A stretch of 64,000 bases of DNA from the NCBI RefSeq assembly GCF_000143415.4, contig NW_003314357.1, forward strand, positions 190,967 to 254,966. The letters are read 5' to 3'. Source of the DNA: Selaginella moellendorffii (lineage: Eukaryota > Plantae > Lycopodiophyta). The position numbers were made by a program, and so were the translations under genes. The notes below the pieces were generated by a model, which worked only from the letters and a program-made list of their open reading frames with translations, did no database searches and was not told where the DNA came from. Position 1 is the stretch's first letter, and each line of letters opens with the position of its first letter. Positions 1-64,000 of the stretch are shown here, one piece after another.

Positions 1-2279
1 CAATGTTGAGCCTCCAAAGCTATTTCCAGCTTGCAGCAAAATGCTATGATTGAGATGAAACTCACAAATACTCACTCACTAACACAAGTGAAGCACCAAT
101 TATATTTTCTTGTTTCAATCAATGACCAAACTTAGATCTTCTTGCTTGGGAAATATTTCATAACAATATATACAAAAACATATATTGATTGATTAAATGC
201 AGTATAATATATGAAACTTTACTCAGCATAACACTTTTCTTAAACATATATATTTTGATTGAAATTACTTGATCTTAATAATTATTTTCTAAGAGTCTTT
301 TTAACTATTTTTCTTGAAAGTGCATCAAACATTTAGTGTCCCTTAAGAACCAATAACATTATACCCACTAGAAACTAGGTGGGGGTATCTTTATGGTGCT
401 CATGTCTTTTAGCATTTACCATAGAGAATGAAGATTAGCTCTACTACATGATGCAAATATAAAGTACTTAAACTTAAGATGAAGAAGTGGTTCATATTTA
501 AATCTTGAATTTTTATCTTATTGAAGAATACTCATCTATCATAACCTAAACTTTTTATTTCCAAAAATTAAAGCATTTTTTATTTGGATAATTTCATCAT
601 CAAATGTCCATTATATAAAGAAAAGGATTTCCACTTTGATTACTTTTAAAGAAATTAATACCTTTTATAGAAGCTATATTTAATCCAAAGTCATTAGGTA
701 GTACTGAAAAAGTCATAGTCAATCCTTATATCTAAAAATACAACTCAAATCTCTGCACAAATGTACATCCAATTATGATCTAATACTGTAAATAAGAATA
801 AATATTTCCAAACTTATTGGTAGAATAATATCATAGGATATCCATTAAAATTCTTTAGCAAATCCAAATTCAAGCTTAAACTACCTAGTTTACATGCTTC
901 TTAATACCATTATTTTTAAAGCACATCTTTTAATAAAATCTTGTAGTAGTGAATGCAAGTTAGTGCTGGCACTATACAAGAGATAAATTGCCATGGACAC
1001 ATATCAAGATTAGAGTTTAGTTAAATTTCATCCTAATCAGTACAATGGTTTTTATTCAAGTATTACTTTAGAGATAAGGAATTTGATACTTTTAAAATAT
1101 GACAAAATGTTTATGATACTTTAAATCACAAAAGGTTTTATTTTATTTTATATAGAGTTTTTATTCCTTTTCATGATATTAAACCTGCAGAAAGAGAGAA
1201 AGATTAGCTGCTAGAATCCTTCAGTTTGTGCTTATGTTTGATAACTGTAGATGGTTTTGGTGTTAGAAAAACGATATGCAATAGATATTAGTTTTAGGAG
1301 GGGATGTGTCAAAGAAGAGTTTGCTGATAGCCAAGTTGTGAGAGCATTTAGTATATACTACTTGTGATGTAACAATTAACACAAGGTGTGAGCTTATTGT
1401 TATGGAAAAAAAATTACAATTTTCCTTTATTGTGCAAGATAAAAATTTAACTTATACTTCCTAATATATAGATATTATATATAAAAAATGCTTCTAATAC
1501 AACTATTTCAATCACAAAAAATCCTTTTCTCTCTTTTTTTATGCCATTTGTCATTAACATGCCCCTAGTTAATCTTGTTGTAGTCATCATCACCATTTAA
1601 ATTGAAGAACATAAAGTTATCTAAATTTTTAATCTTTAGAGAGCATCTTGAAGTAGTTTTTGGTTGATTTTGACAAGAAAATCCATATTTAGCACAAAAA
1701 AGTGTTTAAAAATATCAATAAGATAATTTTTCATAGTTCCATCAAATTATAATATATATCTATCATGGAAATATCATCTCTGAAAACCATTAACCCCCAT
1801 CTATTGGTTTAATAAGATATTATTAAGATAATATGCTTTGATAGAGCTAAAATATTTTGAATTTGTCCTTCAAGTAGCATGGCAAATCAGAAACTAATCC
1901 TCAAATGCAAGGTAAACATGCCTTTGCAAGGCTTTTCAGGGTACAAATTTGAGGCCTGACTCTTTGTACAAACCTTTCAATTAGATCAACACCAGTTTTG
2001 AGCCAATCTCCTCACATTTGATCTAGCTTTCTCTTGTCTTATACTAGTCTTGACGTTCATCTTGCTTCAATAAAACTCTGACAACCTTAAGAGATTTCTG
2101 CTTAATTGTAATGTGGTGCCAAACTCTCCATCCATTGCAGCTTATTTGTCACATTTATGTAGCATGGCACAAGAAAAGCATTAGAATTGAATATGTAGTA
2201 CTTCTCGTTCAGACTAAAGATTAAGCAATGATGGTCAAATCAAATTTGGCACTAGTCAATGATAGTCAACAGTTTTTAG

Positions 2280-3745
2280 GTCACGGAGACGGAGGAGGCT
2301 AAAGGCAAGGCGGGCGATTTCGCCCAGGCTCTAGATCACTACAAGCAGGCGATCGGTGGCGGATCCAGCGAGAGCGGATGATCTGGCGGCCTTGCATAGC
2401 AACTGCTCGTTTGCACACCTCAAGCTGGGGCAACTGATCGAGGTATTGAAACGATCAATCATAACTTTAAATGCGATCATCTGCAATCCAACTAGCCCTT
2501 GGATGTGCATGCAAACAGCAAATGGAGCAAAGTAAGCGGCTTTTTGAATCCTTGGAGAAAATGTGATGAAAGTTTTTTTTTCTTTCCTCTTTACATGTAG
2601 GCTCACTTTCGATGCGGGGAAGTTTACTTTGCGATGCGGGATTACGGTCGTGCGGAGAAAGCATATGCACAAGCAGCTCAACTGGTACGATCTCGCTCTC
2701 TTTTCCTTGTTGCTGTCGAGTTTTTCGTTTTATCTTTATCTGTGTAGCTTGCAGTCTCCAGCAGATGAAACCATCGGTAGAAACTCCGCCTCACGCGTGA
2801 AGCTGTAAATGGGAACTTCTACTTTCGACAGGTATGATTTTTCGTTGGAGTTTACTTCTTTTGACTGATGCAAGACCACTTTTTTTCTAGCTTCTAGCGG
2901 GAAGAGATTTCTGTCTAAACCCCGGGAATATAATAGAAACGCAGGTGAGTGAGGCTTATTTTTTGCTGCTCAAAGTATAGCTCGCCACAATGAGATGTTT
3001 ACTTCAGATTTTCAACGCTGGAGCTCAGATGCAAAACTACGTCTATTTGGTTGGCGATGCGAAAACTCGCGAGGCTGTGGTGGTCGATCCGGCATGGGAC
3101 GTCAAAGTAAGTCCTTACATGCGTGGAAAAAATATTTTTTTATTGGAGTTCCACTAGGGAATCAAAGCCTTCGCAGATGCGGAACACATAAAACTTGTAA
3201 GTGAATTTTATTTTGGGAGATTATTCTAAAAGAACTTCTTTCTCTCGCTAAAGGTCGGTGCTGTAGCTACTCATTATCACTTTGATCATACTGGAGGCCC
3301 CCCTCCGCCTCCTTTCGATCGACTTATGATCAAGCTGCCGGGAGTGCGTCAACTGGCAGTCGAAGATAATCTGCCGGTACAGCCATTGTATTTCTTGTGT
3401 TGGTTCTAACTTTTCCTTTTCCATTTTCTTGTGTCTTATAGATTTATGTCAACAAGCATGACGCTGGAACAATCAAGACCAAGAACGAGGTGCCCGGGCA
3501 GTCTATAGTCGAGTTGGATGTAAGTGGTGATCGTCGTGCTTTGAGTGTCTATTTCCAATTCTTTTCAGGATTTGAGCACTGTGGTGGGAAGCTTGAAACT
3601 GGAGTTCACACAACACACCGGGTCGCACTCCGAGAAGCCAGTGCATTCGTATCAACCGGTGCGTGTCACTCACCTCTTCCTTCTCCGGTTTTGATAAAAC
3701 AATGCTGTCCAGAGCTCCGGCTGAGGACGTTCTTCTTTCCCTTCC
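2280..3745 (+). pseudogene. Multi-exon TPR + metallo-beta-lactamase-fold (glyoxalase II-like) fusion pseudogene
   Basis: Manual splicing across ~10 GT-AG introns of 50-70 bp (exons ~2280-2442, 2496-2531, 2601-2684, 2755-2831, 2891-2944, 3008-3106, 3158-3196, 3254-3376, 3442-3519, 3569-3658, 3713-3740). This gives TPR helices (KAGDFAQALDHYKQAI..AALHSNCSFAHLKLG; AHFRCGEVYFAMRDYGRAEKAYAQA), then FYFRQLLAGRDF..QMQNYVYLVGDAKTREAVVVDPAWD..THYHFDHTGG (THxHxDH) and a damaged HTPGHTPGSQC (reads TPGRTPRSQC). At least 3 frameshifts; the 3' end is missing. Confidence 0.85.
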
Positions 3746-3824
3746 ATCACCACGCTCGTCTCTCCATTGCCAGACAACAAAGATAACACTTTTAGCCATC
3801 CAAGTAGTAGAAAGGAAAAAAAAC

Positions 3825-3826
<2 letters not shown>

Positions 3827-3864
<38 letters not shown>
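3827..3864. repeat. (GA)n microsatellite
   Basis: Perfect GA dinucleotide run. Confidence 0.95.
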
Positions 3865-3866
<2 letters not shown>

Positions 3867-4192
3867 CAGCTGCAGCGCTTCCACGGCCCTGCTACACGCA
3901 GTCACTGGCAGACAAAGGATATCAATTCTCCAGTTCTCGCCCAAAACATTGCCGTGACATTTACACTGTAGGAGCATCTTCTTGAGGAGGAGCAAGCACA
4001 ATGGATCATCAACCACAACCAGCACGCGAATTCCTATAGTAACGTTGTAGAGTCACACGTAGTGAATATTCTGGGGATATCCTTGTCCGGGGTATATTCT
4101 GCTTGACAAACGCCCGAGGTGACAATTTGTCAACGGTGTTCTTACGGCAAGTTGACGATGCATGGGATTCCAGTGAAAGAGTGGGAGTTTAA

Positions 4193-4216
4193 ACACACAC
4201 ACACACACACACACAC
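4193..4216. repeat. (AC)n microsatellite
   Basis: Perfect AC dinucleotide run. Confidence 0.95.
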
Positions 4217-4699
4217 GAAGAGAAGTTTCTTTCTCTTCTTTAATAGGTGAAGATCTACTCCCACTCTCAGCCATCTTCCATTCTCATCCTGTACGGAAGA
4301 CATGCACAAGTTATATAGAACTTGTTCTTCCAAGTACAAGAACAAGAATGTTCTCTCTGTCTTGTACGGAAGACACTGTGACAATAAGATTGTGTGGCCC
4401 ATTCATTGTCTTGTTGTACATAGTTCTTTACTTTATCTTTAGAACTTCTCTCGCGATCAATCACCAAAACTTTAGGAAACTTTAGATCTTGAGGTTCTGC
4501 TCTCGTCCATAGATGGTAGCCATGAGGACGTACAGCAAAGTGCTCTTGCTGTCCACCTCCATGATCTTCCCAAATGTGAGTTTCACTATTAGGCACCAGC
4601 TTTGACCACGTGGTCAACGTCGGTCAAAAGGAGACTTAAGGGTATATAAAGCATGTTAGGGAGGTGTAATATAGTTTAGAAAGACTAAATTTTTGTCTT

Positions 4700-5858
4700 T
4701 TTGGTGAACATTAGTATCAGAAAAGTTGGTTCCAATGGTTGACCAAGTTGAACACTCGAATTTTATTGTCAATGGTAGTGTTAATGATGGTGCCAATGAA
4801 GCAATGGAGGTTTAAGTGGCAAGCCCTTAATAAAAATCAACAAAAGATGCAAGACAAGATGCATAGCATGATAGATATTATGCATAAGTATGTTGAGGCA
4901 CTTGAAGCTGGATGTGATAGCACTCAAAATAACCTTTTTTTAGTAAATCAACTCAAGATTTCAACTTTTTTTTATAATGGTGGTATGGATGAGTGTCTAG
5001 TTTGGCTAGCCAATGTGAATAAGTTCTTGGCTACTAAAGGAACTCTAGATGTAGAGGCTTTAATGGCTATTTCAATGGCTTTGTGTGATATGGGTTTTCA
5101 ATGGTGGAATTGGTTTGAGGAGTTTCATATTATGGATAAGAAACCATCAATATCTACCATGGATGAGTTTGAGGTTACTTTTTATTTAGGTTTTTCTCCT
5201 CACTATAACGTGGAGAATGCTTATATAAAATTTCAACATTTCTAGCAAAGGAAAATGATGTTTAGGGACTATATTGAGAAGCTTACTGGTTTGATTAGTT
5301 ATGTTCCCATGAAAGATCCAAATCAAAACAATCCTACTTTATTGATGGCCTTCATAGTGAGAGCATACAACAACACTTGCATCATTATCAGCTTACAAAG
5401 AGTTTGAAAGAGCTCTTTGATATGGCTCGTTAACTTGACAATAACAAATACAAGTCTCATAAGTGTTTGAGGAGTCCTTTTATCGAGAATCGTTACGATG
5501 ATTGCCATAAATACAAGGATGGGAACAAACATCACAAGCTGAAGTCTATGGTGGCTACTTTGGATGCAAAGGGGTCAAAGAAGCAAAAGTTCTTTGTATC
5601 TTCTACTGACAGTAAGTTAAATACTAAAAAATTGCAAACTTTGTAATATAAGGATGATGGGGATGACCATTTTGGTTGGAGAAAGAGGCTTTAGATCATT
5701 GCTCATCAACTTAACTGTGTGTGGAATAAGAAGGAGCTCGAAGACACTCATACATTAGCTTTAATGCTGGAGGGCATGTTTTGTGGCAATCCAATGTGGA
5801 TTTTATTAGATAGTGGAAACAATGGCAACTTTGTTATGGCAAAGTTTGTTGAGAAGAA
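4700..5858 (+). mobile_element. Degenerate Ty3/gypsy relic (PBS-gag-protease), truncated by the downstream element
   Basis: ..gaaca|ttagtatcaga resembles an LTR end plus a decayed tRNA-Met PBS (tggtatcaga). ORF 4739-5245 is gag-like (ECLVWLANVNKFL..FQWW). ORF 5719-5919 carries the aspartic protease motif ILLDSGNNGNFV. Stop codons lie between them. Confidence 0.7.
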
Positions 5859-8800
5859 TGTGTCCAATCCCAAGACCGACACCCCAAGGTACCATCGACA
5901 TACCAGCCCGTTACACTAAGGTCATGCCCATTCACCTTGGTACCACCAGTGGTCCAACACCACTTGCATCGCAATCCCGTCTCTCCACGACTGGGCCATC
6001 CGTCTAAGAGTGACTATCCAAGATCCACTCCTTAGCATCCTTAAGATGCCTGCAGACAAGAGGAACCACCTTCCCCAATATCCCTTTTACAGTCCCCACC
6101 AAGTCCCTTTTCTGCCCATGGCCGAGTTTGCCTACTCTGCCACTGGGACAAGGCTTGCAAGCCCGACCACTAAGTCCTACTGTCCTCTAGGACTTTCTCA
6201 CCACATGACCGTATCCTTGGTCACCATACTAGAGGATTGCTCCGCTTCCATTCTACAATCTAGGACTTTGGGACAACATTTCGGAACACCGTCGCCTTAT
6301 GCGAGCCTCGTGGGTACTCTCTCCACTTTCCGCCTTTGGGTGCACCCACACTTGGACTGGGAGCATCGACCATTCGATCTCCCAGGGGAACCACTTCACC
6401 AAGCTACCCTGCTTGATAGTTTGTATTCACTCTAGCCTTAGACCTCCCAGTGGTTATCCCATCACCTAACACTTGGGTATAACTTTCCTGCGCCAAATTG
6501 GCCTTTCCTAGCCAAACTGGCTCCACTGGAGTCCTCCCCCTTACTATACTTTTGGAGCTCACCAAACCCCCTAGGGTCTGGGAGACAAACGCTTTGGGCT
6601 TTCACCCTCTTAGACTCGAACTCAGACTTGAACTTGGACTCAAACTCAGATTTGGACTCAGACTCAGGCTCGGTCTTGGCCTCGGCCTCGGTCTTGGTCC
6701 CGGTCTCGGTCCCGGTCTCGGTCTTGATCTTGGTCCCGGTCTCAGTCTCAGTCTCGGTCCTGGTCTCGGTCTCGGTCTTGACTTCGAACTCCATCTGGGG
6801 TCCTTCTCGGACTCCATCTCAAACTCCATCTCGGGTCCATCTCGGACTCCATCTCAGACTCCATCTCAGGTCCATCTCGGTCCATCTCGGACTCCATCTC
6901 GGGTACATCTCAGACTCCATCTCGGACTCCATCTCGGGTCCATCTCAGACTCCATTTCGAAGTCCATCTCGTGTCCTTTTTCTAGAGACTCTCTTATGGC
7001 TCGCTTCATGCTTGTATCTTAAGCACTCCATTGGGAGTTTCACTCCCGCTCTCAACCTTTCAAGTTGAAGCTTTTAGTCAAAATGTGTTACGCTCGTTTG
7101 GCTTTCGCTTCGCCCACTACCACATAGCACCCTTTCGGCTCCACTTTGGGGCTTAGGGATTTGTGTCTCACAACTCCACCACCCATAGATGAAGTTTGAT
7201 GTCCTCATCAAACAATAAACTATTTTATCAAGTAATATTGGCATGTATTACTTTTTCCATCCTTAGCACCTAGCCCATATTTGTCAATGGTTTGACACCG
7301 AAGGCTCACCATGCCTTATTCAACCTTTAAGGAGCATAGTATCTCTAACATAGAGACTCATTTGATCACCTTAGGTGGTTCTCTCCCTTTTATTGGTTTA
7401 GCTCTTGCTAAACCCATTAGAGACACCTTCTTTAGCTCAATTTGCACTACTCATTCTCAAGTAGTCTCAACTTCTATTGATATAACCGGTTTATTTTGGA
7501 ACTTTTAATTTTGACTTCTTGAAGTCAATTTCCTTGGTGTCTCTGATAGCTTTCATTGCACATATTGTGCAACTTCACTTCCCCATCTTAGGAAGTTCTC
7601 CACTTAAGGGCACCATCATCCTCCTTTTTATTTTGTGCTACCTTTGGCACTAAGTTTCAGTTATCGTAAGTTGTGCTAGAGCTGTCTATAGCCCTATAAT
7701 TTGGCTACTTTGCCACTCCCTCCTTTGGAGCTTTCACCTTTGCCAACTTGGAGCATTCGGGAATCCATCCTTGGAAGCACACTTCCTTTTTCACAATCTG
7801 TTAGCATCTAATATCTTAGTGTTCCATGTCTAACTTTGCCATTTGGATTCCTTCTAATGAACTCTATGGCCCACACTTGGCCAATAGTCTTTTGCTTTTA
7901 TCTGTTGATTGTTGCATTGAGTAATATAGAATCACTAATTCCATTCTCGAGGTATCCTTTTGGTTTTATGGCAAAGGCTCTACTTTGCTAAGTCCAGAGG
8001 GTGCTCACCCCTAGTAGATCTTTTTAACATTTTCTGCTATGAGCTTCGTCCACGGCCCAACTTTGCGACCCTCCCATGGGTCCTTCGTAGAGACTATTTT
8101 GTTGGACTTATTATACCATCGTATCGGCACGACTAATTTCCCTTTAGGTGTCCTTCCCACTTGGTCATCTTGACCAAGCCACACCATTATCAATAGTTCA
8201 AATCATCATCTTGAACTAAGAATTATATTCCCAAGATCACTTAGTGATCTTGTATATTGCCAAGATCACTTAGTGATCTCATCTTGACCCCTTAACAAGT
8301 CTACCAATAGGAACTAAGTCTTCCAGACCCTTTTAAATTGTTGACTATGACCCCAGGGGCATCTCCCACACTTGGCAGTGCACCCAAGCCAGCCCTTCTG
8401 GCTAAGGATCTATAGCAATTGAGACTGGGTGTCCCCATCTCATTCACCACATCCTTGGTGCCCTTTGCACCAAGGTGTTTAAGTTAGATATGCCAAACTT
8501 TCACTCTAAACAATCTAACCATGCATCATGACTCTGGAGCATCCCCCGCTTGGCGGTGTGCCCAATCCAATCTCCTCACTGAGAGTCCATAACCACTGAA
8601 ATATGAGTGTCTTCATATTCCAAACCATCACCATGCCCTAGTGATTTGGGACTCGAACCCAAGCACTAGAGGGTTGGGACTCGAACCCAACCTCTGTATA
8701 TGCATCTACGGATAGTATCACCCTAGATGTTTTTCGTGACTCCCCACACCGGTGCACTAATTTATATCCAAAGTGTGTTACGGATCATAGCTTAGGAACC

Positions 8801-10699
8801 TAGTCCCTCCAAATTGCCAAGTCCTCTCACTTGATAAGTCTATAATCATACATGGACTCCTTCATGCTTAGCCCTGGGCCACCTGTTTTGAAGTTAGCAC
8901 CTTCAACTAGGGGATTCGTTCCCTTGACTTGCCACTCTTGCTTAGCAAGTCATCCGACCAATGTAACATGGTTTCATGCATAAGTATGAAAGTCCTTGAC
9001 CATCGACTTTCGTTCAAAGTCATCCCTTTGAACACTTGAGAATTACTTTTCCAACCTTGATAGCATTGCCTTATGGAAAGCTTCAAGACCACGTTTTTGT
9101 TGCGCCATTCTGATTTCACACGTTTTATGAACCATTTACACTTGGCTTTTTAGGTACTACGCTACTTAGAATTGTTTTTGGGAACCTTGAAGGAACTCTA
9201 TCCTTTAGTTTGCTAGGGCCTCCCCTTTCGCAAGCTTTCCAATTGCCATATGGTCTAATATGGACAATTCCATACTTTAGACTCTCCATGGCATCATGGT
9301 TGCTAGCAGCAACACACTCGAGCACCCATTTGATTTTCCACTCTCACCTTACTTAACCACCCTAGGTTATGCCCTTCGCTTCCTATGGTTTAGTTCTATC
9401 CCTTTATTACTTGCCTTTTGCCCTCATACGTTTCTTTTGGTTATTCTCCCCTAGACTAGGAGGATAACTTTGCACTTTCTACCCTACCTTAGCAAGTATT
9501 CTTGGGGATGAACCTACTCGATAGCCTGGGGAGTGGTTCCTTAATCCGGATATCCTCACCTTATAATCCCACACACTAGGATTAACGTTGCTACATATGG
9601 GCCTTTATATGCCCATCACTAGCCTTGCCAAAATTCCATTTTTGGATTTGTCCAATTCGGGTAGACAGACTTCTCCCGTCTTTGCAACCTTGGACATTTG
9701 GATAGCACTTTCTATCCATCATTTGCTAGAGATTTAGTCCCTTGGGCCTTATCTATTGCCCTCGCGACATCAAACACCACCTCCTGGTATTCTAGAGTGT
9801 TTGGGTGTCCCAATGATGGCCTCTTTGACAATGAGCATTCCCTTTTACGACATTGATTTATTATATCGGCACATAAGCAATTTATCCCCCCCCCTAAGGG
9901 TATATCTAACTTCCTTATACCATTAAAAAGTCTTGGGTAACTACCTGCTATCAGTTTAACCGATTATTTGCACCTTTTGCTTAGTTGCTTTATAATTGTC
10001 AAGTCCTACAACTCATTGGTAGTGCCTCCACACCTCCATCATTATCTGGGTCACCACACTCCAACTACATGCTTTCCAGCTTAGGCTATGCCATTCCCAT
10101 TTTTATTATGATTCCTTTGGGAAGGGGTTCTCGTGAACCCGCCAACTCACCTTAAGGCATCATGCCTTGGCACATTCGGTATCTCCACACCATCAGCTCC
10201 ACGAGCCTACCTTTATGACACTTCTTACTTGTGTTTAGGTCCTTGCCAAGACCAATATAGTTCTTTCTCATGCCAACTATCTGTTAGCACTGCACTATAG
10301 AGTTTACTCACAACTTTGTGTGAAAGTTATTTTCTTCTGGGGACACTTTCCCCACAACTTTAGTATAGCCCATTCTGCCATCAATGAGATACTCATTGTT
10401 CTCATACTTGGATCCTATGATCTTCCCCAACCTTTGTGGGGCACCATGCACCTCAGTCCAAATGCTTTTAGCAATTTTTTAAGACCATTCCTTGACTCTA
10501 TTTGAGTCATCTAGCATTTTTGAACTTTAAAATCTAATGACCCATAAGGTCCTATTTGAGGTGCTAGCTCACTGAAATACAATTTCCTGTATTCATGTCC
10601 TACTCACAAGGATCATCTTTGCAAGTGTCACTCAAACACTTGATGTTGTTCCCTGGGGCAACCTTTGCCCCTTTGGACTACTTGTCCATGTGAGAATAC
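5858..10699 (-). mobile_element. Non-autonomous/decayed LTR element, family A, copy 1 (truncated LTR 5858-7172, PPT, internal region)
   Basis: Reverse-complement homologue of 10700-15844. LTR boundary tgtgtctcaca at 7172 is adjacent to the PPT (actccaccacccataga). No intact ORFs. Confidence 0.8.
6602..6965. repeat. LTR-internal 6/12-bp minisatellite (ctcggt / ctcggactccat)
   Basis: Tandem imperfect hexamer and dodecamer units. Homologous arrays at 10930-11410, 19835-20120 and 26145-26405. Confidence 0.9.
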
Positions 10700-13600
10700 T
10701 GCGAGACACAAAATCCCTAGGCCCCAAAGTGGAGCTGGAAGGGTGCCACGTGGTAGTGGCCGAAGCGAAAGTCGAACGAGCGTAACACGTTTGGACTAAA
10801 AGCTCTAACTTGATAGGTCGAGAGCGGGAGTGGAACTCCCAACAAAGTGCTCAAGGAATGAGCACGAAGTGAGCAATAAGCGAGGCTCTAAAAAAAGACC
10901 CAAAAAGGACTAACACATGACAAGTGGAAGTGTCCGAGATGGACCCAAGATGGAGTCCGAGATGGAGTCCGAGGTGGACCCGAGGTGGAGTCCGAGAAGG
11001 ACCCGAGATGGAGTCTAGGATGGACCCGAGATGGAGTTCGAGATGGACCCGAGATAGAGTCCAAGATGGAGTCCAAGATGGACCCGAGACGGAGTCCGAG
11101 ATGGACCCGAGATGGAGTCCGAGATGGACCGAGACGGAGTCTGAGATGGAGTCCGAGATGGAGTCTGAGAAGGACCCCGAGATGGAGTCTGAGAAGGACC
11201 CGAGATGGAGTTCGAGGTCGAGATTGAGACCGGGACTGAGACCGGGACCGAGACTGAGACCAAGACCGGAGACCGGGACCGGGACCGAGACCGAGGCCAA
11301 GGCCGAGACCGAGCCCGAGCCCGAGTCCGAGTCCAAGTCCAAGTCCAAGTCCAAGTTCGAGTTCGAGTCCGAGACCAAGTCCGAGTCCGAGACCTAGTCT
11401 GAGTTCGAGTCTGAGAGGGTGAAAGCCCAAAGCGTTCGTCTCCCAAACCCTAGGGGGTTTGGTGAGCTCCAAAAGTATAGTAAGGGGGAGGATTCCAGTG
11501 GAGCTAGTTTGGCTAGGGAAGGCCAGTTTGGCCCAGGAAGGCTGTGCCCAGGTGTTGGGTGACGGGATAACCACTGGGAGGTCCAAGGCTAGAGTGAATA
11601 CGGACCGACAAGTGGGGTAGCATGGTGAAGTGTTCAAGAGTCGGCTCTAGTTCCCCCGGGAGATCGACTGGCCAATGCTCCCAATCCAAGTGTGGGTGGC
11701 ACTACCTACTTGGATACCTGGTGTGGCTCAACGGAACTTCACTCTAAGCCCATGGCTAGAGCACCTAAAGGCAGAAGGTGGGGAGAGTACCCATGGGGCT
11801 CACGTAGGGCCACGGTGTTCCGAAATGTTGTCCCGAAGTCCCAAAAGGGGGAAAGGAGGAGGAGTAGTCCTCTAGTGTAGTGACTACGGATATGGTCACA
11901 TGGTGAGGAAGTCCCAGAGGATAATGGGACTTAGTGGCCAGGCCTATGGGCCTTGATCTAGTGGCAATGTTGGTGAACATGGCCATAGACGGAAAAGGGA
12001 CTTGGTAGGAACTGACAAAGGGATATTGGGGAAGGCTATTCCCCATGTCTGTGGGCATCCTAAAGATGCTAAGGAGTGAATCTGGGGTGACCACTCATGG
12101 ACGGATGGCTCACTCTTGGAAAGATGCGATTGTGATGCAAGTGGTATTGGACCACCAGTGCAGCAAAGGTGAATGAGCATGGCCTTAGCGTAATGGGCCG
12201 ATATGTCAATGGCACTTTTGGGTGTCGGTCTTGGGACCGGACACGTGGAGCACTTGGACCAAGTGCAAGGGATGAGTGGCATGGATGCCCTTCTCGGGGC
12301 TAGCAAGTCCCAAGTCTGGAATTGGACTTAAGGAGGTTGTGATTGAGACTCCTCCAAGTGGTCGGAGGTGTGATTAAGTGACTAAAAGTAGAATGGAAAA
12401 TTTAGTCGCTTACAACTTGGTATCGGAGCTGTTCCTTAGTTTGACTTTTATTGGTGCTCAAGTATATCACTATTGATGTTGGCATCGGAAGGTCCTAGGA
12501 GTGGGCCTATCCTTGAAGAGTAGCATGTCGAGAGAACATGGCTCTCCACTCAAGTTCATGCGTGAACTTGGGCGCGATATGGTGGATAGAAAAGAGCTAG
12601 TAAGGGAACGGCTTTGGGATCTTGGGAACAGTACAAGGGTTTCCTCGGAGAGTTGAGGATGTGATCTAGATGAGCGTTTGACTTAGCAAACTAGCTGATA
12701 TGGTTGTGGTAAACAACTACAGTTGGGATCACAGGAAAGATGTAGACTCCAAAACAATAAAGGAGTCATAAGATTACCCTTATATAGTTGAGGCTGGTAC
12801 TCATAAATTTGAGACCAAAATTGTTGACTATGGGAGGTTAAATACAAAAGAGGACACCAATCCTTGAAATGGTAGCTGGGGCTACCTTTAATAAATGCTG
12901 GAACAACCCAAGGAGTTGGGGGTGTACTTAAAGATGAGTTGCTATTCTCATCACATGGATAAGTAGTCCTAAGGGGCAAAGGTTAGCCCCAAGGAAATCA
13001 TCAAGTGTCGGAGTAACACTTGCAAAGATTGTCCTTGTGAGTAGGACATGAATACAAGAAGTTGTATTCCAGCGAGTTGGCACCTCGAAGACTAAGACTT
13101 CACAGGTTGTTGGATTAGCAAAGTCCAAAATGCTGGATGACTCAAGTGGAGTCAGGGAATAGTCCTAAAGGATTGGTTGAAGCATTTGGACTGAGGTGTA
13201 TGGTGCCCTATGAGGTATGGGGAGAATCATAAGATCCAATTATGAGAATAGTAGGTATCTCATTGATGGCAGAATGTGCCATACTAAAATTGTGGAAAAG
13301 ATGTTCCCAAAAGAAAGTAACTTTGGCCCAGATGTAAGCTCCTAAGTTTGGACTTCCTGGGAAGTCACCCAGCTCAGTACTATTCAAACCCAAGGACACT
13401 TAACCCCAAGTATCCCAAGACCCTTAACCGATTGGAAAAGGGGTTGCACTCTTATTCATGAGCCATTTCCCTCTATATTTGAACCCCATGGATCATCTCT
13501 CAAGTCATTCCCTTTGGTTGCTTACACCAGAGTTAGGTGCAAACACTATGGTGCAGTGCTAACGGATAGTTAGCATGAGGAACAACTATATTGGTCTTGG

Positions 13601-16228
13601 CAAGGACTTAGACACTAATAAGTAGTGTCATAAGGATAGGCTCGTGGGGCTAATGGTGTGGAGACACCAAATGTGCCAAGGTGTGATACCTTGAGGTTAT
13701 GTTGGTGGTGTTGTTGCTAGCAACCGTGATGTCATGGAGAGTCTAAAATATGGAATTGTCCATATTAGACTATATAGCAACTAGAAAGCTTGCGAAAAGG
13801 GAAGCTTTAGCAAGCTAAGGGATAGAGTTCCTTCCAAGTTCCCAAAGACGATTCTAGGTAGCTTAGTACCTAGAAAGCCAAGCGTAAATGGTTCCTAGAG
13901 CGCGCAAAATCAAAGCGGCGCAGCAGAAGTGTGGTCTTGAAGCTGGCCATGAGGCGAGGCTATCAAGGTTGGGGAAGTGGTTCCCGAGTGTTCAAAGAGA
14001 GGGCTTTGAATGAAAGTTCATGGTTAAGGAGTTTCACGCTTATGCATGAACCATGTTACAGGGGCTGGATGACTTGCTACGTGAGATTGGCGAGTCAGGG
14101 GAACAAATCCCCTAGTTGAAGGTGCTAACTTCAAAAGGGGTGGCCCATAGGGCCAAGCATGGAGGAGTCCATGCATGATCACAGACTTGTCAAGTGAGAG
14201 GACTTGGCAGTGTAGAGGAACTAGGTTTCTAAGTTGTGATCTATAGCGCGCTTTAACTATAAGTTGGTGCACCGGCGTGGGGAGTCACACCAGGCATCTT
14301 GGATGATGCCTTCCGTAGATGCATATACGGAGGTTGGGTTCGAGTCCCAACCCTCTAGTGCTTGGGTTCAAGTCCCAAATCACTAGGGCGTGGTGATGGT
14401 TTGGAATATGAGGACACTCATATTTCGATGGTCATGGACTCTTAATGAGGAGATTGGCTTGGGCACACTGCCAAGCGGGGGATGCTCCGGAGTCATGATG
14501 CACAGTTACATTGCTTAGAATGAAAGCTTGGCATATCTAACTTGAACACTTTGGTGCAAAAGGCACCAAGGACGTGGTGAATGAGATGGGGACACCTAGT
14601 CTCAGTTGTTATGGATCCTTGGTTAGAAGGGCTGGCTTGGGCACACCACCGAGTGTGGGGGATGCCCCCGGGGTCATAGTCAATAACTTAGAAGGGTCTG
14701 GAAGACCTAGTTCCTATTGTTAAGGGGTCAAGATGAGATCACTAGGTGATCTTATGGCTAAACAAGGACAAAGTCTTTTTTTGGGTTAAGGAATATAATT
14801 CCTAGTTCAAAGTGTTGATTTGAACTATTAATAAAGGTGTGGCTTGGTCAAGGTGACCAAGTGGGAAGAACACCTAAGGGAAATGAGCTATGTCAATGCT
14901 GTGGCATAGTAAGTCTGAGGAAAGTAGTCTCTATAAAAGATCCAAGGGAGGGTCTCAAAAAGTTAGGCCATGGATAGAGCCCACAGTAGAAAATGTTAAA
15001 GAGACGTACTAGAGGTGAACACCCTTTGGACTTGGCAAAACAAAGTGTTTGCCATGGAATCGAAAGGAAACCTTGAAAATAGAGGTAGCGAATCCTATGT
15101 TGCTAGGTGCAACAATCAAGGATAGGAGCAAAAGACTACTGGCTAAGAAAAAAGCCATGGGAATCATGGGAAAAAAACCAAATGGCAAAGTTAGGCCGAG
15201 AACACTAACGTGTTGGGTGCTAACGGATTGTGGGAAAGGCAATATTTCCCTAAGGATGGATTCCCAACCGCTCCGATTTGGTGAAAGTGGATGCTCCAAA
15301 GGGGGGAACGGTAAGGTAGCCAAATAATAGGGCCGTGGGCAGCCCTAGCACCAATTATGATAACTGGAACTTAGTGCCAAAGGTGGCACGATATCGAAGA
15401 GAGGATGATAGTACCCTCAAGTAAAGAACTTCCTAGGATAGGGAAGTGGAGTTGCACCATGTGCAATGTAAGGTGTCGGAGACACCTAGGAAATTGACTC
15501 TGAAAAGTCAAAATTAAAAGTTCCAAAGTTCAAAGGTTCAATGGAATCTGAGACTACTCAAGAATGAATAGTAGAATTGAGTTAGAGAGGGTGTCTTTAA
15601 CGGGTTTAGTGAAAACTGAACCAATAAAAGGGAGCAAACCACCCCTGGTGGTTGAGTGAGTCTCCAGGTTGGAGAGACTATGCTCCTTAGAGGATGGACA
15701 AGGCATGGTGAGCCTTCGGGGTCAAACCATAGACAAATATTGGTTGGGTGTCAAGGATGGAAATGGTAATACCTGTGGGTGTTACTTTATTAAAGGGTTT
15801 ACCGTTCGATGAGGACATCGAACTTCGTCTATGGGTGGTGGAGTTGTGAGACACAAAATCCCTAGCCCCCGAAGTGGAGCCGGAAGGGTGCCACATGGTA
15901 GTGGCCGAAGCGAAAGCCACTCGTGGATGGACAACCTAGTCTTGGAGAGACGAGATTGTGATGCAAGTGGTATTGGACCACCAGTGCGGCAACAGTGAAT
16001 GGGCATGGCCTTAGCGTAACGGGCCAATATGTCAGTGGTACCTTTGGGTATCGGTCTTGGGACTGGACACGTAGAGCACTTGGACCAAGTGCAAGGGTTG
16101 AGTGGCATGGATGCCATTTTCGGGACTAGCAAGTCCCAAGTCCGGAGGAGGTTGTGAATGAGACTCCTACAAGTGGTTAGAGGTGTGGTTAAGTGACTAA
16201 AGTAGAATGGAAAATTTAGTCGCTTACA
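10700..16228 (+). mobile_element. Family A LTR element, copy 2: 5' LTR 10700-12414, tRNA-Met PBS, non-coding internal region, PPT, internally deleted 3' LTR 15845-16228
   Basis: tgcgagacacaaaatccc (10700) matches tgtgagacacaaaatccc (15845). LTR end gcttaca is followed by acttggtatcggagc (12415). PPT ctatgggtggtggagt precedes 15845. About 1.3 kb is deleted from the 3' LTR near 15920. No RT or integrase ORF. Confidence 0.8.
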
Positions 16229-17580
16229 ACTTGGTATTGGAGCTGTTCCTTAGTCCGACTTTTATTGGTGCTGAAGTATATCACCATTGATATTAGCATC
16301 AAAAGGTCCTAGGAGTGGGCCTATCCTTGAAGAGTAGCATGTTGAGAGGACATGGCTCTCCACTCAAGTTCATGCATGAACTTGGGCACGATGTGGTGGA
16401 TGGAAAAGGGCTAGTAAGGGAACGACTTTGGGATCTTGGGAACAGTACAAGGGTTTCCTCGGAGAGTTGAGGATGTGATCTAGATGAGCGTTTGACTTAG
16501 CAAACTAGCTGATGTGGTTGTGGTAAACAACTACAGTTGGGATCACAGGAAAGATGTAGACTCCAGAGAGATAAAGAGCACTTGGACCAAGTGCAAGGGT
16601 TGAGTGGCATGGATGCCATTTTCGGGACTAGCAAGTCCCAAGTCCGGAGGAGGTTGTGAATGAGACTCCTACAAGTGGTCAGAGGTGTGGTTAAGTGACT
16701 AAAGTAGAATGGAAAATTTAGTCGCTTACAACTTGGTATTGGAGCTGTTCCTTAGTCCGACTTTTATTGGTGCTGAAGTATATCACCATTGATATTGGCA
16801 TCAAAAGGTCCTAGGAGTGGGCCTATCCTTGAAGAGTAGCATGTTGAGAGGACATGGCTCTCCACTCAAGTTCATGCGTGAACTTGGGCACGATGTGGTG
16901 GATGGAAAAGGGCTAGTAAGGGAACGACTTTGGGATCTTGGGAACAGTACAAGGGTTTCCTCGGAGAGTTGAGGATGTGATCTAGATGAGCGTTTGACTT
17001 AGCAAACTAGCTGATGTGGTTGTGGTAAACAACTACAGTTGGGATCACAGGAAAGATGTAGACTCCAGAGAGATAAAGAGCACTTGGACCAAGTGCAAGG
17101 GTTGAGTGGCATGGATGCCATTTTCGGGACTAGCAAGTCCCAAGTCCGGAATTGGACTTAAGGAGGTTGTGAATGAGACTCCTACAAGTGGTCAGAGGTG
17201 TGGTTAAGTGACTAAAGTAGAATGGAAAATTTAGTTGCTTACAACTTGGTATTGGAGTTGTTCCTTAGTCCGACTTTTATTGGTGCTGAAGTATATCACC
17301 ATTGATATTGGCATCAAAAGGTCCTAGGAGTGGGCCTATCCTTGAAGAGTAGCATGTTGAGAGGACATGGCTCTCCACTCAAGTTCATGCGTGAACTTGG
17401 GCACGATGTAGTGGATGGAAAAGGGCTAGTAAGGGAACGACTTTGGGATCTTGGGAACAGTACAAGGGTTTCCTTAGAGAGTTGAGGATGTGATCCAGAT
17501 GAGCGTCTGACGCAGCAAACGAGCTAATGTAATTGTGGTAAACAACTATAGTTGGGATCACGGGAAAAATGCAGACTCCA
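16074..17580 (+). repeat. Three tandem 502-bp units, each LTR 3' end + PBS + start of the internal region
   Basis: gagcacttggaccaagtgcaagg starts at 16074, 16576 and 17078. Each unit contains ttaca|acttggtattggag. Confidence 0.9.
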
Positions 17581-19026
17581 AAACAATAAAGGAGTCACAA
17601 GATTACCCTTATATAGTTGAGGCTGGTACTCATAAATTTGAGATCGGAATTGTTGACTGTGGGAGGTCAAATACAAAAGAGGACACCAGTCCTTGAAATG
17701 GTAGCCAGGGCTACCTTTAATAAATGCTGGAACAACCCAAGGAGTTGGGGTGTACTTAAAGATGAGTTGCTATTCTCATTACATAGACAAGTAGTCCTAA
17801 GGGGCAAAGGTTAGCCCCAAGAAAATCATCAAGTGTCAGAGTAACACTTGCAAAGATTGTTCTTGTGAGTAGGACATGAATACAAAAAATTGTATTCTAG
17901 TGAGTTGGCACCTCTAAGACTAAGACCTCGCAGGTTGTTGGATTAGCAAAGTCCAAAATGTTGGATGACTCAAGTAGAGTCAGGGAATCTCATCTTGACC
18001 CCTTAATAGGTCTACCAATAGAACTAGGTCTTCCAGAACCTTGACTATGACCCCGGGGGCATCCCCCACACTTGGCGGTGCACCCAAGCCAACCCTTCCA
18101 GCCAAGGATCCATAACAACTGAGACTAAGTGTCCCCATCTCATTCACCACGTCCTTGGTGCCTTTTGCACCAAAGTGTTCAAGTTAGATATGCCGAGCTT
18201 TCACTCTAAGCAATGTAACTGTGCATCACGACTCCGGAGCATCCCCCGCTTGGCGGTGTGCCCAAGCCAATCTCCTCATTAAGAGTCCATGACCACTGAA
18301 ATATGAGTGTCTTCATATTCCAAACCATCACCATGCCCTAGTGATTTGGGACTTGAACCTAAGCACTAGAGGGTTGGGACTCGAACCCAACCTCCGTATA
18401 TGCATTTACGGAAGGCATCATCCAAGATGCCTGGTGTGACTCCCCACATCGGTGCACCAACTTATAGTTAAAGTGTGCTATAGATCACAACTTAGAAACC
18501 TAGTTCCTCTACACTACCAAGTCCTCTCACTTGACAAGTCTGTGATCATGCATGGACTCCTCCATGCTCGGCCCCATAGGCCACCCCTTTTGAAGTTAGC
18601 ACCTTCAACTAGGGGATTTGTTCCCCTGACTTGCCAATCTCACGTAGCAAGTCATCCGGCCACCATAACATGGTTCATGCATAAGCATGAAAGTCCTTAA
18701 CCATCGACTTTCATTCAAAGCCCTCTCTTTGAACACTCGGGAACTACCTCCCCAACCTTGATAGCCTCGCCTCATGGCCAGCTTCAAGACCACGCTTCTG
18801 CTGCGCCACTTTGATTTTGCGTGCTCCAGGAACCATTTACGCTTGGCTTTCTAGGTACTAAGCTACCTAGAATCGTCTTTGGGAACTTGAAGGAACTTTG
18901 TCCCTTAGCTTGCTAAAGCATCTCCTTTCATAAGCTTTCCAATTGCCATATGGTCTAGCATATACAATTCCATGCTTTAGACTCTTCATGACACCACGAT
19001 TGCTAGTAACAACATACTCGAGCACC

Positions 19027-22000
19027 TGTAAGCCACAAATTTTTCCTTTCCGATTTGCCAACTTACCTTGTCTATCCGACCAACACTGCCTTAGCTTGTG
19101 CTAAGTTCCCTTGCCAAGGTTCTCGCCTATGGTACCAGCTCCTACTTGGTTCTACTTGGTTTCAACTACTCACTGCACGAGCAACGGAGTGTTAGCCATC
19201 CATCTACGGATTCTCAAATCTCTCCCAATTCCCCTCCCTGGGTTAGACTGGACTTAAGGTTCGGCTACACTCCCCGCAGGCACAAGCAGCCAAGCACACC
19301 AAGCCTCCAAGTTCCTAACACCCCTTGGTACAACAAGACTTGATCATGGGACCCTCTAAATCCCAAGCCTTGGGTGCAGCACTTGCTTCGGGATGTCGGG
19401 GCGAAACATCGTGGCCTAACAGCCCGGTATGGGTACCCCCCCCACTTCCATCCCGAAGGGAAGGCCCAAGCCCCTAGGAAGGGCAAGGACCGATGAGCCA
19501 TAAGGTACTCAAGTGGGGCACCACTCCACAAGAGCCGGGAGCACTGCAGTCAGTTTCCCTTTCGGGAGTGGGAGCTGCTCTTGAGCACTTCCCTGGGTGG
19601 CCCCAGGGAGGGCCCCCGGCACCACCCAAGCCCATGCTCACTCCCACCCAAGGCCCCTCGGCCCCAGTCTCAACCTCAAGTCAGTTTAGAAGCACCACTG
19701 GAGAGTTTCTTCAAGACTGATTCCTGGACCTCACTATCCCTACTATACTTTTGGAACCCCCTGCAGCCCCCCCCCCCCCCCCTGGGAGACGCACGCTTTG
19801 GGCTTTCACCCCTTGAGCTGTATTAGTATTTGGACTTAGTCTCAGAATCGATCTCGGACTCGATCTCGGACTCGATCTCGGACCCGACTTTGGACTCGGT
19901 CTCAGACTCGATTTCGGACTCGATCTCGGACCCGATCTCGGACTCGACTTCGGACTCGACCTCGGACTCGGTCTCGGACCCAATTTGGATCTCGGACTCC
20001 GTCTCAAACTCGGTCTCAAACTTGGTCTCGAACTCGGTCTTCGATTCGGTCTCAAACTCGATTCCGAACTCTATCTTGGACTCGGTCTCAGAGTCGGTCT
20101 TGGACTCAATCTTCGACTTGGTCCCATCCGATGAACTCTTTGTCATTTCGGTCATGCTTTCGGGGATCCTTTAGCCTACAACACCTCGGGGAGTCGGTTC
20201 CTTACAACTCCACCACCCATAGAAGAAGTTCGATACCCACATCGAACGTCTCTTTATATCCTATGACTTGTTGACCATGTCTCCGGGGGCATCCCCCCAC
20301 TTAGCAGTGTGCCTAAGTTAAACTCCCCGGCCAAGAGCCCATGACAACGGAGTATAGGTGTCCCTATACTCCTCACCTCACCACGCCCTAGTATGGGGTC
20401 GGGACTTGAACCCAGCCTTGCTTTACTAGGGGGTTGGGACTTGAACCCAACCTCCGTAGAATACGTCTACGGATTTGACATCCCCACGGGGAGTTGGGCG
20501 TAGTGCCCTACGCATAGTCAACCTAGCTAACCCATGCTAATTAGCTTACCTTCGGCACGCCTTCGGTTCCCTACATATGCCACTTGCTCAACTTTGCAAA
20601 TTGATATTTTAATTGAACTTTGCATAAGTACATAGAGTTCTGCCTTGCAGAAATTCCTCCACTAGATCTCGCGTGTTCGCTAGGTTCTCCTCCGGCTCCC
20701 ATGTTGCCTCGCAGTGTGGAAATCCTTTCCACTTCACATGGAACTCTCTCACCTCGCGTCCTTGTTGCTTGCTCTTGCGCGCATTGAGGATCGCCTCGAC
20801 TTCATATTCCTCTTCCCCTTGGATAACCTCAGGTAAAGGTCCTTGCGAAGCGGATCCTCAAAGTACGGCTTGAGTAAGTTCATGTGGAACACTGGGTGCA
20901 TCTTTCACATCTCTCGAGGAAGTCGGAGTCGGTAAGCCACTTTACAAATTCGTGCCTCAATCTTGTAAGGCCCCGCGAACCTGCTTAAGGAACTCAAGAT
21001 CAATTCATTTACAGGAATACATGCATTTTTACCTTTGGGTCAACTTTCGGCTGATCCCACTTGGTAGCCTGAGGTTCTTTGTGTTCAGCCACACCTTCTC
21101 CCCAGCTTGGAACTCCACGTCCCGGCGCTTCTAGTTCACGTATTTGGTTTGCCTTTGTTGAGCCCGTTCCAAGGAATCCCTCACTAAATTCCAAATGTTG
21201 AGTCTTTCCGCCGTGAATGCCTCCACTGTGGGTAGCTCTCCATGATACTCGGCTATGCCGAGTTCCACAGGACCTTCAATAGCTCGCCCAAATAGTCCCA
21301 AATGACTTACCCAATCGGTCTGGTCTCCCGAGACATAGCATCGCAAATAATCCTCCAGCTGCCTATTCACCCTTTCTGTTTGTCCGTCTGTCAAGAAGTG
21401 TTAGTGCCATCACACTTGACTTAATACCCAATACCTGTCTGTGGGTGATAGGCTGTGCTGAATTTCAACTTGGTGCGATACTGTTCTAGGAGAGTCCTCC
21501 AGAACCTACTTGTGAAGATCTTATCTCAATCTAAGATAATCTCTTCCGGCCTTCCCCGCACTCGAACCACTTGTTCGAAGAATAGCTTCGCCATACCTTC
21601 CGCATCCACTTCCGTTGTGGTGGGTATGAAATGTGCCATTTTCGAAAATTGGTCCACCACCACGAATATCGCATCAAACCCCTCGCTTGGGGGGAGTCCT
21701 GTGATGAAGTCCATCGTAAGACATTTCCACGGATGATCTGGAATTGGGATGCTTTGCAACAAGCCCCCACTAGCCTTAGTCACGGCTTTGACCTGCTGAC
21801 ATGTTGGACATGTCTTTACATAGTCTTGGACGTCCTTAGCCATATTTGGCCAATGGTACTTCCTCTTGAGTAAGCCCATCGTCTTAGGCACTCCGCCGTG
21901 TCCCGCAAGAGGTCCGTCATGACACTCTTCTAAGGCCACCTTCCTTAGTTCCCCTTTTGGAACATACACCCTCGTTTGCTTGTAATAGATGAGTCCATTG

Positions 22001-25000
22001 CGTTCTGTATAGCCTGTTTTCTCTTCCATTGGCAGTTCACCTCTCTAGTGAGCTTCCCGTGCCTCTAGATTCCTCAGCAACACTTCTTGTGCTAGACCAT
22101 CGTTCTCATATGCTGTCCGCACATCGTCCCAAAAGGTTGTTGTCGCGCTGGATATTGCCAACCTCAAGCTCGCTTTTCGACTTAGTGCATCTGCCACGAT
22201 GTTGCTTTTCCCAGGCTTGTATAGGATCTCGCAATCAAACTTGGCCAAGGCATTGGCCCACCGACCCTGTTTCCCTCTTAGGTCGGGTTGTGACAAGAAG
22301 TGTTTCATTGCCACATTGTCTGTGTAAACCTTGAAGTGTCTCCCAAGGTAGTGTCGCCACTCCTTGAGCGCGTTGACCACCGCAAACAATTCCTTCTCGT
22401 GGGCAGGCCACTTCCGTTGAACCTTGTCCAACTTCTTCGAGAAGAACGCTACTGGATGGTTGTCTTGCTTCAAAACTGCGCCCAACGCAAAGTCCGAAGC
22501 ATCCGTTTCTACCTCAAAGTCTTTACCAAAGTCTGGTAATGCCAACACGGGAGCCTTCCTCAACTTCTCTTTGAGGTGGACGAATGCTGCCTCGCATTCT
22601 GCTGTCCATACCATCTTCCCTTTTCCTGTTTGGTCCGTTAAGGGCAAGGCTACTCTCGAATAGTGTCTGATAAACTTTCGGTAGTAATTGCATAGCCCCA
22701 AGAACGCCCTCAACTCATGTACATTCGATGGTCCCTCCCATTCCTGGATCGCTTGGACCTTCTCTGGGTCCACCTTGAGCCCGTCCTGGCCCACCACATG
22801 CCTAAGAAACTTTACCTCTTGTTGAGCAAAGTCACATTTGCTCTCTTTAGCATACAGTTTGTGTTCCCTTAGTTTCTCAAACACCTTCGCCAAGTGTTCA
22901 GCATGCTCCTCTAGCGTCTCGCTATAGATCAGAATGTCGTCAATATAGACGACCACGAAGTGATCCAGATAGGGTACAAAGATATGGTTCATCAACGCCG
23001 AAAACGTTGCCGGTGCATTGCACAGCCCAAAGGGCATCACCAAAAACTCAAAGCTCCCATACCTCGTTCAACAGGTTGTCTTCTCGACATCTTCCTCGGC
23101 TACCCTGATTTGGTAGTATCCTAACCTTAGGTCAATCCTTGAGAAGTATTTTGCCTTTCCCAACCTATCGAACAGGTCCTCAATCCGGGGCAAAGGGTAC
23201 TTGCTCTTCTTTGTATACTTGTTGAGCAACCGATAATCTATGCACATGCGTATAGATCTATCTTTCTTTTTCACAAATAACACCGGTGCCCCATACGGCG
23301 ACTTGCTCAACCTAACATACCCTTTGTCTACCAACTCCTCTAGTTGGCACTTGAGCTCCTTGAGTTCTTTTTTGTTCAAACGATAAGGGGGACGAACCAC
23401 TGCCTCTACACCCTCGACCAACTCAATCTTATGTTCTATTGGTCGTGCGGGGGGCAACCCCGCCGGTAGCTCCTCCGGCATGGTATCCTGGAATCGTCCA
23501 ACACCCGCTGGATCACTAAAGGTACTTCTTTCGTTCTTGTCTTTTTGTCACTCTTCACCGAGAGTAAGCACAAAAAGGCTGCCTTAGTTCCTTTAGTGAG
23601 TTGTCCTCTCGTGGACACCAGGTTTAAGCAGGACTCTTTGGCCTCCACCCTAGATCTTCTTCCTTGGGCATTCGCCAGTACCACAAGGTTCCTACCTTGT
23701 CCATGCAAGGCTACCACGAACCGATTGAATTAATCCATTCCGAAGATCACATCAAATCCCGCCATGTCCAACACGGTGAAATCCATGTCTACTTTCCATG
23801 TCCCTACTTCGACTCTCGCTTGTCGAAGTACCTCATCGGTGCTTTGGCTACCTTGAACAAACTCTATAGTCCTTGGTTCGCCTAGCCGCTGCACCGTTAG
23901 TCCGACTTGCCGGACTATGTCTGCAGCCACAAAATTATCCGAAGCACCCGTGTCAATAAGGATCTTAACAAAGCTACCTCCGAGCTTCCCTCGGAGGGCT
24001 AGTAGATGTCGCGAACGACTCTCTACCAAAGTTGCTCGTGTAATGAGTAACTTTGAGTTAGGGACTGGATCACATACCTCAATTTGGACTTCACCCGACT
24101 TGATGGCTATATTGGCTCTGGCCTTCTTCGGGTAGGGACAGTCCCTCGAAAAGTGCCCCGCTTCACCGCAGTTGTAGCATACGTTGTTTCCCATGCTACT
24201 ATACGACTTGACCTTCTTATCCGTGGGTTTGTCTCTTTTCGCTTGACTCCCCCATGTACTCGCTCGCTGGCCACCGGATTTGCCTTTCCAGAACCCCGAG
24301 GACTCATTCTTAGAGAAACTCTTCTTGAATTTCCCTCTGCTAAACGTTCCCTTTGGTTTGGCCCCTTTGCTAAACGTGGATCCCGACCCCGTCATGTTCC
24401 CCTTTCGTAGGTTATCGTTGAAATGCACCTTGATGACCACATCCAACGCTTCCTTGTAATTGGTTGGGTTCCACCGCATCACTTCACCGCGAGCCCAGGT
24501 TTGCAAACCTGATATGAAGGCATGGAACGCATCCATATCCCCCATGTCCGTGACAAGTATCCTCTTTGCCATAAACCCATTCACATACTCCTGAATGGTT
24601 CCAGTCTGCTTCAGCCTACTCAGCTTGTCCCTTAGATGTAGAGTAGCATTCGGAGGAACGTAAGTCACGTGGATCCTTGCCTTCATCATTTCCCAAGTGG
24701 CCATCGGTCCTTCGTTGACCTCTGTCGTTCTCCATCAAGACTTGGCATTATCTGCCAAGTATGGTTTTGCACATGGGACCTTCTCCGAGCTCAGTAACCG
24801 CAACGCTCGGAAGTAATCCTCCATATCGTAAAACCAATCCTTCACCACCTTATAGTCATTCACTCCCTTGAAGACCGGTGGGGGCTTTGGTTTGTACTTG
24901 GGTACTGCCTGAGGGACTGATTCCACTTCGGTGTGTTCAACCTTGTCTAGTTTTGCCTCAGTCCCTACTGAAGGGTCCACACCTTCTACGCTGCTAGCAT

Positions 25001-26492
25001 CCGCAGTCTTTCGCTTTTTCTTTCGCTTCTCGTCACGCTTTAGCTTGCGTACGAGAGTCTCCAATAGGGCATTGGTCTGCGCCAATTGTCCTTCTAGCCT
25101 TGGAGCCTCGGACGACCGAACCTCACCACCGGACTCCTGTTTGGAAGTTTCCTCACTGGAGTCCTCCTCATGCATGGATTCCTCATCCATAGCCTCTTGT
25201 TCAACCGGAGGCTCCAACTCTAGTGGAGGTTCCGTCTCCACCTGGGTTTGCTTATGCCCTGCCTTTGCCATCTCCCAGCAATTCACCTCTATCTTTCGCT
25301 AGAACTGAGGAAAAGGCTCCGATACCAAATTGTAAGCCACAAATTTTTCCTTTCCGATTTGCCAGCTTACCTTGTCTATCCGACCAACACTGCCTTGGCT
25401 TGTGCTAAGTTCCCTCGCCAAGGTTCTCGCCTATGGTACCAGCTCCTACTTGGTTCTACTTGGTTTCAACTACTCACTGCACGAACAACGGAGTGTTAGC
25501 CATCCATCTATGGATTCCCAAATCTCTCCTAATTCCCCTCCCCGGGTTAGACTGGACTTAAGGTTCGGCTACACTCCCCGCAGGCACAAGTAGCCAAGCA
25601 CATCAAGCCTCCAGGTTCCTAACACCCCTTGGTACAACAAGACTTGATCATAGGACCCTCTAAATCCCAAGCCTTGGGTGCAGCACTTGCTTCGGGACGT
25701 CGGGGCGAAACACTGTGGCCTAACAGCCCGGTATGGGTACCTCTACCCCCCCCCCCCCCCCCACTTCCATCCCGAAGGGAAGGCCCAAGCCCCTAGGAAG
25801 GGTGAGGACCAATGAGTCACAAGGTACTCAAGTGGGGCACCACTCCACAAGAGCCGAGAGCACCGCAGTTGGTTTCCCTTTCGGGAGTGGGAGCTGCTCT
25901 TGAGCACTTCCCTGGGTGGCCCCTCCGGCACCACCCAAGCCCATGCTCACTCCCACCCAAGGCCCCTCGGCCCCAGTCTCAACCTCAAGTCAGTTTGGAA
26001 GCACCACTGGAGAGTTCCTTCAAGACTGGTTCCTGGACCTCACTATCCCTACTATACTTTTGGAACCCCCTGCAGCCCCCCCCCCCCCCCCCTGGGAGAT
26101 GCATGCTTTGGGCTTTCACCCCTTGAGCTGTATTAGTATTTGGACTTAGTCTCAGAGTCGATCTCGGACCTAACTTCGGACTCGGTCTCGGACTCGATTT
26201 CGAACTCAATCTTGGACCCGATCTCGGACTCGACTTCAGACTTGACCTCGGACTCGGTCTCGGACCCGATTTGGATCTCAGACTCCGTCTCGAACTCGGT
26301 CTTGAACTCAGTCTCGAACTCGGTCTCCGATTCGGTCTCGGACTCGATTCCGGACTCTATCTCGGACTCGATCTCAGAGTCAGTCTTGGAGTCGATCTTC
26401 GACTTGGTCCTATCCGATGAACTCTTTGTCATTTCGGTCATGCTTTCGGGGATCCTTTAGCCTACGACACCTCGGGGAGTCGGTTCCTTACA
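19027..26492 (-). mobile_element. Full-length Ty3/gypsy chromovirus (element B), decayed
   Basis: LTRs 19027-20206 and 25331-26492 (TGTAAG..CTTACA). 5-bp TSD GCACC (19022-19026 / 26493-26497). tRNA-Met PBS tggtatcggagc just inside the 5' LTR; PPT at 20207-20225. Confidence 0.95.
20640..25286 (-). pseudogene. gag-pol of element B (gag with CCHC knuckle, protease, RT, RNase H, integrase, chromodomain), interrupted by stops and frameshifts
   Basis: CYNCGEAGHFSRDC; LIDTGAS; YIDD; ETDASD; integrase HHCC zinc motif, MDFITGLP and TDGQTER; chromodomain EYEVEAIL..FHVKWKGFPHCEATWEPEENL at ~20650-20815. Confidence 0.93.
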
Positions 26493-27522
26493 GCACCCAC
26501 TTGATTTTCCACTCCCAACTTACATAACCACCCTTGGTTATGCTCTTTGATTCCCATGGTTTGGTTCTATCCCTTTACTACTTGCTTTTGGCTTCACACA
26601 TTTCCTTCAGTTATTCACCTCCAAACTAAGAGGATAGCTTTGCACTTTCTACCATGCCTTAGTAAGTATTCTTGAGGATGAACCTACCTGACAGTCTAGG
26701 GAGTGGTTTCTCAATCTAGGTATGCTCACCTTATAATCCCACACACCAGGATTAACGTTGCTACATATGGGCCTTTATATGCCCATCACTAGCCTTGCCA
26801 AAATTCCATTTTTGGCTTTATCCGATTCGGATAGATGGACTTCTTCTGTCTTTGCAACCTTAGACATTTGGATAGCATTTTCTATCCATCATTCGCTAGG
26901 GACTTAGTCCCTTGGGCCTTATCTATTGCCTTCACGACATCAAACACCACCTCCGGGTGTTCTAAAGTGTTTGGGTGTCCCAATGATGGCCTCTTTGACA
27001 ATGACCATTCCCCTTTTTAACATTGACTTACTATATTGCAACATAAACAATTTATCCCCTATAAGGGTATATTTAACTTACATGTTGAATTTGGTCTTCA
27101 CAGGTATTTTGTTTTGGAGCAAACACTCTTTCCAGTAAAGTCCTTATCTTTTTATTGCTATCTATTTTGTAGGTACCACATTGATCCACATGTTGTAGCT
27201 CTACCACCTTTTCTGGGACATTTCCAACTTCTTGAGGATGTTCATTTGCTCTAGAGCAGCAAGCTTCCTTTGGTGTGTTATTTCTTTGAGGGCTGCAATG
27301 GATCCATTTTACCTCATGTACCAAAAAAAGCATTCCACCTAAGAGTGACATTGATTTTGCATTTCAAACTAAACTATGTGAGCTTCGATGGAGTATGCAG
27401 AAAAGTTGGACAGTGCTGGAGAGGGAATTGATTCTTCCTCAAGATCATTATGCCATCCCTGGTTGATCAGTTTCTCCTAATAATGTTAAGACTAATAATG
27501 TTAGATGGATTTATCTAGTTTC

Positions 27523-27642
27523 TAGTTTAATACATTTAAATTTTCTATATTATTATAAGAAAGTTTTGTTAAATTTGATAACATTCTTTGATACCATCAC
27601 ACTATGCTATAAGGGATACATGTTTGGCATCATCATATTAGA
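27523..27642 (+). repeat. Left inverted repeat of the Fic cassette (partner 31506-31619; copy-2 arms 54437-54556 and 58413-58526)
   Basis: tagtttaatac..ttttctatattatta..aagaaagttttgttaaatttgataacattctttgata..tgctataag..acatgtt..atattaga matches the reverse complement of 31506-31619. Confidence 0.85.
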
Positions 27643-27879
27643 AAAATCCCCTCCTAAGACGTCCCTCAGGCTCTGGCCTTTTCTCCTGAGCATTTGCAAT
27701 GAGCTGCAAGCAATTAACATTTCTAAATATATAGTGAGTAGTATATAGTTTTATATATACAACATGACAAGGGGATCACGAGCCGAATATTCTTTGCGCA
27801 CCAAGTCCCGTTACGCGTTCGATTCCTGCGGGTGTCCCTTTCTGGGGTTTAATTTCTCTCTCTTGTTCTTGTTCGGGGT

Positions 27880-28375
27880 GGATGAGGATCGCTGGAGGCG
27901 AGAATGTGAAGCTCTTCGATGTCGCCAGGGTTGCGCTGGTGGAATCACGCGAGTAAGATCTGCCTGCATTGCGCGACGATATGTCGTTGTTTTCCTTTCC
28001 TTCCAGAGATCGTCAAGCTTCTAGGATCTGTGCGGCAGGCATCCTCGAGACGTTTCGTTTAGCTCAAAGTCGTGGAGAGATCGTCGTTGGAATCTGGGGC
28101 ATGCAAAGCTCCAGGGATGATCACGCAAAGACGAGCACCTCCTTCGATCAGGTAAAGCTTTCCTCCCTTTGTTCCTGGTCACGTAGTGAGCTTTTGCCAT
28201 GCTTCCTCATAGAGTTTTTGTTCGGCCGAGCAGAAAGCTTGACGATGGATCGGTGCATCTAGTACTGGAGGCAGTCCAAAGGTATGTTTGGGTCGCTCGC
28301 TTTCTTCATTGACACGCGGCCGAGGAAGGCAGGTGGTCTTTCCAGGAAAAAATAGAGCTGGAAAGCGAGCTCGAG
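27880..28375 (+). pseudogene. Spliced gene fragment of unknown identity, convergent with the Fic-A 3' end
   Basis: Series of gtaag/gtaaag/gtatg donors and pyrimidine-rich ag acceptors spaced like the short introns elsewhere in the window. No consistent long reading frame recovered. Confidence 0.3.
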
Positions 28376-28410
28376 CAACCTCTCGAGGGCGAGAGGTAAG
28401 TATGAGGTCG

Positions 28411-29331
28411 CTACAACTTGAGGCCCTGCCACGACTCGAGGGCCACAAAGAACCTCTGCCAACCGAAGTAGACCCCCTCTATGATGAGAGCAGTCAGGTC
28501 CCTGGGCTCGTGGTCATCCTCGCGAGCACTCTCGAAGCACTTGAGGTAGACATCCCGGTCTACAAACTCGTGCTGGCGGCCAGCGCCAGCAGCGAACAAG
28601 ACATTGGGGAACACAGCCACGCTGCGAAGCAAGTAGGCCAGCATCATCCTCCCGCATCGCCCATTCCCATCCACAAACGGATGGATGCACTCAAACTTGT
28701 AGAAGAAGTCCGAGGCCAGCACCAGGAGCTGCTCCACCGTCTTGCAGCTCCTTGTCGTCGCCTCCTCCTCAAAGAGCCGCTCCACATCCGCGTTAGTCTT
28801 GCTCACCAACTTGGACAACTTGGGCCGGATTGCCCAGGCATCCGCGTAGAAGTGCTGCCTTCCGCTGCTCGTGATCGTCATTGCAACCTCGCTGCCGGAA
28901 CGAAACAAGCCTGCGATCTCCGGCCTGCTCGGCTCCATAAGAAGCTCGTGTGACTGCCTGAGCTTGTAGTTGTTGACGCTGGGAGCCTCCTCGGCCTTCT
29001 CCTCCTGGAGCCACCATGCGTTGAATGCTCGGGACAGGCAGCGGACTTGTTCCAATCTCTCGTCTGGAGCCACCACTTCGTGGAGCTGCTCCAGGGCGTG
29101 GAGTGTTTGGTCCCGGGTATCAAAGCCTTCCAGCTCCAGCTTGTTCACCTGGAAGAGGAAGTCGGCCATAGCGTCGCGCTGCCCGTACACGTCCAGCGCC
29201 CATGCTTTGGCATCGCCGTCCAGGGCCTGGAACCTCTTCACGTACCCACAAATGGCGTCCACCATGCTGCTCGTCGCCGGGGCTCCGTCGCCATCGCACC
29301 TCCAGAAGGGCCTCTCCGCGTATCGCCCCAT
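28411..29331 (-). CDS. Fic/Fido-domain protein (Fic-A), intronless, 306 aa
   Basis: Canonical motif HPFVDGNGRCGR; upstream Fic elements LRQSHELLME..AGLFR; N-terminal FLFQVNKLELEG resembles the inhibitory helix. TATA-like TATAAAA ~35-41 bp upstream of the ATG (29366-29372). Confidence 0.92.
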   Translation of the reverse strand: MGRYAERPFWRCDGDGAPATSSMVDAICGYVKRFQALDGDAKAWALDVYGQRDAMADFLFQVNKLELEGFDTRDQTLHALEQLHEVVAPDERLEQVRCLSRAFNAWWLQEEKAEEAPSVNNYKLRQSHELLMEPSRPEIAGLFRSGSEVAMTITSSGRQHFYADAWAIRPKLSKLVSKTNADVERLFEEEATTRSCKTVEQLLVLASDFFYKFECIHPFVDGNGRCGRMMLAYLLRSVAVFPNVLFAAGAGRQHEFVDRDVYLKCFESAREDDHEPRDLTALIIEGVYFGWQRFFVALESWQGLKL

Positions 29332-29828
29332 CTATATGCCCTAGCCTCAACCCAGAAGGGCCCCCTTTTATACAGCCAAGGTTTGAAAAGGGGTACATTT
29401 GAATTTCCCGGGCTTTGACACGCGGCACGCGATAATTGGCTGTCGGCGCAAGCTCATTCTTCAGGGCTTGGCGAGGCGACGGCGTGAGCGCGATGGCGAT
29501 GGCGATGGCGATGGCGCTGGCGGGGTGAACGATTGATCCAGCGCCAGCGCAGGGTAGGCGCTTCGGTCGATCACAACGAAATTTCATAGTTTCTTGCTCT
29601 AGATCGCTCCCTGTTAGCTGGATCGGGCCGGCTCAGCGTCAGCGATCGATTTCTCCTCTCGCCCCGGGTGTGTAGCGCTCAGCTACCTTTTCTTGCTGCA
29701 GAGCTAGGATCCAAGAGCAACTCGCGGCCTGTGTAGGTATGGAGATCGATATTGCCATATTTCCAACGATTCCATGAAATGCACCTTCCTAGGGTCACAG
29801 GACTTGTGAATTTCTCTCGGCTGGTATC

Positions 29829-30656
29829 ATGGATGGGCGGCGCGCGGCTCTGAATCTCGTCCGAAGTGCTGGTATGCATTTCGATCTCTCAACCTCGTAT
29901 AGTGTTTGCTTATATTGCAGTGAGGAAACCAAGGGGAAAAGCTGGCAAGGAGAAGGAGCCAGAACCACTGCTTACACCGTCCAACCACGCAGGCTTCTGG
30001 TATGTCTTATGTCGCAGCTCTCTCCACGTACTTATCCAATCTACTCCAGGTTTGAGGCCTTCTGGGACACCCAAGCTATCAAAGTTGCTACGTCCCATGG
30101 CTTGGACGATCCTGCTCGATCCGCAGGGCTCTTGAGAGGTCTTGCCGTCATCAGGTCCTGGCCGGAGAGCTCACCCATCACGACCCTGCAGCTGTTACAA
30201 CTGCACGAAGCTTTACAGCTGACACCGGTCTCGGCATTCCGCAGTTATGGTGCCATGTCCTCTGCTGGAAAGAGTTACGCACATCCCCGAGACATCCAGG
30301 TCAAGATGCGGAAGTTCCTGGACCGTCTCAATGCAAGCATCGCGGAGCACAGCAAGAGCAAGATGAGCATCGCCAAATGGGCCTCCACGGTCGCAAGGCT
30401 CATCATCGACTTCGAGAAGATCCATCCGTTTGAAGATGGTAATGGGCGTGTTGGACGCCTGCTTGCGCTGCACCTGCTGCGTCGCATTTCAGCCTTCCCA
30501 GCGGCCTTCTTCACTGCAGCTGAGCACGGATCCCGGGACAGGTTCATCACTGCTTTCGAGGAGGATGACGAAGACGAGCTGGCAAAGATTCTACTCGGCA
30601 GCCTCCAGGGAACAGACGCTGCGTGGAGAGAGTTCCTTAAATCGAAGCTCCAGTGA
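29829..30656 (+). CDS. Fic/Fido-domain protein (Fic-B): 275 aa unspliced, ~242 aa if two short introns (29872-29920, 30000-30049) are removed
   Basis: Canonical motif HPFEDGNGRVGR; LLQLHEAL..SAFR; the GT-AG introns of 49 and 50 bp keep the frame when both are spliced. Confidence 0.9.
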   Translation: MDGRRAALNLVRSAGMHFDLSTSYSVCLYCSEETKGKSWQGEGARTTAYTVQPRRLLVCLMSQLSPRTYPIYSRFEAFWDTQAIKVATSHGLDDPARSAGLLRGLAVIRSWPESSPITTLQLLQLHEALQLTPVSAFRSYGAMSSAGKSYAHPRDIQVKMRKFLDRLNASIAEHSKSKMSIAKWASTVARLIIDFEKIHPFEDGNGRVGRLLALHLLRRISAFPAAFFTAAEHGSRDRFITAFEEDDEDELAKILLGSLQGTDAAWREFLKSKLQ

Positions 30657-31505
30657 TCTCGAACAGGAAGACAGGGGAAAGTTTGTCCTGGTATTTTTTT
30701 TCTTTTCTACTTCTTTACATGACTACGCTAGAACTTCTGCATTGTCCAATAAAAAGCTGTGAACCAAGACAACTCAAAAACTTTCCTTGAGCACAACTAT
30801 CCATGGCATGCTCCAGTGAAAACTAGCAATGGATGCTTTCGTGAGGACAGATCCCCTTCGTTTACAGCTTTGCTATAAGATGGGGCTTACCTGACTAACG
30901 TGTCATGCATGAATATTTGCTGGACGAGCTCGTCTATGGAATCGCTCTCGCCTTTTCGCTGCCTGTCTGACAGTGGCTTACCAGCCTTGCCTTGCTCACC
31001 ACTATCTCCGGAAATCCAAGTCTAAACGGGCCGCAGGTGACACATCTCAAACTTGGCTCCCTGCTCTTGAGGTTAGCCTTTATCGACTTACTAATGTTCG
31101 ATCGACCTTCGCTCCAAGCCACTGTTCTCGCATCAGACCATCCAACATAGATAGAAAAGTCCTCCCATGCTCATCTCATGGCCATCTTGGAAACCTGGAA
31201 GTTGGCTCGGGCTTTTGGAGCCACCACGGAAGCTGTAAACTCTGGGTTGGGCTGGGGGCTACGTAAGCGTTGGTGACCAGCACCAACACTTAGCACATGG
31301 TAAGCAGCACCAACCTTTTTGCTTGGAAACCACAGGCACAAACCCCGGTGGTGACGATCGTCCGGACTGGAATTGCCCTCCTTTCAATTGCGTAGTACTC
31401 CATCACGTAGAGAAGGGGGTAGTGATGGCTTATATCAATTGTTTTGTCCCTGAAGAAAAGACATAGACTCGATGATTGACGGGCATGGATTTCTTGGCAA
31501 GGAGC

Positions 31506-31619
31506 TCTAATATATCCTAACATGTGTCTCTTATAGCATATCAAAGAATGTTATCAAATTTAACAAAACTTTCTTAGACAGAAAATTAATAATATAGAAA
31601 ATATAATTGTATTAAACTA
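31506..31619 (-). repeat. Right inverted repeat of the Fic cassette
   Basis: Reverse complement of 27523-27642. A third related copy, in the left-arm orientation, lies at ~31757-31855. Confidence 0.85.
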
Positions 31620-33959
31620 TAATTTTTAAATTAACATCCAGTGAAACTGAAACTCGTATACTCATATGTTAAATGTAAAAGCCAATACTTATTCTAGGCA
31701 CATGCTTAAGATCTAACAGCTGAGAACTAATTATAATTGCCTTAATACAATAGATTGCTCTATATTATTATTCTTATCTAATATTGTTTTTTTTTAAATT
31801 CGATAACATTCTTTGATACTATCACGTTATGCTATAAAAGACATATGTTAAAATATATTTATAAGAAAACTAAATTTTATTTTTTATAGTAATTGCAATA
31901 GATGTTGTTTATTTATGTTTTATAATTTTTATATTAAGATATTTAACATATCACTTTAAAAAAATTAGTTTGTTTTTATTTGTTTTCATTTGAGGTGATT
32001 GGTATATATCTTTGATAAGTCCATTACAAATTATGATTATAATGTGGTGTATCAACTTACTTATAAATAAATAAATCTAACGTATGCTATGAGTGTCAAA
32101 TGTCTTTAATTTTGTTAAACATTTCTTTGCTATTAATTATGGGTCATATTTTATTTTTATAAATTATTTTCTAATTAGAACTTATTCTTTTAGTTATAAA
32201 GTTTAAAATTCTTAGATTTTGTACGCTCTAAGTTTTAACTATAAAAACAACTATATGATCTAGGAATGTTTCATGTTCTTACAACTTGGCTTGACTTGTG
32301 ATTTATTAATAATATTATTAAATAAAGGTAGATGTTGGACACCAATTTTTTAAAAAGTATTTTAAATAAACTGTTAAAAATTTTATATTTAATATTAATA
32401 TTTTAAATGGAGCTGGATTCTCTTGCTAGTGCTTATATATTTAAATGAATAAGCTGGTTTCATAATGTCAAATGCTAGGAACTAAGCATATGCCAAAATC
32501 TACTGGTTGAGATTAACAAGCCTTAAAAGAATTTGAAATGTCTTTTAGAGCAGGGAGGAAACTGTGGCAGTATCTAAGAAGAGCTATGAATATTCTTCAA
32601 CACCTGAATTATGAAGTTTGAGATGTCTGTGTCACTCGTCTCACTGATGGCCAGTTGGGAGTCATGATCACTGCTGCTATTACCTCAGGTACCTTTATCA
32701 AATTGGAAATGGTGCTGCAGAGGAAGACCACCAAGAAAGGAAATGTTACAGCAGCCACCAAGGACTAGTGATTCATCATTAAAGAAATGGATACCATAAA
32801 AATTTAAGGATATCTATGTAGGGTCATGCTACTTTGCTCTTGAGTGTGCAGGAGTGGAAAACAGGAAAAAAAAACCACACTTAAGACTTTATATTTAGGA
32901 TTTTCTCTCAGGCTTTTGGAGTCAGGAAATTACATGAGTGCACAGAATAATTAGTGACCACGCATGTAGGATATAAAAGGGGGAACTTAGGATATCCTTC
33001 CCATCCCACTTTGTACTTTGTTTTACACATAATTGCATCTCTACTTATTCCACTCATTGTGCAAAGCCTAATCGGCAACCTTCCTTTAGGATATCCAAAG
33101 TCATATTTCTTTTTACTTGTTTGTGTTTATAAGTTAAATCACAACATAAGAAACCCCATTGGCCCCCTTAAAGTAGTCTTTTGATAAACTATAAAAGTAT
33201 ATTATATATAATGTATTCTCATCTCGGTCATATACTATACATATTTGAATTACAAACAAACACTACTTTTTAGTATTAAATAATTATGAAATATTTACTA
33301 AAATATAAATAAATAAGAAGCTCAATTTCCATCTTAGAAATCTGCATTACTAGAGCAGAATAGCCTGATCTTTCCAATTGATTCACTCGTGTCGTGGAAT
33401 GCATTGCTGGTGGGGTATGTGCAAGTAGGGAGTGTGGAGCACATCAATGCATTGTTTGCCACCTTGCCCAAAGCCGACATTGTCACTGGAGCATAGCCAT
33501 GGCCCAACACAAACTCCCTAAACCACACTAGTGATTCATGCTAGCTGCTGCACACCATGGTGTGCCACGGTCTACAACCCAACACTTGCAGCTTCCTGGC
33601 CCTCATAGAGAAGCAACATTAGCAAAGAAGACAATCTCTGAAGTGGCACTTACATCAAAGCTTCTAGTGGCTGTCGCATCAAGCTCACAATCTTGAGCTT
33701 TCATTTGCTCTTGCAATGACTTGTTTCCATCTTGAGGCCTTTCACCAGCTTCTTCATCTAGACAAACAATCACTTTGCTTAGAAAAGAAAAATAAGAGAA
33801 AAGAGAAAAGGGAAACCTCAACCCTTGACATGGTAAGTGTCACCCTGTGCATCTAGCCAATGCATGTTACTATCCAAATTGTGAGGATCAACACCAAAAA
33901 ACCCACTCGCAAACTCCTCCAGTCTGCCACTCCTTGATAAACGCATTTGTGGTTTTTAT

Positions 33960-35005
33960 TTCTATGTATTCTTTTGCCGATGGATCGCTGGGCTTGGGAA
34001 CAGCTCTCTTTCACCAGGTGTCACGTAAATATTAGCTTTTCTGAGGTATTAAAGTTTCTGGCGCAGCACTACGAAGACGATCCAAACAATTTTGGCCTCT
34101 GTGTGGCCGATCTGAGTTGGCTTTCCGAGTCGGTGAGTGCTGCTTCTGAGTTGAAATTACAGGTACTTACATGATCCTTGATCCAATGCTTAATCATGAA
34201 CTTCAGTTAGCAGTACATGCAATTGGTGATGCAGCATACGATGATGTACTTGGAATTTACACTGACGCTATTTCTAAACATCCTCGTCAAGGACATCGAT
34301 TGAGAGTAATGATGAACAAATCTACGTTTGTATCACTGAACTTGTGGGATTGCAGGTAGAGCATGCACAGCACCTTTCACCTGGAGCACACCTCAAATTT
34401 GGGAAGTTCTCCATATCTGTGTCGATGCAAGTAAGCAGATGAGTGCATTTTGCCTCCATTGCAAAACCCTATATTTTTGCACAGCCAGAGAAACTTCTAG
34501 ATGATGCTTACTACGCCATGAAGAAACTTGGTGAGAAGCACTCACGCAGATCTTATAACCTCCGGTCCCTCGTCGGAAACGGTAGTGTGGTTGCTCTAGG
34601 ATCCAACTGGCCTGTAAGCCTGTCAAATACTTTTTCTTCGGCATTACGTGAATGGTTTGTCTCAAGGTGGTAGCAGTGAATCCAGTTGGAGGGATCCGCA
34701 CAGCTGTGGAGAGAACACCTTCAGGCTGGAGTCATCCCTGGATTCCCGAGGAAAGGATTTCTGCATAGGACGCAGTGGTAGGGTAAGAGAAAACAGATGA
34801 GAAGCTGAAATGCAGTCCTTGTTTTTGGATTCACACGTACACATCCTCGGCTGTGTATGCAGCTGCATTGGAGGATTTGGTTGGGTCGCTGATGCCAGGA
34901 AAGTTTGCCGACTTTGTGGTGTTGCCCGAGTCTCCTTTTGGACAGGGCACGGGCATTTTTCCTCGAGTGGTTACGTTCGTTGGTGGAAATATTGCCTTCC
35001 TTTCT
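33960..35005 (+). pseudogene. LAF3/YtcJ-like amidohydrolase, 3' exons only
   Basis: Spliced exons give FADGSLG..TALF / YEDDPNNFGL / LAVHAIGDAA..HRLR / VEHAQH..SMQ / PE.LLDDA..ALGSNWP / VNPVGGIRTAV..WIPEERISA* / YTSSAVYAA..GSLMPGKFADFVVL. Premature stop, GSDWP changed to GSNWP, 5' half absent. Confidence 0.88.
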
Positions 35006-35092
35006 TAAGGCGTTATTCCATAATTATTTGGTCTTTTAAATATAGCATATTTGCGAGAAGATTGGTGAGGAGAAAGCAGCCAGAATCATCAT

Positions 35093-35253
35093 CGTGCTAC
35101 ACAGCTTTACATCCAAGCCTCAAGGACGTCACCAGGCAATACTTTGTGGATTCCAACAAATCCAACTGTAGCACTTATGGCAGAGAACCCGAGCTCGCTC
35201 CCAAGCTATGGACCTTCTCCCAGGAGCTTATAGACAAGCATTCTCCGTCCTAA
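35093..35253 (+). pseudogene. Last-exon fragment of a short-chain dehydrogenase/reductase (TIC32/retinol-dehydrogenase-like)
   Basis: CYTALHPSLKDVTRQYFVDSN..ELAPKLWTFSQELI matches the typical SDR C-terminus (GAATTCYxALHP..GxYFxDxN..LAxKLWxFS). Confidence 0.8.
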
Positions 35254-35387
35254 AGGTAAAAGGTTGATGGTGCTAGAGACCGAGAGAGCAACAAGGCCTT
35301 CTATGCGTTTGAGCACATAGAGGTAGCTTTGCGTTTGAGATATAGAAAGTATGGATCGATTGTTTGATGATTATTTGATCCTCACAG

Positions 35388-35558
35388 GCTGGAGGAGTTT
35401 GCCTCAACGATTTGCCAAGCATGCGCATTGGTAGGCAGCCATATGGTGGGATCAAAGACTCTGGAATCCAACAAGAGGGTGTCAAGTACGCAATGGACAA
35501 CATGCTCGAAACCAAAGTTTTAGTCATGCGCAATGTAGGCAACACGTCTTACTTTTGA
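35388..35558 (+). pseudogene. Aldehyde dehydrogenase (ALDH21-like) terminal exon fragment
   Basis: cag|AGGVCLNDLPSMRIGRQPYGGIKDSGIQQEGVKYAMDNMLETKVLVMRNVG; ALDH C-terminal PYGGxKxSG motif. The subfamily call is from memory of moss ALDH21. Confidence 0.8.
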
Positions 35559-35619
35559 TCAAGCTCGAGCTCGAGCTTTTGTACAGTCTATCCACAAATT
35601 ATTGCCGAGTTGTCCTCGT

Positions 35620-36286
35620 ACGCGTAAAGACGCCAGCTTGGAGACCGTAATGCGTGTTGTTAGCTTCCTTCACGGCTTCCTTGAAATCACCACCGTTTTA
35701 GTTTAGAGAAAAAAAAAAAAGGAAGTAAAGAAGAACTTCGGGAGCTAAGAAACTTTAAGAGCTTACTTGTATGAGTAGAGAAGGATCACGAGACCAAAAA
35801 TCTCTCCCTTCCTTGCATCCGTGTCAAAGGGAGTGTCTTCCAGGATCATTGGCTCCATGAAAGCTCCCCTATGCTTACCACCAACTAGAAGTTTGGCGGC
35901 AGCCTTCACTGCCTTGTTCACGCCCTTCTCCACTGTAGCTGCTGACGACTCAGATATCATGGGCCCAATGGACGTGTCGTCTTGGGAAGGATCTCCACCT
36001 TTGAGTTTCTTAACAGCAGTGATCAATGCGTCCTTCACCTACACAACCAGCACCAGATATGTTAGATCAAGGCTCAATTTGAGAACAAAGAATGTGATAG
36101 AATTTAAAGACAAGTGTCGGATACCTCCTTGTAAAGGCCACCTCTCACATAAAGACGCTGCATGTGAATGCACGACTGGCCGCTTTGATAGAATCCCCTG
36201 TGGACCAACCTAGCGATTGTACCTTCCAAGTCTGGGACAAGATCTTCCACTATGCATGGAGCATTGCCTCCCAGCTCCATAACCAC
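35620..36286 (-). pseudogene. Aldehyde dehydrogenase internal three-exon fragment, opposite strand to its terminal exon
   Basis: MELGGNAP (catalytic Glu), FYQSGQSCI (catalytic Cys), EIFG, ANNTHYGLQAGVFT. Exons 36286-36125, 36038-35767 and ~35692-35620. Confidence 0.88.
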
Positions 36287-37212
36287 CTGTAAGAGGAATC
36301 AAAGAAGTTGAAGAAAGCGAAGCTCCATCTGAAGGAAGATATAATAAAATAACATTAAATTTTAGTATCTTTAAAACTAAGAATAGTTTGCTAAATCAAT
36401 TTTAGTCTTCCAAAACATCCATCGAAAATATGTTTCTTTTATAATAATTTTCTTAAAAAGAGATTTATATTTTATATTTTATGTAGATAATGTCATTCTA
36501 TAGTATTTAATAAAGCCAAAAATTTCATAGAGTTCGAATGAAGCAGTGGTTCTTGCAATATAAAATATATTTTAATTATTCATGTATATAGTAGTACGTT
36601 AAATCTAATTTTATAAGTTTAAGTTTTATGTAATTTAAAATCTAGGTTTGAACAATCTAATCTATAATACAAGAGAATGATGAAGTAGAGTGGATAAAAT
36701 GAAAAAAAATAACACTTTACTCAAAAATGATATGTTTTATACAACAAAGTATATTTTTTAGAAATGTAAATACAAAATAAATTTACTTATATATATATAA
36801 AATGTTATTATATTACTGTAAATATATTATCATATATAAAATATGTTAATATTATTATCTACATAGTAATGTGATAGATCTATGTTTTTAATTAATAATT
36901 TATTATATAATTTAAATCTTTTTATAACTGGTATTTATTTTTAAAAATAATTTAGACTCATATGGTCTCACTTCTTGAAGTTGTCCATGCTTAAAATAAT
37001 TTTATGGAGAAATTTTATAAGTAATTTTATGTTTTCCATACAATTATTTATAAACTTTAAAAGAACTACTTAACAAAGTACCTATTGCTGGAGAAGTAGA
37101 AGGTACAAAGCTGATCAATCTAGCCAATGCTTACTTGATGGGAACTTTAAACTGTGGGTTCCTTATTACGAGGAGCTTGCTGAGCTTATCGTTGTCCATC
37201 ATTGTGGATTTT

Positions 37213-37216
<4 letters not shown>

Positions 37217-37261
<45 letters not shown>
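37217..37261. repeat. (TA)n microsatellite
   Basis: Perfect TA run. Another lies at ~59627-59666. Confidence 0.95.
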
Positions 37262-37265
<4 letters not shown>

Positions 37266-37843
37266 AAATTAAGGTATGATATATTGTACTCTTAGTATAA
37301 TGTGTTGGTTGATATGACCATAAATAATTCACAAACCCTAATCTTTCTATGAAAATCCTTAATCCTAACAAGGATTTATGGATTTGTATTGCAAATTGTT
37401 TTTCTTTTATGTGTATTTATGTAAAAATATCCCTTTTGCAATTACTCTCTTGAAGAGTTATTTATAATAATAAGGTTTTCTTCAAAACTTTTGGCATTTC
37501 AAAGATGATGACATAAAGGAAAAGGAAATAAGAAAATTAAATAGCCAGGTAAAATTAAAAGTAATTACATCTAACCAACATGAGTATACAATTGTGTATC
37601 AAAATAATTGCTAGGAATTTCATTAAATTATTTAGTTTCAGTAATGTATTAGTCCAATTCACTACTAATTGTTATAACACTTCAAAAATTAACAAAGTAT
37701 AGCTTCACTACTTCAATTTCTTAGTGTAGTTTAACTTCACTGTATTTTTAAATTGGAATGCATAGTTTTATCATAAAGCATTAGTACCGCTTTTTGTCTT
37801 AATACAAACATTATATCTCTAATATAATTATTATTTTTGGATG

Positions 37844-40800
37844 TGTGAGGGCCAAGTGTACGGTTACGATGCCGTATACTAATATTAGTATAGTGGGATT
37901 TTGGTAGCCGTCGGATTGGTTTTAATCTAGACCACTCGCTCCTATATGGTTTTTGGGCTAATTAATATGCATATTTCTATATTCCCCTTCCATATTCCAA
38001 GCACTATTCCAAGCACTCACATTGGTGGAGATAAGGGGCACCTTTGATTGTCCTTGAGAAGTGCTTGGATTTGGGATTTTGGTTTAGATCTAGCTTTTGC
38101 ATTGTCTAGATTTAGCTTTTTCCATTTCCTTCTTTTTGTTCTTTCCTTTCAGGATTTTGGTTTAGATCTAGCTTTTTGCATTGTCTAGATCTACCATTTT
38201 CTTCTAGCTTTTTGTCATTTCTCTTCTTTTGCTCTTTCTTTTTCATTTGTCTCTATGGCAGATCAACAATCTCCTCCTTTGACTCTCGACCAGTAGTTGG
38301 TCCAATTGCTTGATGCTATGTGCTTGCAATTGAACAACCAAACTCAATTGATGGCGGCATTCACGGCACGTGGTCCAACTCCTCCTGCTCTTGGTGCCAA
38401 TCCTCGCGTTCGGCCAAAGTTCTTTCGTGGGAATCCTGGGGATGATGTGTACCATTGGTTTGATCACTTCACGGTGATTGCTACATATCATTCTTGGGAT
38501 GATGCTCGACGGTTGCGTGAGTTTCCCACGTGTCTTCAAGGGACGGCGTTGCAGTGGTACAATGGTTTGAGCGCAGCCACTCGTGGGGATTGGAGTGTTC
38601 TCCCGGACGTCTTCAAAGGCGCCTTTGGACATGCCGATGATTGTGATGATGCTTTCCAACAATTGCATCATCTTCGCCAAGGGCCATCTGAGTCGGTGAT
38701 GCAATTTGGCGTTCGTTTCCGAAGTCTTTTGCTTTATGCGGAGCCAAATATGTCGGAGCGGATCAAGCTAGGAATGTTGTGGCCAGCACTTCGTCAAGAT
38801 CTTGTCGGACTTGTGCATGCACTTGCTCCTGCCACCCTTGACGATGCTCTTCGCTTGGCACAACGTTATAAGACGTCGCCTCTTCCACTTCTCGCTGCAC
38901 GTCCTTCTGCTCCACTTCCTATGGGTGATGGTCTTGTTCCAATGGAGGTTGATGCTGCTGCTGCTCGAGGCCAAGGACAAGTGCAAGGATGTGGTCATGG
39001 CCGTGATGTTCGCTGTTGGGCGTGTGATGAAGTTGATCATACTTATCGGCGTTGCCGTCGTTTTCCGGATTGGCGACCTCCATTTCCTAGGTGGAGACCT
39101 TGGCGTCAGCAACGTCCTGTGGGTGCTGCTGCAGTGGAAGGTCTGGACACCGAGATGCATCCGGGAAATGAGGAGTCGTGCGAGTAACGGAGGGACCTTG
39201 TGCAAATAAGTTAGTGACCCCTCCATCTTTCTTTCGGGAGTATCATCAAGGGGTTCACTCGGCACCGGTTCATCCAGTGTTTACTTTCCAAGCTCGTTTT
39301 TATAACAAGAGGTCTCCTATTATTCTCTCCGTATTGGTTGATACAGGTTCGAGTTTATCTTCTATTGCTCGACCTGTTGCCACACATTGTCGTTTACACT
39401 TGCGTCGTGCGGCGGAACCAATTTTCATTCTTTATGGCAACAGCCGTACACATGCATGTGCATGGGATGAGGTGGACCTAGTTGTGCGTGTGGGTGATCT
39501 CGAGCTTGAGTTGCAGCCGTTGCGGGTGGTGCCGAGTCAAGCTTTTGACCTCATTCTTGGTATGGATTGGTTGCAGCGCAATCATGCCAAGTGTGACTTT
39601 GAGGCTTCTCCCCCTTGTCTCATACTTCCTTATGTTTCATCCATTCCTCTCACTTCCATACCTCTTCGTCCCTCTACTTCTACCTCTGCTTCTATTACTT
39701 TTGTTCCCCCACTCTTTCCTTTTGTGTTTCCATCTTGTTCTGTTTTTCCCTTTTCTGATCCCTCTGACGATCTTTGTGTTGCAGCAGTTGACCGGCTCAT
39801 GAAGGAGTATTCTGATCTCTTTGAATTTGACTTATCGTTTGGGGCCAAGATTGCCACACGTCATCCGATTCCAACCGGGGATGCTCGTCTAATCAAGGTT
39901 CCTATTCGTCGTCGGTCACCTAAGGAGATCAAGATTTTATGAGCAAACGTCAAGGAAATGCTAGAGAAGGGTGTTATTCGGAAGTCGCGGAGTCCTTGGG
40001 CATATGAACCTCATCTTGTGACGAAGCCTGATGGGAGTATTCGTTTCTGCATTGACTATCATCCATTAAACGAAGTGACGATCCCAGATGTGTATCCTCT
40101 TCCTCACACTGCTAATCTCTTGGATCGTCTGGGGCGAAGTCGTTGGTTCACCAAGCTAGATCTTGCTTCTGGGTATTGGCAAGTACTGATGGCCGAAGAA
40201 GATATTCCTAAGACTGCTTTTCGTACACCATTTGGTTTGTACGAGTTCTTGGTGATGCCGTTTGATTTGAACAATGCTCCAGCAACTTTCCAGTGGATGA
40301 TGGACGAGGTTCTTTGTGATATGCCAGAGGTGACTGCTGACTTCATTGATGATGTCTTGATCCACTCGGAGGGGACGTGGGAGGATCACGTTCGTGATGT
40401 TTGTAAAGTGTTGAATCGGCTACGCGATGTTGGTTTAAAGCTGAAGTGGTCAAAGTGCGTGTTTGGGTCCAAGGACACAACTTATCTTGGGTACCGTATT
40501 TCTCGTGAGGGTTTGCAAGTTGATCCTGACAAACTTATGGCTGTTCTAAAGTTCCCTACTCCGAAGTGTGTGAATGATGTGCAGCGCTTTTTGGGTAAGG
40601 TGCAGTATCTCAGTAGTTTTGTGGATCATCTTTCCGATTGCACTACACCATTGCGAGCGTTGCTGAAGTCATCAACGTCATCTTTCATCTGGTCTCCGGA
40701 TTGTGAGCGAGCGTTCATGGATCTCAAAGAACTATTGACGACTCCTCCGGTTTTGGCATATCCTGACTACACTCGACCTTTTATTTTGCGCGTGGATGCT

Positions 40801-42870
40801 TCTAACATTGGTCTTGGAGGTGTGTTGATGCAAGAGAGCTCGAGTGTGCCGGGTCAATGCCATCCTATTGCATACATAAGCCGTACATTACAACCAGCAG
40901 AGATGAACTACTCCACGATGGAGAAAGAGTGTTTAACAGCAATCTGGGGTTTCGAGAAACTTCATGCCTATCTACATGGTTCTCGGATGTTACTTGAAGG
41001 TGACCATGCTGCTGTTACTTCATTATTGAAGCGGAAAAACCTGGTTGGTCGTACGGCTCGATGGGCTTTGAAGTTTCAGATATATGATTTCGATGTTGTT
41101 CATCGCCCAGGGAGTTCTATGGCTGATGCTGATGCCCTTTCTCGAGCTCCTCTTCCTTCGCCACTCACTTCTCATATTTCTGACAAACCTGTTGTTCCAG
41201 CATCTGTGGATTTTCTAGATGAGGATTCTGTGCCGTCGGCGGTTGTTGTCCTTGACGTTTAGTGTCCACAAGGTGCAGAGCAAGATCTACCTTCTCTTGA
41301 TGAGGTTCGCGAGGCTCAAAAGATTGAGCCGTGGATTTAGAGGCTTCGAGATGGGTTTGAGAATCCTGCATCCCTTGCTGATGACTTGCCTTTCCGGCAT
41401 TTACATTCTCAATATTGCCTTGACGATGGCTTTCTTTATTTTGTGGGGACGGATCCTGATGATCATTTACGGCTGGTGGTGCCTTCGGTATTTATTCCGC
41501 GGTTTTTCCATGTATACCATGATTCTTCTATTCTAGGTGGGCATATGGGACACCGTCGTGTTACCGAGAAGCTGCGCAGGTTTTTCTATTGGCCGGAGAT
41601 GCAACGTGATATTATCCAGTATGTGCGTAGCTGCGTTTGGTGCCAAGCTTGTAATACTCCCCCTCGTGCTGCAGAAGGATGGTTGGAGTCAATTGCGGAT
41701 TCCCGTCCATTTGAGTTAATGGTGTTTGATCTTATGGGACCTTTTCCATGGTCGATTGCTGGCAATGAGTATATTATTATTGCTTCTGACTACTTGACTC
41801 GTTGGGTGGAAGTTGGTGCTCTTGCTAGCGCCTCTGCAATTGCTGTTGGATACTTCCTCCTCAATCGAGTGGTGTTCCAGCATTCTTGTCCAAAGCGGAT
41901 TCTTTCGGATAATAGTCCCGCATTTATGGCTGAGGCATTTCATGTTTTGACGTCTCGGTTGGGGATATGCCACACTTTCACGAGTGCTTATCATCCACAA
42001 TTAGACGGTCTGGTGGAACGGTTTGTTCGGACATTCAAAGGGATGATTGCGAAGTATGTGAACTTTCAGCATTCGGATTGGGATGGTTATTTGCTATCTC
42101 TTCGGTATGCATATGTTACAGGGGTGCAGAGTTCTGTTGGTGCTTCACCATATAAACTCCTATATGATCATGATCCAATATTACCAATGGAGCTGGGTTT
42201 ACCTTCGCGATTGCCACGTGCTACCGATGCTAGATCATGGGATCAGTATTTGACGAGCATTCTTCCACTTGTCCGAGCAGAGTCTGCCGAACACTTAGGC
42301 CGCATACAAGTGGGACAACAACGGTGCTACAACTCCCATCATTGTCCACCTGTGGAGTACAAAGTGGATGATTTGGTGTTAGTCCGTTTTCCCCATCTTA
42401 CGGTATGTGGTTTATCTAAGGGGCTTCTTGTGCAATGGAAAGGACCGTATCGAGTGTTGCGACAAATTAGACCACAAGTTTATGAGGTTCGGCATGACGT
42501 TCAGCAGGCCGATCCTCCAGAGATTGTGCATGTGCAGCGGCTAAAAAGCTTCGTACAAAGGGATCAGGAGGAGTTAATACCACCTACAGATCCACCAATG
42601 CCTCCTCCTGACATTCCTTCAGATCCCGGCCCATCTTCAAGAGAACCCTGATGGTCTTCCATTATCCCGAGAGGAGGGGATGATGTGAGGGCCAAGTGTA
42701 TGGTTACAATGCCGTATACTAATATTAGCGTAGTGGGATTTTGGTAGCCGTTGGATTGGTTTCAATCTGGACCACTCGCTCCTGTATATAAGCTAGGTTT
42801 TTTGGGCCAATTAATATGCACATTTTTGTATTCCCTTTCCATATTCCAAGCACTATTCCAAGCACTCACA
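37844..42870 (+). mobile_element. Full-length Ty3/gypsy non-chromovirus (element C) with short LTRs
   Basis: LTRs 37844-38021 and 42684-42870 (TGTGAG..CTCACA). 4-bp TSD GATG. PBS tggtggaga (tRNA-Ala-type). PPT gagaggagggga. Confidence 0.93.
38297..42651 (+). pseudogene. gag (38297-39187) and -1-frame pol (protease, RT, RNase H, integrase) of element C, with nonsense mutations
   Basis: gag PMEVD and decayed knuckle CWACDEVDHTYRRC; LVDTGS; FIDD; RVDAS; integrase GGHMG..CVWC, FDLMGP, SAYHPQLDGLVER, WKGPY; no chromodomain. Confidence 0.92.
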
Positions 42871-45040
42871 GATGTACATTTTCTCAAACACTTCTAATGT
42901 AGTGTGAATAGCTAGATAGATTTACTTATGTATATTTTTAAATGTAAAACTAAACACATAATTGAAATTCTATTATTCTTTAGTAAACTATGAAAGTTAG
43001 AGGCATCATTACAGTTCAGGTCTGCCAGGGAACTCAGATCTTCATGGTGGACAGATCTTGTGGAGAATTCAAGTTTGTCAAGCCCGACATTAAAGTTCCC
43101 GAGAGAGATATGTTAGAAGTTCTTTTCCTCGTTTCTTGGGGAAAATCTTGCTAACCTTGAAGCTATCCTCTCTCAGAACAAATCTATTATGTGAAATAAA
43201 TTTAAACCTTATGTAACTTTTTATTTATCTCCTTAATTACAACTTAGTTTCCTAAATATGATTTCTAAATCTTACTATTTCATTTGATTTGCTCTTGGCT
43301 TAAGAAGAATGATCAAATCAAACCCTCTAATCCCTGAAACCCCAAAGAAAAATGGACCTGCAAAAGATCACAACCATCATTGAGATGTGTCCGAGATGGA
43401 ATGTGTACCTCACAATGTGCAACATGACTTATATTTTTATGAACATTATAATGTGATTATATTCAGAATAGAGTTTTAATTATTGGTAATACATGAAAAT
43501 CACTTTTATATGTTGTAGTTATCCAGTTATTTAGATTAGTAAAATATGTAAAGGTTAGATAGGTGCTAGAAAATATTTGGCACATAAATCCTCACACCAG
43601 ATTACTGCAACATATCCCAGAATAATTGCATTTAAATTCTCAATATCTGCAATCTAAAATTTTAGAGGGGAAAATGTCATAATTGCAATTTGTAAAGGAA
43701 AATTGCATTTGAGACTCACACAAATGAGCACAAAAGAGCTAACAAGGCAAGTTTCTTATGCTCAAGTCTGATAGTCATTTTGCTGGTGTTTATATTACAA
43801 AACAAACAAATAAAAACATCAATTTTCTCTATATAATTCATTAATGAAGCTAAGAACTATTATTTCCCTCAAAAAGGCTTGGAAGAACCAAATTGAAGCA
43901 CCAGCTGCTGGTTGGTTTTATTTTTTTCTAGCAGCAAGGTTGTTTTTCTCTAGAGACAAATTGATCTTGAATCCCAGATTTTCCTACAGACACAATCAAG
44001 GCTATGTAAGGAATGCTGTGTAAGGGATTAGAGCATTGACTGTGGCACTAGATTCAACCAAGAGTATGGTTCTTAGCCACAAACACTTCAATGATGGCAT
44101 GGATTATTATCATAGCAAGGTCTATCACTGACTTAAAGGTATACAGCCATTTCTCCAAATGATCTTTACCACCTGTTGGATTTAGTTGCATGAGAATCCT
44201 CTAAGAACATTAAGAGCCTAAGTGCTAACATAAGTATCAAATTTGGACAAGCTGAGAGTTCCTTGTAGGAGGCTACAGAAAGAAACTTCAAACCATTACC
44301 ATATCAAGAGCAATGGCTTCACTTTCACTCAATGTTTCCCAAACCCCTTTTATGAAATTTAATGGATAAGCACCTGTCTTTAGAAACATTGAAAGCTAAA
44401 TCACATCCCCAATAAATCAAAACCTACTTTAATTTCCTAATAATGGGTAAACCAAAATAATCATACTCTTTCCAAACAAATATACTCTTTACTTGTAAAT
44501 TCAGTCATTGTTCTTCTCCTTGGTGGGGCACTTCTTTCTCTAAATACACACAAACTTTACACTATAATTAAAAATTGCTTTATGCTTGAATGAAAGTGGG
44601 CTTTTATTCCATGCATAAACTCAATACAATTTCTGCAAATGAGAAATATAAAAGAGTTACTTCTAATTAATAATTATTAGTATATTCTGTTTTCTTATTT
44701 ATTATAAAAGGTATTAGAGTTATTTTTATGCTCTTAATATGTTTTAAACTTATCAGCACTAAACATTATTCATAAAACTACTCTCTCCATTACTCATATA
44801 AAGTTTTACAACTATACTATAAACTATTTAAAACCTTTCATTTAAACAATTATTTTAATATCTAAAGGAGTCACTAAAAATTGTGTTTAAAATAATTCAA
44901 TATTCTTTTGGAATTTTGTCATATTTATTTTAATCTATATTTTCCAATGGAGCTGGAATCTCAGCATCATCATACTCATAATATTAACACTAAATTATTA
45001 AAATTAAACATAATTTTCTAGTACAAATGTTGCTTATAGT

Positions 45041-48000
45041 AGTCAAGACCCCTGACAAGATCAAGACTAGAAAATGCAAAAAGACAAAGAGAAAAGTTAG
45101 TGGAAACAAAGAAGAGGCCTTAGACTGGTGTTGATTTAGATTGTGGAGAAATGGAACAAGGCTAACTTATATATACTATAGGTTGATGAAGCTCCACCAC
45201 TCTTGGATCGAGGACGGCCTAAATATAGCTGAGGTCGAGGAGGTGCCACATCATCATCAGGAATGTGGCTCGAGACTCAGGAATCGGGAAGTGTCTCGAG
45301 AGTCAGGAATAGGGAAGTATCTCGAGAGTCAGGAATGTGGTCTACAGGTCAGGAATCCGGCGAGAGTCAAGAATGTGGCAAGAATTGGGGGATTCCTGAC
45401 AGCACCCCCTCCTCAAGAACGAGTGGAACGAGGATGTGAACGAGAACGAAGAGGAGGATGAGATGAGCGGCGAGGGATGGGAGATGGAGAAAAAGAATGA
45501 GGACTGGGACAAGAAGGATAGCGGCGGTGGAAGTCCTGAACAAGGTTAGGAGAATGAATCAGGTTGTCCGCAGGTTCCCAAGTGCGTTCCTCAGGTCTGT
45601 AACCCTTCCAATCCACCAGATAGTAGAGTTTAGACCATGAAATCTTGGAATCAAGGATGTCCTGAACCTCGTACTCAGACCCATCCTCGAGCTGCACTGG
45701 TGGAGGCGGAGGAATGACCCGATTTGGAATAAGACTGGGAATATAAGGCTCAAGGAGAGAGGAGTGAAAAACGGGTGAATTTGATATGAGGAGGGAAGTG
45801 CAAGGCGATAAGTGATAGGATTAATGATGGCAGTGATAGGGAAAGGACCAAGGCGTTTGAAATCAAGTTTTGGACAGGGCCTGGTGGTGGAGATATTTCG
45901 CCTGAGGAGCCAGACTTTATCCCCGATATTGTAAGGGGGACAATCCTGACGATGGACATTGGCAAATGTTTTATGAGATTCCTGAGCACAATGGAGGTAG
46001 AAGGAGATGGAGTTGTGGATTTCCTGGATGTTGGAGATAAATGCCTCAGAGCGGGGATTTGAACGAGAGGATTCAGATGGAGAAGGAAGTGAGAGATTGA
46101 ATTGGGGATTTCGGCCAGAGCTTGCAAAGAAGGGGGAAACTCGAAGAGAGGAGTGAACAAAGTTGTTATAGGAGAACTCAGCAAGAGGAAGGATATCAAA
46201 CCAGTTATCCTGATGATAGTTGATGAAGCACCTCAAGAATTGTTCCAACGTCTGAATCATTCGCTCGGACTGCCCATCAGTTTGAGGATGATATGCCGAA
46301 GAGAGGTTGGCCTTCACTCCAAGCAGCTGCAAAAACCGTTGCCAGAAATGAGAGAAGAACTGAGGCTCCCGATCCAAAACCACATCTGTAGGAATCCCAT
46401 GAAGTCGGAAAATTTCCCTGAATACCAGTTTTGCCATGTCCTCGCCCGAAAACTCCTTGGTACATGGCAAGAAGTGCGCCATCTTTGTGAAGCAACCCAC
46501 CACGACTAAAATGCTGTTGAAGCCTCCAGAACTCGAAAGATCACTCAAGATGGATTCCCAAGGACCTGAAGGGACCGGAAGGGAACGAAGCAAACCTGAA
46601 GGAAGGTGGCAAGGTACCTTATTCCGGGCACAAGTGTCACAGGAGGTAACAAAAGCTTTGATGTAGTCGTCCATGTGAGGCCACCAAAAGTCCCGTGCAA
46701 CTAGCTCATAGGTTTTTGCAATGCCGAAGTGACCAGCAGTCGGGCTATCGTGGCACGCCATCAGGACCAACCTTCGAGCATCACCTTCAGGAACGTAAAG
46801 CTGCTCCCCACGGTACAATAAACCATCTAAGAACTCGAACTCGTCAAATCGCCGGCAGTCGGGAGTCACTGGGTGTCCAGCCTGAAGATGGGGGAAAATG
46901 TCGCTAGTGAGATCATCGGATTGAAGATCGTTTCTGATTGCATCCATCAAGGAGGAGTCTTGAGGGGCCAGGGAAATTGCCATAACTTGAAGCCGATCAG
47001 GACCGAGGATAACTTGATCCTGTTGATCGAAGGCAGGATTACCAGGCCTGAGACTGAGATAGGAGTGCCTTGAAAGAGCATCAGAAAGGCCTTGAAACTT
47101 TCCAGGTCTGTACTTGATAACAAAGTCAAACCGACTTAGGAATTGTGCCCACCTTGCTTGACGATGGCTTAAAACTCGGGAAGTGGCAAAGTACTCGAGA
47201 TTTTTGTGATCCGTCCAGATTGTTGTTTGATGGCTCGCCCCCTCCAAGAAACGGCGCCACTCTCCAAAGGAATCCACGATGGCAAGGAGCTCCTTGTCGT
47301 GGATTTCGTAATTGATCTCCGCAGGCTGGAATTTCTGAGAATGGAAAGCGACCGGATGAAGTTTGTGATCCGCTCCGAGTTGAGACAGCACAGCACCAAT
47401 GGCAAAGTCGGAGGCGTCAGCCTCGATGAAGAAAGGTTGTGAGGAATCAACATGGATCAAGACAGGAGCAGAACTGAAGGCCGCCTTGAGTGTGTCGAAG
47501 GCCTGCTGGGCAGCAGCAGACCAAGAGAAGGGAACATCCTTGTGAGTGAGATGTGTGAGAGGAAGGACAATGTCAGAGTAGTGATCAATGAATTTGCGGT
47601 AGAAGTTGGCGAAGCCAAGGAAAACCTAAACGTCCGACATTGATTGTGGAGGCTCCCATTTGAGAATAGTCTTGACTTTGGCAGGATCCATCGTGATACC
47701 CTCAGGAGTGACAATGTACCCAAGGAACTCCATAGACTGCTGATCAAAGGAACATTTCTCAAGCTTTGCGTATAGGCCGTGTTCTCGCAGCTTCGCTAGC
47801 ACCTTGCGTACATGTTCGTCATGCTCCTCCTGAGTTTTTGAGTAGATGAGGATGTCATCAAGGTAGACGATCACCATCTGATCAAGAAACTCCCGAAAGA
47901 CATCGTTCGCCATGTGTTGGAAAACTGCTGGAGCATTTGTCAAGCCAAATGGCATGACAGTGTACTCGAAGTGGCCATAGCCGGTTCGGAACGCAGTCTT

Positions 48001-50554
48001 CCACATCACCAGGCCGGATCCGGATCAGGTTGTATGCTCCACGGAGGTCGATCTTGGTGAAGAAGCGGGCACCGCCGAGACATTCCAACAGGTCCGAGAT
48101 CAGGGGCAGCGGATAACGGTTCCGAACAGTCACCTTGTTCAAACCTCGGTAGTCGATGACTAGCCGCAAGCTCCCATCCTTCTTCTTGACAAAGAAGACA
48201 GGCGCTCCAGTCGGGGACTGCGAATGCTGAATGTAGCCCGAGGCAAGGTTCTCATCCACGTACTCTTTGAGGGCCTTAAGCTCGGATGGGGATAACCCGT
48301 AGATAGGCCCCCACGGAGGTGACGCTCCTTCCTGTAAATCAATGGGACAATCATAAGGCCGATGAACAGGCAGTACACTAGCTTTTTTCTTGTCAAACAC
48401 ATCCCCAAAATCATGAAGGAAGACTGACAGGAAAAACATGCAAAGCAAAAAGAAAAAGAGGTTCTTCATGAAGGAGTTCTTTCATAGTGATTGTGGAAAT
48501 AGGAGGAGGCGTACGACTAAATGGAATGATGAGACGAGGATACAGTCCAGTGTAAGATGGAAGAGAGGAAAAAGAAGAGGGTGAAAACTTTATAGAGTCA
48601 GGAATAGAACCCCGATTTGAGTTTAGGGAACTTTTCCTAATTCGGACTCGATGAACAGTAGGGGAAGCCGTGGGAGAGATGAGCAGTAATTCCTTCCAAC
48701 AGATTTGAGGCTGATGTAGTTGGAACCAAGGAAGACCGAGCACCACAGAGGAGGACTTGCTGTTGATGATGTTGAAGGTGATATCGGTGACGGTGGACCC
48801 GATGTGTACTCGAACGGGCAATGTTTCCCTAAGTCCAGAAGATGGAGACACAAAATGCCCGCCGATGCCTTCAACCCTCAAATCCCGTATGGTAGGAGAA
48901 AGAGGAACGTGATGTCGGGCAGCAAAGTCCGTGTCCATGAAGCAGGAAGTTGCACCCGAGTCCAGTAACGCCAGAGCCTTGAGTCCTGATTGTCCGGTGA
49001 AAGAAAGGAGACATGGGACGCGGAAGTTGCGGGAATTGGTGGTGGCTTTGATAAAAGGTGGTGAGGAGCTTGATAAAGAAGAAAAGTGATTTTTATTCAG
49101 GGAGTCCAAACAGACAGCTCCTACTCTGTTTGGACAGGGTCGTTTCCCGACTATAATAGAGGTGGACTTTGAGGCAGAGTGAACTCGAGCAGTCGAGGAG
49201 GCTTCTTGGGACATACAGCTGCTTTGTGATTAGGATCAGCACAATAGAGGCAAAGATTATGAGATATTCAACGTTGCTTCTTAGCAGGACTCAACTTCTC
49301 TCTAATGAGTCGGGGAGTACCAGAAATATCCATCGGAACCGGAGCAGTAGGTTTAGGAGTATGCCCCGAAGACTCAAGCTGGGATTCCTGAGTCTGGGAC
49401 GGAAAAACAGCGGCGCGGCGACTTTCCTGACGACGTTCAAAGAGATGATTGTCACATCGAACAGCTTTGTTGATGGCATCCGACAGGTCCTTGGGATCCT
49501 CTATGGTGAGCAACAAATCCTTGACACCGTTGTTGAGGCCGAAACGAAATTGGTCAATCAGGGCCCACTCATCCCACTAAGTGTCCAAAGCAAGGAGTTG
49601 GAACTCAGCAGCGTAGATCGAGGCAGGACGAGACCCCTGAGAGAGACGTCTCATCTTTGTGGTAGCAGCCTGAACCCGATCCGTCTCGCCAAAACATGCT
49701 TCGAGCTTCTCTTTGAACAATTGAAGATCTATCAGTTCTGGAACCACAACCCCTTTCATGCTCTTCTCCAAAAGAGGAGAAAACCATGACAAAGCTACAC
49801 CTTCGAGCAACGTCCCAATCGCGCCGATTTGAGACTCGGGAGTAGGGTACCGCCGATGTTGAAGTGCGAAGATCAACTCCATCTAGTTCAGGAATCCGCG
49901 AAGCTCCGAACACTTGCCTAAAAATTTCGCTGGGAAGCTCACCTTCGGTTCAGGAACTTTGCTGGATCCTTGAGCTGAAAGTGAAGCAAGCTCCTGTTGC
50001 ATGCGAAGAAGGGTCGCCTTCAGCTCGGTATTCTCAAATTGGATTTTTGCAAGGACTTCAGCAAAGAAATCAGGATGGCTTGGAGACTCCATTGGCAAGA
50101 AGAAAGAAAAAAGGGGGAAAAAAAAAGGCAAAGGTAATCAAACAATCAAAACGAGTTAAATCAAAAAACGAAAAAGCACAATTTGAATCAAACTGTCAAG
50201 ACCCCTGACAAGATCAAGACTGGAAAATGCAAAAAGACAAAGAGAAAAGCTAGTGGAAACAAAGAAGAGGCCTTAGACTGGCGTTGATTCAGATTGTGGA
50301 GAAATGGAACAAGGCTAACCTATATATACTATAGGTTGATGAAGCTCCACCACTCTTGGATCAAGGACGGCCTAAATATAGCTGAGGTCGAGGAGGCGCC
50401 ACATCATCATCAGGAATGTGGCTCGAGACTCAGGAATCGGGAAGTGTCTCGAGAGTCAGGAATAGGGAAGTGTCTCGAGAGTCAGGAATGTGGTCTGCAG
50501 GTCAGAAATCCGGCGAGAGTCAAGAATGTGGCAAGAATTGGGGGATTCCTGACA
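45041..50554 (-). mobile_element. Full-length Ty3/gypsy chromovirus, Tcn1/Tf1-like (element D)
   Basis: 361-bp LTRs 45041-45401 and 50194-50554 (about 11 differences by eye; the left TG has mutated to AG). 5-bp TSD ATAGT. PPT gaggagggggtgc. No tRNA-type PBS. Confidence 0.94.
45413..50092 (-). pseudogene. gag-pol of element D (gag, protease, RT, RNase H, integrase, chromodomain), frameshifted
   Basis: PMDI; LLDSGA; YLDD; EADASD; SAYHPQTDGQSER; LGPF; chromodomain EYEVQDILDS..YLVDWKGYRPEERTWEP. Confidence 0.92.
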
Positions 50555-51710
50555 ATAGTAGACACAATAAAAAGAATACTTCAACATTAAAATAAAATAA
50601 GTACTGACTAAAATGATATATTTCATAACTTAAAATAGAAAAGTTGAATAGCTCTAGCTATTCTAATTTGTAAATTAATTTTTGTTTTCAAATAAACTTA
50701 TGATACTTATTACACATTCATCAATGAATCTAATCACATTGAGTTGTATAATATCTAAATTATATTATGTTTAGCTATGTATGTTATCAATATGAATATG
50801 TTAAAAATTGATTACAACTCTTTGAAATTACTAAATCATCAGAAATAAACACGATGCTCCCAATGTAGTTGGGACTTTTGCTAGTACTCCCTTATTTAAA
50901 AGTGCTATTAGCATATGGCATTTTTTATTCCATTCTAAGAATATTGAATTTTACTTAAGGATGCTCCTAATCAGATAGATTAGATTTGTTACTCTCCAAA
51001 TGGAGGGTTACAATTCTTACATGTGGCAAAGAGGTGGTGACGATTGAAATCACCTCTTGGGTTGTAATCTTTTAGGGTAGATTGTGGGGGGCAGATTGTG
51101 AAAGTGCTTTTATTCTTGAGGAATAGTGCAATGTTCTTGTTCTATTCATGATCTATGGCTATAGCATATTTAGTATAAATGCTGGCAGGGACAGAGCACC
51201 AGTGTTCCTGGAAAGGGTGATGGAGTGACGTGGGAGGTGAAGCAACTGGCAGAGGAGGAGCTACAGGGATGTTGGTGGAGTTGCTGTTGGCAAAGGTAGC
51301 AAAGAGTCATCGCTAGAGGAGGTGAGGTGTGGCCTAATGAAGGACGTGGGCAGAATGAACTATGGCTCCAAGCTTGTTATGCAGTCACCAACATCCCGTT
51401 CTTTCCAGATTTTTTGTAGCCAACAGCAAAGGCAAGATCAATGAAGAAAGCCCATGCAAGCCTCTGTAATGGACGTGAGAATTATTTTATTGGATGCCTC
51501 TGGTGGAACAAAAGAGAGTCTCTGCCAAAGGAGGAGCTTTCCCGATCCCTTCTCTCTCTCTCTCTCTTTCACACACACACACACACACCTCGATATCTTC
51601 TATTCTTACAGCACTCCCTATTTTCCTTTCTCTATGCTGATGGAGTGTCAGTTGCTCATATTATCAGGGATTTATACAGCTTAATGGCTGTGTCATTCCA
51701 TTGTCTGCAG

Positions 51711-51960
51711 TGATTGGAGCTTTGGAAGCTTGGTGAAGTCTTTGACATCCAAGTTAAGGCTCTCGCAAGTTTCACATGAACTTAAAACATTTCCTTGTTT
51801 TTCAGTCGGAGGAAGTCTTGCAAGTGTTGGCACTGGATTAAAGCAAGAGACCACTGTTGCTACTTTGGTCACTGCTCATGCTGTGAAGGATCTCCCAATT
51901 TCCGTGCAAACTCCCTCACACACCCTCACTCCTCTTGCCCAGAATCCCCTCAAAATCCTT
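51711..51960 (+). pseudogene. Fragment resembling the N-terminus of plant BSD-domain-containing proteins
   Basis: cag|DWSFGSLVKSLTSK / SEEVLQ..VGTGLKQETTV..AHAVKDLPIS resembles the WSFGGLIKTL..KSESV..FGSGLKKET..RAVKDLP segment recalled for plant BSD proteins. Frameshifted and isolated. Confidence 0.55.
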
Positions 51961-54900
51961 CAGCTTCCCGGCCGTTGCAAACATATGCTACTGCAGCAAT
52001 CTGTGGTGAGATTCAAGCCGTGGTGTGCAAAGCACCACTCAGGTAAAATCGAAAAGCTTTCTACCAAAATGATTTTTGATGGACTGTGACTGCTCATGAA
52101 TTACTTGAAGCCAGGGTTTTATTCAAAGCTACTTTTTGGCATTTTGAATAATTATGACTGTTTAATTAAGCATAACCCTTGAACCTTTAACCCTGCAAGA
52201 GAAAATATTTGATGGCGATTTGATGCATATTCAGGTTTTCAGGGCTATTACTGACATACATGGATTAAGGGTTTTCATTCAAGCAACTTGCGGGTTCTTT
52301 GAATTCCTTTAATTTTTAGGCTTCTTAAGGAAATTGTCGGCCCAGCCACTGCCGGCAACAGACTTTTCAAATGACACTAATTTGTATTAAAGCTTAACAT
52401 TTTCTCTGCCAAAAAGTCATTTCAAATGGCTTTTTGGCAGCCGAATAAAACACTGCTTAAAGCTGTTGGCCAGAAAATAGAAGATTTTGAAAGCTCGGGT
52501 TGATGAAGGTAAGCACTGCCTTGGTAAGAAGGCCTTCTTCATATATTCTATGTATAACAAGAACAAGCATGAGGATTGGAGCAATGTTCAATTCTTTGGA
52601 CGGGGTTGTACCTTGGCTTGTTTATCTTATCCACGAATTTGTTTTTAATTAAAAAATTGAGCTTCATCTTGATGGTGAGCATGTCAAGAAAGCTTTAATA
52701 GCATGCTTTATAAGTTTTTTGAGAAGAAAATACTAACAAATTGTACCTTGTACTTGGTGAAGAGAAATTTTGGTTATATTTGCAGCAAACCAGAAGAGAA
52801 AGATAGTGGCAAACACCTTTTCCACATTTACTTCCTCTTGCTCACTGTACAGACAGTGTACAGCCTCGATTGGTGATGGCAAATCCAACATGGGACGAAT
52901 TGGCTGTATCCCATCAAAGGTTGTAGCATTTTCATGCCATCACTTGGATGGCTCTTATCAACCATGGGAATTGATAGCTTAATCATAAGAAATTATGGAA
53001 TGTTATTCACATGTTGAATTTGGTCTTCACAGGTATTTTGTTTTGGAGCAAACACTCTTTCCAGTAAAGTCCTTATCTTTTTATTGCTATCTATTTTGTA
53101 GGTACCACATTGATCCACATGTTGTAGCTCTACCACCTTTTCTGGGACATTTCCAACTTCTTGAGGATGTTCATTTGCTCTAGAGCAGCAAGCTTCCTTT
53201 GGTGTGTTATTTCTTTGAGGGCTGGAATGGATCCATTTTACCTCATGTACCAAAAAAAGCATTCCACCTAAGACTGACATTGATTTTGCATTTCAAACTA
53301 AACTATGTGAGCTTCGATGGAGTATGCAGAAAAGTTGGACAGTGCTGGAGAGGGAATTGATTCTTCCTCAAGATCATTATGCCATCCCTGGTTGATCAGT
53401 TTCTCCTTTGCTGACCATTCTTTGGGGGAGTCTGCTGGAGTAGCTTCTGATGAAGATGGAGATAAGGGATGCTCAAGATCATCAGTGCCACGGCTGCCAA
53501 TCACATTTGTTGTTAGTTTTAAACTCTAGAGATGGAACATACTAAAAGATAATGACATTCTCTGTGTTTATGAGCACAAATAGGTATGCTTTAGTAAAGG
53601 TTTCTCACAAAGCTCACTAGTTTCCTTTTTCCTATTGTTTGTCACACATGGAGTCAAGCCAATGGCCCAGTGCCAATATCTTGGTTCACTCCTCAAGCAG
53701 GCCATGATGACAGCAAAGCACATTATTCGCATAGCCAACTCTATCCATTTAAATGTAGAAATGCTCTAATGTTTATTTGGACAGGCACCCTTATCCTTGG
53801 ATGAGTGCATTGCAAGTTCATGGCTTTGGAGACTATATCAAGATCTTTTGACAATCTTGTAGCCTTTCAAGGTGCGGATCACACAATGCAATGTGATTCT
53901 AATGCTCTTTTGCTTGCATTTTCTCTTTTCTTTCAGAAGAATCTCTATTGTTTCTATGATTAATCATAAAGAACTTAGTAGAATAAGAGGTTAAGATCTA
54001 TATTTTCAATAACATTGAGACTTCTTGCTTATGTTGGTAGCCATGAGTGTTTTCTTGAATGCACAGTAATCACATGTCTTAAAAACTTTATATATATATA
54101 TATAGGATTTTATAAGCAATCACAATTGTTATACTTCTATGAATATATCAATCAGAAACATAAGAATATAATGTTATTAAACATTCATTTTTTACTTTGA
54201 TTTTAAATCCTTTGATTGGGATACCTGTCTCCAACTATAAATGGTATAGCTTTTTTTAAAGAAATCTTAATATTGCAACTGAAAAACTATTAACCACAGT
54301 GAAATAATAAAATATACAAATAATAATTTTAGAAATCAATAAGTATATTTTTAAAAGTATTTTAAATTTTATCAATACATATAGATAATGATTCAATAAC
54401 TGAGACTAATAATGTTAGATGGATTTATCTAGTTTCTAGTTTAATACATTTAAATTTTCTATATTATTATAAGAAAGTTTTGTTAAATTTGATAACATTC
54501 TTTGATACCATCACACTATGCTATAAGGGATACATGTTTGGCATCATCATATTAGAAAAATCCCCTCCTAAGACGTCCCTCAGGCTCTGGCCTTTTCTCC
54601 TGAGCATTTGCAATGAGCTGCAAGCAATTAACATTTCTAAATATATAGTGAGTAGTATATAGTTTTATATATACAACATGACAAGGGGATCACGAGCCGA
54701 ATATTCTTTGCGCACCAAGTCCCGTTACGCGTTCGATTCCTGCGGGTGTCCCTTTCTGGGGTTTAATTTCTCTCTCTTGTTCTTGTTCGGGGTGGATGAG
54801 GATCGCTGGAGGCGAGAATGTGAAGCTCTTCGATGTCGCCAGGGTTGCGCTGGTGGAATCACGCGAGTAAGATCTGCCTGCATTGCGCGACGATATGTCG

Positions 54901-55324
54901 TTGTTTTCCTTTCCTTCCAGAGATCGTCAAGCTTCTAGGATCTGTGCGGCAGGCATCCTCGAGACGTTTCGTTTAGCTCAAAGTCGTGGAGAGATCGTCG
55001 TTGGAATCTGGGGCATGCAAAGCTCCAGGGATGATCACGCAAAGACGAGCACCTCCTTCGATCAGGTAAAGCTTTCCTCCCTTTGTTCCTGGTCACGTAG
55101 TGAGCTTTTGCCATGCTTCCTCATAGAGTTTTTGTTCGGCCGAGCAGAAAGCTTGACGATGGATCGGTGCATCTAGTACTGGAGGCAGTCCAAAGGTATG
55201 TTTGGGTCGCTCGCTTTCTTCATTGACACGCGGCCGAGGAAGGCAGGTGGTCTTTCCAGGAAAAAATAGAGCTGGAAAGCGAGCTCGAGCAACCTCTCGA
55301 GGGCGAGAGGTAAGTATGAGGTCG

Positions 55325-56238
55325 CTACAACTTGAGGCCCTGCCACGACTCGAGGGCCACAAAGAACCTCTGCCAACCGAAGTAGACCCCCTCTATGATG
55401 AGAGCAGTCAGGTCCCTGGGCTCGTGGTCATCCTCGCGAGCACTCTCGAAGCACTTGAGGCCCGGTCTACAAACTCGTGCTGGCGGCCAGCGCCAGCAGC
55501 GAACAAGACATTGGGGAACACAGCCACGCTGCGAAGCAAGTAGGCCAGCATCATCCTCCCGCATCGCCCATTCCCATCCACAAACGGATGGATGCACTCA
55601 AACTTGTAGAAGAAGTCCGAGGCCAGCACCAGGAGCTGCTCCACCGTCTTGCAGCTCCTTGTCGTCGCCTCCTCCTCAAAGAGCCGCTCCACATCCGCGT
55701 TAGTCTTGCTCACCAACTTGGACAACTTGGGCCGGATTGCCCAGGCATCCGCGTAGAAGTGCTGCCTTCCGCTGCTCGTGATCGTCATTGCAACCTCGCT
55801 GCCGGAACGAAACAAGCCTGCGATCTCCGGCCTGCTCGGCTCCATAAGAAGCTCGTGTGACTGCCTGAGCTTGTAGTTGTTGACGCTGGGAGCCTCCTCG
55901 GCCTTCTCCTCCTGGAGCCACCATGCGTTGAATGCTCGGGACAGGCAGCGGACTTGTTCCAATCTCTCGTCTGGAGCCACCACTTCGTGGAGCTGCTCCA
56001 GGGCGTGGAGTGTTTGGTCCCGGGTATCAAAGCCTTCCAGCTCCAGCTTGTTCACCTGGAAGAGGAAGTCGGCCATAGCGTCGCGCTGCCCGTACACGTC
56101 CAGCGCCCATGCTTTGGCATCGCCGTCCAGGGCCTGGAACCTCTTCACGTACCCACAAATGGCGTCCACCATGCTGCTCGTCGCCGGGGCTCCGTCGCCA
56201 TCGCACCTCCAGAAGGGCCTCTCCGCGTATCGCCCCAT
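55325..56238 (-). pseudogene. Fic-A copy 2, frameshifted after the catalytic motif
   Basis: Identical to 28411-29331 except for loss of TAGACAT (28547-28553) at 55460/55461. The C-terminal helices are replaced by a short missense tail (276 aa). Confidence 0.88.
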
Positions 56239-56735
56239 CTATATGCCCTAGCCTCAACCCAGAAGGGCCCCCTTTTATACAGCCAAGGTTTGAAAAGGGG
56301 TACATTTGAATTTCCCGGGCTTTGACACGCGGCACGCGATAATTGGCTGTCGGCGCAAGCTCATTCTTCAGGGCTTGGCGAGGCGACGGCGTGAGCGCGA
56401 TGGCGATGGCGATGGCGATGGCGCTGGCGGGGTGAACGATTGATCCAGCGCCAGCGCAGGGTAGGCGCTTCGGTCGATCACAACGAAATTTCATAGTTTC
56501 TTGCTCTAGATCGCTCCCTGTTAGCTGGATCGGGCCGGCTCAGCGTCAGCGATCGATTTCTCCTCTCGCCCCGGGTGTGTAGCGCTCAGCTACCTTTTCT
56601 TGCTGCAGAGCTAGGATCCAAGAGCAACTCGCGGCCTGTGTAGGTATGGAGATCGATATTGCCATATTTCCAACGATTCCATGAAATGCACCTTCCTAGG
56701 GTCACAGGACTTGTGAATTTCTCTCGGCTGGTATC

Positions 56736-57563
56736 ATGGATGGGCGGCGCGCGGCTCTGAATCTCGTCCGAAGTGCTGGTATGCATTTCGATCTCTCAAC
56801 CTCGTATAGTGTTTGCTTATATTGCAGTGAGGAAACCAAGGGGAAAAGCTGGCAAGGAGAAGGAGCCAGAACCACTGCTTACACCGTCCAACCACGCAGG
56901 CTTCTGGTATGTCTTATGTCGCAGCTCTCTCCACGTACTTATCCAATCTACTCCAGGTTTGAGGCCTTCTGGGACACCCAAGCTATCAAAGTTGCTACGT
57001 CCCATGGCTTGGACGATCCTGCTCGATCCGCAGGGCTCTTGAGAGGTCTTGCCGTCATCAGGTCCTGGCCGGAGAGCTCACCCATCACGACCCTGCAGCT
57101 GTTACAACTGCACGAAGCTTTACAGCTGACACCGGTCTCGGCATTCCGCAGTTATGGTGCCATGTCCTCTGCTGGAAAGAGTTACGCACATCCCCGAGAC
57201 ATCCAGGTCAAGATGCGGAAGTTCCTGGACCGTCTCAATGCAAGCATCGCGGAGCACAGCAAGAGCAAGATGAGCATCGCCAAATGGGCCTCCACGGTCG
57301 CAAGGCTCATCATCGACTTCGAGAAGATCCATCCGTTTGAAGATGGTAATGGGCGTGTTGGACGCCTGCTTGCGCTGCACCTGCTGCGTCGCATTTCAGC
57401 CTTCCCAGCGGCCTTCTTCACTGCAGCTGAGCACGGATCCCGGGACAGGTTCATCACTGCTTTCGAGGAGGATGACGAAGACGAGCTGGCAAAGATTCTA
57501 CTCGGCAGCCTCCAGGGAACAGACGCTGCATGGAGAGAGTTCCTTAAATCGAAGCTCCAGTGA
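56736..57563 (+). CDS. Fic-B copy 2, intact
   Basis: Same translation as 29829-30656; one synonymous difference noticed near 57530. Confidence 0.9.
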   Translation: MDGRRAALNLVRSAGMHFDLSTSYSVCLYCSEETKGKSWQGEGARTTAYTVQPRRLLVCLMSQLSPRTYPIYSRFEAFWDTQAIKVATSHGLDDPARSAGLLRGLAVIRSWPESSPITTLQLLQLHEALQLTPVSAFRSYGAMSSAGKSYAHPRDIQVKMRKFLDRLNASIAEHSKSKMSIAKWASTVARLIIDFEKIHPFEDGNGRVGRLLALHLLRRISAFPAAFFTAAEHGSRDRFITAFEEDDEDELAKILLGSLQGTDAAWREFLKSKLQ

Positions 57564-59218
57564 TCTCGAACAGGAAGACAGGGGAAAGTTTGTCCTGGTA
57601 TTTTTTTTCTTTTCTACTTCTTTACATGACTACGCTAGAACTTCTGCATTGTCCAATAAAAAGCTGTGAACCAAGACAACTCAAAAACTTTCCTTGAGCA
57701 CAACTATCCATGGCATGCTCCAGTGAAAACTAGCAATGGATGCTTTCGTGAGGACAGATCCCCTTCGTTTACAGCTTTGCTATAAGATGGGGCTTACCTG
57801 ACTAACGTGTCATGCATGAATATTTGCTGGACGAGCTCGTCTATGGAATCGCTCTCGCCTTTTCGCTGCCTGTCTGACAGTGGCTTACCAGCCTTGCCTT
57901 GCTCACCACTATCTCCGGAAATCCAAGTCTAAACGGGCCGCAGGTGACACATCTCAAACTTGGCTCCCTGCTCTTGAGGTTAGCCTTTATCGACTTACTA
58001 ATGTTCGATCGACCTTCGCTCCAAGCCACTGTTCTCGCATCAGACCATCCAACATAGATAGAAAAGTCCTCCCATGCTCATCTCATGGCCATCTTGGAAA
58101 CCTGGAAGTTGGCTCGGGCTTTTGGAGCCACCACGGAAGCTGTAAACTCTGGGTTGGGCTGGGGGCTACGTAAGCGTTGGTGACCAGCACCAACACTTAG
58201 CACATGGTAAGCAGCACCAACCTTTTTGCTTGGAAACCACAGGCACAAACCCCGGTGGTGACGATCGTCCGGACTGGAATTGCCCTCCTTTCAATTGCGT
58301 AGTACTCCATCACGTAGAGAAGGGGGTAGTGATGGCTTATATCAATTGTTTTGTCCCTGAAGAAAAGACATAGACTCGATGATTGACGGGCATGGATTTC
58401 TTGGCAAGGAGCTCTAATATATCCTAACATGTGTCTCTTATAGCATATCAAAGAATGTTATCAAATTTAACAAAACTTTCTTAGACAGAAAATTAATAAT
58501 ATAGAAACTATAATTGTATTAAACTATAATTTTTAAATTAACATCCAGTGAAACTGAAACTCATATACTCATATGTTAAATGTAAAAGCCAATACTTATT
58601 CTAGGCACATGCTTAAGATCTAACAGCTGAAAACTAATTATAATTGCCTTAATACAATAGATTGCTCTATATTATTATTCTTATCTAATATTGTTTTTTT
58701 TTGCTATAAAAGAAATATGTTAAAATATATTTATAAGAAAACTAAATTTTATTTTTTATAGTAATTGCAATAGATGTTGTTGATTTATGTTTTATAATTT
58801 TTATATTAAGATATTTAACATATCACTTTAAAAAATTTAGTGTGTTTTTATTTGTTTTCATTTGAGGTGATTGGTATATATCTTTGATAAGTCCATTACA
58901 AATTATGATTATAATGTGGTGTATCAACTTACTTATAAATAAATAAATCTAACGTATGCTATGAGTGTCAAATGTCTTTAATTTTGTTAAACATTTCTTT
59001 GCTATTAATTATGGGTCATATTTTATTTTTATAAATTATTTTCTAATTAGAACTTATTCTTTTAGATATAAAGTTTAAAATTCTTAGATTTTGTACGCTC
59101 TAAGTTTTAACTATAAAAACAACTATATGATCTAGGAATGTTTCATGTTCTTACAACTTGGCTTGACTCGTGATTTATTAATAATATTATTAAGTACAGG
59201 TAGATGTTGGACACCAAA

Positions 59219-59318
59219 NNNNNNNNNNNNNNNNNNNNNNNNNNNNNNNNNNNNNNNNNNNNNNNNNNNNNNNNNNNNNNNNNNNNNNNNNNNNNNNNNN
59301 NNNNNNNNNNNNNNNNNN
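59219..59318. other. Assembly gap (100 N)
   Basis: Run of N. Confidence 0.99.
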
Positions 59319-59624
59319 CATTGGCTAGATTGATCAGTTTGGTACCTTCTACTTTTCCAGCAATCTTTTAAAGTTTATAAATAATTGTATGGAAAACATA
59401 AAATTACTTATAAAATTTCTCCATAAAATTATTTTAAGCATGGACAACTTCAAGAAGTGAGACCATATGAGTCTAAATTATTTTTAAAAATAGATACCAG
59501 TTATAAAAAGATTTAAATTATAAAATAAATTATTAATTAAAAACATAGATCTAGCACATTACTATGTAGATAATAATATTAACATATTTTATATATGATA
59601 ATATATTTACAGTAATACAATAAC

Positions 59625-59668
<44 letters not shown>

Positions 59669-62600
59669 TTTAATTTACTTTTGTATTTACATTTATAAAA
59701 AATATACTTTGTTGTATAAAACATATCATTTTTGAGTAAAGTGTTATTTTTTTCATTTTATCCACTCTACTTCATCATTCTCTTGTATTATAGATTAGAT
59801 TGTTCAAACCTAGATTTTAAATTACATAAAACTTAAACTTATAAAATTAGATTTAACGTACTACTATATACATGAATAATTAAAATATATTTTATATTGC
59901 AAGAACCACTGCTTCATTCGAACTCGGCAATAATTTGTGGATAGACTGTATTTACTCTTCTCAAAAGCTCGAGCTCAAGCTTGATCAAAAGTAAGACGTG
60001 TTGCCTACATTGCGCATGACTAAAACTTTGGTTTCGAGCATGTTGTCCATTGCGTACTTGACACCCTCTTGTTGGATTCCAGAGTCTTTGATCCCACCAT
60101 ATGGCTGCCTACCAATGCGCATGCTTGGCAAATCGTTGAGGCAAACTCCTCCAGCCTGTGAGGATCAAATAATCATCAAACAATCGATCCATACTTTCTA
60201 TATCTCAAACGCAAAGCTACCTCTATGTGCTCAAACGCATAGAAGGCCTTGTTGCTCTCTCGGTCTCTAGCACCATCAACCTTTTACCTTTAGGACGGAG
60301 AATGCTTGTCTATAAGCTCCTGGGAGAAGGTCCATAGCTTGTGAGCGAGCTCGGGTTCTCTGCCATAAGCACTACAGTTGGATTTGTTGGAATCCACGAA
60401 GTATTGCCTGGTGACGTCCTTGAGGCTTGGATGTAAAGCTGTGTAGCACGATGAAGAATATTCATAGCTCTTCTTAGATACTGCCACAGTTTCCTCCCTG
60501 CTCTAAAAGACATTTCTCTCCACAGCTGTGCGGATCCCTCCAACTGGATTCACTGCTACCACCTTGAGACAAAGCATTCATGTAATGCCGAAGAAAAAGT
60601 ATTTGACAGGCTTACAGGCCAGTTGGATCCTAGAGCAACCACACTACCGTTTCCGAGGAGGGACCGGAGGTTATAAGATCTGCGTGAGTGCTTCTCACCA
60701 AGTTTCTTCATGGCGTAGTAAGCATCATCTAGAAGTTGCTCTGGCTGTGCAAAAATATAGGGTTTTGCAATGGAGGCAAAATGCACTCATCTGCTTACTT
60801 GCATCGACACAGATATGGAGAACTTCCCAAATTTGAGGTGTGCTCCAGGTGAAAGGTGCTGTGCATGCTCTACCTGCAATCCCACAAGTTCAGTGATACA
60901 AACGTAGATTTGTTCATCATTACTCTCAATCGATGTCCTTGACGAGGATGTTTAGAAATAGCGTCAGTGTAAATTCCAAGTACATCATCGTATGCTGCAT
61001 CACCAATTGCATGTACTGCTAACTGAAGTTCATGATTAAGCATTGGATCAAGGATCATGTAAGTACCTGTAATTTCAACTCAGAAGCAGCACTCACCGAC
61101 TCGGAAAGCCAACTCAGATCGGCCACACAGAGGCCAAAATTGTTTGGATCGTCTTCGTAGTGCTGCGCCAGAAACTTTAATACCTCAGAAAAGCTAATAT
61201 TTACGTGACACCTGGTGAAAGAGAGCTGTTCCCAAGCCCAGCGATCCATCGGCAAAAGAATACATAGAAATAAAAACCACAAATGCGTTTATCAAGGAGT
61301 GGCAGACTGGAGGAGTTTGCGAGTGGGTTTTTTGGTGTTGATCCTCACAATTTGGATAGTAACATGCATTGGCTAGATGCACAGGGTGACACTTACCATG
61401 TCAAGGGTTGAGGTTTCCCTTTTCTCTTTTCTCTTATTTTTCTTTTCTAAGCAAAGTGATTGTTTGTCTAGATGAAGAAGCTGGTGAAAGGCCTCAAGAT
61501 GGAAACAAGTCATTGCAAGAGCAAATGAAATCTCAAGATTGTGAGCTTGATGCGACAGCCACTAGAAGTGCCACTTCAGAGATTGTCTTCTTTGCTAATG
61601 TTGCTTCTCTATGAGGGCCAGGAAGCTGCAAGTGTTGGGTTGTAGACCGTGGCACACCATGGTGTGCTGCAGCTAGCATGAATCACTAGTGTGGTTTAGG
61701 GAGTTTGTGTTGGGCCATGGCTATGCTCCAGTGACAATGTCGGCTTTGGGCAAGGTGGCAAACAATGCATTGATGTGCTCCACACTCCCTACTTGCACAT
61801 ACCCCACCAGCAATGCATTCCACGACACGAGTGAATCAATTGGAAAGATCAGGCTATTCTGCTCTAGTAATGCAGATTTCTAAGATGGAAATTGAGCTTC
61901 TTATTTATTTATATTTTAGTAAATATTTCATAATTATTTAATACTAAAAAGTAGTGTTTGTTTGTAATTCAAATATGTATAGTATATGACCGAGATGAGA
62001 ATAAATTATATATAATATACTTTTATAGTTTATCAAAAGACTACTTTAAGGGGGCCAATGGGGTTTCTTATGTTGTGCAAAGCTTGAGATTTAACTTATA
62101 AACACAAACAAGTAAAAAGAAATATGACTTTGGATATCCTAAAGAAAGGTTGCGGATTAGGCTTTGCACAATGAGTGGAATAAGTAGAGATGCAATTATG
62201 TGTAAAACAAAGTACAAAGTGGGATGGGAAGGATATCCTAAGTTCCCCCTTTTATATCCTACATGCGCGGTCACTAATTATTCTGTGCACTCATGTAATT
62301 TCCTGACTCCAAAAGCCTGAGAGAAAATCCTAAATATAAAGTCTTAAGTGTGGTTTTTTTTCCCTGTTTTCCACTCCTGCACACTCAAGAGCAAAGTAGC
62401 ATGACCCTACATAGATATCCTTAAATTTTTATGGTATCCATTTCTTTAATGATGACTTTGCATAACTACAATAGTAGCTGAGGTATCACTAGTCCTTGGT
62501 GGCTGCTGTAACATTTCCTTTCTTGGTGGTCTTCCTCTGCAGCACCATTTCCAATTTGATAAAGGTACCTGAGGTAATAGCAGCAGTGATCATGACTCCC

Positions 62601-63187
62601 AACTGGCCATCAGTGAGACAAGTGACACAGACATCTCAAACTTCATAATTCAGGTGTTGAAGAATATTCATAGCTCTTCTTAGATACTGCCACAGTTTCC
62701 TCCCTGCTCTAAAAGACATTTCAAATTCTTTTAAGGCTTGTTAATCTCAACCAGTAGATTTTGGCATATGCTTAGTTCCTAGCATTTGACATTATGAAAC
62801 CAGCTTATTCATTTAAATATATAAGCACTAGCAAGAGAATCCAGCTCCATTTAAAATATTAATATTAAATATAAAATTTTTAACAGTTTATTTAAAATAC
62901 TTTTTAAAAAATTGGTGTCCAACATCTACCTTTATTTAATAATATTATTAATAAATCACAAGTCAAGCCAAGTTGTAAGAACATGAAACATTCCTAGATC
63001 ATATAGTTGTTTTTATAGTTAAAACTTAGAGCGTACAAAATCTAAGAATTTTAAACTTTATAACTAAAAGAATAAGTTCTAATTAGAAAATAATTTATAA
63101 AAATAAAATATGATAGCAAAGAAATGTTTAACAAAATTAAAGACATTTGACACTCATAGCATACGTTAGATTTATTTATTTATAAGT
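59319..63187 (-). repeat. Inverted copy of 32059-37129, including amidohydrolase (~60517-61265), SDR (60290-60452) and ALDH terminal-exon (~59985-60155) fragments
   Basis: Reverse-complement identity. Lacks the internal ALDH fragment and the last amidohydrolase exon. Confidence 0.92.
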
Positions 63188-63273
63188 TCCTTTGGAAAAA
63201 TGTGCCACAGGTAAGAAGAATTCTCCCAATTATCTGGAAGTTTTTCATGACTAATACGTGATTGATCTCTCAG

Positions 63274-63646
63274 GGCGCTGCTACAACGTGCTACACAGCT
63301 TTACATCCAAGCCTCAAGGACATCACCAGGCAATACTTCGTGGAGTCCAACAAATCCAACTGTAGTGCTTATGGTAGAGATCCCGAGCTCGCTCACAAGC
63401 TATGGACCTTCTCCCAGGAGCTTATAGACAAGCATTTTCCGTCCTAAAGGTAAAAGGTTGATGGTGCTAGAGACCGAGAGAGCAACAAGGCCTTCTATGC
63501 GTTTGAGCACATAGAGGTAGCTTTGCGTTTGAGATATAGAAAGTATGGATCGATTGTTTGATGATTATTTGATCCTCACAGGCTGGAGGAGTTTCCCTCA
63601 TCAATTTCCCAAGCATGCGCATTGGTAGGCAGCCATATGGTGGGAT
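63274..63646 (+). pseudogene. Third copy of the SDR last exon + ALDH terminal exon chimera
   Basis: ctctcag|GAATTCYTALHPSLKDITRQYFVESN..KLWTFSQELIDKHFPS*, then cacag|AGGVSL..QPYGGI. Confidence 0.85.
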
Positions 63647-64000
63647 CTATTACTTTTGTTCCCCCACTCTTTCCTTTTGTGTTTCCATCTTGTTCTGCTT
63701 TTCCCTTTTCTGATCCCTCCGACGATCTTTGTGTTGCAGCAGTTGACCGGCTCATGAAGGAGTATTCTGATCTCTTTGAATTTGACTTATTTTTTGGGGC
63801 CAAGATTGCCACACGTCATCCGATTCCAACCGGGGATGCTCGTCTAATCAAGGTTCTTGTTCATCGTCGATCACCTAAGGAGATCAAGATTTTACGAGCA
63901 AACGTCAAGGAAATGCTAGAGAAGGGTGTTATTCGGAAGTCGCGGAGTCCTTGGACATATGAACTTCATCTTGTGACGAAGCCTGATGGGAGTATTCGTT
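63646..64000 (+). mobile_element. Internal pol fragment of the element C family, fused directly to the ALDH exon
   Basis: Matches 39690-40045. Has CGA where element C has the TGA stop at 39940. Confidence 0.9.

Follow-up and report, generated by a model that had tools for sequence, protein, structure and literature searches.

Two Fic genes lie head to head in the genome of the lycophyte Selaginella moellendorffii, and their arrangement raises the question of whether they work as a two-component unit or have come to lie next to each other by chance. Fic-mediated protein AMPylation has so far been studied in bacteria and animals. The window, i.e. the whole stretch of 64,000 nucleotides analyzed here, derives from scaffold GL377661.1 (S. 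moellendorffii nuclear DNA), on which SELMODRAFT_427919/427920 encode the same loci with 100% identity. An initial annotation had described two dissimilar Fic ORFs on opposite strands, with start codons about 500 bp apart and a full catalytic motif in each protein, and had proposed a co-regulated AMPylation module. The two ORFs (30% identity over 183 aa), the spacing (497 bp as measured) and both motifs were recovered, with the following layout:

28411..29331, minus strand: Fic-A gene, an uninterrupted ORF of 306 aa, its product a class-II-like Fic of the clade shared by lycophytes and ferns
28648..28683, minus strand: Fic-A catalytic loop H217-R228, HPFVDGNGRCGR, in invariant columns of the family alignment
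29131..29148, minus strand: V62-N-K-L-E66-L67 of Fic-A, its inhibitory-helix motif, in which the inhibitory Glu is kept
29332..29828: divergent intergenic region of 497 bp, read from the sequence
29829..30656, plus strand: Fic-B gene, an ORF of 275 aa
30069..30086, plus strand: position of the inhibitory motif in Fic-B, reading T81-Q-A-I-K85-V86, Lys replacing the inhibitory Glu
30423..30458, plus strand: Fic-B catalytic loop H199-R210, HPFEDGNGRVGR, in invariant columns of the alignment

Both proteins matched the Pfam Fic profile (PF02661), the check proposed at the outset, with scores above its gathering score of 24 bits (49.4 bits for Fic-A, 52.2 bits for Fic-B), and Fic was the only domain found by Pfam in either of them. 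H, P, G, R and R of the catalytic motif are invariant across the alignments of both proteins. The AF2 models of Fic-A (pLDDT 90.2, pTM 0.90) and Fic-B (core pLDDT about 90; residues 1-70 predicted to be disordered, Fic domain at about 71-275) have the all-helical Fic fold, with short strand pairs ahead of the core helices, as expected for the beta-hairpin flap. Foldseek gave a probability of 1.00 to many solved Fic structures for both, the matches including FICD, BT_2513, SoFic and CdFic for Fic-A, and FICD, CdFic and also the Fic domains of VbhT and Bep for Fic-B. None of the NCBIfam subfamily models came close to its own cut-off, and feature and shape searches of the ESM Atlas returned generic Fic clusters only.

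The best sequence and fold matches of Fic-A are class II bacterial Fic proteins (CdFic, PDB 4x2e; SoFic, 3zcn; BT_2513, 3cuc), at a TM of 0.66, a Foldseek E of 1e-9 and a PDB profile E of 7e-9; with these it appears to share an inhibitory helix that bears the Glu and lies N-terminal to the HPFxDGNGRxxR loop. Inhibitory motifs were compared in a MAFFT alignment with 24 presumably bacterial class II Fic proteins. E66 of Fic-A, which is almost invariant, lines up with the Glu of SNAIE(G/N) in bacterial proteins and, in the comparison with solved structures, with E35 of CdFic (PDB 4x2e). The related entry 4x2c is the S31A/E35A mutant of C. difficile Fic. With respect to the class II motif (S/T)xxxE(G/N), the Glu is present in Fic-A within non-canonical flanks, V standing for S/T and L or K for G/N, whereas Fic-B reads TQAIKV at this position, with Lys for Glu, and so lacks the class II feature. 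The plant proteins are just 15-20% identical to class II bacterial Fic proteins, from which they differ by a C-terminal motif, PRDLTALIIEGVYxGWxRFF, by an 'FPNVLF' segment after the loop, and by the lack of the HTH domains common among the bacterial neighbours. The top fold matches of both proteins include metazoan FICD/HYPE/Fic-1, which is toggled between AMPylation and de-AMPylation by an intramolecular inhibitory Glu; FICD (17% identity), which resides in the ER, differs from Fic-A in its type II membrane anchor and TPR repeats, as neither a transmembrane anchor nor a TPR domain was detected in Fic-A (by Pfam, with an N-terminus hydrophilic by eye). In its build, Fic-A thus appears to resemble bacterial class II Fic and the catalytic domain of FICD, as a soluble protein with a single domain. 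By analogy, it would act as an auto-inhibited AMP-transferase and/or de-AMPylase, presumably regulated by E66, on a target that is probably cytosolic.

The surroundings of the genes are those of a plant chromosome. Outside the Fic genes, the window consists mostly of Ty3/gypsy-type retrotransposon remains; the two genes had been taken for the only intact non-transposon genes in the 64 kb, which overlooked a second copy of the pair at 55.3-57.6 kb and a small spliced gene convergent with Fic-A. The latter yielded no Pfam domain, and a Pfam search of the ORFs flanking the Fic cassette was without matches. Introns were located as follows:

27882..28262, plus strand: the small convergent gene, 108 aa in the JGI model, its joints found in contigs of four studies
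27953-28006 and 28152-28233, plus strand: GT-AG introns of the small convergent gene, splice sites read
29529-29736 at least, plus strand: Fic-B 5'UTR exon 1, bounded by contig ends
29737..29792, plus strand: Fic-B 5'UTR intron, 56 nt, GT-AG, splice sites read

The joint of the Fic-B 5'UTR was present in one low-depth contig as 29733->29790 (cut +3). That the locus is a bacterial contaminant or was transferred horizontally only very recently, to which the mainly bacterial distribution of the Fic family and the bacterial origin of the nearest ESM Atlas shapes could point, has next to no probability: the Fic genes lie on large S. moellendorffii scaffolds (0.7-2.7 Mb) amid plant genes and plant retrotransposons, the UTR of Fic-B is spliced and neighbouring introns measure 51-82 nt, GC3 of Fic-A is host-like (0.80, vs 0.825 in a host histone gene), homologues exist in ferns, and no bacterial protein scored above about 65 bits. 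Scaffold context, introns, GC3 and fern homologues together refute contamination, which had been named as an outcome fatal to the original proposal, and the genes are genuine, motif-intact Fic genes of a land-plant nuclear genome.

Fic-A belongs to a family that extends to ferns. In Selaginella it comprises at least Fic-A, the paralogue A3 (GL377580.1) and the fern-like Fic-C (GL377613.1); relatives occur in Adiantum and among the transcript contigs of two fern-like sets, the fern proteins being 36-37% identical to Fic-A over the full length. The Selaginella and fern proteins form a clade with a support of 100/100, within which Fic-C groups with the ferns (95/82). In a tree built without FICD sequences, this plant clade groups with algal and chytrid proteins and with unnamed database or metagenome sequences. 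Its nearest non-plant relatives include green-algal and chytrid Fic proteins and many of these unnamed sequences, on branches of poor support; the Fic proteins of Apatococcus lobatus, a Tetraselmis astigmatica cluster and the chytrid Borealophlyctis have in common with it a '(V/I)xxFPxxxF' segment that follows the catalytic loop. Green-algal and other eukaryotic Fido proteins fall into the same broad tree group, with identities below 30-36% that are confined to the core. An ancient transfer into the ancestor of vascular or green plants is possible. Comparison of Fic-A with A3 yielded a dN/dS of 0.37 at a dS of 0.137 (Fisher p=5e-4), below the value of about 1 that had been named as counting against the original proposal, and purifying selection acts on Fic-A.

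All five JGI Selaginella Fic gene models have the catalytic motif spliced out and give no Pfam hit, which is why the family has been overlooked; the true ORF of the relative at locus L009 encodes 356 aa with HPFKDGNGRIGR. A literature search found no account of a lycophyte or fern Fic enzyme, nor the term 'Fic domain' together with Selaginella, model bryophytes or algae. The earlier statement that such enzymes are not standard in flowering-plant proteomes has to be softened, as 'plant' Fic proteins were already listed in a eukaryotic clade ('E2') in the supplement of Khater & Mohanty 2015 (PMC4454073).

Fic-B has no comparable family. A word-indexed search and an exhaustive HMMER search of 1.84 billion representatives found no close kin: apart from the mis-spliced model of the gene itself, they returned weak Fic matches of a generic kind, the best match outside Selaginella being KAK9844657.1 of Apatococcus lobatus at 53 bits. 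An AU test of Fic-B and the plant clade as one group gave p=0.41, which neither supports nor rejects the grouping. The GC3 of Fic-B (0.61) is below that of Fic-A, and its codon bias is weaker. Judged by sequence, Fic-B is an orphan, highly divergent Fic, seen at this locus only. Its open frame and the retention of all catalytic residues, at less than 30% identity to anything, argue for long-term constraint and thus for some function.

The history of the pair was read from its copies, which together with nearby remnants and repeats are arranged as follows:

27080..32345: duplicated block, copy 1 (self-blastn, 99.5-99.7% identity to copy 2)
53009..59217: copy 2 of this block, in which 996 bp at 53408-54402 are additional
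55328..56238, minus strand: Fic-A copy 2, frame lost after residue 259 (7-bp length difference)
56736..57563, plus strand: Fic-B copy 2, intact, its protein identical to that of copy 1
30919..31153: decayed alpha/beta-hydrolase gene fragments, with colinear blastn and tblastx matches to positions 8535-9463 of locus L003
27520..27627: left arm of an AT-rich inverted repeat, partner 31516-31622
31516..31622: right arm, which also pairs with 31742-31859 to form a MITE-like hairpin of ~345 bp

In a third copy on scaffold GL377661.1, the match to Fic-B ends at residue 184. The allele at locus L012 (scaffold GL377836.1) has an intact Fic-A and both frames open. An older copy, locus L002, has a stop at codon 10 of Fic-A and a Fic-B remnant with 3 stops in 81 codons; its homology to the window is limited to 27854-30071. 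The neutral distance between the window and this Fic-B remnant is ~0.14, so the pairing is not brand new. At locus L003, an alpha/beta-hydrolase gene lies head to head with the Fic-A paralogue there. The arrangement in the window may have begun as an old duplicate of such a locus, with Fic-A facing an alpha/beta-hydrolase gene, Fic-B now being placed between Fic-A and the hydrolase remnants; a recent segmental duplication would then have multiplied it at least three times on GL377661.1. The copies appear to be in birth-and-death turnover, either member being broken in several.

Spread by transposition was considered as a different route, the pair being the cargo of a transposase-less TIR element (Pack-type or MITE-flanked) with arms of about 105 bp. 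The arms match almost perfectly, with 100% identity over 38 nt and 92% over 36 nt, and bracket the GC-rich cassette, but the duplicated unit (27080-32345 and beyond) overruns them, the homology to L002 (27854-30071) ends inside the cassette and away from them, the 38-mer is absent elsewhere in the window and in the unrelated loci examined, the right arm doubles as one half of the separate ~345 bp MITE-like hairpin, and a target-site duplication is not evident. As the copy boundaries do not follow the arms, an element of this kind was rejected as very improbable.

Expression of the two genes was compared in RNA-type contigs. Those of four studies run gapless and in genomic order between 28231 and 29350-29474, across Fic-A, and those of six studies contain about the Fic-A half of the locus words. 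These contigs derive from RNA, since the introns of the neighbouring gene are removed in the same contigs; they carry no strand information and are fused with the convergent plus-strand gene, and part of them may stem from antisense read-through. Contigs with 0 differences to the window are abundant, which points to transcription of this copy of Fic-A, and not of A3 alone. Fic-B was represented by partial, low-depth fragments in four runs of one study and scored 0.00 in the RNA-type runs of six other studies. The transcript 5' ends of the two genes are within ~55 nt of each other and flank one further feature of the intergenic region:

29475-29528: (GCGATG)n microsatellite

The representation of the two genes is strongly unequal (Fic-A in six studies, traces of Fic-B in one).

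The module can be weighed against this background. In its first form, Fic-B would be a constitutive writer or toxin and Fic-A the eraser or antidote, under a shared bidirectional promoter, perhaps as a selfish or defence locus. Since the inhibitory Glu of class II enzymes (FICD included) blocks AMPylation and is also needed for de-AMPylation (PMC6826200, PMC8373988), the Glu kept in Fic-A and the Lys in Fic-B fit such a division of labour, as do the neighbouring 5' ends around the microsatellite, the copying of the pair as a unit at least four times, and a pair age of at least about 0.14 substitutions per site. A variant has Fic-B AMPylating a host or invader target when induced, and constitutive Fic-A reversing or restraining it; the cassette would then have been amplified in the manner of defence genes or selfish elements. 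Both forms have to contend with the unequal RNA, with copies that lose either member (in copy 2, Fic-A is broken and Fic-B intact), with the lack of any Fic-B-like gene in other organisms among the 1.84 billion representatives, and with conserved family members that are solo: in Selaginella, one at locus L003 among RRM, histone, hydrolase and jacalin genes and another at L009 adjoining a PPR gene, and in Adiantum the Fic gene of locus L004. Recurrence of divergent Fic-A-like and Fic-B-like pairs, for which the initial annotation had suggested a test, was observed only as copies of this one locus. The co-regulated two-component module is unsupported, and we consider the first form improbable and the variant no less so.

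Class I pairs (VbhT/VbhA, FicT/FicA, Bep/BiaA) likewise consist of two adjacent genes, one of which, as Fic-B here, lacks an inhibitory Glu of its own. The class I antitoxin, however, is a small protein that contributes no more than the inhibitory helix and shares an operon transcript with the toxin, whereas the gene next to Fic-B lies on the other strand, encodes a full-size Fic of 306 aa and is expressed very differently. No small ORF with the inhibitory motif was identified between or beside Fic-A and Fic-B.

At the other extreme, Fic-B, and maybe the whole cassette, could be a decaying by-product of duplication without present function, only the solo genes A3 and Fic-C mattering to the plant. 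The retrotransposon-rich DNA in which the cassette is embedded, the broken copies, and the barely detectable expression, low GC3 and disordered N-terminal 70 residues of Fic-B are what this predicts; it fits poorly with two open frames in both copy 1 and the L012 allele, with the abundance of window-exact Fic-A contigs, and with an extremely divergent Fic-B that still has every catalytic residue and a confidently predicted fold. We regard it as rather unlikely.

Our preferred reading, which we hold to be probably correct, is that Fic-A is a working member of the lycophyte/fern Fic family, Fic-B a divergent local Fic, and the head-to-head order a local accident. As the conserved, older family members are solo at two Selaginella loci and in Adiantum, the pairing is local and was spread by segmental duplication. 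We infer enzymatic activity, and that the two genes act independently of each other. They add to an enzyme family that is already known, in a host unusual for it, and these data do not establish a new kind of system.

Seed-free vascular plants thus appear to keep a conserved Fic family, found in RNA-type contigs, whose predicted regulatory architecture resembles that of FICD. Mis-modelled reference genes in Selaginella (all five of the family members found) hide it from domain surveys. At one locus, a second, extremely divergent Fic gene was acquired and is now being amplified. The corrected ORFs are available for re-annotation, and with this family, a possible use of reversible AMPylation by plants can be addressed in concrete genes.

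Two ATG-to-stop frames of the ORF list, Fic-A and Fic-B, with start codons 497 bp apart, together form what we call the cassette (copy 1). Against the Pfam Fic/DOC profile (gathering score 24 bits) they scored 49.4 bits (Fic-A) and 52.2 bits (Fic-B), and they share 30% identity over 183 aa. The catalytic motif reads HPFVDGNGRCGR at residues 217-228 of Fic-A and HPFEDGNGRVGR at residues 199-210 of Fic-B; its H, P, G, R and R do not vary when dozens of Fic proteins are aligned with the two. ORFs, profile scores and motif alignments thus bear out two dissimilar Fic proteins on opposite strands, each with the full motif, as described in the initial annotation. Its statement that they are the only apparently intact non-transposon genes in 64 kb does not hold, since a second, intact Fic-B is present:

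Fic genes and a neighbouring gene in the window
27882-28262, plus strand: small gene, no known domain, convergent with Fic-A; introns of 54 and 82 nt, removed in contigs of several studies
28411-29331, minus strand: Fic-A, 306 aa
29829-30656, plus strand: Fic-B, 275 aa
55328-56238: Fic-A copy 2, frame lost after residue 259, 7-bp length difference
56736-57563: Fic-B copy 2, identical to copy 1

For both proteins the best matches were Selaginella moellendorffii gene models, and the SELMODRAFT_427919/427920 locus on the 694-kb scaffold GL377661.1 has 100% protein identity to the window. Ty3/gypsy-type retrotransposon remains (RT, RNase H, integrase, gag, protease) surround the pair. Neighbours at paralogous loci are RRM, histone, alpha/beta-hydrolase and jacalin genes (locus L003 on GL377580.1, which carries the Fic-A paralogue A3) and a PPR gene (locus L009 on GL377613.1, which carries the fern-like Fic-C). 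GC3 is close between Fic-A (0.80) and a host histone gene (0.825), and lower in Fic-B (0.61). Given the scaffold match, the plant surroundings and the host-like GC3 of Fic-A, contamination was excluded; the genes are real and plant-encoded, and the presence of a Fic pair in a land-plant genome is upheld.

Self-comparison of the window showed the block 27080-32345 repeated at 53009-59217 with 99.5-99.7% identity, the second block containing an additional 996 bp. A third, inverted cassette lies ~10 kb to the right of the window; there the match to Fic-B ends at residue 184. Sequence to the right of copy 1 (32059-37064) recurs inverted to the right of copy 2 (59364-63187) over ~4-5 kb with 94-100% identity; together with the inverted third pair, this indicates a complex palindromic segmental duplication. 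It was by segmental duplication that the cassette spread. The 15-kb scaffold GL377836.1, on which both Fic ORFs are open and the left flank matches 50555-53407, appears to be the alternative haplotype of copy 2. Precisely missing from it, with 45042 joined directly to 50555, is a complete LTR retrotransposon of ~5.5 kb (45043-50554; 360-bp LTRs 97.2% identical, RNase H/integrase ORFs), which reflects either a haplotype insertion polymorphism or a very recent paralogue. The window does contain genuine inverted repeats (27520-27627 and 31516-31622), but they bound none of the duplicated units and had no other occurrence in the window or the other loci compared; transposition of an element bounded by terminal inverted repeats was rejected, as they do not delimit the duplicated units.

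An older copy on GL377609.1 has only 27854-30071 in common with the window; its Fic-A carries a stop at codon 10, and its Fic-B is a remnant of 81 codons with three stops. When 27900-30071 was aligned to positions 9219-11393 of this copy, identity was ~98% over 27900-29800 (small gene, Fic-A, intergenic) and stepped down sharply to 79-83% in the Fic-B remnant, which suggests gene conversion over the Fic-A side with a tract ending near the Fic-B start codon. It also suggests a minimum age of ~0.14 substitutions per site for the pairing, similar in magnitude to the synonymous distance between Fic-A and A3 (0.137). Arrays of a 12-nt tandem repeat, 6.3 kb apart (19784-20227 and 26106-26477), sit within larger direct repeats (19027-20206 and 25331-26492, 91% identity) that are probably parts of retrotransposon LTRs with gag-pol ORFs between them; similar arrays occur on GL377609.1 and at the A3 locus.

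At the A3 locus, A3 (open frame, 88% protein identity to Fic-A) stands head-to-head with an alpha/beta-hydrolase gene, with 282 bp between them and no Fic-B. Directly past Fic-B in the window, at 30919-31153, are decayed fragments colinear with that hydrolase gene; the cassette therefore stems from an old duplication of a locus in which Fic-A faced the hydrolase. Fic-B, occupying the space between Fic-A and the hydrolase remnants, would have been inserted here or lost from the A3 locus.

When 1.84 billion representatives were searched exhaustively with HMMER, only Fic-B's own gene model fell below E=1e-10; the next match (53 bits) was to a green-algal Fido protein, from Apatococcus lobatus. 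The tree groups Fic-B with the plant clade, Apatococcus, a cluster including Tetraselmis, a chytrid protein and unnamed sequences, in an internal order that is not settled, and splits this group from sequences with SNAIEN-type motifs (support 99/95). Because constraining Fic-B to the plant clade costs 2.35 log-likelihood units (AU p=0.41), Fic-B may, or may not, be a very divergent old paralogue.

RNA status of public runs was judged from size and spliced joints. Runs from six studies contain 42-51% of the words of 28300-30800, about the share of the Fic-A half, and contigs from four studies showed zero differences to the window from ~27923 to 29350-29474. The plus-strand GT-AG introns of the small gene (27953-28006 and 28152-28233) were removed in these contigs, so the material is RNA; since each joins two convergent transcripts into one, these contigs do not prove the strand over Fic-A. 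The JGI model lacks the 82-nt intron, whose removal alters the C-terminus that is predicted, and one run showed an alternative 51-nt intron at 28282-28332. One RNA-type run, X1, also yielded variant contigs with the substitutions and indels expected of A3, which is therefore expressed too. Among the four runs mapped, only X1 covered Fic-B (depth 2.6-4.9); removal of a 56-nt GT-AG intron (29737-29792) from the 5'UTR in one X1 contig fixes this transcript on the plus strand. A Fic-B-only search found a part of its words (0.19-0.29) in four runs of the study that includes X1, and 0.00 of them in RNA-type runs of six other studies. The Fic-A locus is represented in RNA-type material of six studies and Fic-B only in part and in one, and the two are not co-expressed in any simple way. 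A (GCGATG)n microsatellite at 29475-29528, skipped as a repeat in contig mapping, occupies exactly the interval that separates the 5' ends mapped for the divergent transcripts.

The proposal that the pair is a co-regulated two-component module was not sustained: conserved Fic relatives stand solo, expression is lopsided, and cassette copies have lost either member, so we regard this reading as very improbable. Among the loci compared, divergent pairs recur only as copies of one locus, and head-to-head pairing is a feature of that recently amplified locus.

The predicted model of Fic-A (pLDDT 90.2, pTM 0.90) best matched the solved structures of BT_2513, human FICD, C. elegans Fic-1, SoFic and CdFic (TM ~0.66); apart from the weaker NmFic, every one of the solved matches is an enzyme whose inhibitory helix lies at the N-terminus. 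Fic-A E66 aligns to the Glu of SNAIE(G/N) in 24 unnamed, presumably bacterial, class II proteins, and in the PDB profile alignment to E35 of CdFic, which is mutated in entries 4x2c and 4x2d. From established work on the inhibitory Glu (Engel et al., 2012, as cited in PMC4454073; FICD studies PMC6826200, PMC8373988) we infer that AMPylation by Fic-A is auto-inhibited and that the protein may be able to de-AMPylate. Fic-B is well predicted from residue 71 on (pLDDT ~90), disordered before it, and has the same fold matches; its motif position reads TQAIKV, with Lys85 replacing Glu, a real asymmetry between the two proteins. Neither protein has a Pfam TPR domain, reaches the cut-offs of named bacterial subfamilies, or shows an obvious membrane anchor on inspection.

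In all five JGI models of these genes (S. moellendorffii v1: 427919, 427920, 419851, 411522 and 444864; four loci: L001, the SELMODRAFT_427919/427920 locus; L002, on GL377609.1; L003; L009), predicted introns remove the catalytic loop, through which the genome reads in frame. RNA-type contigs cross the loop region without any joint, so the uninterrupted ORFs are the better models and the introns are a systematic annotation error. The family was overlooked because the models lack the loop and none of the five has a Pfam assignment in the database. We found no paper tying Fic domains to Selaginella, ferns or lycophytes; the supplement of a 2015 survey (PMC4454073) mentions, within a eukaryotic clade that also includes Dictyostelium and fungi, 'plant' Fic proteins without naming them.

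Full-length relatives of Fic-A (36-37% identity) were found in the genome of the fern Adiantum nelumboides (locus L004) and, in public runs, in two sets of contigs the size of transcripts. The fern gene model at L004 starts late, and immediately upstream of the annotated gene are two further partial matches to Fic-A residues 46-98, the N-terminal inhibitory-helix region (9546-9945); they represent either a partial duplication in tandem or a wrongly set start in the fern annotation. SELMODRAFT_444864 (Fic-C) was recovered in addition by a profile search; its genomic ORF is a straight read-through of 356 aa with HPFKDGNGRIGR. A maximum-likelihood tree of 60 sequences unites the Selaginella and fern proteins in a single clade (support 100/100). 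Within it, Fic-C falls among the fern lineage (95/82), to which Fic-A plus A3 are sister. Across the family 85 columns are invariant, including FLFQVNKxE, the catalytic loop, FPNVL and PRDLTALIxEGVYxGWxRFF. Between Fic-A and A3, 25 synonymous changes in 200 sites and 35 non-synonymous changes in 712 sites give a dN/dS of 0.37 (Fisher p=5e-4). The Fic-A family is a plant gene family that is conserved and subject to purifying selection, and it merits re-annotation and biochemical study.
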